DNA from: Bacillota bacterium
GTDB taxonomy: Bacteria; Bacillota; Clostridia; Acetivibrionales; JANLFN01
NCBI GenBank assembly: GCA_023421675.1
Contig: JAEZTC010000013.1
Coordinates: 464,037 to 528,036 of the forward strand
Direction of reading: 5' to 3'
DNA: 64,000 nt
Positions 1-64,000 of the stretch are shown in pieces. Numbering within the stretch: position 1 is the first letter of the stretch; each line of letters opens with the position of its first letter. A model generated the notes under the pieces. That model did no database searches and was not told the origin of the DNA. It saw only the letters and a program-made list of their open reading frames with translations. Both the position numbers and the translations under genes were made by a program.

Positions 1-1406
1 ATGCCTTAATGGGTGAGAATGGTGCGGGCAAATCAACATTGATGAAGATTGTTGCGGGATTGATAAAACCTGACGCTGGAGAAATATGGTTTGATGGTAA
101 AAATGTTAGTTTTACAAACCCTGCTGATGCTATCGATGCTGGCGTAAGTATGATTCATCAGGAACTGAATCCTGTTCTGCACATGACGATTGCTGAAAAC
201 ATTTTCCTGCATCGGGAACCAACAAAAATGAATAGCCTTTTTATAGATAAAGCGAAAATGAATACAAAGACACAGGAAATTCTTAAAAGATTTGGTTTAA
301 ACCTTAGCCCTCGAATGAAAATGATTAGTTTGACAATTGCTCAAATGCAGATGATAGAGATCATTAAAGCAGTGACTTTTAATGCTCGCTTGGTAATTAT
401 GGATGAACCGACATCATCCCTTGATAGTGATGAGACAGAGAATCTTTTTAAAACCATAGCTGAACTAAAGGACAAGGGGATAAGTATTGTATATATTTCA
501 CACAGGATGGATGAAATAGCCCGTATAAGTGACAGGGTAACAGTATTCCGTGATGGATGTTATATAGGCACTAGAAATATTGACCAAATTGATCGTAGCA
601 TGCTTATCAAAATGATGGTGGGACGCGACCTTTCGGATATTTATGATAAGACACCGGTCATACCTGGAGAGGTTGTTATTAAAGTAAAAAATTTAACCCG
701 AAAGGGTGTATTTAAGGATATAAGTTTTGAGGTGCGGACTGGTGAAATTGTTGGGTTTGCTGGGTTAGTTGGTGCTGGGAGAAGTGAAATTATGAAGGCG
801 ATTTTTGGACTGGATCCAGTAGATTCCGGTGAAATCATTTGGCGTGACAAACCCATTCATATTAAGAACACTTCAGATGCTATTAGAAATGGAATTGCTA
901 TGGTTACCGAGGACCGAAAAAAATACGGATTGGTTCTATGCCGTAATTTGCTTGAAAACATCAGTTTGCCAAATTTGAAGAAACAGCATAAGGGTTTGTT
1001 CATAAACCATAATGTTCAAAATACTAATGCTTCTGAAATGGCATCCCGGCTCTCAGTTAAGGCACCGAATCTTAAAGTTGAAGCCAGAAGCCTAAGCGGC
1101 GGAAATCAGCAAAAGGTTATTTTAGCTAAATGGCTTATGGCTTCGCCCAAACTGATAATTTTTGATGAACCGACCCGTGGAATCGACATCGGTGCAAAAA
1201 ATGAAATTTATAAACTTATGTGTCAGTTCGCATCGAAAGGGATGGCAATAATTCTTGTTTCTTCAGAAATGGAAGAGGTTATTGGTATGAGTGACAGGGT
1301 TATAGTTGTACATGAAGGCAGAATCAGCGGTGAATTCCGAAGAAAAGATCTGAAAGATATGTCTAAAGCACAAGAGCTTATTCTTAATAAGGCAATGGGG
1401 GGTTAA
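1..1406 (+). CDS. Sugar ABC transporter ATP-binding protein (CUT2 / RbsA-MglA type, two fused ATPase domains), 5'-truncated by window edge
   Basis: The ORF is open back to nt 3. The first residues (..ALMGENGAGKST) are the Walker A loop, so the true N-terminus lies upstream of the window. The second half carries the LSGGNQQK signature and FDEPTRGID Walker B. The first half has the degenerate signature typical of CUT2 ATPases. Confidence 0.9.
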   Translation, partial: ALMGENGAGKSTLMKIVAGLIKPDAGEIWFDGKNVSFTNPADAIDAGVSMIHQELNPVLHMTIAENIFLHREPTKMNSLFIDKAKMNTKTQEILKRFGLNLSPRMKMISLTIAQMQMIEIIKAVTFNARLVIMDEPTSSLDSDETENLFKTIAELKDKGISIVYISHRMDEIARISDRVTVFRDGCYIGTRNIDQIDRSMLIKMMVGRDLSDIYDKTPVIPGEVVIKVKNLTRKGVFKDISFEVRTGEIVGFAGLVGAGRSEIMKAIFGLDPVDSGEIIWRDKPIHIKNTSDAIRNGIAMVTEDRKKYGLVLCRNLLENISLPNLKKQHKGLFINHNVQNTNASEMASRLSVKAPNLKVEARSLSGGNQQKVILAKWLMASPKLIIFDEPTRGIDIGAKNEIYKLMCQFASKGMAIILVSSEMEEVIGMSDRVIVVHEGRISGEFRRKDLKDMSKAQELILNKAMGG

Positions 1407-1407
1407 T

Positions 1408-2385
1408 ATGTTATTACATAAACAAAATTCAAGTAGTTCATTTGATCTGGCTCTTTTTACTAGAAAATATGGTATTACACTGATTCTAATGTTTATGATT
1501 GTTCTTTTGCTTATTATAAGCCCTACTTTTAGAACCTGGCAGAATATGATAAATGTTTTAAATCAAATAAGTATAAATGGAATAATTGCTGTTGGTATGA
1601 CTTTTGTAATAATCACAGGTGGTATTGATTTATCCATCGGTTCCATGATTGCAGTCTCATCTGTTGTTATAGGTGCAGTACTTACTGCTAACAGTGACAA
1701 CATTCTACTGGCAGTAATCATTGCAATTCTAGCTTGTGGACTGATTGGACTTTTTAATGGGTTTTTTATTGCAAAATTCGACATGTTCCCGTTCGTTGTA
1801 ACCTTAAGTAGTATGCTAATTGCAAGAGGCTTCGCATATGTCATCAGTGATGGTAAATCTTATGTTCTTAAAAGTGATGTTTTCAAGCAGATTGGACAAG
1901 GAAAACTTTTTAATATAATACCATATTCGGTTATTATTCTGGTAGCTATTATACTTATTGGTTATGTGTTGCTTAGTCGTATGAAATTCGGTCAGTACAT
2001 ATACGCAGTCGGAGGCAATATTCATACAGCTATTGCGTCAGGTGTCAACGTATTCCGAATTAAACTTTTAACTTATATGATGATTGGTATTTTTAGCGGA
2101 GTTGCCGGTGTAATTTTAACATCCCGTGTTAATGCTGGACAACCGGCTATAGGAGCAGGCTATGAAATGGATGCCATTGCAGCTGCAGTAATTGGAGGGG
2201 CAAGTTTAAGCGGCGGAATGGGAAGTATATTTGGAACAACAGTAGGTATTCTTATGATAGGTGTCATAAATAATGGGATGAATCTACTGGGAGTGTCTTC
2301 CTTCTATCAACAGATCGTAAAAGGATTCATAATACTGGGAGCCATGTTGCTTGATATCACAATAAACAAACGCAAGAACAATTGA
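1408..2385 (+). CDS. Sugar ABC transporter permease (RbsC/AraH-like)
   Basis: A 325-aa polytopic hydrophobic ORF that starts 2 nt after the ATPase stop. Glycine-rich TM segments match the monosaccharide (CUT2) permease family. Confidence 0.85.
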   Translation: MLLHKQNSSSSFDLALFTRKYGITLILMFMIVLLLIISPTFRTWQNMINVLNQISINGIIAVGMTFVIITGGIDLSIGSMIAVSSVVIGAVLTANSDNILLAVIIAILACGLIGLFNGFFIAKFDMFPFVVTLSSMLIARGFAYVISDGKSYVLKSDVFKQIGQGKLFNIIPYSVIILVAIILIGYVLLSRMKFGQYIYAVGGNIHTAIASGVNVFRIKLLTYMMIGIFSGVAGVILTSRVNAGQPAIGAGYEMDAIAAAVIGGASLSGGMGSIFGTTVGILMIGVINNGMNLLGVSSFYQQIVKGFIILGAMLLDITINKRKNN

Positions 2386-2430
2386 TGCTAAGGATCATGC
2401 CTTAACATAAAAAAACTAGGAGGGAAATTT

Positions 2431-3456
2431 ATGAAACGGAAAAAGAATATCGCTCTGGTAGTTGCACTTGTATTCTCTATGATGACATTTGTTGGGTGCT
2501 CATCTAACACATCCACTGATTCAAGCACTAACGCATCAACTAATGCAGCAGCTACACAAGCAAGTAAATCCGGCAAGAGTGGAATCAAAATAGGTATTTT
2601 ACAGAAAAGCCGTTCAGATCAGTATCAGATTTTGCTTAATTCCTCACAGGAAGCTAAGCTGAAGGAATTAAAGTCGTCCGGTAAAATTGATACATATTAC
2701 CAGGTTGATGCAGACACTGATGTCCAAAAACAGCTTAATCAAGCAGATGACATGATCGCTATGAAGGTTAATGTAATAGTAATGAGCCCTGTAGATGCTA
2801 ATGGCTGTGCACCTATTGTTGAAAAGTGTAAAAGTGCAGGAATTCCCTTAGTAATAGTGAACTCTAAGACAAGCAATGTAGATGATGCAACAGCCTTCGT
2901 CGGATCAAATGATGTTGAAGCCGGCGAAATCATGGGCAAATATATAGCTGAGCGTATTGGTGGTGTTGGCAAAGCAACCGGCAAGGTATTACAACTCGAG
3001 GGCGATATAGGAAATTCAGCACAGATTGACCGTGACAAGGGCTTAAAAAATACTATCTATAAAGAAAAAGGTGTTAAGATATTGGAATCACTCAGCGGAA
3101 AATGGCTGCGTGAAGAGGGTATGCGTATTACTGAAGACTGGCTGCAGAAATATCCGGAAATCAGCGCAATTGCAGCAGAAAACGACAATATGGCTATGGG
3201 TGCCTTGAATGCAGTAATTAATGCAGGAAGAAAAGATAAAATTGTTATAGTCGGTGTTGATGCAATCGAAGATGCTCTAATCAGTATAAAGAAAGGTGAA
3301 TTGGATGCAACTGTACGTCAGGATGGACAAGGACAGGGCTCAGGCAGTATTGATGTTGCAATGAAAATTGCAAATGGTGAAAAATACGATAAAGTAACCA
3401 ATATACCTTTTGTATTAATAACTAAAGAAAATGTTGACCAATACTTAAAGAAATAG
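2431..3456 (+). CDS. Sugar ABC transporter substrate-binding lipoprotein (RbsB-like, periplasmic-binding-protein type I)
   Basis: Signal peptide with lipobox FVGC followed by a Ser/Thr-rich linker. The sequence is PBP type I-like (VNVIVMSPVD, VGVDA motifs). RBS aggaggg lies upstream. It is the third gene of the ABC operon. Confidence 0.85.
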   Translation: MKRKKNIALVVALVFSMMTFVGCSSNTSTDSSTNASTNAAATQASKSGKSGIKIGILQKSRSDQYQILLNSSQEAKLKELKSSGKIDTYYQVDADTDVQKQLNQADDMIAMKVNVIVMSPVDANGCAPIVEKCKSAGIPLVIVNSKTSNVDDATAFVGSNDVEAGEIMGKYIAERIGGVGKATGKVLQLEGDIGNSAQIDRDKGLKNTIYKEKGVKILESLSGKWLREEGMRITEDWLQKYPEISAIAAENDNMAMGALNAVINAGRKDKIVIVGVDAIEDALISIKKGELDATVRQDGQGQGSGSIDVAMKIANGEKYDKVTNIPFVLITKENVDQYLKK

Positions 3457-3496
3457 TTATTTAGTATCAGAATCTAGGCAAAGCACAAAGGATAAA

Positions 3497-3530
3497 GGTC
3501 TCCGGTCAAAAACGGCCGGAGGCTTTTTTT
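3497..3530 (+). terminator. Rho-independent terminator after the ABC operon
   Basis: GC-rich hairpin ggtctccgg...ccggaggc followed by a run of 7 T. Confidence 0.75.
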
Positions 3531-3595
3531 ACAGAAATGATTTGCGTCATAATTACACGTGGGCTTAAGAAAAAATTATACGAAAGGGTGATTAT

Positions 3596-5299
3596 TTGAG
3601 AACTTTAAAATTAAATTTGAATTGGTCGCTGAGAAAAAAGCTTATTACGAGCTTTGTTTCAATAATATTGCTGATGAGTATAATCAGTTTAATAATATAC
3701 CTTACTTTTTCGTCAACAACAAGACAGATGGATAGGATGATTCAAAACACAATAACTGCTAATGGCATCAATAGTTCGGCGGAGAAAATAATAGAAATAC
3801 TTCCTGATGTTATTGGAAATAATGATGAGACCTCCATAAAGGAAATAGAAGACAATCTCAATTTAATAAATACCAATACAGCAATTCTCATAGAAGACAT
3901 ACCTTCAGATGACCAAAACGGTAAAGCCTCTTTCGAAACAGTTCACGAGATTTGTGAGACGTTTATTACTAATGTTGGTGAGGTATTAAAATTCAGCAGT
4001 GATCATAAACTCACTGAAGCCATTAAATCAAAAGAGTCCGCATTAAAAGTAAAAGATTTTATGAAAAACAATATATATAATTATATATCTATAGAATTAA
4101 ATAATAATAAAATTCTGCAGCAAAAATTAAACGAAAAAACACGGTTAATGGGCTTCATGATTTTGCTTTCCATTATAGTGATAGGTCTTGTGAGTATTAT
4201 ATTTGCTGTAATATTCTCAAACAATACTGCAAATATGATATCTAAATTGGCGAAGCATGCTCAAAGTATTGCCGGTGGTAATCTTCAAATTAATCAGGTT
4301 AAGGTCAAATCAAAGGATGATATTTCAATATTGGCTGATTCATTTAACAAAATGCTGGAGAATTTACAAACTTTAATTGGAAAAATTGGAAGCAGCAGTG
4401 ATAATGTGGCAAGCTCGGCGGATATGCTCAAAAGAAATGTGGAGCAAAGCAATCTTGCTATTGAGCAAGTGGCTAATTCTATTCAGAAGGTTTCACAGGG
4501 ATCTTTCGAACAATCTGAACAGACACAAAAAATTGTTAATGTTATGAATGATTTGTATGAAGGAAATAAGAAAATGTATGAGAATGCCCATAATATTCTG
4601 GACACATCCGAAAAAGCTACAAATGCAGCAAACGTAGGCAACGAAAAGATGGAATCATTACTCAATCAAATTAGCGTCATAGAAGGAAAAATCATAGCCA
4701 CCCAAGCTGTCACAGAAACTCTTAAAATGCATTCTAAGGAAATAAAAAAAATACTCGACGCAATTACAAATATTGCATCCCAAACCAATTTACTGGCTTT
4801 AAATGCGGCAATTGAAGCAGCAAGAGCAGGAGAACACGGAAAAGGTTTTGCAGTGGTAGCTGATGAAATCCGCAAGCTGGCTGAGGGGTCTGCAAATGCT
4901 ACGCAGGATATAACAGGCATACTGAAGGATATACAATCGGAAACACAACAGGTTGCTTACAGTATGTCATTAGGCGTTCAAGAAGTAAAAGAAGGTACCC
5001 AGATGGCTGAAGAAGCCAGGACTTCATTTGGTGAAATTGTAATCACAAGTGAAAAAGTTGACTGCCAAATAAAGAGTATTACGCAGGAAATTGAAAATAT
5101 GGTAGACGAGATAAAGATGGTTGAAACGATGAGCAGAAGTATTTCAGATATTGCGGCTGAGTCTTCTGCCGGAAGTGTCGAAGTGGCCTCTGCGGTTGAA
5201 GAACAGACAGCCAGTCTTCAAGAAATATTCTCATCGGCTTCTGTTCTGTCGGAAATGGCGGACGAACTTCAAAAGATAGTTAGACAATTTAAATTGTAG
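3596..5299 (+). CDS. Methyl-accepting chemotaxis protein
   Basis: Two TM segments flank a sensor region of about 150 aa, followed by a HAMP region. The highly conserved MCP signalling hairpin is present ([34 protein letters not shown]). Confidence 0.92.
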
Positions 5300-5334
5300 C
5301 ATATTCTTTGAATCAAAAACAGGACATTATACTT

Positions 5335-5371
5335 GAAAAAGCATGTTGTTGGTTTATCTTCATGCTTTTTT
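5335..5371 (+). terminator. Rho-independent terminator after the MCP gene
   Basis: Hairpin gaaaaagcatg...catgctttttt with a T-run. Confidence 0.65.
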
Positions 5372-5567
5372 ACATTCTTATGAATTTGTTTAAAATACTA
5401 TAGAGATGAGTATTGCTACATATTGGTAAAGTGTGGCAAGTAAATATCTCTTCTACTCAACTACGTAAGTAATACAAAAAACATATATTACAAATCATAA
5501 AATTTAATTGGGAATAATCCATCAGCATCCAGGAAAAGATAAAGGAAACTTTTTGTCTGGAGGTCTT

Positions 5568-6506
5568 ATGGATACTTTGCCCAGCCACAATTATGGAATA
5601 GAGAAATTCGGCAGATTAAAAAGAGTTTTGCTGCATAGGCCTGATGAGTCAATAAAACTGATAACTGAAGACAACAGAAAATTCTTTCTTTTTGATAAAG
5701 TTCCCGATGTCGACAGATACCTCGAAGAGCATCATAGCTACCAGCAGCTGCTTGAGAGTCAGGGAATCAATGTACATTTGCTGGCTGACCACGTTCAAAG
5801 GAATACTGATTTGCTGGGTCGTCTTCCCAATCTTGCATACCTTCATGACACAGCAGTTATCAGCTCCTTTGGCAGTATTATATCAAAAATGTCCTCGCGG
5901 GGAAGATGTCATGAAGAAATAGTGGTCAGAGAAGCATTAAACAGCCTTGGTATTCCGAATTTATATGAGCCGGATGAAGGTGAGGATTTTGAAGGGTGCC
6001 TGTTGGTTTCCCCTTCAACTGTGTTTGTTGCAGACACAGAACGCCATTCTGAAAGGTCTATCATTAAGTTTATAGATTTTATTCTGCAGTATTTCTGTGA
6101 GGTAATCTATGCTAAGATCCCCAAGGAAAGAAGATTCATGCACCCTGATATGGTTTTTAACAGGGTGACTGAAAACCTGTTCTTATACTATCCGCAAGCA
6201 TTTGTAAAAACCTACCATATAACTAAAGATAAAAAACTGGAAATTGATATAAAAGAATTTATGAATAAGCGGAATTTAGATATGGTTGCCTTAACTGATG
6301 AGGAGCAAAGGAAATGGGGAAGCTCCTTCGTGCCCTTGGAACCAGGTAGAATTATCAATTATGATATTTCACTAAAACAGACGACTATAAATCTTTTGGA
6401 AAAGGAAGGAGTTAAATTCGTTCATTTTCATCCAGAAGCTCTGCTAGCCGGAGGCGGAAGTCTTAGATGTCTTACAATGCGGGTGTTCAGGGAACCAATA
6501 TTGTAA
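5568..6506 (+). CDS. Amidinotransferase / arginine-deiminase-superfamily (guanidino-group modifying) enzyme
   Basis: The ORF opens at 5508, but GGAGG at 5558 followed by ATG at 5568 is the better start. The C-terminal GGGSLRCLT resembles the catalytic-Cys motif of ADI/DDAH/amidinotransferase enzymes. The length (about 313 aa) is shorter than a canonical ADI. Confidence 0.6.
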   Translation: MDTLPSHNYGIEKFGRLKRVLLHRPDESIKLITEDNRKFFLFDKVPDVDRYLEEHHSYQQLLESQGINVHLLADHVQRNTDLLGRLPNLAYLHDTAVISSFGSIISKMSSRGRCHEEIVVREALNSLGIPNLYEPDEGEDFEGCLLVSPSTVFVADTERHSERSIIKFIDFILQYFCEVIYAKIPKERRFMHPDMVFNRVTENLFLYYPQAFVKTYHITKDKKLEIDIKEFMNKRNLDMVALTDEEQRKWGSSFVPLEPGRIINYDISLKQTTINLLEKEGVKFVHFHPEALLAGGGSLRCLTMRVFREPIL

Positions 6507-6723
6507 AATAAATAAATTTAAAAGGGTTATTGGGTTACTTTATTAAATATACACCTATTTAAATATAGCATCTAAAAACTTACTAAAAAGAAAGGAATTC
6601 TTCAAAAAGTGACGAAATATATATTACAAAAATAATAATTTGATTACTACTGTACATTAAAATATTGGAATAGTAATTGCAACATTATTAAAATTATTAT
6701 ATGAGCTATCCAGGGGGTACCAG

Positions 6724-7149
6724 GTGAAAAGGAAATATTGTTTGACTGCTAATATAGTTTTGTTGGTGTGGTTTTTTTTAGATATGATAGGTGTATATTT
6801 TGAAAATAGTTATCTTGTTTCTCAATCATGGCGTGATGACGGGATTTTTTTTGTTATATTTCTTATTGCATTGCTGGCATTTTTACTAAAAGAGAAAATA
6901 GGAAAGTACATATTGATTGCATGGGAATCGCTATGGTTAATAACCCAGTTGATTTCACATGAGTGGTATACTATAGCTGGCGGTGGAGAAGGTAAAATTC
7001 GTTATTTTGAAGGGTCGATTAAGTTAATCAACCCTGGTTCAAGATATATTCCTGATGTATACCATATTATTCTTCATATTTTAATACTAGCTGCTTTGAT
7101 TACTACAATTTTATATACCATGAGATTAAAAAGTGCAAAAAATATTTAG
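6724..7149 (+). CDS. Hypothetical small membrane protein (4 predicted TM segments)
   Basis: A 141-aa hydrophobic ORF with a GTG start preceded by aggggg. No family was recognised. Confidence 0.5.
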   Translation: MKRKYCLTANIVLLVWFFLDMIGVYFENSYLVSQSWRDDGIFFVIFLIALLAFLLKEKIGKYILIAWESLWLITQLISHEWYTIAGGGEGKIRYFEGSIKLINPGSRYIPDVYHIILHILILAALITTILYTMRLKSAKNI

Positions 7150-9032
7150 CTGCTTTTCCCAACCCTCAGTACATAGTCATCACCTTTTAACTGCAGCGGC
7201 ATTGTCATTACAACAATGTGCTTGTGCTTTAGCAGCTCGCTCTTTATAAATCTAGTTGAGCGATTGTGAAGCAGGGAATGCCACCATTTTTTTGTTACAA
7301 ACTGAGGAAGCAGAACTGTTATCATATCACCTTTTTTGTAATCATATTCAACTGATTCTATATATCTTGAAAGTGAATCTACAATCGTCTTGGTCGGTGA
7401 ATATTTGACTGTTAAGGGAATGCCGGTATTTAACATTGCATATTGCTCTTTAACCCTTTGTGCGTTTTCCTCGTTAATGGAAACATGAAATGCCACAACA
7501 TTCTCCGAAATTGTCTTTGCAAATCTCAATGCCCTTACGCTTGCTCTGTTCACACTGTCCAATGGAACAATTACCCTGTTGGAATAGGTTGCAGTATTCA
7601 GATCGACAGTTGAAAGCTCTTCAGGAGTTATCTTAAGCTGCTTTGATAATGCATTATAATGTCTTTTGGTTTTTAACATTAAAAATACCAGTATTGGTAC
7701 TGCAAATACGACTATCCATGAACCTTCGTGAAATTTAGCTACAGCTATTATTATTACTGTAACGCCTGTTACAATAGCACCCAATCCATTTATACACGCT
7801 TTGACTACCCATCCCTTACTTTTATTTCTCTTCCACCTTATAAACATTCCGGTTTGAGAAAGTGTAAAACTAATAAAAACACCGACCGCATAAAGGCCAA
7901 TTAGCTTCGAAACTTGAGCATTAAAAGCAATTACTAATATTCCTGCTACAACAGACAACAGCAAAATTCCATTGGAATAACTTAGTCTGTCGCCTCTCAT
8001 ACTTAATTGTCTAGGGGCATATCCATCCCTTGCGACTATTGATATCAGCATGGGGAATCCTGAAAAGGCAGTATTTGCCGCTAAAACAAGAATTATTATA
8101 AGTGTTGAAACTATAAAATAATACATAATATTTGGAAGCAAGCCTGAGCCTGAAAAAATTATACCTGCTTCCTGTACAAGTACGGCTCCTTTTGCGGGAT
8201 TAACAGGGTAATAGTTCGCAAGTATGGAAGTGCCTCCGAATAATACAAAAATCACAATAGAGAGTATTAATAAAACATGTTTTGCATTTTTTGTAGATAC
8301 TTCCTTAAAATTAGGAACTGCATTACTTACAGCTTCAATTCCAGTTACAGCTGCACATCCGCTTGAGAATGCCTTTAAAATTAGGAATAATGTAAGGGGT
8401 TCAATCTGTTTCGGAAGGTCTACAGCCGGGGGAGCGCCTGATGCTAGCTTTACAAATCCTGTAATAATCATCGAAACCAAAGCAAACATAAAAGCATATG
8501 CGGGTATGCCAAACATCTTTGCAGATTCTCTTATCCCTCTTAGGTTACCAACCATAAGAAGTATAATTAAAAATAGAGTTACCGGAACTGAATAAGGCTT
8601 TACGTCAGGGAATGCAGTTGCGAGCTGCTCTACACCTGAAGAAATACTTACCGCCACTGTCATTATATAATCTATTGAAAGTGCTGCACCTGCCGTAACA
8701 CCTGCGAGAATACCAAGGTTATCTTTTGCAACAATATATGCTCCTCCGCCCGATGGATAGCAATCAATTGTCTGCCTGTAGGAAAGCATAAGAATTAATA
8801 GCAGGCCTACAATTGCAGCTGAGATATATGTCAACTGCTTAAATGCCAAACCACCTATAACTGGTACAAGAACTGTAAGTATTTCCTGACCAGCGTATGC
8901 AACAGAAGAAATGGCATCACTTGATAAAATGGGAAGACCCCATAAAACCCCATATTTTTGATCTGCCAAGGCCTCGTTTTTTAAAGGCCTTCCAATTAAG
9001 ACACGCTTAATACCTTTTTTCAATTTGCCCAC
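7146..9032 (-). CDS. kimA: KimA-type K+/H+ symporter (APC superfamily with C-terminal cytoplasmic domain)
   Basis: A 628-aa ORF. Its motifs match my memory of B. subtilis KimA/YdaO: LKAFSSGCAAVTGIEAVSNAVPNFK, VLAANTAFSGFP, RGDRLSYSNGI, and the C-terminal PQFVTKKWWHSLLHN. Confidence 0.85.
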   Translation of the reverse strand: MGKLKKGIKRVLIGRPLKNEALADQKYGVLWGLPILSSDAISSVAYAGQEILTVLVPVIGGLAFKQLTYISAAIVGLLLILMLSYRQTIDCYPSGGGAYIVAKDNLGILAGVTAGAALSIDYIMTVAVSISSGVEQLATAFPDVKPYSVPVTLFLIILLMVGNLRGIRESAKMFGIPAYAFMFALVSMIITGFVKLASGAPPAVDLPKQIEPLTLFLILKAFSSGCAAVTGIEAVSNAVPNFKEVSTKNAKHVLLILSIVIFVLFGGTSILANYYPVNPAKGAVLVQEAGIIFSGSGLLPNIMYYFIVSTLIIILVLAANTAFSGFPMLISIVARDGYAPRQLSMRGDRLSYSNGILLLSVVAGILVIAFNAQVSKLIGLYAVGVFISFTLSQTGMFIRWKRNKSKGWVVKACINGLGAIVTGVTVIIIAVAKFHEGSWIVVFAVPILVFLMLKTKRHYNALSKQLKITPEELSTVDLNTATYSNRVIVPLDSVNRASVRALRFAKTISENVVAFHVSINEENAQRVKEQYAMLNTGIPLTVKYSPTKTIVDSLSRYIESVEYDYKKGDMITVLLPQFVTKKWWHSLLHNRSTRFIKSELLKHKHIVVMTMPLQLKGDDYVLRVGKSS

Positions 9033-9298
9033 CTTATTCTATATAATCTAATAAAGTACTATGGTAAAAAAAGACTTTCAGAATATTATAATACTAATTA
9101 AATTTTTTTTGAAATTCACTCAAAATGGTGCACAGATAAAGCCAATATATTTAAAATTGATTATCTTAATTTAAGTATTTAAAACATAGTTTTCTATCGC
9201 ATATCTTCGTTTTACTATCAGCAGAAAAAAATTTTAATATCAAAATATCAAGTGTGTTATAATTCAAATAAAAATGACCTTTAATTTGAGGTGAAAAA

Positions 9299-11158
9299 AT
9301 GTTTCAAACTCTAAAAGGTAAAATTTCGAGCATATATTTTTTACTTGTTTTATTGATTGCTGTTGTTGGATTTATATCTGTTATTAATCTTCATCAGGTA
9401 AGCGGAACAATAAATGCTCTTATGACAGACAACTACAAAAGTATAAGTGCAATTGACAATATGCTTGAAGCTATAGAACTTCAGGACAGCGCAATATTGA
9501 CATATATAAATATAGACAGGCAGAAAGGAATTGAACTTTTCAGCGAAAATTCTGCTGCTTTTTTGAAATGGTATAATATCGAAGCAAATAACATTACCGA
9601 GGTAGGAGAAAAGGAATATGTCTCCCAGATTTATGAGTATTACAACAAGTACCTCAAATCCTTCTCTGAATTGCAGGAAACCATAAATGTCTCTGGAGTC
9701 CAAAAGTCCATACAGCTTTATTATAATTCAATAGAGCCTAATTTTACTTTTCTAAAGGAACAGATGAAAAAGCTTATCTCCTTTAATGAAAAAGCTATGT
9801 TTCAGAGCAAGGATGAGGCAACCGATTACGCGGATAAGTCAATGTATTTTGTTCTTATACTTTCTGTTTCAGCTGTTATTATAGGATTCTTTTTGTCGAG
9901 GTTTTTTACAAACAGGTTTTTAAAACCCATATATACATTAACTAAGGCAATTACCTTGGTCGGGGCTGGTGCTCTAAACAGGCAGATAAGTATTAATTCC
10001 AAGGATGAAATAGGTCATCTTGCAACCGAATTCAATAATATGACTAACCGTTTGCAGCAGTATGAACAAAGCACACTGGGGACTCTCCTTGCGGAAAAAA
10101 ACAAGTCGCTTGCAATTGTTAAAAGCATTTCAGATCCGCTTATTGTACTGGATAAGAATTATAAGATTATGCTGCTCAATAACGCTTTTGAGGTTTTTTT
10201 TGAAATAAAGGAAGAGGCTGTTGTAAATAAGCACTTCCTTGAAGCGGTAAGCAATGATGAGCTGTTCGAGCACATAAGCAGCGGGCTTGATTCCCAAGAG
10301 GATTACAGAGAAAAAATAATGCATATAAAGACCAAAGATGATTATTTTAATGTAGTTGTTTCAACCGTTAAGAATGCTGAAGCGATAGTAACGGGACTTA
10401 TTGTTGTATTTCAGGATGTTACAAAATTAAAGAAGCTTGAAAAAGTAAAAACTGATTTTGTTGCCACTGTATCTCACGAATTTAAAACACCATTGACTTC
10501 AATTATTATGGGGACAAGTATGCTGCTGGATGGAAGTCTTGGGACGTTGAATGAGAACCAGAATGATGTTGTAAAAACCATAAGGGAGGACGAAGAAAAA
10601 TTATCTGCTTTGGTTCATGAACTTCTGGAATTATCTAAAATTGAATCGGATAAGGCTATATTCAACATTCGTAAGTGCTCCATGGAAAATATAATTGTAG
10701 GATCAATAAAGCAGTATTTTGAACAATCGAAGGAAAAGGGTATCAGCCTCATTTATGAAATAACTGATAACTTGCCAGCAATTGAGGCAGATCCCGAAAA
10801 AATAACATGGGTACTAAATAATCTTATAGCAAATGCTTTAAAGTATACCAACAAGGGTGATTCTATTAGCGTTCATGCAGGTATAGCCGAAGATAAGGTC
10901 CGGGTTTCTGTAAGTGATACAGGCATTGGAATTCCTCCGGAATTTGTTAATAAAATTTTCGGTAAATTCGTTCAGGTACAGGGCTATGACCGGGAAGTCC
11001 GCGGTAACGGCCTTGGACTTGCCATAGTAAAGGAGATAATTACAGCTCACGGAGGTGAAATATGGTGTACAAGCAAGCTTGATGAGGGCAGCGTATTTAC
11101 ATTCACCTTACCAATACACAGAGAGGATAACTTCGATGAATATAATGGTGGCAGATGA
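9299..11158 (+). CDS. Sensor histidine kinase (4-helix-bundle sensor, HAMP, PAS, HisKA, HATPase_c)
   Basis: An N-terminal TM segment and periplasmic helical sensor, then a second TM segment plus HAMP. H-box SHEFKTPLT. N/G boxes NLIANALKYT, DTGIGI and GNGLGLAIVK. Confidence 0.92.
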   Translation: MFQTLKGKISSIYFLLVLLIAVVGFISVINLHQVSGTINALMTDNYKSISAIDNMLEAIELQDSAILTYINIDRQKGIELFSENSAAFLKWYNIEANNITEVGEKEYVSQIYEYYNKYLKSFSELQETINVSGVQKSIQLYYNSIEPNFTFLKEQMKKLISFNEKAMFQSKDEATDYADKSMYFVLILSVSAVIIGFFLSRFFTNRFLKPIYTLTKAITLVGAGALNRQISINSKDEIGHLATEFNNMTNRLQQYEQSTLGTLLAEKNKSLAIVKSISDPLIVLDKNYKIMLLNNAFEVFFEIKEEAVVNKHFLEAVSNDELFEHISSGLDSQEDYREKIMHIKTKDDYFNVVVSTVKNAEAIVTGLIVVFQDVTKLKKLEKVKTDFVATVSHEFKTPLTSIIMGTSMLLDGSLGTLNENQNDVVKTIREDEEKLSALVHELLELSKIESDKAIFNIRKCSMENIIVGSIKQYFEQSKEKGISLIYEITDNLPAIEADPEKITWVLNNLIANALKYTNKGDSISVHAGIAEDKVRVSVSDTGIGIPPEFVNKIFGKFVQVQGYDREVRGNGLGLAIVKEIITAHGGEIWCTSKLDEGSVFTFTLPIHREDNFDEYNGGR

Positions 11159-11717
11159 TACAAAGAATATAAGAATGTTATTAACCAAGTGCCTGGAACT
11201 GGAGGGCCATACTGTAACAACTGCCAATGACGGGCAGAGTGCTCTCGATTTATTGAAATGTCAGAAATTTGATTTGGCTTTTATAGATATAAAGATGCCT
11301 CAAATCAGTGGAACCGAGGTGCTTAAGACCATACGTGATATGGGAATTGATATTCCTGTAATCATTATAACAGCGTATGCTACTATCAAGAATGCTGTAG
11401 AATGTACCCAGATGGGTGCTGTTGCTTACCTGCAAAAACCATTTACGGCTGAAAAGGTACGATTGACCCTTAAGGAACTTATGAGTACAAAACCTGTTGA
11501 AACTGATAACTTTGATAATGAATTACGAAAAATTGAAGATGCGATATATCTCAAAAACTTCGATAATGCTGAAAAACTTCTCAAAAAGGCATTGTCTGTA
11601 GAGCCGGGAAACCTTCAAATTTACCGTCTTCTTGGTTTGGTGTACACATCAAAAGGTGAGCTGGAAAAGGCAACAAAATTTGAAGCAATATATAATTTAC
11701 TAAAAGAAGAAACGTGA
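11136..11717 (+). CDS. Response regulator, receiver domain plus C-terminal TPR-like helical domain (no DNA-binding domain)
   Basis: The ORF opens at 11055. The ATG at 11136 follows gagagga and overlaps the kinase stop by 23 nt. REC hallmarks are present (DD near the N-terminus, phospho-acceptor context DLAFIDIKMP, ITAYA). The tail carries a TPR-like AxxxLxKAL/YxxLGxxY pattern. Confidence 0.85.
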   Translation: MNIMVADDTKNIRMLLTKCLELEGHTVTTANDGQSALDLLKCQKFDLAFIDIKMPQISGTEVLKTIRDMGIDIPVIIITAYATIKNAVECTQMGAVAYLQKPFTAEKVRLTLKELMSTKPVETDNFDNELRKIEDAIYLKNFDNAEKLLKKALSVEPGNLQIYRLLGLVYTSKGELEKATKFEAIYNLLKEET

Positions 11718-11775
11718 CATATTAATATTAAATAATTAAAATATTATAGTTATTAAATAAAGGCGGGGTATATTA

Positions 11776-12732
11776 ATGAAAATCTGTGTACTTGATACAA
11801 AATCAATAGGGCTTGATCTGGAATATTCAATATTTGAAAAATTCGGGCAGGTTGAAAAGCACCTTCTAACAAAGCCTGAAGAGGTCGCAGAAAGAATTAG
11901 CAGCTGCAATGTTATAATAACCAATAAAATCATTCTAAATGAATCTAATATGAAGGATGCAAAGGAGTTGAGGCTTGTTTGCATAACAGCAACAGGCACC
12001 AACAATATTGACCTCAATTATGCAAAGTCCAGAGGCATTGCCGTTACCAATGTAGCAGGCTATTCTACCTGGAGTGTTACCCAACACACCTTTGCAACAC
12101 TTTTTTACGTTATGGAGCAGTTGAGGTACTATGATGACTATGTCAAGACAGGCGAGTATTCCCGAAGTGATTGCTTTAATAATATGGATAGAGCTTTCAG
12201 TGACCTTGAAGGTAAGAATTGGGGTATCATAGGGCTTGGGGAAATAGGCCGGTCGGTGGCATCCGTTGCAAAGGCTTTTGGCTGTAAGGTGGTTTATTAT
12301 TCCACCTCAGGTAAAAATGATAATACGGATTATGAAAGGCTTGAGCTTGATGAATTGCTTAAAAAATCTGATGTGGTTTCAATACATTCTCCTTTAAATG
12401 AAAAAACCAAGGGGCTTATAGGTTATAGAGAATTAAGTCTGATGAAAAAAACAGCTTTTCTTGTGAATATGGGAAGAGGCAGCATAATAAACGAGAGAGA
12501 CCTGGCAAAAGCTTTGAATGAAAGGCTTATTGCCGGTGCAGCTCTTGATGTTATTGAAAAGGAACCTATTGAAGCTGATAATCCGCTGCTTAGCATAAAG
12601 GATAAAGACAGGCTGATAATAACTCCTCACATAGCCTGGTCCAGTCTTGAAGCAAGAAACAGGCTGATGAATGAGATAGCACTCAACATACAGTCATTCC
12701 TGGACGGTGGGAACAGAAACAGGGTATGCTGA
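11776..12732 (+). CDS. D-isomer-specific 2-hydroxyacid dehydrogenase (glycerate/hydroxypyruvate reductase-like)
   Basis: A 318-aa ORF with NAD-binding motif GIIGLGEIGRSVA, catalytic-region motif NMGRGSIINERDL, and PHIAWSS. Confidence 0.85.
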   Translation: MKICVLDTKSIGLDLEYSIFEKFGQVEKHLLTKPEEVAERISSCNVIITNKIILNESNMKDAKELRLVCITATGTNNIDLNYAKSRGIAVTNVAGYSTWSVTQHTFATLFYVMEQLRYYDDYVKTGEYSRSDCFNNMDRAFSDLEGKNWGIIGLGEIGRSVASVAKAFGCKVVYYSTSGKNDNTDYERLELDELLKKSDVVSIHSPLNEKTKGLIGYRELSLMKKTAFLVNMGRGSIINERDLAKALNERLIAGAALDVIEKEPIEADNPLLSIKDKDRLIITPHIAWSSLEARNRLMNEIALNIQSFLDGGNRNRVC

Positions 12733-12750
12733 ACAAAATGGTTAATAAAA

Positions 12751-12779
12751 GGTCGCAGGATATATCCTCCGGCTTTTTT
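12751..12779 (+). terminator. Probable Rho-independent terminator
   Basis: Imperfect hairpin gtcgcagga-tata-tcctccggc followed by tttttt. Confidence 0.5.
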
Positions 12780-12883
12780 GTTGGAGTGAGGAAATGCTGT
12801 AATTACGTAAAGTTATTATAAAAATCTTTCTGGATGTCAAAACTTAATATAATTAAGTAATTGATTGTAAAGAAGAGATTTTT

Positions 12884-13852
12884 TTGAACAGTGATATCAA
12901 TCTTCTGAAAAAAAGAACCATGGGTATTAAAAAAATCAAGCATGCAGTAAGGCTGTTTTCTGCTTCAGTACTGCTTTTGCTTTTAATATATTTCGTTTTG
13001 TTTAACGCAGTTAAAATTAAAGAAAGCTTTACTCTGGAGACATATCCCGTCCGCACCAGCTCTGCTGTTAACAGCAAGTCACAGAATGAACCGATTAATG
13101 TGCATAAAGAGAAATTAAGTTTTATTGTGAACCAATTAAATGAATACCTTAAAACACTAAAGGGTAATTACGGGATTTATTATTATAATTTAATTACCGG
13201 AGATAGCTTTGGTATTAATGATACGGCTGCATTTCCGGCTGCAAGTACAGTAAAGCTGCCGCTGAACTTATATTTGTATAGGAAGATCACCGATGGAACT
13301 ATAAATCCAGATTCATTGCTTAAGTACGAAAAACAGGACTATGAAGAGGGAACGGGAAAAATACAATATAAACAATTAAACAGTCAATTCTCAATAAAAG
13401 AACTTTCAAGACTTTCAATCGAGGAGAGCGATAATATAGCGGCAAACATCCTTTTCAGGTATTTGGGAAAAAACAATGTAAAGAATTTTATGTCTCAATG
13501 CGGAGCCAGCATAGTAGAATATGAAAGTAATATTACCTGTGCACGTGATATGGGACTATATATGAAACTTCTATATAATTTTTGCAAATATAATGCCACT
13601 GTAGGAAATGAGCTGCTGTCAGACCTTACAAATACACAATTTAATGACAGAATTCCTGCGGGTATTCCCAAGTCAATAACGGTCGCACATAAAATAGGCA
13701 CACTATCAAACGTTATAAATGATGTTGGTATTATTTTTACAGACAAGCCATATGTTTTATCCGTATTATCTAATAACGTAACTGAAAAAGATGCAGTATC
13801 AGCAATAAAGACAATTTCAGAAATGGTTTACAACTATAATAATACCTTATAA
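12884..13852 (+). CDS. Membrane-anchored serine hydrolase, class A beta-lactamase-like
   Basis: An N-terminal TM anchor, an SxxK motif (ASTVK) and an HKIGT (KTG-like) box. The start is uncertain: TTG at 12884 or ATG at 12920. Confidence 0.7.
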   Translation: MNSDINLLKKRTMGIKKIKHAVRLFSASVLLLLLIYFVLFNAVKIKESFTLETYPVRTSSAVNSKSQNEPINVHKEKLSFIVNQLNEYLKTLKGNYGIYYYNLITGDSFGINDTAAFPAASTVKLPLNLYLYRKITDGTINPDSLLKYEKQDYEEGTGKIQYKQLNSQFSIKELSRLSIEESDNIAANILFRYLGKNNVKNFMSQCGASIVEYESNITCARDMGLYMKLLYNFCKYNATVGNELLSDLTNTQFNDRIPAGIPKSITVAHKIGTLSNVINDVGIIFTDKPYVLSVLSNNVTEKDAVSAIKTISEMVYNYNNTL

Positions 13853-13892
13853 GTCCAGTGCTCATGCATATTTGGACTAAATAACCGAAGAA

Positions 13893-13901
13893 TGCTATAA
13901 T
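13893..13901 (+). promoter_or_regulatory. Extended -10 element (TGcTATAAT) upstream of the FHA-RodA-PBP operon
   Basis: Exact TGnTATAAT lies 24 nt upstream of the TTG start. GGAGGG RBS at 13913. Confidence 0.4.
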
Positions 13902-13924
13902 AAAAGTGACTTGGAGGGATATTA

Positions 13925-14413
13925 TTGTTTGAATTGATATCTTCGATACTTAAATATATTTTTGCCGTCATTATTTATCTTTTTATCTTTGGTGTAATCC
14001 GGCTTATATATCTTGACATAAAATCCATGAATACACGTAAAACAATTATTTATGAAAACAGACCCTACCTTAAACTTATTAACCAGCGTGAAACTCTGGA
14101 TTTTAAAATAGAAGAGACATATAGTTTAAAAGAGCGTATGTCTGTCGGAAGAAAAAACAGCAATGATATTGTTGTGAAAGACCCTTTTATCTCAGGTAAA
14201 CACGCTGAGTTTGCCATTATTGACGGTGAATATACCTTAAGAGATCTGGGTAGTACCAATGGGACATTTTTAAATGGCCATCAATTGGACGACAGCAAGG
14301 TATTTTTGCATGACGGAGATAAAATACATATAGGACAGGTTGATTTTCTTTATGTGAGAAACACAGAAAACAGTGAAAGTGAAACTGAAGAGAATGAACT
14401 TGAATTTAAATAG
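13925..14413 (+). CDS. FHA-domain protein with N-terminal TM anchor (FhaB/FipA-like)
   Basis: A 162-aa ORF with one N-terminal TM helix. The C-terminal FHA signature is GRKNSNDIVVKDPFISGKHAEF...LGSTNGTFLNG. Confidence 0.85.
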   Translation: MFELISSILKYIFAVIIYLFIFGVIRLIYLDIKSMNTRKTIIYENRPYLKLINQRETLDFKIEETYSLKERMSVGRKNSNDIVVKDPFISGKHAEFAIIDGEYTLRDLGSTNGTFLNGHQLDDSKVFLHDGDKIHIGQVDFLYVRNTENSESETEENELEFK

Positions 14414-14437
14414 TCAGCTTGTTAATGAGGTGAATAA

Positions 14438-15715
14438 ATGCTGCGTGTATTTAACTACAGACGACCTGTCAATCTGGTTCTCATTGTTAACCTGATTGGC
14501 TTCGGGCTATTATGCTATCATAACAGCAGCAAGGCTTTTGATTGGAAAACCCTGCTGGCAGGCCTTATAATATCCATATTGATTTGTATTACATACCTTA
14601 TAATTGTCAAAAAAAGTATGGGGGATGAGTATCTTTTCCTTATAGTCGGCATGCTTGCAAGTATCGGCTTTATTATGATATTCCGTTTGGATGCCGATAC
14701 CGGCTTCAAACAGTTTACATGGCTTTTGGCCGGAATAATCCTTTTTATGATGACTTATGTTATTTTCAGAAGATTAAGAATTTGGAACAATATAATCTAT
14801 TTTTATATAATAACACCTTTTATACTTTATATAATGACTTTGGCAATAGGCAAAAATGTTGCGGGAGCGAAGAACTGGATTGCAGTACCGGGCTTCAGGT
14901 TCCAGCCGTCTGAGCTGATAAAGATTCTTTTTGTACTTTTCCTTGCATGCTATTACAAGGATTCGGATAAGGAAATTACACATTACAAGCTTCCTTTTGT
15001 AAAATTTGAAATACCAAAAAGAATTCTTCTTATTTTAGTTGTATACGGTAATATAGGCTTCCTGTTTTTACAAAAGGAATGGGGAACAGCACTTTTATTC
15101 CTGCTTGTTTTCCTGGTTTGCCTGTTCATATTTGATAACAATAAAAAGTTTCTGATATATAACTCAATTGCGTTTGTAGTTTGTGCTGTCATAGGATATC
15201 TGCTCTTTTATCATATAAGGGTAAGGGTCGATATTTGGATTGATCCATGGAGTACTATTAACGGCAAGGGCTACCAGATAGCTCAATCCCTTTTTGCTAT
15301 AGCAGCTGGTGGCTTCTTTGGAACGGGGATAGGTGTGGGAAGCCCTGATCTTATACCTGCCGTTAACACTGACTTCATTTTCTCGGCAATATGCGAAGAA
15401 ATGGGCATTTTCGGCGGGATGGCGGTTATTCTTTTGTTCTTTATCCTTACCTACAGAGGCTTTAAAATTACTATCAATATGAGAAACAAATTTAATAAGG
15501 TCCTTGCACTTGGAATCACCACCTTATTTGGTCTTCAGACCTTTATAATAATCGGCGGTGTTATAAAGCTCATTCCGCTTACCGGGATTACACTTCCTTT
15601 TGTAAGCTATGGGGGTAGCTCAATCATTGCAAGTTTTATAATGCTGGGTCTTTTGCAGGCTGTCTCAAGCCCAATGAGTGAACCTAAGGAGGTGGCAAAG
15701 TATGAAGGAGCATAA
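14438..15715 (+). CDS. SEDS-family peptidoglycan glycosyltransferase (FtsW/RodA/SpoVE)
   Basis: A 425-aa polytopic ORF. SEDS motifs: FQPSELIKI, and the DFIFSAICEEMG and LPFVSYGGSS boxes. Confidence 0.9.
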   Translation: MLRVFNYRRPVNLVLIVNLIGFGLLCYHNSSKAFDWKTLLAGLIISILICITYLIIVKKSMGDEYLFLIVGMLASIGFIMIFRLDADTGFKQFTWLLAGIILFMMTYVIFRRLRIWNNIIYFYIITPFILYIMTLAIGKNVAGAKNWIAVPGFRFQPSELIKILFVLFLACYYKDSDKEITHYKLPFVKFEIPKRILLILVVYGNIGFLFLQKEWGTALLFLLVFLVCLFIFDNNKKFLIYNSIAFVVCAVIGYLLFYHIRVRVDIWIDPWSTINGKGYQIAQSLFAIAAGGFFGTGIGVGSPDLIPAVNTDFIFSAICEEMGIFGGMAVILLFFILTYRGFKITINMRNKFNKVLALGITTLFGLQTFIIIGGVIKLIPLTGITLPFVSYGGSSIIASFIMLGLLQAVSSPMSEPKEVAKYEGA

Positions 15716-17123
15716 AAGGATAGTACTTGTTTTCAAGGTTATGTGCGTGCTTTTCCTGCTGCTTGCCGGCTATCTTTCGTACTTTCAGTTTTTTGTGGGG
15801 GATAAAATAGTATCAAACCCTTACAATAACAGAAACCAGCAGCTTGAAAACGATACCCTGAGGGGAAGTATATTTGACAGGAAGGGAATAGTCCTTGCAA
15901 AGAGTACTAAAACAGGTGATAAACAGGAGAGAATATATCCTTATGGTCATTTGTACAGTCATGTTATTGGATATAACTCAAAAATTTACGGCAAATCCAT
16001 GTTAGAAAAACAGTATGATGATTACCTGCTTAATAGAAATATTGCCAATCCGCTAATAACTATTAAGAATGCTTTCAACAATAAGGAAAAGTCAGGCAGT
16101 GATGTTTACCTGACGATAGATCATAAGATTCAAGCTTTGGCGGATAGCCTTATAGGGAACCGTAACGGTGCAGTAGTTGCAATTGATCCTAAAACAGGAG
16201 AAATTATTGCAATGGTGAGTAAACCTGATTTCGATCCGGGGAATAAATCACTTGAAGCCAATTGGCAGAGTCTTGTTGAATCAGAGGATCATAAATTCCT
16301 GCCAAGGGCAACTCAGGGCCTTTATAATCCGGGATCTACGTATAAGGTAGTTATGAGTTCAATGGCTGTAGAAAATGGTTTGGATACTACTGTAATTGAT
16401 GATAAGGGCAGTATTACAATAGACGGCAAGCCCTTTAAAAATCAGAATGGAATTGCCCATGGCAAGATTGATATAAACAAGGCACTTGCGGTATCAAGCA
16501 ATGTATACTTTTCTCAGATTGCTGTAAATCTTGGTGAAGACGTGCTTAAGGATGCTGCATCCAGGTTCTATGTGGGCAGGAATATCCCTTTTGATATACC
16601 TTTGAATAAAAGTCAGTTTGCGTATAAGGATATGAGCAAAGCTGATATGGCTGCTTCCGGCATTGGCCAGGGTAAAGTGCTTGTAACGCCGCTTAATATG
16701 GCTATGATTACTTCGGCAATAGCTAACAATGGTATTATGATGCGGCCTATGCTTGTCAAACGTATTGAAACTAAGGATGGAATAGATGTTAAGAACTATA
16801 AGACATCCGAACTTAACCGTGTTATAGATTTTACGACTGCAAACAAAGTAAAACAAATGATGAGGTCTGTTGTCGAAAGCGGAACAGGTACGAATGCAGC
16901 TATCAAAGGAATACATGTGGCAGGCAAAACAGGTACTGCAGAGAATGAGCTTACAACCCATAATGAGAAAAAGACACATTCATGGTTTATTGGCTTTGCA
17001 CCTGTGGAGGAACCTAAAATTGCTGTAGCTGTTATTCTTGAATACAATGGTTCTTCGGGAGGGGGCGCAGCCGCTCCCATAGCTCAAAGAATTATGTCCG
17101 AGTATATATTTAATAACAAGTGA
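15702..17123 (+). CDS. Class B penicillin-binding protein (PBP2/PbpA-type transpeptidase)
   Basis: ATG at 15702 follows aaggaggtgg and overlaps the SEDS gene end by 14 nt. TM anchor, SxxK (STYK), SxN (SSN) and KTG (KTGTA) motifs are present. Confidence 0.9.
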   Translation: MKEHKRIVLVFKVMCVLFLLLAGYLSYFQFFVGDKIVSNPYNNRNQQLENDTLRGSIFDRKGIVLAKSTKTGDKQERIYPYGHLYSHVIGYNSKIYGKSMLEKQYDDYLLNRNIANPLITIKNAFNNKEKSGSDVYLTIDHKIQALADSLIGNRNGAVVAIDPKTGEIIAMVSKPDFDPGNKSLEANWQSLVESEDHKFLPRATQGLYNPGSTYKVVMSSMAVENGLDTTVIDDKGSITIDGKPFKNQNGIAHGKIDINKALAVSSNVYFSQIAVNLGEDVLKDAASRFYVGRNIPFDIPLNKSQFAYKDMSKADMAASGIGQGKVLVTPLNMAMITSAIANNGIMMRPMLVKRIETKDGIDVKNYKTSELNRVIDFTTANKVKQMMRSVVESGTGTNAAIKGIHVAGKTGTAENELTTHNEKKTHSWFIGFAPVEEPKIAVAVILEYNGSSGGGAAAPIAQRIMSEYIFNNK

Positions 17124-17295
17124 TCTTCGTGTATTTTGCCAAGTATTTAAAAATCCTTAATGGGCGGATGCCACTTTGGTTTTAAGTCGGTGGCATACCC
17201 CGGCCTCATTGAAACACGCTGAGGCGAAATAATTTTTCTACAACCGAAAAAATTTCTACTGATGCGTTATAATATATGAGGGGGGAAATGAAGGG

Positions 17296-18675
17296 ATGTA
17301 TATGATGGATTATGATGTAATAATTGTAGGTGCAGGTGCCAGCGGTATTTTCACTGCTTATGAACTTACAAGGCTCAATAGAAATATAAAAATTCTTATA
17401 ATTGAAAAGGGACATTCGCTTGATAAACGTAAATGCCCGATAAACGGTAAAAACATAATGTCATGTCAGGACTGTAAAACATGTAACATTGTTAATGGGT
17501 TTGGCGGAAGCGGCAGTATGTCTGATGGTAAATATAACATAACAAATAATTTCGGCGGTGAGCTTTTTAAATATGTTGGATATGATGAAGCAATAGAGCT
17601 AATGCACTACGTAGATGAAGTCAATCTCAAGATGGGCGGCCAAGGAGCAAAGCTGTACTCTACGGCTAATTCCAGACTCAGGACTGAAGCGCTGAAGAAT
17701 GACCTCCATCTCCTTGATGCCGAAGTAAGGCATTTCGGAACTGACAGAAACCTTGTTATCCTTTCCAATATGTACGATTATTTGAAGGATAAGACTGAGA
17801 TAATGTTTGATACGGCAGTTACAGATATAGAAGGCAAGGATAATACTTTTACAGTGAGTACTGCAAAAGGTGAATTCGGATGCAAAAAGCTTATACTTGC
17901 AACAGGACGTTCGGGATCAAAGTGGATTTCTGTTGTATGTAACAAGCTTGGTATAAAGACCAGAAGCAACAGGGTGGATATCGGTGTGCGTGTGGAGCTC
18001 CCTGCTGAAATATTTGCTCACATTACTGATGATGTATATGAAAGCAAAATTGTTTACAGGACAAAGAAGTATTCCGATATGGTTAGAACCTTCTGTATGA
18101 ACCCTTATGGTGAGGTTGTTACAGAGAATACAAATGGAATTATGACTGTTAACGGACACAGCTACTCTGACCCCAAATTGAGAACTCAGAATACAAACTT
18201 TGCGCTGCTTGTTTCAAATAACTTTACAGAACCTTTCAAGGACAGCAATGAATATGGTGAATCTATTGCAAGATTGAGCAATATGCTTGGAGGGGGAGTT
18301 CTGGTTCAGAGATTCGGTGATTTGGTGAGGGGTAACAGAACAACTGAACACAGGCTTACACAGAGCTTTACAAGGCCTACACTTAACGCAACTCCAGGAG
18401 ACCTAAGCCTTGTAATACCTAAAAGGCAGTTGGACGATATCATTGAAATGATATACGCACTGGATAAAATAGCACCAGGAACTGCAAATGAAAGTACGCT
18501 GCTGTATGGTGTTGAGGTTAAGTTCTACAATTCAAAGGTTGAGGTGGACAGTAATCTTGAAACCAAAATAAAAGGCTTATATATTCTGGGAGACGGTTCG
18601 GGCGTAACACATTCGCTTTCACAGGCTTCAGCCAGTGGAGTTCATGTTGCAAGACTTATTGGAAACTTTAATTAA
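17296..18675 (+). CDS. NAD(P)/FAD-dependent oxidoreductase (COG2509-like uncharacterised FAD dehydrogenase)
   Basis: N-terminal dinucleotide fold DVIIVGAGASG and a C-terminal GDGSG motif. The length of 459 aa fits this family. Confidence 0.7.
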   Translation: MYMMDYDVIIVGAGASGIFTAYELTRLNRNIKILIIEKGHSLDKRKCPINGKNIMSCQDCKTCNIVNGFGGSGSMSDGKYNITNNFGGELFKYVGYDEAIELMHYVDEVNLKMGGQGAKLYSTANSRLRTEALKNDLHLLDAEVRHFGTDRNLVILSNMYDYLKDKTEIMFDTAVTDIEGKDNTFTVSTAKGEFGCKKLILATGRSGSKWISVVCNKLGIKTRSNRVDIGVRVELPAEIFAHITDDVYESKIVYRTKKYSDMVRTFCMNPYGEVVTENTNGIMTVNGHSYSDPKLRTQNTNFALLVSNNFTEPFKDSNEYGESIARLSNMLGGGVLVQRFGDLVRGNRTTEHRLTQSFTRPTLNATPGDLSLVIPKRQLDDIIEMIYALDKIAPGTANESTLLYGVEVKFYNSKVEVDSNLETKIKGLYILGDGSGVTHSLSQASASGVHVARLIGNFN

Positions 18676-18689
18676 TTTTGTTTATAAAC

Positions 18690-18719
18690 AAAAGTGAAGG
18701 CTAATAGCCTTCACTTTTT
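18690..18719. terminator. Bidirectional Rho-independent terminator between convergent genes
   Basis: Perfect hairpin aaaagtgaaggc-taata-gccttcactttt, flanked by an A-run and a T-run. Confidence 0.8.
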
Positions 18720-18725
18720 CAGTAA

Positions 18726-19934
18726 TCATTTCTTTTTTGAACCAGGTAAAGGTATAATTAAAAGTGCTATTACAAACAGGATTAAGCCTGTATACAGCAT
18801 AGTAGGCTGAAATGCAGTTTCGGCAGTTTTCCCGGAAAGCCATGGGAACAGAATCCATGCAACTGACATGTAGAAATAAAGAAGAGAGGTTGCTGAACCC
18901 GAATTATTCGGATAAAGGCTGCAGGCATATGTAATTGTAAATGGTATAATGCAGCCGGTAAGTATACCGGTAAGACCTGCGGTAATACAGATTATTATCG
19001 GTTCATTTATGATAAAACCTGCTGAAAGTACCAGCCCGCCTGCCAGACAGCCATAAAACATTATTGACTTGGTGCTGAGCTTTGCAGATATTACAGAACA
19101 AAGAAGCCTGCCGATTATTATTCCAAGCCAGAACATTGATGAAGCAAAGCTTGCAAGTATTGAACCTGTTTTAAGACTTTTTTCCATGTAGGTAGGGAGC
19201 CAGGATGATATAATTGCCTGATGGCTGGAATAAAATAATATCAGCAAACATAGAATTATCATTCTTGGACTTGTGAACAGCCTTTTGTAGCTTACAGATT
19301 CAGATGCAACGCTTGTTGTTTTTTCTTCAGTATAATTTTTTATTGTTAATATATATGCAATTATTATTATCAGACAGATTGCCGCCAGTATTAGAAAGGC
19401 AATGTTCCAATGCATGCCTGACTTTATTATAAGGCTTGCAAATAAAGGCCCTATAAAGGCACCTACTCCAAAAGTAGCATGCAGGAGGTTAAGAAACAAG
19501 CCTCGCCTTTCAGGATGCAGATCGGAAACAAAGGCGCTCAGCATTGCATCAAGGAATTTAGTGCTTGCTCCTAGTATCAGAAATATTCCAAGGAGTATTG
19601 CGTATGAAGGAGATGTTGAACTAAGCAGTAAAGTAATTGTATATACGGCAAACGCGCCGCATATGAGCCTGGACTTCCTTGCAAAATCAGCTAGAAAGCT
19701 TCCAAGTACAATAGCTGCTATTCCGCCTATATTCTGAAAAGTAACGGCAAGCCCCCCCTGAGACATGTTTATGCCGTATTGATCAAGAAGTACGGGCATG
19801 AGCGGGCCAATCATTGTAAAAGATATTCCATAGGCAAGCATAAGAAGATAGAGTAATAAAGTTAGTATGGCTTTTGGTTTGTTCTCGCCTTTAAATAAAG
19901 TGTGCAGCGTATTGTGGTGTGTCAATTGTTCCAT
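18726..19934 (-). CDS. MFS transporter
   Basis: A 402-aa ORF with 12 predicted TM helices and the loop 2-3 motif context (ADFARKSRL). Confidence 0.8.
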   Translation of the reverse strand: MEQLTHHNTLHTLFKGENKPKAILTLLLYLLMLAYGISFTMIGPLMPVLLDQYGINMSQGGLAVTFQNIGGIAAIVLGSFLADFARKSRLICGAFAVYTITLLLSSTSPSYAILLGIFLILGASTKFLDAMLSAFVSDLHPERRGLFLNLLHATFGVGAFIGPLFASLIIKSGMHWNIAFLILAAICLIIIIAYILTIKNYTEEKTTSVASESVSYKRLFTSPRMIILCLLILFYSSHQAIISSWLPTYMEKSLKTGSILASFASSMFWLGIIIGRLLCSVISAKLSTKSIMFYGCLAGGLVLSAGFIINEPIIICITAGLTGILTGCIIPFTITYACSLYPNNSGSATSLLYFYMSVAWILFPWLSGKTAETAFQPTMLYTGLILFVIALLIIPLPGSKKK

Positions 19935-19943
19935 CCTCCGAGT

Positions 19944-20933
19944 TTATTTGTGTTTGAAGCCTTGAGGGTTTTTCCTGTGCCAATTCCAGGCAGTTTCAAT
20001 TATTCTATTGAGGTCATCATATTCAGGCTTCCAGGAAAGAGTATCCTTGGCCTTTTGAGATGAAGCTACCAGAATGGCCGGATCTCCCGCCCTTCTTGGT
20101 GATACTTGTGCTTTAATATCAATTCCAGTAACCTCTCTTGCAGCCTGCAAAACCTCTTTAACCGAAAAGCCTTTTCCGTTCCCCAAATTGATTATACTGC
20201 TGTCCTTGCTTTCTCTCAACCTTTTTAATGCCAAAATATGTGCTGAAGCAAGATCGATTACATGTACATAATCCCTTATACATGTCCCGTCAAGGGTACT
20301 GTAATCATCACCAAAGATTTCAACCTGTTCACGCTGACCTAGAGCAGCCTGCAATATTATTGGAATCAGGTGTGATTCTGGCGTATGATCTTCTCCGATT
20401 ATTCCGTCAGGGTGTGCTCCTGCCGCATTGAAATACCTTAATGAAGCATATCTGATGCCATATGCACTATCAGCCCATTTCAAAGCCTTTTCAACAGCTA
20501 GTTTTGTCTCTCCGTATGGATTTGTTGGAAGAGTCCTGTTGCCTTCGATTATTGGTGTGCTTTCAGGTTCTCCGTAAACTGCAGCTGAAGACGAAAACAC
20601 TATTTTATCTATTGAATATTCCTTCATTATATTAAGGAGTTTTAGTGTTGAAACTACATTGTTATTATAATATTTTAACGGATTAGTTACACTTTCACCT
20701 ACGAGAGAATATGCTGCGAAATGAATCACAGCTTCAATATCTTCCTTCATAAAAACATCATTCAGAAAATCATCATCCATTAAATCGCCTATGTAAAGCC
20801 TTCCACCTATAATGGCACTTTTATGTCCCTTTTCCAAATTATCGATTATTACAACATCCTCACCGTTTTTAATAAGTTCAGAGACTGTATGACTTCCGAT
20901 ATATCCGGCTCCGCCTGTTACAAGAATAGCCAT
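19944..20933 (-). CDS. galE: UDP-glucose 4-epimerase
   Basis: Motifs GGAGYIGSH, the YGETK catalytic YxxxK, LRYFNAAGA and IRDYVHV. The 329-aa length is typical of GalE. Confidence 0.92.
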   Translation of the reverse strand: MAILVTGGAGYIGSHTVSELIKNGEDVVIIDNLEKGHKSAIIGGRLYIGDLMDDDFLNDVFMKEDIEAVIHFAAYSLVGESVTNPLKYYNNNVVSTLKLLNIMKEYSIDKIVFSSSAAVYGEPESTPIIEGNRTLPTNPYGETKLAVEKALKWADSAYGIRYASLRYFNAAGAHPDGIIGEDHTPESHLIPIILQAALGQREQVEIFGDDYSTLDGTCIRDYVHVIDLASAHILALKRLRESKDSSIINLGNGKGFSVKEVLQAAREVTGIDIKAQVSPRRAGDPAILVASSQKAKDTLSWKPEYDDLNRIIETAWNWHRKNPQGFKHK

Positions 20934-21141
20934 GTATGATACCTCCTTAGTACTATAGGAATAATGTTATATTTTTTATAATTTAAAGTAAAGGCTATTA
21001 TTGCGTTTAAAAGTAAATTAAGTTTTAATAAACTGTAAACAATAGCCACCAACAAGTGTAATAGTCTTTAATGGGTTAATTTAAAGAGTTGTGTTGTTGT
21101 ATAATTATTCTATATGTGCTACAATTCTTTTGAATTTCTGA

Positions 21142-21951
21142 ATGAAGGTGATTGAAGTGGAAAGTTATAAAATTATAGACATACATGCACATATTTTTCC
21201 CGATAAAATCGTAGATAAGGCAGTTAAGGCAATAGGGAATTATTACGGTATTGAAATGTTTGGTAAGGGAAACTGCCAGGGACTTGTTGAAAGTGGCAAA
21301 AATATTAATGTATATAAATACGTAGTTCATTCAACAGCGACAAAAGTTGAACAGGTAAAATCAATAAATGACTTTATAATAGAGTCGGTTGCAGAAAATG
21401 ATAGTTTTATTGGATTTGGAACGCTTCATCCAGGACTTGAAAATGTTGATGAGGAAATTGACAGAATAATGTCGCTTGGACTTAAAGGTATCAAGCTGCA
21501 TCCCGAATTTCAGGGTTTTAATATTGACGATGAGGATATGCTTCCAATTTATAAAGCAGCACAGGGCAAACTTCCTATACTTATACATACAGGAGATGAA
21601 GTTCAGCAGTCTTCAAGCCCGGAAAAGCTTTCCAAAATAATGGACATGTTCCCGGATGTTGTATTTATTGCAGCCCACTTCGGCGGTTACAGTATGTGGG
21701 ATGAATCTGCAAAGTATCTGATGGGAAAGAATGTATACTTTGATACCTCTAGCTCCCTTTTTAAGCTTGAACCGAAAAGGGCAACAGATATGATAAGACA
21801 GCATGGAATTAAAAAAATGCTTTTTGGTACTGATTACCCAATGTGGGATCACAAGGAAGAGCTTGAAAGGTTCATGAAGCTTGATTTAACAGAAGAAGAA
21901 AGGCAGCAGATACTCTGGAAGAATTCCAGTCGTTTGCTTAATATAAAATAG
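21142..21951 (+). CDS. Amidohydrolase-family metal-dependent TIM-barrel hydrolase
   Basis: N-terminal metal motif IDIHAHIFP, with later HxGG and DYP residues. The start may instead be GTG at 21157. Confidence 0.65.
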   Translation: MKVIEVESYKIIDIHAHIFPDKIVDKAVKAIGNYYGIEMFGKGNCQGLVESGKNINVYKYVVHSTATKVEQVKSINDFIIESVAENDSFIGFGTLHPGLENVDEEIDRIMSLGLKGIKLHPEFQGFNIDDEDMLPIYKAAQGKLPILIHTGDEVQQSSSPEKLSKIMDMFPDVVFIAAHFGGYSMWDESAKYLMGKNVYFDTSSSLFKLEPKRATDMIRQHGIKKMLFGTDYPMWDHKEELERFMKLDLTEEERQQILWKNSSRLLNIK

Positions 21952-21964
21952 AAATTACGCAAAA

Positions 21965-21996
21965 CAGAGCCTGACCTTTCGGTCAGGCTTTATTTT
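21965..21996. terminator. Bidirectional terminator between convergent genes
   Basis: Hairpin agcctgacc-tttc-ggtcaggct with T-rich flanks on both strands. Confidence 0.8.
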
Positions 21997-21999
21997 ATA

Positions 22000-23661
22000 C
22001 TATTTTTCTTCATCCTTTTTTCTGATTTCTGTTCTTCTTATTTTACCGCTTATTGTTTTAGGCAGTTCATCGACGAATTCAACTATTCTAGGGTACTTGT
22101 AAGGTGCAGTCGCTTTTTTAACATGGTTCTGCAAATCTTTTACCAGTTGATCGCTCGGACTCCAGCCTTTTGCAAGAACTATTGTCGCTTTAACTACCTG
22201 ACCTCTGATAGGATCGGGAGCGGAGGTTATTGCGCATTCAAGAACCGAAGGATGCTCCATCAAGGCACTTTCAACTTCAAAAGGTCCAATTCTATAACCC
22301 GAACACTTGATAACGTCATCGGATCTTCCTACAAACCAGAAATATCCATCTTCATCCCTCCAGGCAACATCTCCGGTGTTGTAAACACCATCGTGCCATA
22401 CCTTGCTTGTAGCTTGTTCATCTCGATAGTATCCTCTGAAAAGTCCGGGAGGAACCTCCTTATCCAAACCTCTAATTACAATGTTGCCTTCCACACCTGT
22501 AGCACATGAGCGGCCCTCTTCATCAATTATATCTATATCATAGAGGGGTGATGGTTTGCCCATTGAACCTGGTTTTGGAGTAATCCACTCAAAGTTTGCG
22601 CAAAGTACAGTCGTTTCAGTTTGTCCAAACCCTTCTATAATTTCAAGTCCTGTTGCTTTTTTAAACTGGTTGTAAACCTCAGGATTCAAAGGTTCACCTG
22701 CAGTACATGCCTTCCTTATGCTTGAAAAATCAAACTTTGATAGATCTTCCTTGATTAAGAATCTGTATATTGTAGGTGGTGCGCAGAAGGTAGTTACGTG
22801 ATATTTTTGGATCATTTCTGCTAATGAATGTGAATCAAACCTTTCCATATCATATACAAAAATTGCTACTCCGCAAATCCACTGTCCATAAATCTTTCCC
22901 CAACCGCATTTTGCCCAGCCGGTTTCAGATACTGTGAGGTGAAGTCCCTCGTCAGTAAGGCCTTGCCAGTAATGAGCCGTTACAATATGCCCAATAGGAT
23001 GGTTGAAATTATGTAAAACTATTTTTGGCATACCGGTTGTTCCTGATGTAAAGTACATTAACATAGGATCTTCTCCACCGGCAGCTTCACTTCCGGTGGG
23101 TCTTGTCCAATCAGATGATGCTTTTTCAAGCTCTGCATCAAAATCGATCCAGCCATCCCTTTTTCCGTCTACAAGTGCTTTGTGAACAACTGTTGGTGAC
23201 TCTGGAAGTGCTTCTTCGATACTATCCAGAAGCTCATCATCAATAACGGATAAAATCATCTTAACCGATGCGGAGTTGTTTCTATATGCAATATCTTTTT
23301 TTGTCAATTGTGAAGTAGCTGGTATGGATATGGCCCCAATCTTTTCAAGTGCCAGGGTGCATACCCAGAAATGCCAGCGCCTTTTTAACAGGAACATTAC
23401 AACATCGCCTTTGTTTATTCCTAAAGATTTGAAAAGGTTAGCTGCTTTATCACTCATCCTTTTGAGCTGTCCAAAGGAGAAAATCTTTTCATCGCCGTGA
23501 TCGTTGCACCATACTAAGGCTCTTTTATCAGGCTTTTCCGCTGCCCAGGCATCAATTACATCATATGCAAAATTAAATTTCTCAGGAATATTTACTTTAT
23601 AATTATTTTTAAAATCTTCATATGAATCAAATCTTTCTCTAGGTAAAAATTTTTCTAACAT
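22000..23661 (-). CDS. AMP-forming acyl-CoA synthetase (medium-chain / ACSM-like)
   Basis: AMP-binding motif [19 protein letters not shown], a GDxxxxDxDGYFxFxGRxDD box, and the C-terminal [10 protein letters not shown]. Confidence 0.9.
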
Positions 23662-23886
23662 TATTGGTCTACTCCTTTACATAACTAAATATATAAGTTG
23701 AATTAAATATTCAATATGCATCATGTCCTTAATACCGGCCATGATGGTATGATAAATGATTTTAATTCAACTTATTACATCTGTAATAGGATAAAGTAAA
23801 TTCTGATTTGATACCCATTTGTATTTGGCTTTAGAAAAATGCAAATAATGTATAAGAAATTTACTTCATCCTATATAGCATAAGTA

Positions 23887-24447
23887 TCAATTATCATGAA
23901 GTATCACTGTTAAAAACTTAGCCGGTTTTCCTTCAATTGCTGTCTGCCCGTGAGGGATTGAAGGATCAAAGTATATTGAATCACCTTCATTTAAATCTAC
24001 CTCGTGAGAACCTAAAATGACCCTGACTTTTCCTTCAAGTACATAGTTGAATTCCTGCCCGGGATGAGCAACAAGGCTCATTTTTTTATTTTCCTCAGGT
24101 TCTACCGTTACCAAAAGAGGTTCTGTTTTTTTATTTTTGAAATTATATGCCAGACTTTCGAATTTATAGCCTTTATAACGTTCAATCTGTACACCTTGGC
24201 CTTTTTCAACGACACAATAGCTGTGCAGCTTTGGTGAAAGACCTGTTAACAGTTCTGTAAAATCAACTTCAAAAATCTTTGCCATTTCATAAAGTACACT
24301 TACGGGAATATCAGTTTTTCCGTTTTCGTAATCCATATATGTTTCAAGAGGTATACTAAGCTTTACAGCAGCCTCTTCACAGGTCAAATCACTTATTTCC
24401 CTTATTTCATGAATTCTTTGTGATATTTGAAGTATTGTATCCGACAT
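23887..24447 (-). CDS. XRE-family HTH transcriptional regulator with C-terminal cupin domain
   Basis: The ORF opens at 24513. AGGAGG is followed by two ATGs at 24453 and 24447, and the second has the better spacing. The N-terminus is an HTH_3-like helix-turn-helix. The C-terminus has the cupin motifs HPGQEFNYVLEG and GDSIYFDPSIPH. Confidence 0.85.
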   Translation of the reverse strand: MSDTILQISQRIHEIREISDLTCEEAAVKLSIPLETYMDYENGKTDIPVSVLYEMAKIFEVDFTELLTGLSPKLHSYCVVEKGQGVQIERYKGYKFESLAYNFKNKKTEPLLVTVEPEENKKMSLVAHPGQEFNYVLEGKVRVILGSHEVDLNEGDSIYFDPSIPHGQTAIEGKPAKFLTVILHDN

Positions 24448-24785
24448 ATTCATTCCTCCTGCAAAAATATCTTGATGAACAAGATGTATAAAAATTTCAT
24501 CGCAGTTGTACATTAATGAAATACCTTATTAATATTATTCAGCATTTATTTGTGGAATGTTAAATAAAACTTATTCATCTTTTGTATTTTACCATACAAA
24601 CTTATTAAGGCAAAGTAAAATGATAATTATAATGACTTTGTAGTATAATAGAATTAACCTTTTAAAGCATTAGTTATCAAATGTTTTTTGAGTTATTTAA
24701 AGAACCTTTTTAAGTATTATTCGTCTAAATTATTGTTGGATATATTTGGTTTGAAAGATACTTTTTTAAATGTGAGGGCCTGCCA

Positions 24786-26870
24786 ATGAAAAGAATAGCT
24801 TTCCTTATTATTTGTATTTCCTTTTTAACTATTAATTTTATCCCGTCATGGGCTGCAAAAAGCACAGACAATGTCGGTTTATCTATAACAAAGATATCCG
24901 GAACCTTAAGTGGGAATAAACTAAGAATTACCATAAATGCAAGCTCGCCGATAGGTGAATATACAGAATCTTTATTTGACAATAGTCCAAGGCTTGCGAT
25001 AGATATTGAAAACGCAGTTTATGCAGCCAGTGATATTAAGGTTAACAGCAATTATGTTTATAAAGTGCGTGGAGCACAGTATACATCACAGCCATATGTT
25101 ACAAGAATTGTTTGTGACATGAAGGAGTGGACAGGCTATACTGTTTCACTATCTACTAATAAAAAGCAAATGTTCATTGATTTTGACAATAAACCTCTTC
25201 CGGTTTCAAGACTGGGGTTTGAGAGAACACCTTCGTCTGACAATGTTAGTTTGGACATGAAATATGCCAGAAATGCAGTAATAGTATCATCCGGCAATAA
25301 TCAGCTGGTTATGGACGTTCCAATGACTAGTGTTGATTTAATTGATAAATACACAAGTACCTATGGTAGATTTGTAAACAGTATTCAGTGCAAGAAAACA
25401 GATAATTCAACCTCCAGATTTATCTTCAATTTATCAGGGCAGAGTTTTGCAAAGGTTGAAAAGGCAGACAGCGGTATAAAGGTTATTTTTTCGGCGACCG
25501 ACAGTACTGATATAAAATATTCGGTTGTTGGATACCCTCAATTTACTATCAAAAATGAAGAGATAGGAATTAATTATTTTGAATACAGATATAAGAAGGA
25601 ACAGGGGAGATTTGTTCTTACAATACCTACAAGAGCATTGGATTTTAGTTTGGGCAGAATGATTGTTAACGACTACTATATGGATTATATAGATTTCAAA
25701 TCTAGCCCCTCAACAGGACTTACAGATATAACTTTTTATAGTAAGAATCAATATGATTTCAAAGTTGATACCACTGCTAAGGAAAATACTCTTACAGCTA
25801 GTGGTACTGCAGCCTCTCTGCTTGCTCAGACATCCAATGGAGGCCTGACACTGAACCCTATAATGCTAGGGAAAACCATTGTAGTTGACCCGGGACACGG
25901 AGGAGAGGATAACGGTGCTACGTATCCGACAAACCCAGCTAAAACCTCAGATATAAAGGTTAAGGAAAAGGATATTAATCTTGATATTGCCGGAAGATTA
26001 AGTGCAATGCTTATCAAAGCAGGGCTCAATGTTCAAATGACAAGGCAGGGTGATGAAACAGTTGACCTGTATCAAAGAGGTGATTTCGCGAATAAGCTTA
26101 ATGCCGTCTTATATCTAAGTGTTCATAATAATAGCGGAAATACTGAAGACAATGGTACAATGACATTGTTCTATCCATCTGATTACCCGGGCTATGGACT
26201 AACAGGGGAAAGGTTTGCTCAAATTGCAGAGGAAGAAATGCTGAGCAAGCTCGGTACTGCAAATAGAGGCATCTGGAAGAGACCAAGACTGGCTGTTCTT
26301 AATAATACTCACATGCCTGCTATAATTACAGAAACTGCTTATATATCCAATAGCGATGACAGATCCAAGCTTTTGACGGAAGCTTTCAGGCAGAAGACAG
26401 CAGAAGCTTTGTATAATGCTGTTGTTAAAGCACTGAATGAAATGGCTGTTTCTAATACTTCCAGCATTACTCAAAGTACAAGTACAGCAACACAGCCAAC
26501 TTATAACAGTCAGGATTACCTGCCAGGTACTATAAATGGGTTTACTGTTCCGCCGAAAGCAGCTTCGAAATGCAGCTATGTGGGCAATAGTGAAATTACT
26601 CCATCAATGTATGATTTATCTATAAATCTTGATTATTCGAAAGAAAAACAGGGTCTGGCAACATTGGCAGATCAGAAAAGTGAAGCACGTGCTGTACTTT
26701 TATCTAAGTTGGATGAAGCAACGGTAAATAAAATCATGTATATATTATACGGTTTTACTGATAATTCTTCAGCATTTTATGAGGAGGAGCTTGGAAACAG
26801 CGAGTATGAAATATGGGCAAGAAGTATAAGGTACTCGGGTATAGCAACTATTAATATTATTAAAAGATAG
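24786..26870 (+). CDS. Secreted N-acetylmuramoyl-L-alanine amidase (AMIN-like repeats + Amidase_3 domain + uncharacterised C-terminal region)
   Basis: Signal peptide present. The Amidase_3 core is VVDPGHGGEDNGA...LSVHNNS...ITETAYISN. The final 140 aa or so belong to no family I recognise. Confidence 0.85.
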   Translation: MKRIAFLIICISFLTINFIPSWAAKSTDNVGLSITKISGTLSGNKLRITINASSPIGEYTESLFDNSPRLAIDIENAVYAASDIKVNSNYVYKVRGAQYTSQPYVTRIVCDMKEWTGYTVSLSTNKKQMFIDFDNKPLPVSRLGFERTPSSDNVSLDMKYARNAVIVSSGNNQLVMDVPMTSVDLIDKYTSTYGRFVNSIQCKKTDNSTSRFIFNLSGQSFAKVEKADSGIKVIFSATDSTDIKYSVVGYPQFTIKNEEIGINYFEYRYKKEQGRFVLTIPTRALDFSLGRMIVNDYYMDYIDFKSSPSTGLTDITFYSKNQYDFKVDTTAKENTLTASGTAASLLAQTSNGGLTLNPIMLGKTIVVDPGHGGEDNGATYPTNPAKTSDIKVKEKDINLDIAGRLSAMLIKAGLNVQMTRQGDETVDLYQRGDFANKLNAVLYLSVHNNSGNTEDNGTMTLFYPSDYPGYGLTGERFAQIAEEEMLSKLGTANRGIWKRPRLAVLNNTHMPAIITETAYISNSDDRSKLLTEAFRQKTAEALYNAVVKALNEMAVSNTSSITQSTSTATQPTYNSQDYLPGTINGFTVPPKAASKCSYVGNSEITPSMYDLSINLDYSKEKQGLATLADQKSEARAVLLSKLDEATVNKIMYILYGFTDNSSAFYEEELGNSEYEIWARSIRYSGIATINIIKR

Positions 26871-26896
26871 TGGTTAATAAAGTGTCGGAGGTCTCA

Positions 26897-27805
26897 ATGA
26901 TTGAAGTTCTATGCATAGGACATGCATCTTATGATATTAGCCTGTTCCTTGAAAGCTTTCCAGAAGAAAATATTAAATCTGAAACTACTGAATACATTGA
27001 AGGTGGGGGAGGTCCGGCAGCAAACGCAGCTTACCTTTTGACAAAGTGGGGTGTTTCCTGCGGCTTTGCGGGATTAATAGGTAATGACCGCTATGGAACA
27101 AATGTTGTAGATGAATTTACAAACGCAGGTACAGAAATTTCCTGCCTTGAAGTAAGGAAGGACTATTCTACCCCCTTATCAATAATAATGGTGAATAAGA
27201 GCAATGGAAGCAGAACAATTATAAACAGGAAATCACAATTATCCTCTATGAATGTTGACAGTAAAGCATTAGGAGAATTAAGGCCTAATGTTTTGCTTTT
27301 TGATGGTCATGAGATGAATGCTTCTAAGCAAGCAATGAAAATGTACCCACAAGCAGTAACAATCCTGGATGCCGGATCATTAAGGGATTCTACCCGGATT
27401 TTAGCTCAGATGGTGGATTACCTTGTGGCTTCCGAACGTTTTGCGGCATCCTTATCAGGTGTTAAGGCTTTAAATCCTGGTAATTATGAAAATTGTTTTA
27501 ATAATCTTGCTGAATTGAATAAAAAAAATGTAGTCATTACCCTTGGAGAAAGAGGACTGTTGTACGGCAGCAAGGGCAATATCCATCTGATGCATGCCTA
27601 TAAAGCAGAAGTTTTGGATACAACGGGTGCAGGTGATGTTTTTCATGGAGCTTTTGCCTATGGTATACTTAATGGAATAGAATATGAAAAAACGCTTAAA
27701 CTAGCGTCTATAGCTGCAGCTATGTCGGTTGAGGCAAAAGGTGCAAGAAACTCAATACCGGATTTGGCAGCGTGTTTATATAAGTTGAACAATACAAGTT
27801 TTTAA
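26897..27805 (+). CDS. PfkB-family carbohydrate kinase (ribokinase-like)
   Basis: ATG at 26897 lies 5 nt after GGAGG. The ORF opens at a GTG overlapping the amidase stop. GG dipeptide (GGGGPAANAA) and C-terminal DTTGAGDVFHGAF motif are present. Confidence 0.85.
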   Translation: MIEVLCIGHASYDISLFLESFPEENIKSETTEYIEGGGGPAANAAYLLTKWGVSCGFAGLIGNDRYGTNVVDEFTNAGTEISCLEVRKDYSTPLSIIMVNKSNGSRTIINRKSQLSSMNVDSKALGELRPNVLLFDGHEMNASKQAMKMYPQAVTILDAGSLRDSTRILAQMVDYLVASERFAASLSGVKALNPGNYENCFNNLAELNKKNVVITLGERGLLYGSKGNIHLMHAYKAEVLDTTGAGDVFHGAFAYGILNGIEYEKTLKLASIAAAMSVEAKGARNSIPDLAACLYKLNNTSF

Positions 27806-27817
27806 GGATGTGTATTG

Positions 27818-28984
27818 ATGTACAGGCTTGTAAATGGAAGTTATTTATCCTTTGAGGATGGTTTTATCAAAGGTGACTTGCTGTTTGATAAAACAATAAA
27901 ATTTGAAGAACCTGGCCATGCAGGACAAGAAGAAATATTGAATATTGATATAACCGGTCTTAAAGTAATTCCGGGACTAATTGATATTCATACTCATGGG
28001 GCTGTAGGTTATGATTTCATATCGGCATCCCCATCGGATATTGAATCAGCTGCCGGTTTCTTTTCCAGAAATGCTGTTACATCTTTTTTCCCGACAACCA
28101 TTACTGCCCCTATTGAAACAATTACTACTGCTATTAAAAACATTAAAGATGCAAGTAGAATAACCGGCATTAGTTCCGCAATAGAAGGAATACATATAGA
28201 GGGTCCATATATAAGTGCAGATCATAGGGGAGTACATGACCCTTCATTTATAAAACTTCCTGACATTAAGCAATTTGATAATATTAAAAATATTGCAGGT
28301 GATGAGTTAAGGCTTATCTTTACTATGGCTCCCGAACTTCCGGGAGGGATGGAATTCATAAAACATGCAGTTGTTAACAGCGGTATAATATCCATAGGCC
28401 ACAGCGGTGCTGACAGTTGTATGGTTAAGGAAGCAATACATAACGGTGCTGTCAGCTTTACGCATTTGTTCAATGGAATGAAAGGAATCAACCACAGGGA
28501 ACCCGGTGTTGCGGGAGCAGCTTTGAACAGCGACTGTTTTGTTGAATTAATTTGCGATGGACAACATGTTTGCCCGGATATTATAAATTTGGTTTACAAA
28601 ATAAAAGGGGAGAAACGTATAGTTTTAGTAACCGATTCCATGCAGGCTGCAGGCCTGGGTGATGGCGACTATCACTTCGGAGGAGCGCTTACCTTGGTGA
28701 GGGAAGGTGTTGCAAAAAACATTGATGGGCGTCTTGCAAGCAGTACATTAACCCTCTTTGATGCAGTTAAAAATATCATGAAATATACAGGTGTATCTTT
28801 GGAAAAAGCTGTTCGGATGGCTTCACTTAATCCTGCAAAAGTTACAGGGTTAGATAAGCTAACAGGAAGCATTGAATCTGGGAAAAGAGCTGATTTGGCT
28901 GTGATAGATGAATATTTTAACATTATGTATGTGTTTTCAAAGGGTAGAAAAGTTTATGATTACCATGCGCAAAATAAAGGTTAA
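27818..28984 (+). CDS. nagA: N-acetylglucosamine-6-phosphate deacetylase
   Basis: Motifs DIHTHGAVGYDF, GIHIEGPYIS, FTHLFNGM and LVTDSM, and a length of 388 aa, match NagA. Confidence 0.88.
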   Translation: MYRLVNGSYLSFEDGFIKGDLLFDKTIKFEEPGHAGQEEILNIDITGLKVIPGLIDIHTHGAVGYDFISASPSDIESAAGFFSRNAVTSFFPTTITAPIETITTAIKNIKDASRITGISSAIEGIHIEGPYISADHRGVHDPSFIKLPDIKQFDNIKNIAGDELRLIFTMAPELPGGMEFIKHAVVNSGIISIGHSGADSCMVKEAIHNGAVSFTHLFNGMKGINHREPGVAGAALNSDCFVELICDGQHVCPDIINLVYKIKGEKRIVLVTDSMQAAGLGDGDYHFGGALTLVREGVAKNIDGRLASSTLTLFDAVKNIMKYTGVSLEKAVRMASLNPAKVTGLDKLTGSIESGKRADLAVIDEYFNIMYVFSKGRKVYDYHAQNKG

Positions 28985-29018
28985 CGTAATATATATAAAT
29001 ATAATGCTTAATCTGTAG

Positions 29019-30692
29019 GTGTTTTACGTGTGGAGGAATAATAAAAACGAACAAAAATTAAACGTAATTACAGCTGCATTTGGTTTTGACAATTATATGG
29101 TGGATAAGGTTATAGAACAGCCTGGAAGATTGGGAATAAGGGCTATACACAAAACCGCTTTCAATTATGACACTCTTGAACCCAAAAAAGCCTACTATTT
29201 GGAAGGCAGTAGCTACGACATGGGATATATGATGGGTTTACTCGCCGAGAAAGAAATATCTTCAATGGCTGTGGACTTTACAGATAAGGTAATATTTGAT
29301 TTTATAAAGGAAAGAGATCAAAACAGGGGCAGCTTACTGATGGATATGCTGTTAAAACTCCTCAATACCTTGACAAAAGGAATGTTTAGTCAACTTTCTG
29401 TTCAGCTCCGTGATGAAATAAATGGCTTGTATGATGGCTGCAAAGCCGCCAATCCGAAGACTAATGTAACAATCAACAGACTCGTTTCCCTGAATTTTGA
29501 TATAGATGTTTTATGTTCACTTGTTTACACAGGAGCCTTTATTCTAAAAAGTATTCCTAATGCCAACCCTTCTTATTTCAGAATTCCTCTTGCATGTAAC
29601 GGTTTTTCGGTTTTTGGCAATGCTGCTGGGAATGGACATTATTTTGGACGTGACTTTATGTTCACAAATGCGGGAGTGTTTCAGAATAACGCTGCTACAA
29701 TTATTTATAACCCTAAAAGGGAATATGGAAGAGAAGCTTATCCAATGGTGAGCATAGGTGCCCCCGGAATGATTGGGAGTATCGCAGGCATGAATATATT
29801 TGGTGTTGGGATGGGGGTAAACATGTCTCCCGGAGCTAACTGTACTCCCGGTAAAATAGGAACAAATTCTCTCCTGTTGGCACGAACTTGCTTACAGTAT
29901 GGCGATTCAGCGGAAAAAGCGGTAAGAATAATGGTGGAAACACCAAGAGGTGTTTCATGGAACTATATAATTGCTGATGGAAACAATGACAGAGCATGTG
30001 TTGTTGAGGCTGGTGCATCCGATATAAAAGGAGAATTTACAAGCTACCCACCTTCATCAATTAAACAGCTTCTTCCGGATAGAACCTTTCTAAGATTCCA
30101 TAAATCAGCAGAGTATAATAAAGGCCTCATGGTCAGATGGAATGATTATAAATATCCGAGAGAGTATCTTGACTTTAATCCGGGACTTTGCAGGGATAAA
30201 AGGAAACCTGACATGGATTGCTTCAGTGAAAGGGGCTATATCAATAAGAGTTTTAATGATAAGAATTGCCCATCAACAAATTATTTCGCACCGCAAAGGG
30301 AAGCCAGGAATGATGTGGTTATAGTCACAAACCATTATGTAATACCTGAAATGCGTTTCTTCTCAATGTATCCATGGACTTCAAGAATTATCGGCGACTC
30401 TGTAAATGAAATTCAATGGAGGTATGATGAACTCAATAATGAAATACTTTCGGCTATACAAAACAAAGGATATATAAATTTTGAATGTGCCCGGGGAATA
30501 ATAGATTTTTTGTCCCCTTACGGAAGATTTCCGGCTTATTATTCAAAAAGCCCAAAAAGCAGTGATGGGAGACAGGTGCAGATAAAAGGCAGTGTATCTT
30601 TGTTTGATCTGAAACAAAAGGTTGCATACAATCATTATGGTTATTACTGTGATGAATGGGTTAAGACTTCGTTGCCTAACTATATAATGTAA
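29019..30692 (+). CDS. Uncharacterised protein with C45-type (acyl-CoA:6-APA acyltransferase-like) Ntn-hydrolase core
   Basis: The pattern C-x2-F...G-x4-GRDFMF, then GMIGSIAGMNIFGVGMGVN and WNYIIADG, resembles peptidase family C45. At 557 aa it is much longer than typical members. The start is uncertain (GTG at 29019). Confidence 0.5.
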   Translation: MFYVWRNNKNEQKLNVITAAFGFDNYMVDKVIEQPGRLGIRAIHKTAFNYDTLEPKKAYYLEGSSYDMGYMMGLLAEKEISSMAVDFTDKVIFDFIKERDQNRGSLLMDMLLKLLNTLTKGMFSQLSVQLRDEINGLYDGCKAANPKTNVTINRLVSLNFDIDVLCSLVYTGAFILKSIPNANPSYFRIPLACNGFSVFGNAAGNGHYFGRDFMFTNAGVFQNNAATIIYNPKREYGREAYPMVSIGAPGMIGSIAGMNIFGVGMGVNMSPGANCTPGKIGTNSLLLARTCLQYGDSAEKAVRIMVETPRGVSWNYIIADGNNDRACVVEAGASDIKGEFTSYPPSSIKQLLPDRTFLRFHKSAEYNKGLMVRWNDYKYPREYLDFNPGLCRDKRKPDMDCFSERGYINKSFNDKNCPSTNYFAPQREARNDVVIVTNHYVIPEMRFFSMYPWTSRIIGDSVNEIQWRYDELNNEILSAIQNKGYINFECARGIIDFLSPYGRFPAYYSKSPKSSDGRQVQIKGSVSLFDLKQKVAYNHYGYYCDEWVKTSLPNYIM

Positions 30693-30696
30693 TGGC

Positions 30697-31602
30697 TTAT
30701 GCAGTAAAATAAATTATTGCCGCACTTGATAATACCCATAAAATCATATCTATAAGCAGCGGCTTGTCTGATAATATAACTTCTTCGGGACTGCCGCCTT
30801 CGTTTTTCTTGTAGATTATATATTGATACCTGAATATGCCATAAAGCACAAAGGGTATGGTAGACATAAGGTAATAGTTGCTTCGCGAGCTGAAGGTGTA
30901 GAGTGTGTAAGCCATAACTGTAGAAGAAATAATAATCGAAAGCATTTTATCTATAAATTCAAGTGAATATTCATCAAGTATTTTTCTATGATGTTCGGCT
31001 TTTTCTTCAAGAACAAGCAATTCGTTTCTTCTTTTGCTGAACCCAAGGAACAAGGAAAGCAGGAGTGTGCACAACAAAAGCCAGGGTGAAATAAATACAT
31101 CTATTGCTATACAACCACTTATTACTCTTAGTATGAAGCCTAAGGCAATTGACATTACATCAATAATAACCATATGTTTTAGCACAAAGCAGTATAAAAT
31201 ATTATTTGTAAAATAAACTACAATAAGCAGGAACAAGAGCTTGCTGAATATAAATGAACCTATCAGTACAGCAGGTACAAGAATAAATAATAAAACCAGT
31301 GCTTCAGTTTTGCTTATGGCTCCTGAAGCTATTGGCCTTAATTTCTTTTTTGGGTGCAGCCTGTCTTTTGAAGCATCAATCATATCGTTTAAAATGTAAA
31401 CGGAAGATGAAGCTGCACAGAACAGAACAAAACACAACAGTGTTCTTTCGAGAAGATCTGCATGGAGAATGTTATTTGAGAATACAAGCGCAGCAAATAC
31501 AAAAAGGTTTTTTATCCATTGTTTGGGTCTGAAAAGCTTAATATAAGATTTTAATTTGTTGTTTGCCTGTAGTTCGGCATTTTGTCCCATTGTATTCTCC
31601 AT
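30697..31602 (-). CDS. UbiA-family polyprenyl-phosphate phosphoribosyltransferase (decaprenyl-phosphate 5-phosphoribosyltransferase-like)
   Basis: A 301-aa ORF with about 8 TM segments. The Asp-rich motif is NDMIDASKDRLHPKKKLRPIASG, as in DPPR synthase-type UbiA enzymes. Confidence 0.75.
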   Translation of the reverse strand: MENTMGQNAELQANNKLKSYIKLFRPKQWIKNLFVFAALVFSNNILHADLLERTLLCFVLFCAASSSVYILNDMIDASKDRLHPKKKLRPIASGAISKTEALVLLFILVPAVLIGSFIFSKLLFLLIVVYFTNNILYCFVLKHMVIIDVMSIALGFILRVISGCIAIDVFISPWLLLCTLLLSLFLGFSKRRNELLVLEEKAEHHRKILDEYSLEFIDKMLSIIISSTVMAYTLYTFSSRSNYYLMSTIPFVLYGIFRYQYIIYKKNEGGSPEEVILSDKPLLIDMILWVLSSAAIIYFTA

Positions 31603-31613
31603 TTGTGTTTTCC

Positions 31614-31958
31614 TTATCTTGTAATAACAATTATACCTATTATAATTATTGCCAAGCCAATAATGTTATTTAAGTGTATCTCTTCGTGAAGGAAGAAATA
31701 GGCCAGAAACATTGTAAAAATATAACCCAGACTGACAAGGGGATAGGCTACACTGAGTTTTTCCTTTGACAGAAAGTTGATCCACAAAATAGCGCTTAAG
31801 CCGTAACTGAATAAGCCCAGCATTAAATACTTGTCAGTAAAAATGGTGAAAAACCTGCTGAGACTTAATTTATTAAAAGTGTCTGATCCAAGCTTTAAAA
31901 GAAGCTGAGCAACCGCACCAAGCGAAATGCTTAAAAGTGCTGTTAAATACTTATACAT
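31614..31958 (-). CDS. Small 4-TM EamA/SMR-like protein (ArnE/ArnF-type polyprenyl-phospho-sugar flippase-like)
   Basis: A 114-aa ORF with four TM helices and an SVAYPLVSLGYIF motif typical of ArnE-like proteins. It ends 12 nt upstream of the UbiA gene start on the same strand. Confidence 0.6.
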   Translation of the reverse strand: MYKYLTALLSISLGAVAQLLLKLGSDTFNKLSLSRFFTIFTDKYLMLGLFSYGLSAILWINFLSKEKLSVAYPLVSLGYIFTMFLAYFFLHEEIHLNNIIGLAIIIIGIIVITR

Positions 31959-32075
31959 ACCAATAATCCTTTAGGATATATAATAGAATTAGTGTCTTAA
32001 TACAATTTAAGACATATTAATAATAACCTTAGAATGGATAATTGTCAAAATACTTGCAACAGGTAAGAAATAAAT

Positions 32076-32107
32076 AAAAACCCGGAGATAATGCTCTCCG
32101 GGTTTTG
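32076..32107 (-). terminator. Rho-independent terminator after the paralog array
   Basis: Hairpin cccggaga...tctccggg. A T-run follows on the minus strand. Confidence 0.75.
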
Positions 32108-32116
32108 AATCTCATA

Positions 32117-33778
32117 TTAAAAGATGTCTATGTATGGAATGTCTTCAAAAACCTTAAAAGAAAAATCCGCCAAGGCTTTTTCTTTGGTTTTACGATCATT
32201 AAAATAGTATTCTGATATATTCAACCAGTCATTGTTTATAATATCGTCTAATCCTGTTGCTGTAGTGGCGTTTATATCGTTGGCTATAGGTTCATATACC
32301 TTAAATATATTCTGATTAATAGTCTTGTTTATATATGTATCATCATTTTTAAATTTACTTACCAATTCCTTGTTATTAATAAAATCTCCATAATTCTGTG
32401 CACATTCTTCCAAATGATCCCTATCAGAGGTCAGGTATTTCATAAACTGCCATGATAAATCTTTTTTATCACTTGTCGCGGACATGCAAAGAACTGTTCC
32501 TCCCCAATAGTAGTTATAGGGAGCCTTTGCTATACCCCACATTCCTTTGTTAAGATTACTTCTGTCGTTGGCTTCTATAATATTTGAAATTCCCCATGTA
32601 GGAATTGCAAAACACATAGTTGTTCTGTCACTAATAGACTCATTCCAAGAAGGAGTCCATGCTCTTATATCTCCTGAATATTTATTCTTGAAAAGATATT
32701 TTTGCAAATCCAGGCATTCAATCATTTTTGAATCAATTGTCAGCTTATTATTCACTATCCATGGCTGAGATCTGGCGCAGCTGTACAATTGGAAGAGATC
32801 TTCATGTCCAGGGAATAATTTTGCTGTGCCTTTACTATTGTTATAAAGTGTTTTTGCTGTTCCAATTATGTTTTCAGGAGATGAAAGCATATTTCCGATC
32901 TTATCAGGGTCATCAGTTCCCAGGTACTTTTTAGCGATGTCCCTTTTATAACCAACTCCACCTGGACATGCATACCATGAAAGACCCTTTAGATTACCCT
33001 CATAATCTTTTGCAATATCCAATGTAAAGGGGAACATGTTGCTTGTTATATCAGCAGCTTTGTATTTATCTAAGCCCAAGTTTTCGCAAAGTCCATCTAC
33101 GTCAATAAAACGCTTAATAAAAGCAGATTCTAATGCAAATAGATCTGGCATACCTGAATTTGCACGATAGGCAGCAGCCAATTTGTTTTGATAGTTTAAC
33201 TGGGTATCCGGAGTTACTGTTAAATATATTTTAGTTTCAGGGAATTTTTTTGTTAATGCTTTTTTAATATTATCTGCTTCATATTTATAATAGTGCCATA
33301 TAGTAATTGAATTGGAAGAATCCATTCTGACATTGTCTATTGATAATGTATTTGTTTTTGAGTTAAATGTCAGGCTATAACCAAGTGCTTCAAGAACTAT
33401 ACGGATAGGCAGATAGGTTTTGTTGTTCTTAACAGTTGAAATTGTATCATTGATAAGTATCTGACCGTTTTTATATATGTAAGGCTTTCCGAAAGGTACC
33501 TCAATTATTGTATCACCTTTTACAACAATTACTGAATTCTTCTTACTATTAACACTAACCGTTGCTCCAAGCGGCTCAAGTGTTGCCCTTAAAGGTACCT
33601 GCATTCTTCCGTTTGAATCATAATAAGGGTAACCGGTAGAATCGTCGTAAACCAGTTGCTGACCGTTTAATATAATAGTGATTTGGCTGGCTTGTGCATT
33701 GGAAAATGTAATTCCACAAGAAAACACTATAAAAAAGCATATAAGAAAACTGACCCGAGATATCAATTTTTTAGACAT
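32117..33778 (-). CDS. Secreted fusion protein: copper-amine-oxidase-N-terminal-like domain + family-1 extracellular solute-binding domain (paralog A)
   Basis: Signal peptide MSKKLISRVSFLICFF. A block of about 110 aa (GRMQVPLRATLEPLGATV...TYLPIRIVLEALGY) resembles the Cu_amine_oxidN1 domain. About 400 aa follow with SBP features (PDLF, GYKRDIAKKYLG, PTWG, WGG). Confidence 0.7.
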   Translation of the reverse strand: MSKKLISRVSFLICFFIVFSCGITFSNAQASQITIILNGQQLVYDDSTGYPYYDSNGRMQVPLRATLEPLGATVSVNSKKNSVIVVKGDTIIEVPFGKPYIYKNGQILINDTISTVKNNKTYLPIRIVLEALGYSLTFNSKTNTLSIDNVRMDSSNSITIWHYYKYEADNIKKALTKKFPETKIYLTVTPDTQLNYQNKLAAAYRANSGMPDLFALESAFIKRFIDVDGLCENLGLDKYKAADITSNMFPFTLDIAKDYEGNLKGLSWYACPGGVGYKRDIAKKYLGTDDPDKIGNMLSSPENIIGTAKTLYNNSKGTAKLFPGHEDLFQLYSCARSQPWIVNNKLTIDSKMIECLDLQKYLFKNKYSGDIRAWTPSWNESISDRTTMCFAIPTWGISNIIEANDRSNLNKGMWGIAKAPYNYYWGGTVLCMSATSDKKDLSWQFMKYLTSDRDHLEECAQNYGDFINNKELVSKFKNDDTYINKTINQNIFKVYEPIANDINATTATGLDDIINNDWLNISEYYFNDRKTKEKALADFSFKVFEDIPYIDIF

Positions 33779-33812
33779 TTTTTGAACCCCTCTCTTAATG
33801 TATGAATACGTA

Positions 33813-33841
33813 ATTTTAACATTATTATCAAGGGGTTACAA
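33813..33841 (-). promoter_or_regulatory. Candidate sigma-A promoter of paralog A (TTGTAA-17-TAAAAT) inside a duplicated 41-nt block
   Basis: The block 33811-33851 matches 37362-37402 at 40 of 41 positions. On the minus strand it reads TTGTAA, a 17-nt spacer, then TAAAAT, about 35 nt upstream of the start codon. Confidence 0.5.
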
Positions 33842-33976
33842 TAATAACTAACAATAATTTACAGAATCTATTTCATTGTCGACAAAGACTCTCTCTAATG
33901 GATAATAATATTATCTTTGTTATCAAAATTTACAACGTTTTAGTGTGTATGAAATAGGCTTATATTTACTAAAATT

Positions 33977-35629
33977 TTATTCAACTTTTACATTAGGGAG
34001 ATAAATACTTAAGCCGTTTTTGAAGGCTGCAATTGCTCGTTCTTTAGTGAGTTTATCATTGAAATACCGATAGGAATAATCCAGCCAGTTCTCATTTAAT
34101 ACATCATCAAACTCAGTAATATTCTTTGCGTTAATATTTTTTGTCAAAGGCTCAAAGGTTTCATAAAAGTTTTGGTTTAACGTACTATTAAAGAAGGAGT
34201 TATTGTTCTTTAATTCTTCAATCAGTTCTAAATTATTTATAAAATCACCAGTATTATATGCCCATTGTCTTAATTGATCCTTATCTGATGCTAAGTACTT
34301 AAGCATTTTCCAACAAGTATTTTTTTTGTTACTGTTCGCTGATATACAAAGCCAGTCTCCACCCCAATAATAGGGATAGGGGGCTTTTGCTATTGACCAT
34401 CTTCCGCTGCCTTTATGTTCACGATCCGAAAATAGTATATATTCAATTCCCCAAGTTGGAATTGAATAACACATATAAGTATCATCTTGTATTGATGCAT
34501 CCCAAGCTGGTGTCCAAGATTTTATATTTCCTGAGTATTTATTACTCTCCAGACTTTTTTCCAAATCAAGATATTCCAACATTTTTGAATCAATGGTAAG
34601 TTTGTTATTAGCTGTCCATGGCAGAGATTTAGAACATTTATATGCTTGAAATAATTCATCCGCTCCAGCAAATAACTTAGCTTTACCCTTACTTGCATCA
34701 AATAATTTTTTTCCTGTATTTAATATATTAGCTGATGAGGATAGCATTTCCCCGATTGCATCGGGATTATCAGTTCCCAAGTACTTTTTGGCGATATCCC
34801 TTTTATAACCTATCCCTCCCGGGCATGCCATATATGTAAGTCCTCTAAGAGTACCATTGTTATCCTTTGCAACATCAACGGTATAAGGAATCATGTTTTT
34901 TGTTATTTCAGAGGCAGTATACTTTGCTGAATCCAGGTTCTCACATAATCCATCTGTATTAATAAATTTTTTTATAAAGCTTGACTCGGCAACAAAAATA
35001 TCCGGAAAACCGGAACCTGCCCTAAAGCTGGCTATGATTTTATTTTGATAAGCAGAATTAACATCGTTAATTTGTGTAAAATTAATATTCATATTAGGGA
35101 AATTTCTTTTGAGTGCCTTATATAAATTCTCCTCTACTTTTTTAGAATAGTTCCAAAAGTTAACTGATGAAGAAATATCAGACATTTCAATTCTTAGTGT
35201 ATTGGTTTTAGAGTCAAATAAAAGGGTGTATCCAAGGGCCTCAAGAACTATTCGTATTGGTAAATAGGTTCGATTATTTTTAACTGTTGAAACAGTATCG
35301 TTTAAAATCAAAACTCCATTTTTATATATAAAACTTTTTCCGAAAGGGACTTCAATTGTGATACTGTTCTTTTGTACAATTACTGAATTTTTATCACTAT
35401 CTACATAGATGGTTGCTCCCAAGGGTTCAAGTGTTGCCCTTAAGGGTACCTGCATTCTTCCGTTGGAATCGTAATATGGGTAACCTGTAGAATCATTGTA
35501 AGTCAGTTTCTGACCGTTTAAAAATATATTAATTTGACTGCCTTGTGCATTTGTGAAGGTAATTCCACAAGAAAAGACTATTATAAAGCATATAAGAAAA
35601 CTGACCCGAGATATCATTCTTTTAGACAT
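33977..35629 (-). CDS. Secreted CuAO-N-like + solute-binding-domain fusion protein (paralog B)
   Basis: Same architecture as paralogs A and C. Long stretches are identical to C (for example ITKNMIPYTVDVAKDNNGTLRGLTYMACPGGIGYK). Only 49 nt separate it from paralog C upstream. Confidence 0.7.
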   Translation of the reverse strand: MSKRMISRVSFLICFIIVFSCGITFTNAQGSQINIFLNGQKLTYNDSTGYPYYDSNGRMQVPLRATLEPLGATIYVDSDKNSVIVQKNSITIEVPFGKSFIYKNGVLILNDTVSTVKNNRTYLPIRIVLEALGYTLLFDSKTNTLRIEMSDISSSVNFWNYSKKVEENLYKALKRNFPNMNINFTQINDVNSAYQNKIIASFRAGSGFPDIFVAESSFIKKFINTDGLCENLDSAKYTASEITKNMIPYTVDVAKDNNGTLRGLTYMACPGGIGYKRDIAKKYLGTDNPDAIGEMLSSSANILNTGKKLFDASKGKAKLFAGADELFQAYKCSKSLPWTANNKLTIDSKMLEYLDLEKSLESNKYSGNIKSWTPAWDASIQDDTYMCYSIPTWGIEYILFSDREHKGSGRWSIAKAPYPYYWGGDWLCISANSNKKNTCWKMLKYLASDKDQLRQWAYNTGDFINNLELIEELKNNNSFFNSTLNQNFYETFEPLTKNINAKNITEFDDVLNENWLDYSYRYFNDKLTKERAIAAFKNGLSIYLPNVKVE

Positions 35630-35678
35630 TTTATGCCCCCTGAATATTAATGATAAAATTTATTAAACATTTTTAATA

Positions 35679-37331
35679 TTATTCTGTTTCTACAGATGGA
35701 AGATAAGTATCTAGCCCATTTTTAAAAGCTGCTATTGATTTTTCTCTTGTGAGCTTATCACAGAAATAACGTTCGGAATAATCCAGCCAGTTCTTATTTA
35801 AAACATCATCAAATTCAGTAATATTCTTTGTATTAATATTTTTAGTTAAAGGCTCAAAAACTTCATAAAAGTTTTGGTTTAACGTACTATTAAAGAATGT
35901 GTTATTACTTTTTAGTTCTTCAATCAGTTCTACATTATTTATAAAATCATCAGTGTCATATGCCCATTGTCTTAATTGATTCTTATCGGATGTTAAGTAC
36001 TTAACCATTTTCCAACTGGTATATTTTTTATTACTGCTAGCTGATATAGATAGCCAGTCTCCACCCCAATAATAGGGGTAAGGGGCTTTTGCTATTGCCC
36101 ATCTGCCGCTGCTTTTGTTTTTATCATTATCATAAATAATATCCTTAACTCCCCACGTAGGCATGGCATAACACATGTTGATATCGTCTTGTATTGACCA
36201 GTTCCAAGCCGCTGTCCAGGCTCTCATTCTACCTGAGTATTTATTGCTTTCCAGAACTTTTTGAATATCAAGATATTCTGTTGTTTTTGAATCAATTATC
36301 AGCTTAGTGTTTACTATCCACGGCTGGGATTTTGCAAATGAATAACTATGATAGAGTTCATCCATCCCAGCAAACAATTTAGCTTTTCCATTACTTGCAT
36401 CATACATTCTTTTTGCGGTATTTAATATATTGTCCGATGAGGAAAGCATTTTCCCGATTTCATCAGGATTATCAGTTCCCAAGTACTTTTTTGCGATATC
36501 TTTTTTATATCCTATTCCTCCCGGGCATGCCATATATGTAAGGCCTCTAAGGGTACCGTTGTTATCCTTTGCAACATCGACGGTATAAGGAATCATGTTT
36601 TTTGTTATTTCAGAAGCATTATACTGTGCTGAATCCAGGTTTTCACACAGTCCATCGGTATTAATGAAATTTTTTAAAAAAGCCGATTCTACCCCAAAAA
36701 TATCTGGTAAACCTGAACCTGCTCTAAAACTGGCGGTCAGCTTATTTTGATAAGCCGATATTGTATTAGGTGTAATTACTAGGGTAATATTTACATTGGG
36801 AAATTTTGTTGTAAGTGACTTAGTAAGATTTTTTCCCGCATCCGGCTCGTAATGCCAAAGGATAATTGATGAAGAGAGTTCGGGTTGCTGAATTCTTAGG
36901 GTATTTGTCCTAGAATCAAATATAAGGGTGTAACCAAGAGCCTCAAGAACTATTCGTATTGGTAAATAGGTTCTATTGTTTTTTACTGATGAAACAGTAT
37001 CATTTAAAATCATAACTCCATTTTTATATATAAAACTTTTTCCGAAAGGCACTTCAATTGTTATATTATCTTTTATAACTATAACCGAATTATTTTCACT
37101 GTCAACACTGACTGTTGCTCCAAGCGGCTCAAGTGTTGCTCTTAAGGGTACCTGCATTCTTCCATTGGAGTCATAAAACGGATAACCGGTGGAATCATTA
37201 TAAATAAGTTTTTGGCCATCCAAAATTATTGTAATTTGGCTGGTTTGCGCATTGGAGAACATAATTCCGCACGAAAAAACTAAAAAAAAGCATATGAGAA
37301 AACTAACCCGAGATATCAATTTTTTAGACAT
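35679..37331 (-). CDS. Secreted CuAO-N-like + solute-binding-domain fusion protein (paralog C)
   Basis: Same architecture as A and B. RBS aaggagg lies upstream. Confidence 0.7.
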   Translation of the reverse strand: MSKKLISRVSFLICFFLVFSCGIMFSNAQTSQITIILDGQKLIYNDSTGYPFYDSNGRMQVPLRATLEPLGATVSVDSENNSVIVIKDNITIEVPFGKSFIYKNGVMILNDTVSSVKNNRTYLPIRIVLEALGYTLIFDSRTNTLRIQQPELSSSIILWHYEPDAGKNLTKSLTTKFPNVNITLVITPNTISAYQNKLTASFRAGSGLPDIFGVESAFLKNFINTDGLCENLDSAQYNASEITKNMIPYTVDVAKDNNGTLRGLTYMACPGGIGYKKDIAKKYLGTDNPDEIGKMLSSSDNILNTAKRMYDASNGKAKLFAGMDELYHSYSFAKSQPWIVNTKLIIDSKTTEYLDIQKVLESNKYSGRMRAWTAAWNWSIQDDINMCYAMPTWGVKDIIYDNDKNKSSGRWAIAKAPYPYYWGGDWLSISASSNKKYTSWKMVKYLTSDKNQLRQWAYDTDDFINNVELIEELKSNNTFFNSTLNQNFYEVFEPLTKNINTKNITEFDDVLNKNWLDYSERYFCDKLTREKSIAAFKNGLDTYLPSVETE

Positions 37332-37363
37332 TTTTGTACCTCCTTATGTTGGTTGACTTAATA

Positions 37364-37392
37364 ATTTTAACATTATTATCAAGAGGTTACAA
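37364..37392 (-). promoter_or_regulatory. Candidate sigma-A promoter of paralogs C-B (TTGTAA-17-TAAAAT), the duplicated 41-nt block
   Basis: See 33813-33841. The element sits at the same spacing from the start codon. Confidence 0.5.
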
Positions 37393-37455
37393 TAATAACT
37401 AATCATACAATATCGATGTATATTATTAGATGATAGAACTTTAGAATGTTAACTT

Positions 37456-37491
37456 TTAATATCAGACAAAATATTAATATCAGACAAAATA
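37456..37491. repeat. Perfect 18-nt tandem duplication (TTAATATCAGACAAAATA x2)
   Basis: Read directly: 37456-37473 is identical to 37474-37491. It abuts the terminator of the SleB-like gene. Confidence 0.9.
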
Positions 37492-37524
37492 AAAGCAGCA
37501 GAACTTTTGGTTCTGCTGCTTTAT
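37488..37524 (-). terminator. Rho-independent terminator of the SleB-like gene
   Basis: Hairpin agcagcagaac...gttctgctgct. On the minus strand it is followed by ttttatttt. Confidence 0.8.
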
Positions 37525-37536
37525 TCGTGCTGTCCC

Positions 37537-38313
37537 TTAGTATGTGAACACCATGTTTCCCACTCTCAAAGCTATAGGTTTTGACCATATCCACTTATTT
37601 GTGGTACTGTCGTCAAAGTAGTAGACTGCACCCTTTGTTGGGTCAGCACCATGAAGCGCTTCATATGCGGCGTTTTTTGCAGCTTGCGTAGCGGGCTTGT
37701 TTATCATCCCGTTTTCAACAGGTGTAAACTGGTAGTAACCACCGTCAATCTGATAGATTACTCCGCTTAAGGTATTAGGCCAACGTGAGTCCTGAACCCT
37801 GTTAATTATAGTTGCACCCACCGCTACCTGAGCACTATAGGGCTGTCCGTCCGCTTCTGCGGTAATAATCCTTGCCAAAAGATCCAAGTCGCTGGCAGTA
37901 TAAGGTATTACTGGTTGATTAGCTGTTCCGGTTTGACCACTCATTGGTGAAACCGGTATTATCAACTTTTGTCCTACATAAATCGAATCGTTCCATTTAT
38001 TATTAGCATTTCTTAATGAGTAAAGTGATATCCCGTTATTTACAGCGATTTTATAAAGGGTATCTCCCGACTTTACTGTATACACTTTTCCTGGTACGTT
38101 TATAACCTGACCAGGGTAAATTGCAGACCCCGTAAGGTTGTTAGTCTGTTGAAGGACACTTACGGTTGTATTGAACTTTGCACCGATAGTGTAAAGAGAA
38201 TCACCCTTTACTACTGTGTATCCTGCAGCAAACACGGATTGAGAAAAAATTATTACTGTTAAAGGCAAAGCAAATAAAAAGGCTTTTGCCTTCCTTGAAT
38301 TAAACTTAAACAT
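37537..38313 (-). CDS. Cell-wall hydrolase, two LysM domains + SleB/CwlJ-type (Hydrolase_2) catalytic domain
   Basis: Signal peptide present. Two LysM repeats (YTVVKGDSLYTIG..., YTVKSGDTLYKIA...). The C-terminal LARIITAEADGQPYSAQVAVGATIINRV...YQF matches the SleB family. Confidence 0.88.
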   Translation of the reverse strand: MFKFNSRKAKAFLFALPLTVIIFSQSVFAAGYTVVKGDSLYTIGAKFNTTVSVLQQTNNLTGSAIYPGQVINVPGKVYTVKSGDTLYKIAVNNGISLYSLRNANNKWNDSIYVGQKLIIPVSPMSGQTGTANQPVIPYTASDLDLLARIITAEADGQPYSAQVAVGATIINRVQDSRWPNTLSGVIYQIDGGYYQFTPVENGMINKPATQAAKNAAYEALHGADPTKGAVYYFDDSTTNKWIWSKPIALRVGNMVFTY

Positions 38314-38324
38314 ATTAAATTCCC

Positions 38325-38440
38325 CCTTTTTGCCTCCGAGGTTAGTTGACGGGTTCGGGCCGGGAAGCCCTACTTCATAAGAAGATTTACCCCAATTGCT
38401 TTAGTCCCCCGTACTCCGTGAGGAGATTCGGCTTTGTTTT
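38325..38440 (-). promoter_or_regulatory. c-di-AMP riboswitch (ydaO-yuaA class), copy 1, leader of the SleB-like hydrolase
   Basis: The minus-strand RNA reads GCCGAAUCUCCUCACGGAGUACGGGGGACUAA...UUGGGGUAAAUCUUCUUAUGAAGUAGGG...CCCGAACCCGUCAACUAACCUCGGAGGC. This matches the conserved ydaO blocks as I remember them from B. subtilis (ACGGGGGACCCA, UUGGGGUGAAUC..GGUAGGG, CCCGAACCCGUCAGCUAACCUCGUAAGC). Confidence 0.88.
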
Positions 38441-38687
38441 ATGTAAACCATGTTAACATGACCTTGATGTGTATTCCAATACAATATTTATGGATATAAA
38501 GTCACTTTTTAACTTTTAAGTATATAAAATAAAACCACAATAATTTTATTTTATCAAAAATATGTAAACTAATTGTCGAAATTTAATCTTATGTGTTATA
38601 ATTAGATAAATTGTATACTTAAGGTAACCTGGAATTCCGTTGTTAGATTTACAGCTTTGCAATCTACATTTTGAATGGAGTACTGGC

Positions 38688-40196
38688 ATGCGAAGGCTTT
38701 ATGATAACTATCTGAAGTACTACCTTAATAACCCGGAAAAACCTCATTTGAGGATTAGGTTTATTATCTTACTTATATTTATAGCACTTACCATTACATT
38801 TCAACTTATTGTATCCAAAGATTTTACTCTATCTATTATCTTAGAAGAGCTTCTTATTATAACAGTATTCTTATGCAGTTACTTTTATGGATACCTGGGT
38901 ATAATAGCTGCGATTCCTGCTATTATCTTTGAAATGGTATTTAACCTGGTGGGTTGGGTTAGCAAGGATAGTATGTATGATGTTTCACAGCTGGTACTGG
39001 ATGTAAATATAATTATTATTTCAGGTTTTATTGCTCAGCTTGTTGAAAGAGAAAGAATAAAGCAAATGAAGCTTGAAAGGCTTGCTATTATTGATCCCAT
39101 AACAGAGGTTTATAATAATAAATATTTTCTTTCAAGGCTTGAAGAAGAGATTGCACGTGCAACAAGAAATGAAAAATCTGTAGGCCTTATAATGGCTGAT
39201 ATTGATAATTTTAATAAATTTATAGATCTTAACGGACATGGTCAGGGTGACATACTTTTGAAAAAGACTGCACAAGTTCTCGAGCAGTATACTAGGTGTC
39301 ATGACATTGTTTGCAGATATAGTGATGACCAATTTGCAGTAATACTTCCTGATATTGAAGCGGCTGAAATGGATGCAGTCATAGGCAGAATGAGAACAAT
39401 ATATATGCAGACCACGCAGGAGGGGTGCAGCTCATATGATGGCAAAATGACAATGTCAATGGGCTTTTCTTTGTACCCTGAACTTGCTAAAAACACCGAT
39501 GAGTTGATTACCCAGGCTGATACCGCACTTTACCATGCTAAAAACCGAGGAAGAGACAAAGTTCAAATATACAAGGACGTTTTTGATGAAATTAGACACA
39601 GCTTCGGAACAAATGAACAACAACTCTTATCAAGCCTCAAGATTCTTCTTGGCACAATTTCAGGCAAGGATAAATATACTTTCGGTCATTCTGAAAGAGT
39701 AATGAGCTACTCTGTCCAAATTGCTAATGCAATGGGTCTGGAAACCGGCAAAATTAAAATTCTTAAAATAGCAGCACTCCTTCATGATATAGGAAAGGTC
39801 GAGATTGCTGAATCTATTCTCAACAAACGTGAAAAATTGAATGATTATGAATTTGCAGTCCTTCGCAGACACCCGGTTTATAGTGCAAATATGCTGGAAT
39901 CATTGTCCTATATCGATGGGCTTGTTGAGATAGTTCGCGCACACCATGAAAGATACGATGGAGAAGGTTACCCTGACAGGCTTGCAGGAACAAACATTCC
40001 GCTTGAATCCAGAATACTCGCTGTAGCTGACTCTTATGATGCAATGCTTTCTAACCGTCCATACAGGAAAGGTCTTGGTATTGAAGGAGCAAAGCAGGAA
40101 CTTAGGAATTGTTCCGGAACCCAATTTGATTCTGTTATTGTAGAAGCATTTCTTAAAGAACTTGAAGTTCAGGAAGAAAGTAAAAATACTGCTTAA
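38688..40196 (+). CDS. Membrane protein with degenerate GGDEF domain and HD-GYP phosphodiesterase domain
   Basis: The ORF opens at TTG 38640, but ATG 38688 follows GGAG. The N-terminus has multiple TM segments. The GGDEF position reads SDDQF, with RCHD (an RxxD I-site) five residues upstream. HD-GYP is intact (HDIGK, HHERYDGEGYP). Confidence 0.85.
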   Translation: MRRLYDNYLKYYLNNPEKPHLRIRFIILLIFIALTITFQLIVSKDFTLSIILEELLIITVFLCSYFYGYLGIIAAIPAIIFEMVFNLVGWVSKDSMYDVSQLVLDVNIIIISGFIAQLVERERIKQMKLERLAIIDPITEVYNNKYFLSRLEEEIARATRNEKSVGLIMADIDNFNKFIDLNGHGQGDILLKKTAQVLEQYTRCHDIVCRYSDDQFAVILPDIEAAEMDAVIGRMRTIYMQTTQEGCSSYDGKMTMSMGFSLYPELAKNTDELITQADTALYHAKNRGRDKVQIYKDVFDEIRHSFGTNEQQLLSSLKILLGTISGKDKYTFGHSERVMSYSVQIANAMGLETGKIKILKIAALLHDIGKVEIAESILNKREKLNDYEFAVLRRHPVYSANMLESLSYIDGLVEIVRAHHERYDGEGYPDRLAGTNIPLESRILAVADSYDAMLSNRPYRKGLGIEGAKQELRNCSGTQFDSVIVEAFLKELEVQEESKNTA

Positions 40197-40198
40197 AC

Positions 40199-40951
40199 TT
40201 AAGGTTTTTGCCAACTGGTTTTTGCGATTGCAAGTTCAGTTTTACTGTCATTGTCAAGGATTGCATGTGTAAGTTCTGCTTCAGTGTTTTTTTCAGACAA
40301 AATGGAATATCCTGAACAAATTGAACCACCATACATGGTTTCTTTTTTATAGACAATTTCGAGTGATTTTAAACGGTAATTGTCATATATCCGGGCAGGG
40401 ATAGCTTCAAGTAACCATTCCAGATATTTTGTGTTGTTAACATGGTTATTGGTATCAATATCACTTCTTCTTACACCAAACACTGAAGAATCGTTACTGA
40501 TTGCTGGAATATCTAATTCAGAAAAAGGGTTTTCTATTGATTTGATATTTTCTTCCAAACCATAGGTTAAGCTGTACTCACTTGGAATACGTATCGGCCT
40601 TCTTTTGGCTATATCAATATAAATCCATTGTGAGGATGCTTTAACAATTACTTCACCATTTGAATTTTTTATGAGGAAATCTCTCCAGGCATAGAAACGT
40701 TCCATTCGCCAGGGCCAGGTTTCTATAGTAATTCTTTCATTAATTATAGGATACTTATCTATAATAAGTGACCAGCGAGATAATACCCAGCAGGTTCCAA
40801 CTGACAATAGTTCACTAATCCCAAGGCCTACAGAAGCAGAATGGGAGATGGCAGTATCCTGTAGATAATTTAAAATTGATGGTATAGTTGCATATTGAGA
40901 ACTGTCAACTTCATAGTAATGTATATTAAATTCTTTCGAAAATCTTTTCAT
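40199..40951 (-). CDS. Acyl-ACP thioesterase
   Basis: A 250-aa ORF with double hotdog-type sequence (YYEVD..., NNHVNNTKYLEWLLE) typical of the bacterial FatA/B-like acyl-ACP thioesterase family. Confidence 0.8.
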   Translation of the reverse strand: MKRFSKEFNIHYYEVDSSQYATIPSILNYLQDTAISHSASVGLGISELLSVGTCWVLSRWSLIIDKYPIINERITIETWPWRMERFYAWRDFLIKNSNGEVIVKASSQWIYIDIAKRRPIRIPSEYSLTYGLEENIKSIENPFSELDIPAISNDSSVFGVRRSDIDTNNHVNNTKYLEWLLEAIPARIYDNYRLKSLEIVYKKETMYGGSICSGYSILSEKNTEAELTHAILDNDSKTELAIAKTSWQKP

Positions 40952-41083
40952 TATTTCCTCCCAGAAATGGAATAATATAATTATACATTTTTAAAAATAA
41001 AAAACAATATCAGTAGCTGGACAAATATAATGCTAAGTATTAAGATTACTTATATTAAATTTAATCATTAAAGGGGTTTTTTA

Positions 41084-41515
41084 ATGTTTCTCTATTATGC
41101 ATCCATAACGATTGCTATAGCATCAAATCTTTTCTATTATATAATACAAAAATCAACACCTGAAAATGCGAACCCAATACTGTCACTGGCTGTGACCTAT
41201 TTTACTGCAATGGTTACTTGTATAGTTGTTTTCCCTTTTTACCCAAACAATGGGCAAACTATAGGGGAATCCTTGAAGAAATTGAATTGGACAAGTATAA
41301 CTCTTGGGGTAGCAATAGTCGGTTTAGAAATGGGATTTCTGCTTGCGTTCAGGTCTGGATGGAATCTAAGTACCGCAGGGATTTTTGCAAATGTTGTAGT
41401 TGCAATAATACTTATACCTGTTGGACTCATGTTTTTTAAAGAAACCCTAAGACCAATAAATTTTGCAGGAATTATATTATGTATAACGGGATTAATTTTA
41501 ATGACAAAAAAATAA
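41084..41515 (+). CDS. Small DMT/EamA-like membrane transporter (half-size, 4-5 TM)
   Basis: A 143-aa hydrophobic ORF whose C-terminal NFAGIILCITGLILM resembles an EamA domain end. Confidence 0.5.
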   Translation: MFLYYASITIAIASNLFYYIIQKSTPENANPILSLAVTYFTAMVTCIVVFPFYPNNGQTIGESLKKLNWTSITLGVAIVGLEMGFLLAFRSGWNLSTAGIFANVVVAIILIPVGLMFFKETLRPINFAGIILCITGLILMTKK

Positions 41516-41540
41516 AAGCCTCCAGGGGCTATTTTTTTTG
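41514..41540 (+). terminator. Weak hairpin followed by a T8 run
   Basis: Sequence agcctc-ca-ggggct followed by tttttttt. Confidence 0.45.
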
Positions 41541-41663
41541 TCATTATATAGCCAAAAAATAAAAGAAAAATAAAAAATATGTAGAAATAGATAAAAATGT
41601 TAATAAAACTATTGTAAAATATAGTAATTATATGTATAATAATAGCAAAAAGGGAGGTCGGTT

Positions 41664-41900
41664 ATGAACGAATTGAAATTTGAAATCAAGAAAAATATTT
41701 CAGTATTGAGCGAAAGTACAAAAGGTTGGAAAAGGGAAGTCAATGTTATAAGTTGGAATGAAAGAAAGCCAAAGCTAGATATAAGAGACTGGGATGAGGA
41801 ACATAAAATGATGGGAAAGGGAATTACCCTTAGCAGGGAGGAGGTATCAGAGCTTAAAAAAATTTTACTGGAAAGTGATATTGAAAAGCTTCTTGTCTAG
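41664..41900 (+). CDS. YdbC-family / PC4-like small nucleic-acid-binding protein
   Basis: A 78-aa ORF. The pattern LSESTKGWKREVNVISWNERKPKLDIRDWDEEHKMMGKGITLSREE matches my memory of the YdbC (PC4-like ssDNA-binding) family. A strong RBS (agggagg) is present. Confidence 0.65.
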   Translation: MNELKFEIKKNISVLSESTKGWKREVNVISWNERKPKLDIRDWDEEHKMMGKGITLSREEVSELKKILLESDIEKLLV

Positions 41901-41945
41901 ACTTAATGGAAACTATATTTTCAAGTTATAACAGGAGGGTAGTAA

Positions 41946-42272
41946 ATGATAAACAAATACCTATTTAAGAAAATTAATATGACAGCTGCAGGAATGAGCG
42001 AGAATGAGCAAACTATTGAACTGGAATATTATCTTATTGAAAGTGAAATCGATTACACGCCGGAGCTTTCCGGAAAAAAGGTATATGGAATCGGTATTAC
42101 AAAAAACCTTGGCAATGGATGCTTTGAAGAAGCAGTCGTAAGAAATTATTCCTGTTCAAAATCAAGCGCGAATACTGTTTTAAGCGTCATATCAAACAAT
42201 GAAGTAACTCCAACTGGGTTGACCTATGTACTTGAGGATATAGTTTCCACAGGCCTGGAACAAAGTCTTTGA
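41946..42272 (+). CDS. Hypothetical protein
   Basis: A 108-aa ORF with RBS aggaggg. No family was recognised. Confidence 0.45.
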   Translation: MINKYLFKKINMTAAGMSENEQTIELEYYLIESEIDYTPELSGKKVYGIGITKNLGNGCFEEAVVRNYSCSKSSANTVLSVISNNEVTPTGLTYVLEDIVSTGLEQSL

Positions 42273-42307
42273 GAAAGACTACACTTAATTTCCTAATCAT
42301 TATAATA

Positions 42308-42336
42308 AAAAAAGGCCCCTGGTCATAGGGGCCTGA
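42308..42336 (-). terminator. Rho-independent terminator of the NlpC/P60 gene (may also stop plus-strand transcription)
   Basis: Hairpin aggcccct-ggtcat-aggggcct. A T8 run follows on the minus strand. Confidence 0.8.
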
Positions 42337-42344
42337 AAAATTTA

Positions 42345-43295
42345 TTATTGAATTATTCTTCTTGCAGCCATGTAATTAGTAGCATAGAAACCGGTTGTAA
42401 TATCTGTAATCCTGACATCTTTACCGGGAGAGGGTGCGTGTATCATTTTGCCTCCTCCTATGTATATCCCAACATGTGATATGTTGCTATGGCCTCCATC
42501 GGTATCAAAGAATACCAAGTCTCCGGGCTTAAGATCACCTTTGCCTATAGCAGTACCTTGTCTTGCCTGATCAGCTGCTACACGCTTCAAGGTATATCCA
42601 TAATTCTTGAAGACATAATATACAAGTCCTGAACAGTCAAATCCATTTGGTGTAGCTCCTCCCCAAACATAAGGGACACCTAGAAATCTTTTGGAGAATT
42701 CAACAATTTTTGATGCAGTCGAAATATCATCCCCTGATCTTGATGTTCCTGTTGCTGAGACAGAAGCAGATGCCGGCTTTGTTGAAATAGCTGTTGCCGG
42801 ACCGATATACTTATTGTACACCCATCCGGTTCTGCCTTCCGCAGTTTTAATCCTTGACCAATCTCCGGAAACGCTTAGAACAGTGACTATCTGACCTTTT
42901 GTAATAAGTCCTGTACTGCTGTGAGCTGTCCCTGGACCGCTCCTTAGATTTAAAGAGGACGCGGTGATTGTACCACTTTTGTTGACCTGCACATTTTTTT
43001 CTTGAACTGTGCTTGATGGAGTTGCCTTGGTTATGTAAGAATTATAAACCCAGGCAGTGTTGCCAGTTGCAGTTTTTACCCTTGCCCAGTTACCTGAGGT
43101 ATTTAAAATATCAAGAGCTTGACCTTTTGTAAGCATTCCTAATATTTTGTAATTAGTACCCGGCCCGCTGCGTAGGGCTAAAGATGATACATTGACCGTA
43201 CCCCTTTGCAATTCTGCAGCTGCAATTACAGAAAATAAGCAAAGAAGCAGGGCTACTACTGCTGAAGACAGCAGTAGTTTTGAAACCTTATTCAT
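42345..43295 (-). CDS. Secreted peptidoglycan endopeptidase, two SH3b domains + NlpC/P60 domain
   Basis: Signal peptide present. Two SH3_3-like repeats (LRSGPGT...GWVY). The NlpC/P60 core is VWGGATPNGFDCSGLVYYVF...HVGIYIGGGKMIHA. Confidence 0.9.
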   Translation of the reverse strand: MNKVSKLLLSSAVVALLLCLFSVIAAAELQRGTVNVSSLALRSGPGTNYKILGMLTKGQALDILNTSGNWARVKTATGNTAWVYNSYITKATPSSTVQEKNVQVNKSGTITASSLNLRSGPGTAHSSTGLITKGQIVTVLSVSGDWSRIKTAEGRTGWVYNKYIGPATAISTKPASASVSATGTSRSGDDISTASKIVEFSKRFLGVPYVWGGATPNGFDCSGLVYYVFKNYGYTLKRVAADQARQGTAIGKGDLKPGDLVFFDTDGGHSNISHVGIYIGGGKMIHAPSPGKDVRITDITTGFYATNYMAARRIIQ

Positions 43296-43309
43296 TTTTT
43301 GACCTCCTA

Positions 43310-43436
43310 TTTTTGGCTTCCGAAGTTAGCTGACGGGTTTGGGTAATAGGATCACCCCTACCGGTACATTGTACCGGACTAACCCCAAAATAATTGGTTC
43401 CTCCGTACTCTATCAAATAGAGATTCAGCCTGTATA
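43310..43436 (-). promoter_or_regulatory. c-di-AMP riboswitch (ydaO-yuaA class), copy 2, leader of the NlpC/P60 hydrolase
   Basis: The minus-strand RNA reads GGCUGAAUCUCUAUUUGAUAGAGUACGGAGGAACCAA...UUGGGGUUAGUCCGGUACAAUGUACCGGUAGGGG...CCCAAACCCGUCAGCUAACUUCGGAAGCC. It has the same conserved blocks as copy 1, and P1 (GGCU/AGCC) closes the fold. Confidence 0.88.
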
Positions 43437-43578
43437 TTTGTTGATTATAACTTTGTGAACTAATTATGTCAACTAGGCAAATAGCCCATTATATGGCCTC
43501 TCAGCCCTATAGAGGAAATAGAGGTAAATACGTCTAATATATAATTACATTGATTTATTTTTTAATTTATAAAAAACC

Positions 43579-43609
43579 TTGACTGATCCCTTGGGGAGTG
43601 ATGTAAATT
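43579..43609 (+). promoter_or_regulatory. Candidate MerR-type promoter with a 19-nt spacer (TTGACT-19-TAAATT)
   Basis: Read directly: the -35 is TTGACT at 43579-43584 and the -10-like TAAATT is at 43604-43609. It lies 20 nt upstream of the GTG start of the MerR gene. Confidence 0.35.
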
Positions 43610-43628
43610 TTTATTGAGGTGATAAAAC

Positions 43629-44570
43629 GTGAAGATTAGTGAAGTAATGGGTATTACAGGTTTGACAAAAAAAGCAATAAACTATTACGAAGAGGAAGGC
43701 CTTCTTTCACCACCGGTAAATAGTGAAAACAATTACCGCGATTATTCTGTGGAAGATGTTAACAGGCTCATTCAGATTTCTATTTTAAGACAGCTTGATT
43801 TTCCTGTAAAGGAAATCAAAGAGGTTATATGCAAACCTGGTGTTTTGATAAAAAGCCTGGAAGAGCATGTAAAAAAACTTGATAATGACATCAGCAGACT
43901 TAATAAATGTAGGAATATTATTGATGCCTGTGTATCTGAAATTCAAGTCGATACTTGTACCCTTACTAGTGTTACAAAAAAGCTATCCATTTTGAATGAT
44001 GCATTAAAGATGGATGACAGAAATAAATTGGGTTATATGAAAAAGCAATTATTAAGGATTTTTCCCGGAAATTTCGGAAGGGTCATGATTATGTTTTATG
44101 GAAGTTTTTTGAATGAACCCATTGATACACCTGAGAAGGAGGATGCATGGCTCTCTTTGGTTAATCTGCTGGATAAAGCAGAACCAATTGTTTTGACTGA
44201 TGATATGGCTGCTATGTATGATGATATGTCAGAGGAGGATCTAGTTAAAAGCTCATCTGGAGTTTCTGAATATATAGATAAAATGGTTGCTTTATCGGAT
44301 GAGTTTAAAGAAGAGATAAGAAATTCATACAATGAAGTTGTTAAAAAGGTTGAAATGGACGAAGATGCAAAAGAAAGATTATTAAAAGTTAAAGCATTTA
44401 AAAAGTCATTTAATGAGCAAATGAATAAAGTTAACTTTGATGAAAGGTTTGATAAGTGTTTAAGAATACTTAGTAATGACTATTGCACATATGTTAATAA
44501 CATGAATGAAATTACCAAATCTATTAAATTCACAGTTGATGACAACGGTAATATAGAGGAAATCAAATGA
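43629..44570 (+). CDS. MerR-family transcriptional regulator with long C-terminal effector domain
   Basis: The N-terminal MerR HTH is ISEVMGITGLTKKAINYYEEEGLL...YRDYS. A helical domain of about 240 aa follows. GTG start after gaggtga. Confidence 0.85.
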   Translation: MKISEVMGITGLTKKAINYYEEEGLLSPPVNSENNYRDYSVEDVNRLIQISILRQLDFPVKEIKEVICKPGVLIKSLEEHVKKLDNDISRLNKCRNIIDACVSEIQVDTCTLTSVTKKLSILNDALKMDDRNKLGYMKKQLLRIFPGNFGRVMIMFYGSFLNEPIDTPEKEDAWLSLVNLLDKAEPIVLTDDMAAMYDDMSEEDLVKSSSGVSEYIDKMVALSDEFKEEIRNSYNEVVKKVEMDEDAKERLLKVKAFKKSFNEQMNKVNFDERFDKCLRILSNDYCTYVNNMNEITKSIKFTVDDNGNIEEIK

Positions 44571-44579
44571 AAGCGAACT

Positions 44580-44602
44580 AAAGGCCCTGATGAAGGGCCT
44601 TT
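44580..44602. terminator. Bidirectional terminator between convergent genes
   Basis: Perfect hairpin aaaggccct-gatga-agggccttt. Confidence 0.7.
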
Positions 44603-44608
44603 AAATGC

Positions 44609-46159
44609 TTAATGAACTTTTTCCTCTATTTTAGTCTTTATTGTTTTTAGTGCCGGCCCTTCCACGATTTCTCCTTCATAGGTAAACCTTGAACCATGAC
44701 ATGGACAATCCCAACTCTTTTCTGCAGCATTCCACTCAAGCCCGCATCCCAGATGTGTACAGGAGGTATCTACAAAATGCAGCTGATTTGCTGCATCACA
44801 GTATACTCCAACTTTCTTTCCATCAACTTCGGCAATTTTTCCCTCTCCTGGCTTGATATCCTTCAAATAGTCTGCGGGTAGAATTTTTCCTCTTACAAAA
44901 TTAACTGCTACATCAGCATTCTCCTTAAGGAATTCCTTGGCAGAGGCTTCAACGGTTATTCTTGAGGGGCTATACACATCTTCCCATGGGCTTTTGCCCC
45001 TGGTTATAAGATCAGTTAATATCATAGCTGACGCATGGCTGCTTGTCATACCCCACTTCTGAAACCCTGTAGCCACATATATGTTAGGCGTTTGTGATGT
45101 AAGGTGCCCTATAAAAGGTATGCTGTCCATAGTCATACAATCCTGTGTTGACCAGCGATATAAGACTTCATCCACACCAAAGCTTCCTTTTGCTGAGTTT
45201 AGTACATTTAAATAATGTTGGTTTGTATTTTCTCCATGACCTGTTTTATGATGTTCTCCGCCTACTATAATCATTTCAGTATCCTTGTATGGTTGTGAAC
45301 GGAAAGAGACACCAGGGTCTTCAGCTGTTATATACATTCCGCCCGGGTACTTTTCATGCGGTATTATTCCTAATGCGTAGGAACGTTCAGGATAAATCCT
45401 TGTGAAATATAGGCCGCGCTTATCGTAGAATGGGTAATGAGACGCAATAACTACATTGGATGCAAATACCTTAAACCCGGAATCTGTAATCACTGTACAT
45501 GATTTACCTTCTTCAAGGTCCACTGCTCTGGTATTTTCATATATTTCACAGCCCATGTCTGTTATAATTCTTGCAAGGCTGAGAAGATACTTCCTTGGAT
45601 GGAATTGCGCCTGATTGTCAAATCTTACTGCTGCCTTAACCTTGAAGGGCATTGGCGTTTCTTCAATATAATGTGCATTAATACCTAGACTGGCAGCAGT
45701 TTTTGCTTCATTTTCGATTTTACTTATATACTTGTCCAAATGTGTGTAAACATATGCTGATTGCTGCTTGAAGTCACAATCTATATTGTTTTCTGAAACT
45801 ATTCTTGAAATCATTTTTATTGCATTTTCATTTGCATCTGCATATTGTTTTGCCATATCCAGACCTAAGCTATTTGCGGTTTTGTCATATATAAGGCCAT
45901 GCTGTGAGGTGATTTTAGCAGTTGTATGGGCTGAAGTTCCCTGCACAATTTTATCAGCTTCAAGTATAACCACTTCAAGACCTTCTTTAAGCAGCATATA
46001 TGCGGTAACAATTCCTGTCATTCCTCCGCCTACAATTACCACGTCCGTGCTGATATTTTCATTTAAACTTGGATAATTGGTTGTACCCGTTGAATCTACC
46101 CAATAGGGAAAAGGTGCACCTTTAAAGTATCTGCTCCATATAATTTCTTCTGATTGCAT
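44609..46159 (-). CDS. FAD-dependent oxidoreductase with C-terminal Rieske [2Fe-2S] domain (YhfW-like)
   Basis: N-terminal DVVIVGGGMTG dinucleotide fold. The C-terminal Rieske motifs are CTHLGC...CPCHGSRF. Confidence 0.85.
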   Translation of the reverse strand: MQSEEIIWSRYFKGAPFPYWVDSTGTTNYPSLNENISTDVVIVGGGMTGIVTAYMLLKEGLEVVILEADKIVQGTSAHTTAKITSQHGLIYDKTANSLGLDMAKQYADANENAIKMISRIVSENNIDCDFKQQSAYVYTHLDKYISKIENEAKTAASLGINAHYIEETPMPFKVKAAVRFDNQAQFHPRKYLLSLARIITDMGCEIYENTRAVDLEEGKSCTVITDSGFKVFASNVVIASHYPFYDKRGLYFTRIYPERSYALGIIPHEKYPGGMYITAEDPGVSFRSQPYKDTEMIIVGGEHHKTGHGENTNQHYLNVLNSAKGSFGVDEVLYRWSTQDCMTMDSIPFIGHLTSQTPNIYVATGFQKWGMTSSHASAMILTDLITRGKSPWEDVYSPSRITVEASAKEFLKENADVAVNFVRGKILPADYLKDIKPGEGKIAEVDGKKVGVYCDAANQLHFVDTSCTHLGCGLEWNAAEKSWDCPCHGSRFTYEGEIVEGPALKTIKTKIEEKVH

Positions 46160-46174
46160 TTTAATACCTCCTGA

Positions 46175-47146
46175 TCATTTTTTATTAATATTAATATCTC
46201 CGCTTATTTCCATACCTGTATTAAAGCCTGTTCCTTCAAAAATTACCGCACCATCATCTGCTGAAAGTTTAACTTCTGATACAGCTGAAATACTTTCAAT
46301 AATTTCACGGCTCATGATGCCATTTTTCGGTGCTTTCAGCACTAATCCCGGTGTATTTACCACTTTCATTGAAAGGGTATTTTTTTTATCTTTAAGGATA
46401 AATTCCAATGTATTATCTTGGTAGTTGAGCTTATCAACCTTAGCACCGGTGTATGTAGCAAATTTATAAAATCTCTCTCCTATTCTTATAAAAGATATAA
46501 AGCCATTAAAGGATGACATTAAAAAAGGGACTTTTGCTGTTGAAAACATTACAGAAACGTCACCGTTTTCAAAATTATTGCATTGAACCCAAACCCAATT
46601 GTCAGGGAATGATTTCCCCCAATCCTTTTCAATATAACCATGACCATTGTCGAATGAAAGTTGTTTCCCGTCAATTTTTAGAGTACCGCTTACCTCATGG
46701 TGGACATTTATGACACCATGTCTGCACTGCATAAAGGGCATGTATGAAAAAGGACCCATTATTCCCGGACTTAAAAAGCCTTTGGGGAAAGGTACAATAT
46801 TTTTAAAGTCTAGCTTACCATTTACTGAGCCAGTTTTGTTGTCTAAGTCAAGAATCATTGTTTTTTTGTCAAAATAACTTTTGCCTATTCTTATCTTGAA
46901 TTCCTTGGACGAATGATCAAAATCTGAAAGCTTATATTTAAAATACTTGAACTTTCCGCTTAAAGAGTCAATTACCTGTACAAAAGAGTGGGAATCCTCC
47001 TTGCTCTTTCCCAGCGATATTCCAGGTATGACAGCAATTACATTCTTTTTACTTACGTCTGCGGCCTTAAAATACCAGCCTTCAAAGTAATTCTTCTTTT
47101 GATTTCTGCCCTGAAAAAACTCAGGATTGGATGCTTTAAAAGCCAT
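46175..47146 (-). CDS. Tocopherol-cyclase-like family protein
   Basis: The N-terminal NYFEGWYFK motif and a length of about 320 aa resemble bacterial members of the tocopherol cyclase family. It sits directly upstream of the FAD/Rieske gene in the same operon (15-nt gap). Confidence 0.5.
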   Translation of the reverse strand: MAFKASNPEFFQGRNQKKNYFEGWYFKAADVSKKNVIAVIPGISLGKSKEDSHSFVQVIDSLSGKFKYFKYKLSDFDHSSKEFKIRIGKSYFDKKTMILDLDNKTGSVNGKLDFKNIVPFPKGFLSPGIMGPFSYMPFMQCRHGVINVHHEVSGTLKIDGKQLSFDNGHGYIEKDWGKSFPDNWVWVQCNNFENGDVSVMFSTAKVPFLMSSFNGFISFIRIGERFYKFATYTGAKVDKLNYQDNTLEFILKDKKNTLSMKVVNTPGLVLKAPKNGIMSREIIESISAVSEVKLSADDGAVIFEGTGFNTGMEISGDININKK

Positions 47147-47276
47147 TAGCTTCTTCCGTCCTTTATCTTCTTATTAACATATATTGTTCCTTTTTTTTTA
47201 TACACTATGTTAAATAAAATCTGGTTTGGACTAATATAAATTAGAAAAAATTATCAAATACATATTGACAAATAGT

Positions 47277-47305
47277 TTGACTTTGCCTTAAACTGAAAAT
47301 AATAT
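47277..47305 (+). promoter_or_regulatory. Candidate sigma-A promoter (TTGACT-17-TAATAT) driving a structured leader or small RNA
   Basis: Read directly: the -35 is at 47277-47282 and the -10 at 47300-47305, with an exact 17-nt spacer. Confidence 0.55.
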
Positions 47306-47372
47306 TTTAATATTAATAGAGCAGGCGATCGGTATATACCGGTGGGGCTGGGCCTAAGGCAGCAGGGATAAA

Positions 47373-47424
47373 ATACCTGTGGGACTATAATTCTAATCAA
47401 TTATGGTGCCACAGGTATTTTTTT
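47373..47424 (+). terminator. Strong Rho-independent terminator inside the leader, about 180 nt upstream of the ABC exporter start
   Basis: The 10-bp stem AUACCUGUGG/CCACAGGUAU encloses an inner 6-bp stem AUAAUU/AAUUAU. Seven U follow. Confidence 0.8.
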
Positions 47425-47482
47425 ATAATGCTTAGGAAATTATGGTTCTACCTTGATTTATTAATTTCCGCTAGAAGCATTT

Positions 47483-47521
47483 CAACAAAGTCTTCATTAT
47501 TGTCTTTTTCTAAGACTTTGT
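47483..47521. repeat. Perfect 11-bp inverted repeat (AACAAAGTCTT-17 nt-AAGACTTTGTT)
   Basis: Read directly. It lies between the leader terminator and the ABC ATPase start codon, and no T-run follows it. Confidence 0.85.
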
Positions 47522-47602
47522 TCTACCATGATGGATTGTAATTCATCAGGACAAAACCATACCTGGACATAATTGAAATTTAATATTCAGGGGGTACTAA
47601 AA

Positions 47603-48310
47603 ATGGAAAAGACCTTGTTTAAAACCGAAAACCTGACAAAAGAATATGATATGGGTGAGGTCAAAGTTAAAGCACTCGATTCGGTATCAATTCAAATTCC
47701 GGAAGGAAAGCTGGTAGTTGTTCTGGGCCCCAGCGGATCTGGAAAGAGTACACTATTGAATATTCTTGGAGGGATGGATAGTCCGTCATCAGGAAAATTA
47801 TTTTTTAAGGGTACCGATATCTCATCCTATAATAATTCCGATTTAACGGCCTTCAGACGTAATAATATGGGCTTTGTTTTTCAATTCTATAATCTTATGC
47901 CAAACCTTACAGCTCATGAAAATGTTGAACTTGCTACTGAAATAAGCAAACAGCCTCTTAATATTATGGAAGTGCTTGAAGTTGTGGGAATAAAGGACAG
48001 AGCAGGACATTTTCCTTCACAGTTGAGCGGAGGTGAACAGCAGAGGGTTGCAATAGCAAGAGCTGTTGCCAAGAATCCTGATGTTCTGTTATGTGATGAA
48101 CCGACAGGTGCGTTGGATTATACAACAGGTATCAAAATTCTTAAGCTTTTAAGCGATATTAACAAAACAACCGGAAAATCTGTAATTATAATTACTCACA
48201 ATCAGCCTATCGCAGATATGGCTGACATAGTCCTTAGAATGAGAGATGGCAATGTTTCCAGTATTCATTTTAATGACAATCCTTTAGAACCTGAAAAAAT
48301 AGTGTGGTAA
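47603..48310 (+). CDS. ABC transporter ATP-binding protein (MacB/LolD/FtsE-like exporter ATPase)
   Basis: ATG at 47603 follows aggggg (the ORF opens at 47573). Walker [10 protein letters not shown], signature [14 protein letters not shown], Walker [12 protein letters not shown]. Confidence 0.9.
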
Positions 48311-48353
48311 CCTTTTAACTGCTTAATTCAGCCATTTCCGGAGGATATAAATT

Positions 48354-50720
48354 ATGAAAAAAATAAATTTGATTTTAAAAAGAGAAATCATAAAGGGCAA
48401 GGGACAGTTCATTGCTGCAGCATTGGTTGTATTAATCGGTGTTGCGGCTTTCCTGGCAACTTATACATCATATCTGAATTTAAATAATTCTGCAAAATCA
48501 TATTATGACAAGTATAATTTACTTGATTATTATGCACAGGTTAAAAGTATTTCTGATAATGAAATTCAACAGGTTGGCAAAATTCAAGGTGTAAAAAATT
48601 CTTCGGGTCGTATATGTGTTGATATTACCGGTGATATGGGAAGTGACAGAAGAGCAACTCTTAGAGCAATATCGGTTCCGGATAACAGTGAACCCGCAAT
48701 TAACCGGCTTCATTTTGTTAAAGGTAGCTTTTTTGATAGTAATAGTTTTGATGAATGTCTTATAAGTGACAAGTTTGCAAGCTTTTATAAGCTAAAAACA
48801 GGGGATACAGTAAAGACAAATATCCAGGGTAACCCTTATGAGTTTAAAATTCATGGAATTGTAAACAGTCCTGAATATGTTTATGCAATCAAATCTGCTG
48901 CAACACTTTTGACTTCAGACGGGGACTTTGGAATTATTTATATAAAAGAGTCACAGTTAAAGAAAATGACAGGTGCAGGCGATGCATTCAACCAGGTTCA
49001 TTTTACTTTGTCAGAACAATATAATAATCCCGATACTATTAAAAAAATAGAAAATGCTTTAAAACCGGCGGGCTTTTTATACGGTATGGTACGTAAGGAT
49101 CTGGCCAGTTATGCGATGCTTAGCGATGATATAAACATGCTGGAAGAACTTGCTGTAATTCTTCCATTGCTGTTCCTTTCAGTAGCAGCAATGATTATTT
49201 ATGTAATATTAAAAAGAGTTGTTAATAATCAAAGAACCCTGATTGGTGTTATGAAAGCGTTTGGGTATTCTGACAAAAAGGTATTAAAACATTACATTTC
49301 ATATTCGCTGCTAGTAGCATTAACCGGTGCAGTACCTGGAACGATATTTGGTATGGGTTTGGGAGCCTTGATTACAAGAATGTATACTCAGTTCTATAAC
49401 ATTCCTGAGTTGAGTGTTAAAATATATTGGACAGAAATGCTGCTGGGAATATTGGTAAGTATAATATTCAGTCTTGTAGCGGGTTACAATTCAACAAAAA
49501 AAATCTTAAAGCTTGAACCGGCTCAATCCATGAGGTCGGAGCCTCCTGTTTCGGGTAATAAGATACTTGTTGAAAAAATAAAACCGTTGTGGAAAAAGTT
49601 ATCCTTTGGCTGGAAAATGAGTATCAGAAATATTTTTCGGGCCCGTCAAAGAGCTGTCATGACAATGATAGGTTTTGTGTTTACAATAGTTTTGCTGGTG
49701 GGTACGCTTTTCTTTCTGGATTCCATGAATTATATTTCAGATGAGTATTATAAGGATTTTCAAAGACAGGACTACAAGGTTTTATTCAATAGCCCGGTGC
49801 AGTATGATGAAACATACAAATTGTTGAAAACAGAAGGAATAAACAAGCTTGATCCCATACTGGAACTACCGGTTGAGATTATAAAGGATAATAAAAAATC
49901 GGACATGATGTTAACGGCAATTGGAAAAGATAATACTCTTTACAAGCTGAAAGATAAGGAAGATAACAAAATGACTGTTCCCAAGGGTGGAGTTATTCTT
50001 CCGCATTCAATGGCTGAGAAGATTTCTGTTAATATTGGTGACGTTGTAACAATAAAATCACATGTTCCCGGGTTTGATACTGCAAAGGTGAAAGTTGTCG
50101 GCATAATGAAACAATATATTGGTTTCAGCTGTTATATGAATATAGAAGATTTAAAGCAATATACGCAGAATCAAAAACTTGCAAATGCTGCGTTAATTAA
50201 GGTTAATGACGGAATGGACGGGAAGGTACAGCATAATTTATATCAAAATAAGAGTGTTGACTTCCTGGAGAGCAGATTAACCTCAGCTGAAACTTTTGAT
50301 AAATTTACAGGGATTATCTACATCTTTATCGGTGTACTGGTTGCTTTTGCGCTCGTGATGGGAGGAGCAATTGTGTTTAATTCAACCGTCATAAATATAA
50401 TGGAGAGAAAGCGTGAACTTGCATCTCTTAAGGTGTTGGGGTATTCATTAAAGGAAATAAAGCTTGTAATTTTAAGGGAGAACATGTTGCTTGGTTTCCT
50501 CTCTCTGGTCCCGGGACTTATATTGGGAAGACTTATGTGCGGCTTCCTGGCAAATATGTTTAACAATAATTACTTCGTAATGCCTGTAATAGTCAATATA
50601 CCTACCTATATAATAGCTGCTTTAAGTATATTTGTTTTTGCAGGTTTTGCTCAGTTTGCTAACCGTAAGAATATGACGGGACTTGATATGGTAGAAACAT
50701 TAAAGAACAGGGAAGGTTAA
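48354..50720 (+). CDS. ABC transporter permease with two FtsX/MacB-type domains
   Basis: A 788-aa ORF. An N-terminal TM segment and large extracytoplasmic domain precede a 4-TM FtsX block, and this pattern is then repeated. It is adjacent to the ATPase gene. Confidence 0.85.
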   Translation: MKKINLILKREIIKGKGQFIAAALVVLIGVAAFLATYTSYLNLNNSAKSYYDKYNLLDYYAQVKSISDNEIQQVGKIQGVKNSSGRICVDITGDMGSDRRATLRAISVPDNSEPAINRLHFVKGSFFDSNSFDECLISDKFASFYKLKTGDTVKTNIQGNPYEFKIHGIVNSPEYVYAIKSAATLLTSDGDFGIIYIKESQLKKMTGAGDAFNQVHFTLSEQYNNPDTIKKIENALKPAGFLYGMVRKDLASYAMLSDDINMLEELAVILPLLFLSVAAMIIYVILKRVVNNQRTLIGVMKAFGYSDKKVLKHYISYSLLVALTGAVPGTIFGMGLGALITRMYTQFYNIPELSVKIYWTEMLLGILVSIIFSLVAGYNSTKKILKLEPAQSMRSEPPVSGNKILVEKIKPLWKKLSFGWKMSIRNIFRARQRAVMTMIGFVFTIVLLVGTLFFLDSMNYISDEYYKDFQRQDYKVLFNSPVQYDETYKLLKTEGINKLDPILELPVEIIKDNKKSDMMLTAIGKDNTLYKLKDKEDNKMTVPKGGVILPHSMAEKISVNIGDVVTIKSHVPGFDTAKVKVVGIMKQYIGFSCYMNIEDLKQYTQNQKLANAALIKVNDGMDGKVQHNLYQNKSVDFLESRLTSAETFDKFTGIIYIFIGVLVAFALVMGGAIVFNSTVINIMERKRELASLKVLGYSLKEIKLVILRENMLLGFLSLVPGLILGRLMCGFLANMFNNNYFVMPVIVNIPTYIIAALSIFVFAGFAQFANRKNMTGLDMVETLKNREG

Positions 50721-50827
50721 TTATTAAATAAAAACTAGTTATAAATAAAAAATATATTAAAAGGAAAAACACAAAATAAAGGAGCAAATTAAAAGGCTCT
50801 TTTATTTTGTACTCAAATGCCAGCAAA

Positions 50828-50845
50828 TATTATCGATTATTATCG
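50828..50845 (+). promoter_or_regulatory. Direct repeat TATTATCG x2 with 10-nt period, abutting the cluster promoter (candidate operator)
   Basis: Read directly: TATTATCG occurs at 50828-50835 and 50838-50845, ending 8 nt upstream of the -35 hexamer. Confidence 0.35.
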
Positions 50846-50853
50846 TTTAGTAA

Positions 50854-50882
50854 TTGACAACAAAAAAACAACAGAATATAAT
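50854..50882 (+). promoter_or_regulatory. Consensus sigma-A promoter (TTGACA-17-TATAAT) of the carbohydrate cluster
   Basis: Both hexamers are exact consensus with a 17-nt spacer. The -10 ends 39 nt before the ATG at 50922, and RBS aaggag lies between. Confidence 0.75.
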
Positions 50883-50921
50883 AATACATGAAAGTAAAAA
50901 TAACAACAAAGGAGATAATAT

Positions 50922-51941
50922 ATGAAGGACGGTAAAATTGGCATATGTCTAGTCGGAGCAGGAAGAGCAGGAATGATTCATGCAGTTAATTTTAAAAGCA
51001 GAGTACCCAATGCAGAAATGGTTGCAGTTGCCGATCCGTTTGAGCAGGCTTGTATTACTGCTTGCAAAGAACTTTCAATCTCAAAATATTATCTTGATTA
51101 CAGACAAGCTCTGGAGGATAAGGATATTGACGCTTTCGTTGTTGTTGCACCTACCGCTTACCATAAGGGTATTGTTGTTGATGCGGCTAGAGCAGGAAAA
51201 CATATATTGTGTGAAAAACCAATGGCAATGGACGAAAATGAATGTGATGAAATGATAAAGGTAACAAATGAGAATAAAGTAAAGCTCCAAATAGGTTTTA
51301 TGAGAAGATACGATGAAAGCTTCATGCAAGCGAAGGAAGTTGTAGAAAGCGGAGAAATTGGCAACGTTGTTATGGTAAGATCAAACACCAGAGGACCTAG
51401 TGTTCCTCAAAAATGGATGTATGACATTACTAAAAGCAACGGGCCTCTTGCAGAAGTTAACAGTCATGACATAGATACCTTGAGATGGTTTACCAACAGT
51501 GAATTCAAATCTGTTTATGCTATAGGCGGAAATTACAGATCCCCTGAAGCACTGCCTGATTTCCCTGACTTTTATGACAATGTTACTATGAATGCACAGT
51601 TTGAAAATGGAATGCAGGGAATAATTGACGGAGCACAGGGAGTGGCCTACGGTTACGATGCAAGGGTTGAAATACTGGGAACAAAGGGTATTATCTTCCT
51701 TGGTCAGGTTCATGAAAAATCAATTGCCGTATGTACAAAGGAAAAAGGTATCACAAGACCGATAATGAACAGCTGGAGATATCTTTTCAGGGAAGCTTAC
51801 CTTGAGGAAGACAGACATTTTGTAGAATGCATTCTTAACGACCTGACTCCAAAGGTTACCGGAGTTGATGGAAAAATGGCAGTAAAGGTTGTTAAAGCAG
51901 GTAATAAGTCAATAGTGGAAAAGAAAATTATAGAACTGTAA
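50922..51941 (+). CDS. Gfo/Idh/MocA-family NAD(P)-dependent oxidoreductase (inositol-2-dehydrogenase-like)
   Basis: N-terminal Rossmann motif GICLVGAGRAG and the EKP motif (ILCEKPMAM). The 339-aa length is IolG-like. Confidence 0.8.
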   Translation: MKDGKIGICLVGAGRAGMIHAVNFKSRVPNAEMVAVADPFEQACITACKELSISKYYLDYRQALEDKDIDAFVVVAPTAYHKGIVVDAARAGKHILCEKPMAMDENECDEMIKVTNENKVKLQIGFMRRYDESFMQAKEVVESGEIGNVVMVRSNTRGPSVPQKWMYDITKSNGPLAEVNSHDIDTLRWFTNSEFKSVYAIGGNYRSPEALPDFPDFYDNVTMNAQFENGMQGIIDGAQGVAYGYDARVEILGTKGIIFLGQVHEKSIAVCTKEKGITRPIMNSWRYLFREAYLEEDRHFVECILNDLTPKVTGVDGKMAVKVVKAGNKSIVEKKIIEL

Positions 51942-51972
51942 CTAATAATATTCATGACAAGGAGAATTAATT

Positions 51973-52923
51973 ATGAAACTACCGGAAAAGGCAACGCAGC
52001 CAACAATGTATTTTATAGGTGTTACTACTTCAAAATCATCAATTATGAAGCTGTTCCCATTATGGGCAAAAGCACTGGGTTTAAAGGATGCTGTAATAAA
52101 AGGCATAGATATTGAAATACATGCAAAGCCAGAGGTTTACCGCGAAGTTGTTGAATTTATTAAGAATGATGAGCTGTCACTTGGTGCACTTGTTACAACT
52201 CATAAAATAGACCTTTATAATGCTGCCAAAGATATGTTCGAATATCTTGATCCATATGCACAAATGTTTGGTGAGCTTTCTTCCATTTCAAAGAAAGACG
52301 GAAGGCTCGAGGGATTTGCAAAGGACCCTATATCAAGTGGCTTAGCAATGGAAGCCTTTATTCCTGAAAACTTCTTTAAGGATCACGGGGGCGAATTATT
52401 TATACTTGGTGCAGGTGGAAGTGCAATAGCAATTAGTTCATATCTTTTGAATAAAAGTAAGGGCGACAATATCCCTTCAAAAATTATTGTAGGCAACCGC
52501 AGCCAGCCAAGACTTGATGAAATTGCGAGAATTGTAAAAGAGATTAATTCCGACGTAAAATCCGAATACTACCTTACACCTGAAGCTGAAATAAGCGATG
52601 AGCTTCTTAAGAAGGTAAAGCCATATTCTGTAGTTATAAACGCTACAGGTCTTGGAAAGGATAGACCAGGTTCACCGCTTACAGACAAATGTGAATATCC
52701 TGAAAATTGTCTTGTATGGGAACTGAATTACCGCGGTGAATTAGATTTCATGCATCAGGCATTAAAACAAAAGGATACTAAGAAGCTTCATGTTGAAGAT
52801 GGTTGGATTTACTTCATACACGGCTGGACTCAGGTTATTGCAGAAGTATTCCATATTGAAATCAAAGGAAAGATATTTGATGAACTTGAAAGAATTGCTG
52901 GTGAAAGCTGTAAACCACAATAG
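51973..52923 (+). CDS. Shikimate/quinate-dehydrogenase-like family protein
   Basis: An AroE-like N-terminal substrate domain (IGVTTSKSS..., ALVTTHK) and a Rossmann motif ILGAGGSAIA. It is divergent from canonical AroE. Confidence 0.5.
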   Translation: MKLPEKATQPTMYFIGVTTSKSSIMKLFPLWAKALGLKDAVIKGIDIEIHAKPEVYREVVEFIKNDELSLGALVTTHKIDLYNAAKDMFEYLDPYAQMFGELSSISKKDGRLEGFAKDPISSGLAMEAFIPENFFKDHGGELFILGAGGSAIAISSYLLNKSKGDNIPSKIIVGNRSQPRLDEIARIVKEINSDVKSEYYLTPEAEISDELLKKVKPYSVVINATGLGKDRPGSPLTDKCEYPENCLVWELNYRGELDFMHQALKQKDTKKLHVEDGWIYFIHGWTQVIAEVFHIEIKGKIFDELERIAGESCKPQ

Positions 52924-52944
52924 TTTAACAATCATTATTTACTG

Positions 52945-52956
52945 TTTGTTAACAAA
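52945..52956. promoter_or_regulatory. 12-bp perfect palindrome TTTGTTAACAAA, 7 nt upstream of the internal promoter -35 (candidate operator)
   Basis: Read directly. Confidence 0.3.
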
Positions 52957-52963
52957 TGCATTA

Positions 52964-52992
52964 TTGACTTTCGAAAAACGATAAAATATAAT
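52964..52992 (+). promoter_or_regulatory. Near-consensus sigma-A promoter (TTGACT-17-TATAAT), internal to the cluster
   Basis: Read directly. It lies in the 178-nt gap before the Zn-dehydrogenase gene. Confidence 0.65.
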
Positions 52993-53101
52993 AAAATACA
53001 TCACCACTAATCGCTTTATATAACAAATATCAATAATGAATTATATTTTTATACTGCGTATTTTTTAAATTAACAATTCACTTGAATATGGGGGAATAAT
53101 A

Positions 53102-54148
53102 ATGCTAGCTGCAAGAATGTACGGCAAAGGCGACCTCAGAATAGAAAATGTCAATATTCCTGAAATAAATGAAAATGAAGTGCTTGTAAGGGTCAAATGT
53201 GCTGCTATATGCGGTACTGACGTAAGAATATTGGGAAACGGCAGCCCTTACGCTACAGAGAATAATCCAAGAATTCTGGGTCATGAATTAAGTGGAATTA
53301 TAGAAAAGGTTGGTTCAAATATTAAAGGATATAAGGAAGGTATGAGAGTTGCGGTTGCCCCAAATATGGGCTGTGGTATATGCAGCTTTTGTATAAGCGG
53401 AAACGGACAGCTTTGCAAGGATTACAGGGCGCTTGGAATAAATATAGATGGCGGCTTTGCGGAATTCGTTAAGATACCTGAAGAAGCTGTAAGGCAGGGA
53501 AACATAACTATACTTTCAGATTCGGTATCTTTTGAAGAAGCAGCTATTAATGAAGCATTTTCGTGTGCTTATAATGGTTTTTCGAGGTGTGCTCTGCAAC
53601 CTGGTGAAACCTGTCTAGTAATAGGTGCCGGTGCAATTGGAATAATGCATGCTAAGCTTGCGAAAATGCATGGTGCATCAAAGGTAATAATCAATGATCT
53701 TTCTCAGGAAAGGCTTGATGTTTGTAAAGAAATAGATGAGAGCTTCATGGTTTATTGTGGAAGTGATGGTCTTAAGGAGTTTATTGAAAAGGAAACCGGT
53801 GGAAACGGCGTTGATGTAACAATAGTAGCATGTCCTGCTCCACAGGCACAGATTATGGCACTTGAGCTTGCTGCTGTTAACGGCAGAATAAACTTTTTTG
53901 GCGGCCTGCCCACAGACAAACAGAATGTTCCAATCAACAGCAACCTTGTACATTACAAACAACTGATAATTACCGGAACCACAAGAGCGAGCCTTACACA
54001 ATACAGAAAAACACTTGATTTTATAGCTGCAGGGGTTATTGATGTTAAAAGGCTTGTTACAGGTAAATTCAAGCTTGAAGATATAAAGGCAGGTTTTGAA
54101 CTTTCAAGTGCAACAAAAGGATTGAAAAATGTAGTATATTTTGAATGA
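53102..54148 (+). CDS. Zinc-dependent medium-chain alcohol/polyol dehydrogenase (sorbitol/threonine-dehydrogenase-like)
   Basis: Catalytic Zn motif GHELSG, structural Zn Cys cluster (CGICSFCISGNGQLC), and Rossmann motif VIGAGAIG. Confidence 0.88.
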   Translation: MLAARMYGKGDLRIENVNIPEINENEVLVRVKCAAICGTDVRILGNGSPYATENNPRILGHELSGIIEKVGSNIKGYKEGMRVAVAPNMGCGICSFCISGNGQLCKDYRALGINIDGGFAEFVKIPEEAVRQGNITILSDSVSFEEAAINEAFSCAYNGFSRCALQPGETCLVIGAGAIGIMHAKLAKMHGASKVIINDLSQERLDVCKEIDESFMVYCGSDGLKEFIEKETGGNGVDVTIVACPAPQAQIMALELAAVNGRINFFGGLPTDKQNVPINSNLVHYKQLIITGTTRASLTQYRKTLDFIAAGVIDVKRLVTGKFKLEDIKAGFELSSATKGLKNVVYFE

Positions 54149-54254
54149 TTGTCACACTTAGCACCGTAAGCCAAATTGAATATTGAAGAATATTTGACAC
54201 GTTTAAGGCAGAAAATACAAAAATACTCAGGCTTAATAAGCAAGAGGTGTGATT

Positions 54255-55271
54255 ATGAAAAAGACTTATGAAAATGAAAATACAATAATGACGGTGAATG
54301 GACCTATCTGGAGCAAGGATTTGGGCTTTTGCCACAGCCATGAACATTTATTCATTGCAAAAGGCAAATCAGCTGAAATTAATCCGTCGTTATGTATTGA
54401 TAATTTTGAAAAGACTGTAAAAGAACTCAGACTCTTTAAAAAAGTCGGAGGAGAGAGTATTGTAGATGCTCAGCCCATAGGCTGCGGCAGGATGGCAAAC
54501 CTTCAGTATAAGGCATCTGCTGTTTCAGGTATCAATATTATTTCTTCTACAGGGTTTCATAAGCTTGAATTCTATAAAAACGGTCACTGGATAAATAAAT
54601 TAAGCATGGATGACCTTTCGGAAGTATTTATCAGTGAGTATGAAAAAGGCATGTATCTTGATGGAGATGATGAATATCCTTCCAGACGCATATGGGCAAA
54701 ACCTGGAGTTATAAAGGTTGCATCCGATGAAAACGGAATACGCAGCAGCTATATAAAATTATTTAATGCAGCAGCAGTAGCTTCAATTGAGACAGGGCTT
54801 CCTATCCTGGGTCACACTGAAATGGGTATTGCGGGACTAGCCCAGGCGGAATTTTTTCTTATTCGTGGTATTCCTGCTTCATCAATTGTAATCTGCCATA
54901 TGGACAGAAAGCTTAATGACTACAGTTATACAAAAGCAGTACTCAATACTGGTGTATATCTTGAGTTCGACACTATAGGAAGATTTAAATACCATTCGGA
55001 CGAGGATGAAGCAAAACTCATTTTAAAACTTGTTGAAGACGGATATGAGGACCAAATACTTATCGGTCTTGATACTACCCGTGAACGTTTCAAAAGTTAT
55101 AACGGTGTTATAGGATTGGACTATATAAAAGAGAGCTTTATACCTCTTCTTAAAAAATACGGTTTGTCACAATCCATAATAGACAAGTTTGTAATCAGTA
55201 ATCCATCGCGGGCATTCTCAAATCATAAAGCTAAATGTGTAAGTATTGATAAAAAAGTTCGCAGCATTTAA
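54255..55271 (+). CDS. Phosphotriesterase-homology (PTE/PHP, COG1735) amidohydrolase-superfamily protein, probable lactonase
   Basis: ATG at 54255 lies 7 nt after GAGG. The N-terminal metal motif is GFCHSHEHLF, with later H and D ligands (GHTE, CHMD, GLD) spaced as in PTE-like proteins. Confidence 0.75.
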   Translation: MKKTYENENTIMTVNGPIWSKDLGFCHSHEHLFIAKGKSAEINPSLCIDNFEKTVKELRLFKKVGGESIVDAQPIGCGRMANLQYKASAVSGINIISSTGFHKLEFYKNGHWINKLSMDDLSEVFISEYEKGMYLDGDDEYPSRRIWAKPGVIKVASDENGIRSSYIKLFNAAAVASIETGLPILGHTEMGIAGLAQAEFFLIRGIPASSIVICHMDRKLNDYSYTKAVLNTGVYLEFDTIGRFKYHSDEDEAKLILKLVEDGYEDQILIGLDTTRERFKSYNGVIGLDYIKESFIPLLKKYGLSQSIIDKFVISNPSRAFSNHKAKCVSIDKKVRSI

Positions 55272-55292
55272 TCAAATTTAAAGAGGTGCAAT

Positions 55293-55886
55293 ATGAGCGG
55301 AAACAGCAGCAGTTTTGATTGGGAAAAACCATTTAAAATTTATTTTGATCTTAAGAACGGTAAATCAGACAATGCAAGACCAACTCCACGTAAGCTTTCA
55401 AACATGAAGGGAATGTTCAACGACGAGGCAGCCTTTGAAAAATTGGTTAAGGAAGGCGACCCTCTTGTTTATGACTTCTATGAGCTTGGAGCACCGGAAA
55501 ATCCTGGTGATTTGGCATTCGGCACAAGTATCACTTACCCCGGCAAGGTGGGTAACGAATTTTTTATGACCAAGGGTCATTTCCATACAATACTGGACAC
55601 AGCTGAGGTTTATTACTGCTTAAGCGGAAAAGGTTATATGCTCATGGAAGATCCGGAAGGGAACTGGGACGCTCAGGAACTGACACCCGGTAAGGTTGCC
55701 TATGTACCTAAAAGGTGGGCACACAGGAGCGTAAACATCGGCAATGAACCTTTCATAACCTTCTTCGTTTTCAGAGGGGATGCAGGACATGATTATGGAA
55801 CTATTGAAACTAAGGGATACAGGAAGCTTATTGTAGAAAAAGACGGAAAAGTAGAAATCATAGATAATCCAAGGTGGAAAAAATAG
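55293..55886 (+). CDS. Cupin-type glucose-6-phosphate isomerase (archaeal-type cPGI family)
   Basis: A 197-aa ORF. The motifs TKGHFHTILDTAEVYYCLSG and VPKRWAHRSVN correspond to the TxGHxH...E.Y and PxxxxHRxxN signatures of cupin PGIs. Confidence 0.8.
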   Translation: MSGNSSSFDWEKPFKIYFDLKNGKSDNARPTPRKLSNMKGMFNDEAAFEKLVKEGDPLVYDFYELGAPENPGDLAFGTSITYPGKVGNEFFMTKGHFHTILDTAEVYYCLSGKGYMLMEDPEGNWDAQELTPGKVAYVPKRWAHRSVNIGNEPFITFFVFRGDAGHDYGTIETKGYRKLIVEKDGKVEIIDNPRWKK

Positions 55887-55906
55887 CTTAAGTGAGGTAA
55901 TGATAT

Positions 55907-56554
55907 ATGTCAAAAAAGTGGGAAATTTTAAATAGATTAACTGCCTCCGGTCTTGTTGTAGTAGTAAGAGCGGAAAGTGCAGATCAGGCAAACAGAATTA
56001 CAGAGGCTTGCCTTGAAGGCGGAGCTGCTGCCATTGAAATAACATATACAACGCCGGATGCATCAAAGGTTATAGAGCAACTTGCAAAGAACTATAAACC
56101 CGAAGATATTATTATCGGTGCCGGCACGGTACTGGATCCTGAAACAGCAAGAATTGCAATATTATCTGGAGCTCAATATGTAGTAAGTCCTCATCTCAAC
56201 ATTCAGACACTTAAACTCTGCAACAGATATCAGGTTCCGTGCATGCCCGGTATTATGACTATAGAAGGTGCTGTTGAAGCCATGGAAAACGGTGCGGACA
56301 TTATAAAGGTTTTCCCTGGGGAGGCTTTTGGACCCAAGATAATTAAAGCTATTAAAGGTCCTTTGCCTCAAGCAAATATGATGCCTACCGGAGGAGTTTC
56401 TGCAGATAATGTAGGTGAATGGATAAAGGCCGGAGCGGTTGCAGTAGGTGCCGGTGGTCAGCTTACTGCCGGAGCTAAGACGGGTGACTATGAATCTATA
56501 ACAAAATTGGCTAAGGAATTTGTGGCAAAAATCAAAGAAGCCCGTTCAAAATAG
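55907..56554 (+). CDS. eda: KDPG/KHG-family class I aldolase (2-dehydro-3-deoxy-phosphogluconate aldolase-like)
   Basis: A 215-aa ORF with motifs VVVVRA, GAAAIEITYTTP, GAGTVLD and KVFPG (Schiff-base Lys context). PTGGV lies near the C-terminus. Confidence 0.85.
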   Translation: MSKKWEILNRLTASGLVVVVRAESADQANRITEACLEGGAAAIEITYTTPDASKVIEQLAKNYKPEDIIIGAGTVLDPETARIAILSGAQYVVSPHLNIQTLKLCNRYQVPCMPGIMTIEGAVEAMENGADIIKVFPGEAFGPKIIKAIKGPLPQANMMPTGGVSADNVGEWIKAGAVAVGAGGQLTAGAKTGDYESITKLAKEFVAKIKEARSK

Positions 56555-56586
56555 TTCTCTTTTAATAAAATGACAGGAGTGCTTTT

Positions 56587-58113
56587 ATGGCCATAGGTTA
56601 TCTTATTGGAATAGATATTGGTACACAAGGAACTAAAACTTCACTTATATCAGTTGATGGTACAGTTATATCTGAATCATTTGAGCAGTCAAGACTTATA
56701 TACCCTGAAAAAGGTGCTGTAGAGCAGGAACCTGATGAAATCTACCTTTCATGCCTTAGAACAATCAAGGAAGCTGTAATTAAAGCAGATATAGACCCAA
56801 AGGATATTCTTGCTTTAGGTATAGATGGGCAAATGGCTGGAATCCTCGGAATAGATAAGGATTGGAACGCTGTTACCCCTTATGATTCCTGGCTTGATAA
56901 CAGATGCAGCGAATATAAGGATCTAATAAAGGAATGGGATGCGGAAAAGGTGGTTTCCATTTCCGGATGTCCCGCAATGATACATCATGCACCTAAAATA
57001 ATGTGGTGGAAGAATAAAAGGCCTGAAAGCTATGCAAGAATAAATAAGTTCATTATGCCAGGTGCCTATGTAGCGGGAAGAATGTGCGGCTTAAAAAGCG
57101 ATAAGGCATATATAGATTACACATATCTTCATTTTACAGGTTTATCGGATTTGAAAAATCTCAAGTGGTCTGATGAACTGCTGAATGCATTCGGAATAGA
57201 AAAGTCAAAAATGCCTGAGATTGTTGAGCCGTGGAAAATTATCGGAACAATAAATTCGGAAGCTGCAGCACAATGCGGACTAAAGCAGGGGACGCCTGTA
57301 ATTGCAGGCTGTGGTGACACATCTGCTACCGCTTATGGGGCAGGAATTGTTGAGAAAGGAATCGCTTTTGATGTTGCAGGTACTGCATCAGTATTCTCGT
57401 GCTGCGTTGATGAATATTCACCGGATATTAATAATAAGACTCTGATATTTGCAAAATCGGTAATACCGGGCTTATGGAATCCAATGGCTTATATCAGCGG
57501 AGGCGGCCTTTGCCTTAAATGGCTAAGAGATGAGCTCAATACAAAAGAATATTCCTACTCATATAAAGAACTTGATGTTATGGCAGCCGGTATTCCAGCC
57601 GGAAGTGAAGAACTTATATTTATCCCGCATTTTAACGGCAGATTGCTGCCGGATGTTCCAAATATAAGAGGAAGCTGGATGGGCCTTAGTTGGGTTCATA
57701 CCAAGGCTCATTTGTACAGATCCATTATGGAAGGAATTGCATATGAGTATAAGTACTATCTTAGCATATTGAAAAGTCTTGTGGGAAATATTGAACTGTC
57801 TCATGTGCTTGCAATAGGCGGAGGAGCGAAAAGCCGACTTTTCAACTCCATAAAGGCTGATGTGCTTGGAGTGCCATATAGTACACAGGACAGAAGTGAT
57901 ACTGCAACACTTGGAGTGGCAATACTTGCGGGCTATGGAGCAGGTATATATAATGATTTGGTAACGGCTATAAAGGGTATTGTAAAACATGAAGGATTGG
58001 TACAACCTGAAACAAAAAACGCAGATGTTTACAACAGGTTTTCAAAAGTATATGAAGATTCCTTTGAAATGTTTGATAAATTTTACAGGGGGCTGCTTGG
58101 TTCCAATATTTAA
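56587..58113 (+). CDS. FGGY-family carbohydrate kinase (xylulokinase-like)
   Basis: N-terminal GIDIGTQGTK, plus the later motifs GCGDTSA and GGGAKS typical of FGGY kinases. Confidence 0.88.
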   Translation: MAIGYLIGIDIGTQGTKTSLISVDGTVISESFEQSRLIYPEKGAVEQEPDEIYLSCLRTIKEAVIKADIDPKDILALGIDGQMAGILGIDKDWNAVTPYDSWLDNRCSEYKDLIKEWDAEKVVSISGCPAMIHHAPKIMWWKNKRPESYARINKFIMPGAYVAGRMCGLKSDKAYIDYTYLHFTGLSDLKNLKWSDELLNAFGIEKSKMPEIVEPWKIIGTINSEAAAQCGLKQGTPVIAGCGDTSATAYGAGIVEKGIAFDVAGTASVFSCCVDEYSPDINNKTLIFAKSVIPGLWNPMAYISGGGLCLKWLRDELNTKEYSYSYKELDVMAAGIPAGSEELIFIPHFNGRLLPDVPNIRGSWMGLSWVHTKAHLYRSIMEGIAYEYKYYLSILKSLVGNIELSHVLAIGGGAKSRLFNSIKADVLGVPYSTQDRSDTATLGVAILAGYGAGIYNDLVTAIKGIVKHEGLVQPETKNADVYNRFSKVYEDSFEMFDKFYRGLLGSNI

Positions 58114-58140
58114 CTGCAAAAGAACTTATATTTGTTATAT

Positions 58141-58170
58141 AATTTAGTTAATATGTTTTAAAACTAAATT
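58141..58170. promoter_or_regulatory. 9-bp inverted repeat AATTTAGTT-12 nt-AACTAAATT immediately upstream of the DeoR gene (candidate operator)
   Basis: Read directly. It ends 14 nt before the ATG at 58185 and overlaps the RBS region. Confidence 0.3.
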
Positions 58171-58184
58171 TGGAGTGATAAATA

Positions 58185-58973
58185 ATGGATCAGGCAGAAA
58201 AAGAGCCTATGTTTGCAGAGGAACGTAAGAGAAAGATTTTGGAGTTGCTTGAACAGAATGAAAAAATTAGTGTTCAGGAGCTGTGTGAATATTTTGGAGT
58301 AAGCAGTTCAACAATAAGGAACGACCTAAGGGAAATGGACAGTGAAAAGCTGCTTGAAAGGACGCATGGCGGTGCCATACTTCCCTCTAAAAAGAGCTTT
58401 GAACTTACTTCAACCCAAAAGGAAGTCAAGAACCTTGATGAAAAGAAAGCCATTGCGCAAATAGCTGCAGATATGATTGAAGATGGCGACACCATTCTTC
58501 TTGATACGGGTACAACAACGCTTGAACTTGCAAGAAATCTTAAAAATAAAAGGGATATAACTGTAGTCGTTAATGATATAGAAATAGCCCGCTGCCTTGA
58601 GGATTTTGATGGAGTGAGTATTATACTTCTTGGCGGCATAATGCGTAAAAAGTTTCACTGTGCAGTTGGACCCATTGCAATTAATGCGCTGTCAACATTA
58701 AGCGTAGATAAAGCTTTTATGGCAACCAATGGAGTTTCATTCAAAAAAGGCCTGTCAACACCTGAAATCAATCAGGCGGAAGTTAAAAAAATGATGATAT
58801 CTATTTCTTCCGAAGTAATTTTGTTATGTGACAGCAGTAAAATCGGCAAGGATTCATTTGTTAAATTCGCATCCATTTCGGAAATAAATAAAATAGTTAC
58901 AGACTCAAATCTTAGTAAATATGATGCAGCAGAATTTGAAGAAAATAAAATTGAAGTAATAATTGCAAAATAA
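58185..58973 (+). CDS. DeoR-family transcriptional regulator
   Basis: N-terminal HTH (ERKRKILELLEQNEKISVQELCEYFGVSSSTIRNDL) and a C-terminal DeoR sugar-phosphate sensor domain. Confidence 0.9.
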   Translation: MDQAEKEPMFAEERKRKILELLEQNEKISVQELCEYFGVSSSTIRNDLREMDSEKLLERTHGGAILPSKKSFELTSTQKEVKNLDEKKAIAQIAADMIEDGDTILLDTGTTTLELARNLKNKRDITVVVNDIEIARCLEDFDGVSIILLGGIMRKKFHCAVGPIAINALSTLSVDKAFMATNGVSFKKGLSTPEINQAEVKKMMISISSEVILLCDSSKIGKDSFVKFASISEINKIVTDSNLSKYDAAEFEENKIEVIIAK

Positions 58974-58999
58974 ATCACAATAATATAGGGGGTAATATA

Positions 59000-60316
59000 A
59001 TGAAGGCACGTTTGCTTCCGGTCTATTTTGATTCAACAAAAAACGAAGAATATGATGAGCAGTATAAAATAATCAAGGAATTACTCAAGGATGAAGCAGA
59101 GCTGCTTGAACCTGTACCTTTAGGAGCCCCTGTTAACGATGTTGATGCTGTGGTTTTTCTGCAGCTTGTGGGTGAAGCTTACAGACAGGTAAAATCCATA
59201 CAAAACATAAATGTGCCTATAGTAATCATAACCTCTGAGTTTGGAACGGTAGCGATGTGGGACTGGGAAATAGTTACCTTTCTCAAGCAAAACGGTGTAA
59301 AGCCTCTTACGCCATATAATATTGAAATAACAAAAACAATTTGCCGTTCACTGGCACTTAAAAAAGAGCTTAAGAATACAAAATTCCTTATCTTCCAGGA
59401 CAACCCCGGTGAAGGTATGCAGGCTAGTATTTTCAAACGCTTTTACTGGTGGGAAAATGAATGTACCCAGCTTATAAAAGAAAAACTGGGTGTTTCTATT
59501 GAAAAAATGAGTTTTAAAAAACTTGCAGAGGATGCAAAGCAAATCTCCGATGAAGCAGCTGAAGCAGAGTGGAAAAAGTGGGATTTTAAAAATGAAGGTG
59601 TTTCAACAAAGTCCATTTTAAGTGCAGTTAAAATATATCTTGCAGTAAAAGAAATTACGGATAAGGATAGCAGTATTAAAGGAATAGGCGCAAACTGCCT
59701 TAATGAATCCTTCTTTTCTGACACTACTCCATGCCTTGCCTGGAATATGCTTTATGAAGAAAAGGGCATTATTTGGGCATGCGAGGGAGATACAATGTCG
59801 CTTTTGACAGAATATATAATTAACAAATCTCTCAATACACCGGTAATGACAAGCAATGTGTACCCCTTCCTTATGGGAATGGCTGCACTGAAACATGAAA
59901 AAATTGATAAGTTCCCGCAGGCTGATGACCCGGACAACCATATACTTGTTGTACACTGCGGCTATACCGGTCTAATGCCAAGGTGCATGTGCACTGAATG
60001 GACTATGCGTCCAAAAGTACTTGGTATTGTAGACGATAACGCTATTGCAATAGATTCAAGAATGCCTGAAGGAGATGTAACTCTTGCAAAGCTCCACCCA
60101 TCCTTTGATAAGCTTCTTATCATAGAGGGTGACCTTGAAAAGTATGTTCAATATCCTGGATCAGACTGCAGAAATGGCGCGCTTATAAAGGTTAAGGACG
60201 GTCATAGGATAATGGATGAGCTTTATTCACATCATGACATTCTTATGAATGGTAAGAGGGCAGTAGAGCTTAAAGCTATGGCTAAGGTTCTTGGACTGGT
60301 GTCTGAAGAAATTTAG
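59000..60316 (+). CDS. Uncharacterised protein, L-fucose/L-arabinose-isomerase-like (COG2407-like) fold suspected
   Basis: A 438-aa ORF. The GANCLNES...WACEGD segment resembles the sugar isomerase family core. The assignment is tentative. Confidence 0.4.
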   Translation: MKARLLPVYFDSTKNEEYDEQYKIIKELLKDEAELLEPVPLGAPVNDVDAVVFLQLVGEAYRQVKSIQNINVPIVIITSEFGTVAMWDWEIVTFLKQNGVKPLTPYNIEITKTICRSLALKKELKNTKFLIFQDNPGEGMQASIFKRFYWWENECTQLIKEKLGVSIEKMSFKKLAEDAKQISDEAAEAEWKKWDFKNEGVSTKSILSAVKIYLAVKEITDKDSSIKGIGANCLNESFFSDTTPCLAWNMLYEEKGIIWACEGDTMSLLTEYIINKSLNTPVMTSNVYPFLMGMAALKHEKIDKFPQADDPDNHILVVHCGYTGLMPRCMCTEWTMRPKVLGIVDDNAIAIDSRMPEGDVTLAKLHPSFDKLLIIEGDLEKYVQYPGSDCRNGALIKVKDGHRIMDELYSHHDILMNGKRAVELKAMAKVLGLVSEEI

Positions 60317-60439
60317 TTATCTATAAATATTATAACAATATAATGAAATATCAAATTTTTGACTATTCATAAGTGAATAAGTTTGGCTTGTGAAAGAAAG
60401 CCTTATATTAGAAATTATAAGAATAGGGAGGATAAGAAC

Positions 60440-61615
60440 ATGAGGCAACTGAATATCGCTCTCATAGGCTACAAGTTTATGGGAAAGGCACACAGTTTCG
60501 GTATTGATGCTGCACCTTTCTTCTTCAAAAACGGTGTTAAACCTGTCAAAAAGCTTATATGCGGACGCACAGAGCACCTTGTAAAGCAGGCTGCAGAGGA
60601 ATTCGGCTGGGAATGGTATTGTACCGACTGGCGTGAAGCTTTGGAAAGGGACGACATCGACATTATTGACATTGCGACTCCTACTGTAAATCATAAGGAA
60701 ATTGCCATAGCTGCTGCTAAGGCAGGAAAACATATCTTTTGTGAAAAGCCTCTTGCCATGAATGCGGCAGAAGCAAAAGAAATGTATGAAACCGCTGAAA
60801 AGTATAAGGTTAAGCATATGCTTGGACATAACTACCGCAGGGTTCCAGCTATAGCATTTGCTAAAAAGCTTATAGAAGAAGGTAAACTAGGTGAAATATA
60901 TCACTTCAGAGGCGTATACCTTCAGGACTGGATAATGGATCCCGATTTCCCTGCAATATGGAAGCTTGATAAAAGTGTAGCTGGATCAGGGCCTCATGGG
61001 GATTTGAATGCACATATAATTGATCTTGCAAGGTTCCTTGTAGGTGAAATTGATAAGGTTGTAGGTATGCAGGAGACCTTTATCAAGAAAAGACCAAAGG
61101 CTGTTGTAGAGGAAAAGCTTTCTACCATGCTTACTGCTGAAGGTGATGAGGTTAAAAAGGAATATGTTGATGTAACAGTAGACGACACTACAGCTTTCCT
61201 TGCCAAATTCAAGAATGGTGCTGTTGGTACCTTTGAAGCAACAAGGTTTGCGGGTGGCAGAAAGAATCATGAAAGAATCGAAATAAACGGCAGTAAGGGC
61301 TCATTGGTATTCAATTTTGAAAGAATGAACGAGCTTGAATTCTGGTCCAAGGAAGATGACCTTGAAGTACAGGGCTTCAGGACAATACTTGTAACAGAGG
61401 GCGTACATCCATATATAAGCAACTGGTGGCCTGCAGGACACGTTATAGGATATGAGAATACCTTTGTAAATGAATTTGCGGATTTCTTCCAGAACATTCA
61501 GGAGGATACAATGCCTCATCCTAATTTCTTTGACGGCTGGAAAAATAATCAGGTGCTTGATGCAGTTACAAAATCCATTGAAACGGGTACATGGCAAAAT
61601 ACTGACGATATGTAA
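60440..61615 (+). CDS. Gfo/Idh/MocA-family oxidoreductase (long, about 391 aa)
   Basis: ATG at 60440 follows gggagg (the ORF opens at 60383). Rossmann motif IALIGYKFMGKAH and EKP motif IFCEKPLAM. Confidence 0.85.
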   Translation: MRQLNIALIGYKFMGKAHSFGIDAAPFFFKNGVKPVKKLICGRTEHLVKQAAEEFGWEWYCTDWREALERDDIDIIDIATPTVNHKEIAIAAAKAGKHIFCEKPLAMNAAEAKEMYETAEKYKVKHMLGHNYRRVPAIAFAKKLIEEGKLGEIYHFRGVYLQDWIMDPDFPAIWKLDKSVAGSGPHGDLNAHIIDLARFLVGEIDKVVGMQETFIKKRPKAVVEEKLSTMLTAEGDEVKKEYVDVTVDDTTAFLAKFKNGAVGTFEATRFAGGRKNHERIEINGSKGSLVFNFERMNELEFWSKEDDLEVQGFRTILVTEGVHPYISNWWPAGHVIGYENTFVNEFADFFQNIQEDTMPHPNFFDGWKNNQVLDAVTKSIETGTWQNTDDM

Positions 61616-61665
61616 ATAGTGGTATCAAAATTTAAATATAAATACCAATCAAGGGAGGATTCAGT

Positions 61666-62526
61666 ATGAAAGTTGGAATTGATAGTTATTGTTATCACAG
61701 GTTTTTTGGAGAGGTTTACCCTGACCAGAAGAGGCCTGAAAAAAACATGACAATGCAGGATTTTCTCAAGAGGGCAAAGGAACTCGATGTTGACGGTGTA
61801 TCACTGGAATCATGCTTTTTCCCAAGCTATGATGAAGGCTGGCTGAAGGAATTAAAGGCACAGCTTGATGAATATGGGTTTGACCGTGTTTATGCATGGG
61901 GCCACCCCGATGGTCTTGAACGCGGTAAAAGTATAGATGCATATAATGACATGATAGCAAATATACCAAGGGCTAAAGCAATAGGTGCCGATGTAATGCG
62001 TGTAACAGGAAGCAGCCTGATGTTCAGACATGAACCTCATGGGCCGCAAATAGAGGCTTTGACTAAACAATTCAAGGATGCAATCAAGATCGCAGAAGAA
62101 TATGGTATAAAAATGGCTGTAGAAAATCATATTGATTTTACTTCAGATGAAATTCTGCAAATCCTTGAAGGAGTAAACTCGCCTAATTTTGGACTCAATT
62201 TTGATACAGGCAACTTCCTAAGGCTTCTTGATGATCCGGTAGCAGGTATGGAAAAGCTTGCACCTTATGTATTTGCAACACATGTTAAGGACCTTATGCC
62301 TGATAAAAATGCAGCTCCTACCGAATGGTTCTTCTTTGCAGGAGTACCGGTTGGAAAGGGACTTATAAATAACCAAAAGCTTGCCGAAATGCTTAAAAAG
62401 GCAAATTATAAAGGCTTCCTGGCTGTAGAAATAGATCATCCTCACACTGATTGGACAGGACTTGAAGATGAAGCTGTTGCTATAAGCGTTAAGGAACTCA
62501 AAAAGATATCTGATGCACTAAAGTAA
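61666..62526 (+). CDS. Xylose-isomerase-like TIM-barrel protein (sugar phosphate isomerase/epimerase family)
   Basis: A 286-aa ORF with the metal-ligand pattern VENH...DTGN...HVKD...EIDH typical of the AP_endonuc_2 / xylose isomerase-like TIM family. Confidence 0.8.
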   Translation: MKVGIDSYCYHRFFGEVYPDQKRPEKNMTMQDFLKRAKELDVDGVSLESCFFPSYDEGWLKELKAQLDEYGFDRVYAWGHPDGLERGKSIDAYNDMIANIPRAKAIGADVMRVTGSSLMFRHEPHGPQIEALTKQFKDAIKIAEEYGIKMAVENHIDFTSDEILQILEGVNSPNFGLNFDTGNFLRLLDDPVAGMEKLAPYVFATHVKDLMPDKNAAPTEWFFFAGVPVGKGLINNQKLAEMLKKANYKGFLAVEIDHPHTDWTGLEDEAVAISVKELKKISDALK

Positions 62527-62548
62527 GAAAAAATACAAAACACTCCTA

Positions 62549-62590
62549 AAAAAGTAAAAGACAGATGATAGCCATCTGTCTTTACTTTTA
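62549..62590. terminator. Bidirectional Rho-independent terminator ending the cluster
   Basis: Long hairpin agtaaaagacagatg-atagc-catctgtctttact, with an A-run before and a T-run after. Confidence 0.8.
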
Positions 62591-62595
62591 TTATA

Positions 62596-63087
62596 TTATT
62601 TCCTGGCGCATTCACCTGTTGTTCCTATAAGAATTTGTATTGCGTGTGTGAGCACCGGTAAGATTACTTCCAATGACTCTGATACTGCCTTCGGACTTCC
62701 CGGCATATTTATAATGAGTGTTTTGCCTCGTATTCCGGCTACTGCCCGTGAAAGCATTGCACGGTCTGTTATTTGGAGGCTTTTCTGTCTCATAGCTTCA
62801 GGTATTCCAGGGACCTGTCTTTCAACAACATCCAGAGTTGCCTCCGGAGTAATATCACGGGGAGAAAAACCTGTTCCACCGGTTGTAAGTATAAGGTCGG
62901 CTCCATAGTCATCAGATATCTCTACAAGTGTTTGTGATATCTGCTGCCTGTCATCAGGGACAATCCTGTAAATGATAACTTCGCCTCCTATTTGCTTTAC
63001 AGCGTCTGCTATTACTTTTCCGCTTTCGTCAACTCGTTCACCTTTAGAACCTTTATCACTTGCAGTGAGAATTCCAACTTTAATCAT
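62596..63087 (-). CDS. mog: Molybdopterin adenylyltransferase (MogA/MoaB family)
   Basis: ATG at 63087 follows gggagg (the ORF opens at 63099). Motifs TASDKG, TTGGTGFSPRD and PGSPKA are present. Confidence 0.88.
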   Translation of the reverse strand: MIKVGILTASDKGSKGERVDESGKVIADAVKQIGGEVIIYRIVPDDRQQISQTLVEISDDYGADLILTTGGTGFSPRDITPEATLDVVERQVPGIPEAMRQKSLQITDRAMLSRAVAGIRGKTLIINMPGSPKAVSESLEVILPVLTHAIQILIGTTGECARK

Positions 63088-63237
63088 GTTACCTCCCAAA
63101 TCATATATTTCAATATATTTGAAATAATACTATCTATAAATCATTCGTTAAATTGTTAATAAAGCTAAACATAAAACATATTGACTTTGTCATAATAAAA
63201 TTATAACATTATAACAAGTAGACGTCTATATAATAAA

Positions 63238-63340
63238 TTAAATCTCCGAGCCCTGAATTCTAAAGTACATACCATGAATTCCCGGCCGAAAGGGTGGGTC
63301 TGGAAACAAGCCTGCCTTCCAATCACGCAAAGGAGGAACA
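63238..63340 (+). promoter_or_regulatory. Moco (molybdenum/tungsten cofactor) riboswitch leader of the binding-protein gene
   Basis: The RNA reads AAUCUCCGAGCC...GGCCGAAAGG...CUGGAAAC..GCCUGCC...AAAGGAGG. These blocks match my memory of the Moco RNA motif. The 5' CUCC can pair with the GGAG of the RBS. A weak candidate promoter (TTGACT at 63181) lies upstream. Confidence 0.72.
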
Positions 63341-63342
63341 AA

Positions 63343-64000
63343 ATGTTTAAGTACAGTTCAAAACACTTTTCAAAAAGAATTATTTCTGTTGTTTTAGTTT
63401 CAATCTTTAGTATTTCAATGTTAGCAAGCTGCGGATCAAAAAGCGGCGGTAGCATCACGTTATCGACAACCACCAGTGTAAGGGATTCAGGTCTTCTGGA
63501 TTATTTACAGCCTGAATTTGAAAAAGATACAGGAATAAAGATGAAAATACTTGCTCAGGGTACAGGTCAGGCTATTAAAACCGGTGAAGATGGAAATGCA
63601 GATGTGTTATTCGTTCATGATAAAAAATCTGAAGAAAAATTTGTTTCGGACGGTAACGGCTTAAAAAGGGTAGAGTTAATGTATAACTATTTTGTTATTG
63701 TCGGTCCTAAAAATGATCCTGCCGGAATTAAAGCATCTAACTTAACAGATGCAGCTGCTGCCTTTAAGAAGGTAATGGACAATAAGTCTACCTTTGTTTC
63801 AAGAGGTGACGACTCAGGAACAAACAAAAAGGAACTTGCATTATGGACCAGCGTTAATATTAAACCTTCTGGAAGCTGGTATGTATCTGCCGGAAAAGGT
63901 ATGGGCGATGTTCTTATGATGACAAGTGAAAAACAGGGATATACTTTGACAGATAAGGCTACTTATCTTTCTATGAAGGATAAGCTTAACCTGGAGATAG
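63343..64000 (+). CDS. tupA: Tungstate/molybdate ABC transporter substrate-binding lipoprotein (TupA-like), 3'-truncated by window edge
   Basis: ATG lies 7 nt after AGGAGG. Signal peptide with lipobox LASC. The sequence TTTSVRDSGLLDYLQPEFEKDTGIK...GTGQA...MYNYFVIVGPKNDPAGI resembles TupA-family binding proteins. The ORF is absent from the supplied track because it runs off the window. Confidence 0.8.
   Translation, partial: MFKYSSKHFSKRIISVVLVSIFSISMLASCGSKSGGSITLSTTTSVRDSGLLDYLQPEFEKDTGIKMKILAQGTGQAIKTGEDGNADVLFVHDKKSEEKFVSDGNGLKRVELMYNYFVIVGPKNDPAGIKASNLTDAAAAFKKVMDNKSTFVSRGDDSGTNKKELALWTSVNIKPSGSWYVSAGKGMGDVLMMTSEKQGYTLTDKATYLSMKDKLNLEI

Follow-up and report, generated by a model that had tools for sequence, protein, structure and literature searches.

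Layout of the array

The window, that is, the whole 64-kb stretch of DNA analysed here, carries on its minus strand three tandem open reading frames, designated A, B and C, which encode proteins of 553, 550 and 550 amino acids and are transcribed in the order C, B, A. Gene C, the first of the array and a member of paralogue type 1, was recognized from its open reading frame and translation at positions 35679..37331, and comprises a signal peptide (37248-37331), a domain related to the N-terminal domain of copper amine oxidases, or CuAO-N (36882-37241), and a solute-binding protein (SBP) domain (35682-36881), assigned on the basis of PF07833 and PF13416/PF01547. Gene B, of paralogue type 2, lies at 33977..35629 (signal peptide 35546-35629, CuAO-N 35180-35539, SBP domain 33980-35179), and gene A, of type 5 and last in the array, at 32117..33778 (signal peptide 33695-33778, CuAO-N 33329-33688, SBP domain 32120-33322), both identified through their open reading frames and Pfam matches. 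Genes C and A are, respectively, 99% and 98% identical to the type-1 and type-5 copies of locus L006.

In all three proteins, Pfam places Cu_amine_oxidN1 (PF07833) at residues ~37-147 (E ~1e-20, 72-74 bits for a cut-off of 24.2), with a match that spans positions 2-108 of the 108 in the model, and SBP_bac_8/SBP_bac_1 at residues ~171-473 (E 1e-13 to 1e-5, above the cut-off). Dockerin_1 yields no Pfam match in A, B or C, neither dockerins nor cohesins are present in the 64-kb window, and dockerins occur only in homologues from other genomes. The first 28 residues are nearly identical in the three proteins, and consist of a K/R-rich start, a 17-residue hydrophobic core that is the sole hydrophobic segment of each protein, and a conserved F[ST]NA|Q site. 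Reading of the motifs reveals no lipobox, only VFSCG within the hydrophobic core, with F at -2; instead, the core is followed by the signal peptidase I-like F[ST]NA|Q site and then by CuAO-N. The preliminary description of this DNA, which had proposed three tandem genes of 550-553 amino acids with near-identical signal peptides and a CuAO-N domain fused to an SBP domain, is therefore exact in its coordinates and lengths, and its domain assignments hold in all three proteins. Its view that the fusion does not belong to a characterized system also stands, in that no characterization was found in the literature searched.

The array is an autonomous transcription unit, since it is bracketed by two strong terminators and possesses its own duplicated promoter element. 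Its 5' boundary is marked by an intrinsic terminator that follows a LysM/Hydrolase_2 gene (37492..37522, minus strand; 13-bp stem and T run), and its 3' boundary by another one after gene A (32077..32106, minus strand; 12-bp stem and T run). A promoter scan and repeat matching identified a promoter/operator-like element upstream of C (37362..37398, minus strand), with a second copy upstream of A (33811..33847, minus strand). The element combines TTGTAA-17-TAAAAT and its TG extension with an overlapping inverted repeat, ATTATTAT...ATAATAAT; within the window, this 37-nt match is confined to these two sites, with 0 occurrences expected, and is the sole conserved block in the alignment of the regions upstream of C and A. 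Gene B starts 49 nt downstream of C, and the two are probably co-transcribed.

Genomic neighbourhood

No ABC permease or ATPase gene adjoins the array. A jackhmmer profile search of all open reading frames of at least 60 amino acids across the 64-kb window detected no MalFG-type permease, and none was found in the syntenic loci L001, L006, L007 and L013. Among the larger open reading frames, the only transport-type genes identified through Pfam are a CUT2 ribose-type system (9-3456) and a MacB/FtsX pair (47573-50720). Nothing can be concluded from the missing ATPase gene, since there is none in the closest relative's canonical operon either. The array had been described as isolated from partner genes, and this is correct with regard to an adjacent permease or ATPase, but a gene for a membrane GGDEF/HD-GYP signalling protein (38640-40196) is located nearby, divergent from the array and syntenic with it in all close relatives. 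The surroundings also include the upstream LysM/Hydrolase_2 (SleB-like) gene, which is under a c-di-AMP riboswitch, as well as AMIN-Amidase_3 and SH3-NlpC/P60 genes and a small EamA and UbiA pair.

Divergence of the paralogues

Pairwise amino-acid identity amounts to 75% between B and C and to 60% for both A-B and A-C, and ranges, among the three copies, from 76 to 86% in CuAO-N and from 53 to 72% in the SBP part, which bears out the earlier observation that A is the most diverged copy, chiefly in its binding domain. Recent duplication, which had been proposed on the strength of long identical stretches, is refuted by the finding that dS between array paralogues runs from 0.8 up to saturation, that the most similar B-C segments still display pS values of ~0.24-0.3, and that the longest identical nucleotide run among the copies, 36 nt, is not significant. 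Omega lies between 0.10 and 0.26 in both the CuAO-N and SBP domains, indicative of purifying selection on functional genes. The copies are thus old and maintained by selection; the lineage harbours five old paralogue types, of which the source genome keeps three, and arrays of 3 to 5 copies are present in relatives.

The SBP domain and its predicted binding site

The SBP domain is predicted, from both sequence and modelled structure, to be a bona fide CUT1 oligosaccharide binder with a two-lobed class II fold and hinge. The AF2 model of gene B displays pLDDT values above 90 over the SBP part (residues 160-540), and its top Foldseek match is CebE in complex with cellotriose (8bfy; E 8e-24), followed by hundreds of further SBPs. 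By sequence and fold, the best PDB matches are 8bfy and 5ixp, and then other CUT1 sugar SBPs including CbpB, the cellodextrin binder of C. thermocellum. The cello-oligosaccharide ABC receptors CebE of Streptomyces scabiei and CbpB of Clostridium thermocellum (7x0i-m) share with the array proteins the two-lobed fold of CUT1 SBP subcluster B, and the nearest operon-encoded relatives of the array are tied to GH94 phosphorylases. In contrast, CebE and CbpB are membrane-tethered and encoded together with permeases, while the array proteins carry a Sec signal and CuAO-N and have no such permease within the 64 kb.

Alignment to CebE, which is only about 20% identical to the array proteins, suggests that core sugar-stacking residues have been kept and that some predicted first-shell positions have changed. 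A, B and C all retain the equivalents of CebE E125, F282 (W here), W303, W331 and G333, of which those of E125, F282, W303 and G333 do not vary among the forms compared. The equivalent of D173, however, is M or Y in the array, whereas Q occupies this position in all permease-linked forms compared, in the two dockerin forms and in the majority of the other CuAO-N fusions, and the equivalents of Y307 and S334 are also changed. The drift in ligand specificity that had been put forward for these paralogues is therefore plausible, since predicted first-shell positions vary both between the copies and with respect to canonical forms.

The CuAO-N module

PF07833 is widespread on secreted Firmicute proteins. 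The domain-only AF2 model of the gene B module (pLDDT 88.9) matches domain D1 of E. coli amine oxidase (1oac/1spu; Foldseek, rmsd 1.6 Å over 73 residues, E about 1e-4), and the domain profile recognizes the same D1 domain at E 6e-6 and 8IMD at E 1e-3. Irrespective of the cargo, CuAO-N comes immediately after the signal peptide in 84 of 86 relatives, and the modules closest to those of the array lineage are found on non-SBP proteins.

The only experimentally studied Firmicute example that was found is the PF07833 domain of PaSOD, the Cu/Zn superoxide dismutase of Paenibacillus lautus (8IMD), where it mediates dimerization; the enzyme stays with the cells and does not appear in the culture medium (PMC10432803). 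PaSOD and the array proteins share the order of Sec signal, PF07833 and cargo, but the cargo is an enzyme in the former and an SBP in the latter. In addition, the PaSOD domain has ~75 residues and forms an intertwined homodimer, whereas that of the array is a 120-residue, two-repeat domain, predicted to be a compact monomer, whose model superimposes on E. coli amine oxidase D1 and not on 8IMD. With regard to wall binding by PF07833, the literature yielded only predictions, and the wall-associated module of the preliminary description is thus putative.

Relatives and the loss of permease neighbours

The closest relatives consisting of an SBP alone are 40-46% identical to the array over the whole SBP domain and display classic lipoboxes. 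Of the nine closest canonical loci, eight are operons of the LacI-SBP-2 permeases-GH94 type. The lipoboxes of the canonical relatives (LFAGC, VMVGC or LLAC) are followed by a low-complexity, flexible linker of 35-40 residues, in contrast to the very short linker and absent membrane anchor of the array proteins. These features, together with adjacent MalFG-type permeases, are found both in the Geosporobacter lipoprotein SBP (P0010, L003/L015) and in a paralogue of the array's own lineage (P0012-P0014), members of the same subfamily as the array, which possesses none of them. In a neighbor-joining tree the array is the sister of its lineage's own lipoprotein SBPs, and elsewhere in the same genome a canonical lipoprotein SBP of the same subfamily is followed by a MalF-type permease with an EAA motif. 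The MalF-type permease of the lineage is 55% identical to that of the Geosporobacter operon; contigs with the canonical SBP-permease locus end within the permease gene, and one 1.02-Mb contig bears both this locus and the array. The wider SBP subfamily also includes a fusion to a Ser/Thr kinase.

A census covering ±10 kb around each locus, and corresponding to ~7-9 independent loci, revealed no MalFG-type permease within either 3 kb or ±10 kb of any of 20 distinct genes with a CuAO-N or dockerin module, whereas 41 of 56 other family members have one within 3 kb (Fisher p = 3e-9, not corrected for phylogeny). The Pfam tables of neighbouring genes independently agree that module-bearing relatives lack an adjacent permease. 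Binding proteins uncoupled from transport had been envisaged for this locus, and regular adjacency of orthologues to cognate permeases would have spoken for a rearranged transporter; the outcome was the opposite, and genomic uncoupling is upheld. Orphan status is nevertheless not exclusive to module-bearing forms, as some lipobox-bearing members are orphans too.

The dockerin-bearing members of the subfamily (P0021/L008, P0029 and a further one, L024), from other clostridia, are orphans like the array genes, and an N-terminal targeting module stands where the lipobox would be; this module, however, is not CuAO-N but a type I dockerin, a partner of the cohesins of cellulosome scaffoldins. CuAO-N has also been fused to an unrelated, LivJ-type class of SBPs, orphan in both of two cases, and fusions in other genera sit among cellulosome genes. 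The modules were acquired several times, given that the CuAO-N of the array lineage is nearest to modules of non-SBP proteins and that the clades of CuAO-N-SBP and dockerin-SBP fusions are scattered on the tree.

Proposed surface glycan binding and its alternatives

The array SBPs probably bind sugars at the cell surface and do not feed a neighbouring transporter, because CuAO-N has replaced the lipid anchor and versions of this kind never adjoin transporter genes. The best reading, to which we assign a probability of approximately 0.5, is that they are transport-uncoupled glycan-binding proteins kept in the cell envelope. They would be secreted, non-lipidated oligosaccharide binders, derived from the cellodextrin-type ABC-importer receptor of their own lineage via an anchor swap in which a lipoprotein signal and flexible linker gave way to a Sec signal and a full PF07833 domain. 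After export and signal cleavage behind F[ST]NA, as the sequence would predict, CuAO-N may hold the proteins in the envelope via a partner, a role inferred from its occupying the position of the lipid anchor or dockerin and from its recurrence as a uniform leader in numerous secreted proteins of clostridia. The intact two-lobed domain could then close on a ligand, putatively a beta-linked oligosaccharide, allowing lectin- or adhesin-like capture or recognition of glycans at the surface, independently of a dedicated permease, and three to five diverged paralogues would cover different ligands.

The main alternative, though we hold it to be doubtful, is that the array SBPs act as accessory receptors that reside in the space between wall and membrane and feed a distal CUT1 permease, widening its substrate range. 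The genome does encode a canonical lipoprotein SBP, the array's sister group, with a MalF-type permease of the same subfamily; CUT1 systems are normally without an ATPase gene of their own; and the SBP domain of the array is conserved over its full length, under purifying selection, with 51 of 105 positions conserved in permease-linked forms retained. Orphan paralogous SBPs that share one permease are, moreover, well known. In Streptococcus pneumoniae the AliA and AliB genes lie away from that of the AmiCDEF permease and have diverged in specificity, as in the array, but AliA and AliB are oligopeptide-class lipoproteins with demonstrated permease dependence, and the array proteins have no lipid anchor. 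If CuAO-N tethering were compatible with the feeding of a permease, one would expect some fusions to be operon receptors, yet none is the primary receptor of an operon, although fusion occurred several times independently and in two classes of SBPs. The sister architecture could not serve a permease, since a dockerin places the protein on a cellulosomal scaffoldin, away from the membrane. In addition, the array proteins have a very short linker and no anchor where canonical lipoproteins have 35-40 flexible residues, no operator or other regulatory element common to the array and the canonical operon was found, and the predicted first-shell changes would call for a permease able to handle new substrates.

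The syntenic GGDEF/HD-GYP gene evokes a role as signalling co-receptors, in which ligand-bound SBPs would act on a membrane signalling protein and thereby link glycans to c-di-GMP, motility or biofilm formation. SBP_bac_8 and SBP_bac_1 proteins can stimulate c-di-GMP enzymes and sensor kinases, and in Vibrio cholerae NspS-MbaA an SBP_bac_8-type protein serves recognition and not import (PMC8050422); the Ser/Thr kinase fusion mentioned above is in line with such a function. [quoted passage not shown] Nor does a gene of this kind adjoin the CuAO-N-SBP loci of Pseudobacteroides, Herbivorax and others, and one receptor served by three to five paralogues would be unusual, which makes this role unlikely. 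A part in wall turnover or germination, with oligosaccharides that the many wall hydrolases encoded in the vicinity set free from peptidoglycan or cortex as ligands in place of nutrient glycans, is improbable: the neighbourhood is rich in envelope genes, the first-shell positions are unlike those of GH94-linked canonical forms and GH94 also includes chitobiose phosphorylases, but terminators cut the array off from these neighbours, fusions in other genera lie near cellulosome genes, and the nearest solved structures and operons point to gluco-oligosaccharides.

Implications

The replacement of a lipid anchor or dockerin by CuAO-N within one SBP subfamily leads to the testable hypothesis that PF07833 is a retention or targeting device. 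More tentatively, PF07833 may be a general clostridial device for envelope retention, swappable with lipid anchors and dockerins, that turns SBP folds into transport-independent surface lectins of Gram-positive bacteria; variable arrays of 3-5 copies might then represent a diversifying repertoire for glycan recognition or adhesion, a counterpart of the surface glycan-binding proteins of Bacteroidetes. Array-type proteins could also serve as soluble oligosaccharide binders with varied specificities. In Gram-positive bacteria, an SBP is taken to be an importer component tethered to the membrane. The recurrent loss of anchor and permease neighbour in independent fusions and in two SBP classes suggests that the label "ABC transporter substrate-binding protein" has been given to some proteins that form no part of a transporter, which would affect the metabolic reconstruction of bacteria from genomes and MAGs.

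Organization and transcription of the array

The three head-to-tail open reading frames of the array lie on the minus strand, exactly where the preliminary description had placed them, and are transcribed in the order C (35679-37331, 550 aa), B (33977-35629, 550 aa) and A (32117-33778, 553 aa). The architecture proposed for them is equally borne out, since Pfam matches Cu_amine_oxidN1 (CuAO-N, PF07833) at residues ~37-147 of all three products (E ~1e-20, 72-74 bits, for a gathering score of 24) and SBP_bac_8 and/or SBP_bac_1 at residues ~171-473; an NCBIfam search of the same proteins gave no informative match. Database entries name them merely 'extracellular solute-binding protein' or 'copper amine oxidase-like domain-containing protein', and no characterization of them was found in the literature. 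Residues 1-28 constitute a Sec-type signal, in which a beginning rich in K/R leads into a hydrophobic core of 17 residues and then a conserved cleavage-type site, F[ST]NA|Q; this is the sole hydrophobic segment of each protein. A conserved Cys21 prompted a lipoprotein reading, which is improbable, the VFSC motif being poor and located inside the hydrophobic core. A 553-aa ORF at 22000-23661, considered as a potential fourth copy, encodes an AMP-binding acyl-CoA synthetase and no paralogue.

The array is bracketed by two strong intrinsic terminators on the minus strand: one with a 13-bp stem (37522-37492), which separates it from the upstream gene for a cell-wall hydrolase carrying two LysM domains and a SleB-like Hydrolase_2 domain (37537-38313), and one with a 12-bp stem after gene A (32106-32077). 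In addition, an identical 37-nt promoter-like element with an inverted repeat precedes both C and A; it has two sites in the window, both in the array, versus 0 expected by chance. These features, together with the start of B only 49 nt after C, indicate an autonomous unit that has a duplicated control region to itself. An Rfam scan of 31.5-38.8 kb detected no RNA element in the array leaders, the sole match being a c-di-AMP riboswitch of the ydaO/yuaA type (RF00379; 38317-38443, minus strand; 88 bits, E 4e-20) directly upstream of the hydrolase gene.

Other neighbors include a divergently transcribed gene for a membrane GGDEF/HD-GYP protein, a cluster of AMIN-Amidase_3, PfkB, amidohydrolase and AAT-family protein genes, and an SH3-NlpC/P60 protein gene. 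Immediately downstream, on the minus strand, a half-size EamA-like membrane protein of 114 aa (31614-31958) is paired with a UbiA-family prenyltransferase (30697-31602); synteny of the pair extends to all relatives, and the pair recalls lipid-linked sugar flippases and prenyl-phosphate sugar systems, and a second half-size EamA protein of 143 aa (41084-41515, plus strand) is found 9 kb from it. The absence of an adjacent permease or ATPase, a central element of the preliminary description, extends further than had been proposed, in that no MalFG-type (BPD_transp_1) permease was found in the entire 64 kb. Just two ABC systems were seen in the window, one a CUT2 ribose-type set (9-3456) and the other a MacB/FtsX pair (47.5-50.7 kb). 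The former consists of ATPase, BPD_transp_2 permease and Peripla_BP_4 binding protein, and a gene for a methyl-accepting chemotaxis protein comes directly after it (9-5299 overall, plus strand), in a classic layout for SBP-mediated chemotaxis that has no relation to the array.

Age and divergence of the copies

The duplication had been considered recent, a view that does not hold: dS between paralogues is at least 0.8, and the longest identical run between B and C is 36 nt (p = 0.15). With dS ranging from 0.8 to saturation and omega, whose computation had been proposed, at 0.10-0.26 in both domains, the duplicates must be old and maintained by selection. A reading of the genes as degenerating relics was likewise rejected on the basis of these omega values and of reading frames that are intact in several genomes. 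Gene A is indeed the most diverged copy, its product being 60% identical to B and to C, compared with 75% between B and C.

The N-terminal module is 76-86% identical between paralogues, versus 53-72% for the SBP domain. Since dS is alike in both parts, this stronger conservation reflects purifying selection and not gene conversion, for which no significant B-C identical tract was detected either. The comparison of B with C is mosaic, pS varying from 0.24 to 0.81 along the gene, and the sole significant identical run covers 32 nt in the signal-peptide codons of A and B. Copy number and type set vary among syntenic arrays from other genomes (L006 3072-11662; L007 10001-15037; L013; L014), with five copies in GCA_023446715.1 and three in another MAG with a different type combination. 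There are five paralogue types overall, and in the window C represents type 1, B type 2 and A type 5. With respect to the near-identical strain represented by L006, copies 1 and 5 are 98-99% identical and copy 2 (gene B) 91%; for copy 2, dS rises from 0.01 in the N-terminal region to 0.20 in the SBP region, a pattern that speaks for recombination or allele replacement limited to the binding domain.

Replacement of the lipid anchor

Homologue searches yielded few close full-length relatives, followed by many SBP-only relatives of ~450 aa at 35-49% identity. The latter display textbook lipoboxes (LFAGC, VMVGC, LLAC) and then a low-complexity linker of 35-40 residues, and the closest among them sit in LacI-SBP-permease-permease-GH94 operons, GH94 phosphorylase genes being present in 8 of the 9 closest canonical loci. 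The MAG lineage of the array retains such a lipoprotein paralogue (P0012-P0014), whose gene lies downstream of GH3 and aminotransferase genes and precedes that of a MalF-type permease carrying an EAA motif and 55% identical to a Geosporobacter permease; array and canonical locus occur together on one 1.02-Mb contig. No regulatory element common to the array upstream regions and the canonical operon was found, and co-regulation of the two was discarded on these grounds. In the array proteins, a Sec signal and CuAO-N take the place of lipobox and linker, and in other clostridia a type I dockerin fills this position in members of the same SBP subfamily (proteins P0021 and P0029, and locus L024).

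It is of note that the contig ends ~300-900 bp downstream of the SBP-only gene in loci L002, L011, L012, L016 and L017, that in at least four independent assemblies the break falls within, or shortly ahead of, the gene for the MalF-type permease encoded after the canonical lipoprotein SBP, and that one MAG has two canonical SBP genes, each at a contig end. These recurrent breaks suggest that the permease region is repeated in the genome. In Pseudobacteroides cellulosolvens (L079 9830-11190), a lipobox-bearing family member near a GH94 gene is split into overlapping ORFs of 358 and 162 aa by a frameshift, stemming from either a pseudogene or a sequencing error.

The CuAO-N module comes immediately after the signal peptide in 84 of 86 relatives, irrespective of the cargo (among others metallo-beta-lactamase, GH26, C1 peptidase, GHL10, ankyrin repeats and SBPs), and can thus be described as a stereotyped leader module of secreted proteins; in protein P0053 it is internal (residues 409-528). 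The array carries the full 120-aa, two-repeat version, and a model of this domain by itself (pLDDT 89) fits the compact amine oxidase domain D1 from E. coli with an rmsd of 1.6 Å over 73 residues. The sole experimental study found for PF07833 concerns PaSOD, a superoxide dismutase from Paenibacillus lautus that is absent from the culture medium and in which the domain drives homodimerization (PMC10432803); wall binding elsewhere is predicted. The model matches the intertwined PaSOD dimer (8IMD) weakly (E 0.4), and the fold search matches the monomeric D1 fold, so that a direct carry-over of PaSOD-like dimerization seems less plausible. By analogy with the two known anchors that occupy the same position, the lipid anchor and the dockerin, CuAO-N may play a role in retention or targeting, and this is the weakest link of the argument.

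The binding cleft

The best solved relatives of the SBP domain by sequence are 5ixp and CebE (8bfy), the receptor for cellotriose and cellobiose of Streptomyces scabiei. The AlphaFold model of B, with pLDDT >90 throughout the SBP domain, finds CebE with cellotriose as its top Foldseek match (E 8e-24); further CUT1 oligosaccharide binders rank next, among them the cellodextrin binder CbpB from C. thermocellum. Published CebE-cellotriose contacts (PMC10714786) were carried over by alignment alone, at ~20% identity, and the equivalents of E125, F282 (Trp here), W303, W331 and G333 are aligned as conserved in A, B and C, so that the cleft looks competent for sugar binding; the equivalent of the stacking W303 belongs to a PTWG motif that is invariant. 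Differences occur at three of the predicted first-shell positions. At the D173 equivalent, all permease-linked forms compared, both dockerin forms and most other CuAO-N fusions have Gln, but C and B have Met and A has Tyr; at the Y307 equivalent, C, B and A have D, Y and N, respectively, and at that of S334 they have D, D and T. Within the limits of a ~20% identity alignment, these changes support the ligand divergence among paralogues that had been suspected. The array proteins have the fold and cleft of CUT1 SBPs but lack both features by which a Gram-positive ABC receptor is defined in practice, a membrane tether and a cognate permease neighborhood, and are therefore best filed as SBP-fold, binding-module-like proteins and not as established transporter parts.

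Anchor modules and permease adjacency

In order to relate anchor type to genomic context, 80 loci were collected from reference genomes with a profile of the SBP domain alone, and family members were classed by N-terminal anchor and by distance to MalFG-type permeases (iterated profile), counting distinct genes flanked by 3 kb or more on each side, within a neighborhood of ±10 kb. A permease within 3 kb was found for 41 of the 56 remaining family members and for none of the 20 genes bearing CuAO-N or dockerin, which have none within ±10 kb either (Fisher p = 3e-9, not corrected for phylogeny). Pfam re-checks upheld the module calls and revealed one further dockerin orphan (L024), and precomputed Pfam gene tables of the collected contigs agree with the census. 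The possibility that orthologues always adjoin cognate permeases, raised in the preliminary description, is thus contradicted by the opposite pattern.

In a neighbor-joining tree without bootstrap, the array is sister to the lipoprotein SBPs of its own lineage, and the dockerin forms, a Pseudobacteroides group and loci L035, L037 and L063 are placed elsewhere. Furthermore, the CuAO-N of the array lineage is nearest (47-54%) to modules on non-SBP proteins, and not to those on other SBP fusions. Judging from these comparisons, the fusions are not one inherited event but arose several times. Among cultivable species, P. cellulosolvens encodes a CuAO-N-SBP (WP_036946580.1). CuAO-N also occurs on an unrelated class of SBPs, Peripla_BP_6 (LivJ-type), which is orphan in two of two cases, among SLH- and dockerin-bearing surface proteins. 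An exhaustive search over 1.8 billion representatives indicated that approximately one quarter of the 150 best matches carry an N-terminal extension of at least 110 aa; most such extensions lack a Pfam match, and CuAO-N is the commonest recognizable module. Single or rare cases comprise ChW repeats, dockerin, a Ser/Thr kinase, caspase-like peptidases (Peptidase_C14) and zinc ribbons, and the wider family (P0137-P0282) also has fusions to BspA-type LRRs.

Two further arrangements were encountered. In a Clostridiales MAG (L093 5713-7769; L094 138-2662; L095 4695-6962), a cyclophilin-type prolyl isomerase and LivJ-type binding proteins carry a fused CuAO-N, and their genes adjoin those of an SLH protein of 2447 aa and an M28 peptidase with a dockerin. 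Spirochaete MAGs (L040 6344-15512; L047 688-5755) encode proteins of 728-857 aa with two tandem SBP domains of the array's family; several are encoded next to one another, and no permease lies within 10 kb of them.

Potential functions of the array proteins

These data favor, with a probability of approximately 0.5, secreted oligosaccharide-binding proteins that are held at the cell envelope and act independently of a dedicated permease, the SBP fold being potentially employed as a surface lectin or capture protein. Anchor swaps coincide with orphan status repeatedly and with no exception, the dockerin sister architecture is unable to reach a membrane permease, and the changed predicted first-shell positions and the array's own regulation point in the same direction. 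The main rival, in which the proteins are accessory receptors supplying a distal CUT1 permease, is well precedented biologically and finds support in the canonical operon of the same genome; it is nevertheless the less probable of the two, as it fails to explain why no fusion is ever an operon's own receptor. Signaling through the neighboring GGDEF/HD-GYP protein is improbable, given that this protein lacks an extracytoplasmic domain and that other fusion loci have no such neighbor. A role in wall or spore glycan turnover, suggested solely by the neighborhood, is more improbable still, since terminators cut the array off from it.

No report on CuAO-N-SBP or dockerin-SBP fusions was found in the literature, nor in the paper on the cellulosome proteome of P. 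cellulosolvens or its supplements. SBPs uncoupled from transport are already known, as signaling SBPs and as orphan paralogues. What the array and its relatives add to this picture is a systematic association of anchor swap with orphan status, and the hypothesis for PF07833 that derives from it.

Follow-up and report, generated by a model that had tools for sequence, protein, structure and literature searches.

The Entner-Doudoroff pathway and the upper oxidative pentose phosphate pathway (Pgi, Zwf, Pgl, Edd and Eda) run through an isomerase, a C1 dehydrogenase, a phospho-lactonase and a KDPG-type aldolase, the same succession that we propose for the locus described here. The AraA/AraB, FucI/FucK and XylA/XylB operons offer a second comparison, the first two representing the classic pairing of an isomerase with an FGGY kinase. 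In the levoglucosan pathway LgdA, LgdB and LgdC bring about oxidation, elimination, hydration and reduction to glucose, while the inositol route of Thermotoga maritima, which Rodionova and colleagues are said to have described in 2013, reportedly proceeds through IolG, IolM, IolN and IolO and then UxaB, UxaA (a dehydratase), KdgK and KdgA. Two phosphotriesterase (PTE)-family proteins, MS53_0025 (3msr/3ovg) and Lmo2620 (3pnz), are what we take to be hydrolases of pentono-1,4-lactone-5-phosphates, presumably in a PTS/ascorbate-like genomic context.

We analysed an eleven-gene cluster (g1 to g11) in a 64-kb stretch of DNA, hereafter the window. A literature search found no description of this cluster. 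The original prediction that the gene set matches no characterised pathway holds for the pathways compared here, and the curated cut-offs for LgdA, IolG, IolM, IolE, XylB, GntK and phospho-furanose-lactonase are all missed. With core genes that co-travel in at least eight phyla and no characterised match, the cluster is a good, if not spectacular, lead to a new sugar route. Our preferred reading, to which we assign roughly even chances, is that it encodes a catabolic route for a putative neutral monosaccharide, polyol or close compound, is controlled by DeoR as a single operon or as two transcription units regulated together, and represents a rearranged version, lacking a transporter, of a cluster widespread in bacteria.

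Organisation and regulatory signals

The ORF listing and inspection of start sites place the eleven genes in one direction on the + strand (50922-62526); all begin with ATG, and all have a GGAG/GAGG-type Shine-Dalgarno-like motif upstream. The gaps between them are 20-178 bp, that between g2 and g3 being 178 bp. As predicted, the genes lie between a consensus promoter and a strong terminator, with an internal promoter before g3. The first promoter-like site, P1 (50854-50882, + strand; TTGACA, 17-nt spacer, TATAAT), is the region's best sigma-70 match (12/12), the second, P2 (52964-52992, + strand; 11/12), falls in the g2-g3 gap, and a bidirectional intrinsic-terminator-like hairpin with an 11-12 bp stem and T-runs on both strands ends the cluster (62557-62583). 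The search showed no convincing terminator inside the cluster. Directly 5' of the -35 box of P1, the sequence reads as tandem ATTATCG repeats with a terminal TTATCGTTT (50829-50848, + strand), a candidate operator. This 9-mer occurs twice in the 64 kb, once per promoter, its other copy lying on the minus strand in P2 (52976-52984); it may mark a point of co-regulation, weak evidence given that the motif was picked after both promoter sequences had been viewed. The flanking genes are unrelated to the cluster: upstream lies a MacB/FtsX ABC system, downstream a MoCF gene on the minus strand together with molybdate/Moco genes.

Enzyme families of the cluster

Pfam and NCBIfam agree with the family assignments made earlier, g2 through weak shikimate-dehydrogenase (SDH) matches only and g9 without any Pfam match. 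Curated family thresholds are passed by the aldolase g6 and the cupin isomerase g5 alone; the other nine of the eleven proteins score under every curated equivalog cut-off, and their labels are family-level only.

The signature gene of the cluster is g9 (59000-60316, + strand), whose 438-aa product is a member of an uncharacterised family with a single NCBIfam match (SftI, 23.9 bits, far under cut-off). Its AF2 model (pLDDT 86.5, pTM 0.89) has an L-arabinose/L-fucose-isomerase fold, Foldseek returning AraA on top (E 5e-19, TM 0.65-0.71) and FucI next. Identity to AraA/FucI is only 10-16%; the motif WACEGD aligns with AraA FAGEGD, which holds E306, and of the pair of catalytic glutamates in AraA only one is aligned. 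Homologues of g9 are 54-64% identical across phyla, and that of L082, the closest relative examined, is 72% identical. The likeness to the arabinose, fucose and xylose operons extends to context: in relatives the neighbours of g9 include a kinase of the FGGY family and an ABC transporter for sugars, and the gene order g1-g3-g7-g9-ABC of L012 and L082 echoes the AraA/AraB and FucI/FucK pairing. Unlike those operons, the cluster has no class II aldolase or epimerase, and has four dehydrogenases, a lactonase and an Eda-type aldolase instead. The FGGY carbohydrate kinase g7 (56587-58113, + strand; 508 aa; Pfam FGGY_N and FGGY_C) scores 312.7 against XylB (cut-off 380) and 233.8 against GntK (cut-off 648), its best PDB match being gluconate kinase 3gbt (168 bits). 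Downstream of it, g8 (58185-58973, + strand; 262 aa; Pfam HTH_DeoR and DeoRC) encodes a DeoR-family regulator; relatives have DeoR or, in its place, GntR/UTRA, and both types commonly respond to sugar phosphates.

The 316-aa protein g2 (51973-52923, + strand) has no Pfam match and reaches at most 48 bits on AroE models. It aligns with E. coli AroE at an hhalign probability of 94.6, D118 of its AKDPI motif falling on AroE D102, and carries GAGGSA together with the SDH catalytic Asp, the VTTHK Lys motif and the NRSxxR NADP motif. It is probably an NADP-dependent dehydrogenase of the shikimate-dehydrogenase family, and its homologues in Bacilli and Clostridia share 73-84% identity. The putative phospho-sugar lactonase g4 (54255-55271, + strand; 338 aa; alternative GTG start at 54249) belongs to the PTE family (COG1735; Pfam PTE 158.8 bits). 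With its nearest solved relatives, MS53_0025 and Lmo2620, it shares the family and the binuclear-metal motifs: the HxH, RxKY and DxxR blocks are kept in the 3msr alignment, and the basic residues of the latter two are common to g4 and MS53_0025. It differs from them in scoring only 141 bits (3msr/3ovg) and 134 bits (3pnz), in reaching 169 on the phospho-furanose-lactonase equivalog NF045706 (cut-off 630), in forming a separate clade (members up to 50-64% identical to g4) and in its context of ABC, SDH-like and cupin isomerase genes.

The cupin-type phosphohexose isomerase (cPGI) g5 (55293-55886, + strand; 197 aa; Pfam GPI 104 bits) aligns without gaps to the characterised archaeal enzymes of T. 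litoralis and P. furiosus (230 bits) and is 52% identical to the glucose-6-phosphate isomerase of the latter (Pyrococcus). Its metal- and phosphate-site motifs are intact, TKGHFH, AEVY, WAHR and DAGHDYGTI all being kept. By Pfam and NCBIfam g6 (55907-56554, + strand; 215 aa) is a KDPG/KHG (Eda-type) class I aldolase, with 301.9 on PRK06552 (cut-off 238) and 194 on TIGR01182 (cut-off 156).

IolG-like g1 (50922-51941, + strand; 339 aa; PF01408 and PF22725) is a GFO/IDH/MocA oxidoreductase scoring 283.6 on TIGR04380 iolG, and g3 (53102-54148, + strand; 348 aa; Pfam ADH_N and ADH_zinc_N) is a Zn-dependent medium-chain alcohol/polyol dehydrogenase whose best NCBIfam matches, Tdh (205 bits) and then IolM (200 bits), are both far under cut-off. 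A second GFO/IDH/MocA oxidoreductase, g10 (60440-61615, + strand; 391 aa), falls in the LgdA/4h3v clade by NCBIfam and PDB matches: 429.5 on the levoglucosan dehydrogenase model NF052479, 405 bits to 4h3v and 343 bits to LgdA 6a3f. Its start follows the L001 gene call and the Shine-Dalgarno motif, the longest ORF beginning at TTG 60383. The last gene, g11 (61666-62526, + strand; 286 aa), encodes a xylose-isomerase-like TIM-barrel protein (PF01261, 120.9 bits) with weak UlaE and IolE matches in NCBIfam and remote PDB matches only (best 3tva, 47 bits).

It is improbable, in our judgement, that the cluster is a variant of the levoglucosan (LgdA, LgdB, LgdC) or Thermotoga-type inositol (IolG, IolM, IolN, IolO) pathway. 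The likeness to the former lies in an LgdA-clade enzyme followed by a PF01261 TIM barrel and in a second GFO enzyme, that to the latter in the GFO and Zn-dehydrogenase pair, g1 and g3 being adjacent in most relatives, and in TIM-barrel proteins; ABC uptake, by CUT2 transporters in relatives, fits both. However, the equivalog cut-offs are missed widely (LgdA 650, IolG 355, IolM 450, IolE 290), and neither pathway uses an FGGY kinase, a cPGI, an SDH-like enzyme or a lactonase, all present here, while the IolD/IolB/IolC/IolJ or UxaA-type enzymes of inositol routes are not in the cluster. Published levoglucosan clusters combine LgdB1 with B2 or B3, plus LgdC (PMC10066097, PMC7676230), whereas only one TIM barrel is found here; g10 does not fall within the LgdA set, delimited by E < 1e-200 and given as >60% identity (PMC10066097), as judged from its 343 bits to 6a3f and not from identity. 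Moreover, the cluster family can do without the g10-g11 module: the two genes co-occur in related loci, and L082 dispenses with both.

Conservation across phyla

Eighty loci were seeded with g9, a related locus being one that holds g9 and at least three other cluster families. Related loci number 42, from Bacillota, Chloroflexota, Planctomycetota, Acidobacteriota, Desulfobacterota, Actinomycetota, Atribacterota and Alphaproteobacteria, and contain g5 and g7 (33 each), g3 (32), g1 (31), a D-2-hydroxyacid dehydrogenase (2-HADH) and g2 (29 each), g10 (26), g11 (19) and g6 (18). Chance alone does not account for the grouping, as these families recur around g9 in 42 of 80 loci and in many phyla. 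The cluster proteins are 56-83% identical to their orthologues in the closest loci, and identical or near-identical copies of the cluster occur on several independent contigs. Cultured carriers include Paenibacillus radicis, Peribacillus cavernae and Petroclostridium sp. X23.

The most consistently adjacent unit, found in the majority of the relatives examined, comprises the PTE lactonase, SDH-like g2 and the cPGI, which are contiguous in L082 and L083, both seeded with a g9 homologue, and in g2-seeded contexts from Peribacillus, Petroclostridium, Metabacillus and Pullulanibacillus. In other phyla a UlaG-like metallo-beta-lactamase-fold (MBL) hydrolase stands in for the PTE enzyme. The two were found in 10 and 14 loci, respectively, with no overlap (hypergeometric P = 0.009, phylogeny ignored), an exclusivity that points to one conserved lactone-hydrolysis step.

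Gene order is shuffled from phylum to phylum, and parts of the cluster also occur separately. Bacillales operons do without g1, g7, g9, g10 and g11, with no FGGY kinase inside the operon, the related MAG locus L084 has DeoR and g9 only, and in many loci of Spirochaetota and Atribacterota g9 stands alone or is accompanied by just g10 and a TIM barrel. Together with the lack of g10/g11 in L082, this would suit a mosaic of small modules (g10-g11, g1-g3, g9-g7 and PTE-g2-cPGI, with or without Eda) under one regulator, funnelling different related compounds such as polyols, keto-sugars, ketoaldonates and lactones into a common central metabolite (for example fructose-6-phosphate or 6-phosphogluconate). 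We regard this as rather unlikely. However much the order is shuffled, about eight families re-associate in one phylum after another, as would be expected if they depended on each other functionally, and genes as constantly contiguous as PTE, g2 and cPGI are likely to serve successive steps.

Proposed route and entry into the aldolase

In the single catabolic route that we favour, feeder enzymes (the AraA/FucI-fold isomerase g9, the adjacent dehydrogenases g1 and g3, and optionally g10/g11) would make a ketose from the imported compound, and the FGGY kinase g7 would phosphorylate it. The cupin isomerase g5 would then convert the ketose phosphate to an aldose phosphate, most likely fructose-6-phosphate to glucose-6-phosphate or a close hexose/pentose-phosphate analogue, g2 (alternatively g1) would oxidise C1 to give a phospho-lactone, and g4 would hydrolyse this to a phospho-aldonate. 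After one further step, g6 would release pyruvate and triose phosphate. We infer the order of steps, the assignment of C1 oxidation to g2, and phosphorylation before oxidation. The logic of kinase, sugar-phosphate oxidation and lactone-phosphate hydrolysis in the original prediction gains from the PTE-g2-cPGI adjacency, the PTE/MBL exclusivity and the regulator types; at the entry into the aldolase, the lack of a recognisable sugar-acid dehydratase in the cluster and among the annotated recurrent neighbour families speaks against the route. The aldolase itself may be non-obligatory: only 18 of 42 loci have it, and the Petroclostridium cluster does not. It also speaks against the route that the Bacillales operons contain no FGGY kinase, that the cluster here has neither the 2-HADH nor the transporter of its relatives, and that, if the ester is fructose-6-phosphate/glucose-6-phosphate, a dedicated isomerase and a fructose detour look redundant with housekeeping enzymes.

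The resemblance to the Entner-Doudoroff pathway is closest at g6, which exceeds the Eda thresholds, and at g5, a close homologue of a true glucose-6-phosphate/fructose-6-phosphate isomerase. All enzymes but Eda nevertheless come from other superfamilies (a cupin in place of SIS-type PGI, SDH-family or GFO enzymes in place of Zwf, a PTE or MBL hydrolase in place of Pgl). The cluster is without Edd, 2-HADH is co-conserved in relatives, and the unit is set among transporter, isomerase and kinase genes for an exogenous sugar.

No classical sugar-acid dehydratase was found in the cluster or among the annotated recurrent neighbour families, and Bacillales operons that have the aldolase without g9 or g11 likewise show no recognisable one. 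The earlier statement that a dehydratase is lacking is correct for a classical enzyme in the cluster, but family names do not suffice for a wider claim: dehydratases/beta-eliminases such as IolE and LgdB1 are found among the PF01261 TIM barrels, and g9 is of an uncharacterised family. The puzzle is genuine all the same, given the Bacillales operons. No dehydratase would be needed if the route served a deoxy, anhydro or unsaturated sugar. Here the 3-deoxy position would pre-exist or arise by oxidation, beta-elimination and reduction (g10/g11 and ene-reductase-type enzymes of some relatives), g2 would oxidise a 3-deoxy-aldose phosphate, g4 would open the lactone, 2-HADH would oxidise C2 and Eda would cleave the 2-keto-3-deoxy acid. 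In relatives 2-HADH is found beside the lactonase or aldolase (29/42 loci), in many of them directly, and its family includes the C2-acting phospho-aldonate enzymes SerA, PdxB and 2-keto-6-phosphogluconate reductase. An Old-Yellow-Enzyme-family gene recurs in Desulfobacterales-type loci, sometimes beside a GFO and TIM-barrel pair, g10 shares a clade with LgdA, an anhydrosugar enzyme, and no context examined held a classical dehydratase. We consider such a route unlikely all the same: the argument is purely chemical, the cluster in the window has no 2-HADH (a 31%-identical paralogue lies 39 kb away), g3 resembles an ordinary Zn alcohol dehydrogenase and not an ene-reductase, and we know of no abundant natural 3-deoxy neutral sugars.

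Transport and completeness of the cluster

The eleven-gene cluster contains no transporter, as had been noted from the sequence, but this is not a trait of the cluster family, as a CUT2 sugar ABC transporter is usual inside the clusters of relatives (at least 13 loci, L082 included). CUT2 systems carry monosaccharide-sized solutes and, with a mutarotase in two related loci, indicate a substrate of that size. A glycoside, suggested earlier as a possible substrate, is unlikely on the same ground, and no glycoside hydrolase is found among the annotated recurrent neighbour families.

With the 2-HADH and transporter of relatives missing, the copy in this genome may be incomplete. The only CUT2 system in the window (9-3456) is about 47 kb away, its binding protein 25-31% identical to cluster-linked ones. 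That the cluster is a decaying remnant, which has lost both functions and no longer supports the full pathway, strikes us as very improbable, although both genes lie inside relatives' clusters, the closest examined included, and L084 keeps so little. All eleven ORFs are intact with their start signals, the strong promoter and terminator signals are kept, and the identity to the closest orthologues and the copies on independent contigs argue against decay; the unlinked transporter and the 2-HADH paralogue could fill the missing functions.

Organization and regulation of the gene cluster

The cluster at 50828–62526 comprises eleven plus-strand open reading frames (g1–g11), all of which have an ATG start and a GGAG/GAGG-type ribosome-binding motif and are separated by gaps of 20–178 bp (starts taken from the gene caller on the identical metagenome-assembled contig L001). 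The best sigma-70-like promoter site in the region is P1 (TTGACA-17-TATAAT; 50854–50882, plus strand; 12/12 match). A second site, P2 (52964–52992, plus strand; 11/12 match), lies between g2 and g3, where the spacing of the genes is widest. Downstream of g11 the cluster is closed by a bidirectional hairpin with T-runs (62557–62583, both strands). The original prediction of eleven co-directional genes between a promoter and a terminator is thus confirmed by the reading frames, their starts, the perfect P1 match and the closing hairpin, and Pfam and NCBIfam agree with its family labels. The flanking genes are unrelated to the cluster, with a MacB/FtsX ABC system upstream and, downstream, a minus-strand MoCF gene followed by molybdate uptake and Moco genes. 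An Rfam scan of the cluster (E ≤ 0.1) found no element, and thus no riboswitch or leader RNA.

The 9-mer TTATCGTTT, a motif chosen post hoc, occurs exactly twice in the 64-kb window against 0.66 occurrences expected by chance. The first site (50840–50848, plus strand) lies beside the P1 −35 box as part of a tandem ATTATCG repeat, and the second (52976–52984, minus strand) is inverted within P2. These sites are a possible operator for the DeoR regulator (g8), common to both transcription units. Because the motif was picked after both sequences had been inspected, it is no more than a hint that the two units share an operator, and it counts slightly against their being regulated independently.

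The same families re-associate across phyla

To place the cluster in context we followed g9, its 438-aa signature protein. A tblastn scan of one genome per species (185,579 species; E ≤ 1e-3) confirmed the g9 family in 436 places, and the best 80 of these, with 10-kb flanks, were searched by tblastn with the window proteins and with recurrent extra families. At least three further cluster families are present in 42 of the 80 loci. Among these 42, with all counts being lower bounds as many contigs are short, the most frequent partners are the cupin phosphoglucose isomerase (cPGI) g5 and the FGGY kinase g7 (33 each), the Zn-dependent alcohol dehydrogenase g3 (32) and the GFO/IDH/MocA oxidoreductase g1 (31). 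They are followed by a D-2-hydroxyacid dehydrogenase (2-HADH; 29), the shikimate-dehydrogenase-like g2 (29), the second GFO/IDH/MocA protein g10 (26), the xylose-isomerase-like TIM barrel g11 (19), the aldolase g6 (18), the phosphotriesterase-family (PTE) protein g4 (14) and a CUT2 ABC permease (13). Carriers include Paenibacillus, Peribacillus, Cohnella, Vallitalea, Mahellales, Desulfobacterales, Anaerolineae/Caldilineaceae, Planctomycetota, Acidobacteriota, Actinomycetota, Atribacterota and an alphaproteobacterial metagenome-assembled genome (MAG). Gene order is shuffled from phylum to phylum, with the same families re-associating each time. A tblastn search of 72,556 plasmids with g9 gave no match, and hence no rhizobial megaplasmid context.

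Within this shuffling, PTE, g2 and cPGI are contiguous in two loci found through g9 homologues (L082 and L083) and in four contexts found through g2. In L082, where g9 shares 72% identity with the copy in the window, the order is GntR, 2-HADH, PTE, g2, cPGI, Eda (the g6 aldolase), DeoR, g1, g3, FGGY, g9, solute-binding protein (SBP), ATPase and permease, without g10 or g11. In Petroclostridium sp. X23 the genes run SBP, GFO, ATPase, permease, ZnADH, PTE, g2, cPGI, GntR and FGGY. The operon of Peribacillus, Metabacillus and Pullulanibacillus, which is without g9, GFO and FGGY, reads CUT2 SBP-ATPase-permease, ZnADH, ZnADH, (NagB-like), 2-HADH, PTE, g2, cPGI and Eda. Cluster-linked CUT2 SBPs are encoded, for example, at L012 5902–6903, L023 14396–15430 and L082 11658–12638. 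Compared with the PDB, cluster-linked SBPs gave solely ribose-binding-protein-like matches (best 97 and 131 bits), which permit no inference as to ligand.

The Desulfobacterales-type loci have additional genes. An Old-Yellow-Enzyme-family gene (PF00724, about 380–420 aa) recurs in four of them (L016, L018, L019 and L027), and in L018 and L027, ahead of both the ABC transporter and the main cluster, it adjoins a second pair of GFO/IDH/MocA and PF01261 TIM-barrel genes. An ene-reductase in this position would fit enone intermediates. Two Desulfobacterales-type loci also contain a mutarotase.

The cupin isomerase and the aldolase

Only two cluster proteins, g5 and g6, pass curated thresholds. By its matches to PRK06552 (301.9, cut-off 238), TIGR01182 (194.2, cut-off 156) and Pfam PF01081 (152 bits), g6 is classed as a KDPG/KHG aldolase. 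The Pfam GPI model matches g5 at 104 bits, and g5 aligns without gaps, at 230 bits, with the cPGIs of Thermococcus litoralis and Pyrococcus furiosus (PDB 1j3p/4lta), sharing 52% identity with P. furiosus cPGI. The TKGHFH, AEVY, WAHR and DAGHDYGTI segments are kept, so that the metal ligands (HxH, E, H) and the phosphate-site motif are intact, and g5 is predicted to be a G6P/F6P isomerase of the cupin-type phosphoglucose isomerase family. A possible relation of g5 to KduI and unsaturated uronates was ruled out, since the homology of g5 to cPGI is genuine and the KduI paper goes no further than mentioning that KduI has a PGI-like fold. In a rough neighbour-joining tree of homologues sampled across loci L010–L081 together with 1j3p/4lta (midpoint-rooted, no support values), the Thermococcales cPGIs branch among the bacterial homologues linked to the cluster, nearest to an Atribacterota sequence and a Planctomycetota-type clade. 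This placement would be consistent with a transfer of the gene between domains.

The close similarity of g5 to the archaeal G6P/F6P enzyme makes F6P/G6P, or a compound much like them, the probable phosphate ester of the route, and this renders the purpose of the route more puzzling, not clearer. The Bacillales versions of the cluster include a PF01182-family gene (L013, 8104–8904; L090, 7024–7752; L091, 7025–7822). The L013 copy scores as NagB, glucosamine-6-phosphate deaminase (277 bits, cut-off 237), and those of L090 and L091 have a Pfam call only; the gene is a possible sign that these versions involve fructose-6-P or an amino sugar.

Two enzyme families without Pfam models

Neither g2 nor g9 has a Pfam match. 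With a best AroE score of 48.5 bits (cut-off 413), g2 is not an AroE equivalog; a profile of 16 homologues nonetheless aligns with E. coli AroE at an hhalign probability of 94.6. The alignment places the invariant D118 on the AroE catalytic Asp D102, and GAGGSA and NRSxxR on GAGGAS and NRT of the NADP site, while an invariant VTTHK (K78), just beyond the aligned block, resembles the AroE Lys motif. These matches identify g2 as a dehydrogenase of the SDH superfamily, distinct from AroE and probably NADP-linked, in a family with more than 8000 database matches.

For g9, an AlphaFold model (pLDDT 86.5, pTM 0.89) retrieved AraA in Foldseek (E 5e-19, TM 0.65–0.71), followed by FucI (E 1e-12), and on this model g9 has the three-domain AraA/FucI fold. 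The earlier label of 'isomerase-like unknown' is thereby justified at the level of the predicted fold only. The catalytic glutamates and Mn ligands of E. coli AraA are E306, E333, H350 and H450. An hhalign comparison with a single-sequence template, at a probability of just 8%, aligned the invariant g9 E262 (WACEGD) with AraA E306 (FAGEGD) and the E333 position with a non-acidic residue, so that the second catalytic glutamate was not recovered; the invariant H299 and H411/H412 are candidate His ligands. From a weak NCBIfam match to sulfoquinovose isomerase SftI (23.9 bits) we draw no inference, and the SftI paper gives no statement of the SftI fold (PMC7491151).

Homologues of g9 are 54–75% identical across very distant lineages. 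The gene is also found without the remainder of the cluster, which gives the g9 family at least one further genomic setting. In L084 (10001–13060) it follows a DeoR regulator gene, with an Fe-S-domain aldo-keto reductase ~630 bp downstream; in three Spirochaetota MAGs (L008, L015 and L020) it has an ABC system on one side and an aldo-keto reductase on the other.

Comparison with known pathways

All cluster proteins other than g5 and g6 lie below their equivalog cut-offs. The oxidoreductase g1 scores 283.6 against IolG (TIGR04380, cut-off 355), and g3 scores 200.3 against IolM (cut-off 450) and 205 against Tdh (cut-off 380–458). For g7, which is a member of the FGGY family by Pfam, the scores are 312.7 for XylB (cut-off 380.25) and 233.8 for GntK (cut-off 648.55). 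Levoglucosan dehydrogenase (NF052479) matches g10 at 429.5, below the cut-off of 650 for an LgdA equivalog, and g10 is closer to the uncharacterised 4h3v (405 bits) than to 6a3f (343 bits). The TIM barrel g11 reaches 35.8 against IolE (cut-off 290), with no IolO match and a weak UlaE match.

Since defining enzymes are absent or under threshold, these comparisons place the cluster outside the levoglucosan, Bacillus/Thermotoga inositol, Entner-Doudoroff (ED), hexuronate and L-glucose pathways. Published levoglucosan clusters contain two or more PF01261 proteins (PMC10066097), whereas this one contains g11 alone. The IolG, IolM and IolE/IolO equivalogs of Bacillus iol and Thermotoga iolGMNO are all missed by g1, g3 and g11, and the downstream Iol and Uxa enzymes (IolD ThDP hydrolase, IolB, IolC PfkB kinase and IolJ class II aldolase; UxaB/UxaA) are absent from the eleven genes. 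The ED pathway has its Eda counterpart in g6, but neither Edd (ILVD_EDD) nor another linked sugar-acid dehydratase was found among the eleven genes, the annotated recurrent neighbours or the g2-seeded contexts. The L-glucose/L-galactose pathway of Luteolibacter, which employs a UxaA-type dehydratase (PMC12632266), was ruled out on that enzyme and on its unrelated gene content. No published description of this gene set was found in a literature that includes few subscription journals; with the equivalogs missed and the defining enzymes absent, the statement that the cluster fits no characterised pathway is supported. It resembles an isomerase-kinase sugar operon fused to an 'upper' segment like that of the ED or oxidative pentose phosphate pathways, with the difference that this segment is made of non-canonical superfamilies.

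Probable lactone hydrolysis by either of two folds

The score of g4 against the phospho-furanose lactonase model NF045706 (169.2, cut-off 630) is too low for an equivalog, and its membership is in the wider PTE family (Pfam 158.8, threshold 22.4). Its nearest solved relatives are 3msr/3ovg (141 bits) and 3pnz (134 bits), with which it has HxH, RxKY and DxxR blocks in common; these are enzymes reported to hydrolyse pentono-1,4-lactone-5-phosphates (Lmo2620/MS53_0025 type). In alignment, g4 R245-x-K247-Y248 and D275-x-x-R278 match the R-x-K-Y and D-x-x-R of MS53_0025, whose basic residues presumably bind the substrate phosphate. Bh0225, sought as an experimental anchor for g4, was not found among the best 120 g4 homologues.

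Across the 42 cluster loci the PTE gene is present in 14, mostly from Bacillota and Chloroflexota together with an actinomycete. Ten loci, from Planctomycetota, Acidobacteriota and an alphaproteobacterium, instead encode a metallo-beta-lactamase-fold (MBL) hydrolase with weak matches to the L-ascorbate-6-phosphate lactonase UlaG. The two co-occur in none (hypergeometric P = 0.009, ignoring phylogeny), a pattern that looks like non-orthologous displacement. That they are never found together suggests that lactone hydrolysis is a fixed step.

A candidate route and the source of the aldolase substrate

Cluster anatomy, protein folds with their motifs, cross-phylum linkage and displacement of the lactonase are what the analysis shows; the steps of a route can be added to these by inference from family-level function and adjacency. 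The most economical scheme to draw on the conserved linkages begins with the uptake of a neutral solute of monosaccharide size. Either the AraA-fold g9, acting on an aldose, or the dehydrogenases g1 and g3, acting as a pair on a polyol or a similar compound, would convert it to a ketose, with g10/g11 as an optional feeder module. The FGGY kinase would then phosphorylate the ketose, cPGI would turn the ketose-phosphate into an aldose-phosphate, g2 or g1 would oxidize C1, PTE or the MBL hydrolase would open the phospho-lactone, and Eda would cleave the product. Such an order of kinase, oxidation, lactone hydrolysis and aldol cleavage had been proposed originally; linkage and the lactonase displacement support it in part. 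The difficulty noted originally, how a 2-keto-3-deoxy acid would arise, stays.

The reported lack of a dehydratase withstood a wider search, with no ILVD/EDD, enolase-superfamily or UxaA-type enzyme among the eleven genes, the annotated recurrent neighbour families of the 80 loci or the g2-seeded contexts. What does recur is 2-HADH, adjoining PTE or Eda. One option is that a dehydratase is encoded elsewhere in the genome. Another, new chemistry in g9 or g11, leaves unexplained the Bacillales operons that lack both genes. The substrate may instead already be deoxy, anhydro or unsaturated, with 2-HADH making the 2-keto group, or Eda and 2-HADH may have another role. A reading that joins these observations, which we put forward tentatively and consider rather doubtful as a whole, is of an undescribed sugar catabolic route in at least eight phyla, with a natural substrate so far linked to no pathway. 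Here the cupin PGI, the SDH-family enzyme and the PTE/MBL hydrolase would take the place of Pgi, Zwf and Pgl, and the substrate of the KDPG-type aldolase would form without a sugar-acid dehydratase, for example if 2-HADH oxidized a 3-deoxy phospho-aldonate or if the AraA-fold g9 had a new chemistry.

The cluster is a sugar operon built from known superfamilies, not a new kind of biological system, and its substrate cannot be named from sequence. Its interest is mainly, and on good support, as a cross-phylum target for pathway discovery that contains two uncharacterised enzyme families. Should it form one pathway, functions would follow for two large families that lack Pfam models (g9 and g2), and the scatter across bacterial sugar operons of a cupin PGI closely homologous to the glycolytic one of Thermococcales would be accounted for. 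Metabolic models would also gain an extra carbon source or route for Planctomycetota, Chloroflexota, Acidobacteriota, Desulfobacterota and Atribacterota, lineages of sediment, digesters and soil that are abundant but poorly cultured. The case is one for discovery guided by the solute-binding protein, and several cultured carriers exist, among them Paenibacillus radicis N5-1-1-5, P. abyssi, Peribacillus cavernae L5, Cohnella cellulosilytica, Petroclostridium sp. X23 and Metabacillus idriensis.

Related genes and other features in the window

The window's own cluster is without a CUT2 transporter and without 2-HADH. The absence of a transporter noted originally is therefore true locally, but is not a property of the system, as relatives carry CUT2 within the cluster. 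A CUT2 sugar ABC transporter does lie at 9–3456 (ATPase 9–1406, possibly cut at the window edge; permease 1408–2385; SBP 2431–3456), directly followed by a methyl-accepting chemotaxis protein (3596–5299). It was rejected as the missing transporter, since its SBP shares only 25–31% identity with those linked to the cluster and so is no orthologue of them. A 2-HADH paralogue (11776–12732), 31% identical to the 2-HADH of related clusters and ~39 kb from this one, adjoins a class A beta-lactamase-family gene (12884–13852).

Two further features of the window are recorded here. Three tandem paralogues of 550–553 aa (32117–37331, minus strand) each have an N-terminal copper-amine-oxidase-like domain (Cu_amine_oxidN1), with SBP_bac_8 detectable in two. 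At 44609–47146 (minus strand), a fusion of an FAD-dependent oxidoreductase with a Rieske domain (516 aa) adjoins a tocopherol-cyclase-family protein (323 aa), which is an uncommon combination in a genome of Bacillota-like type.
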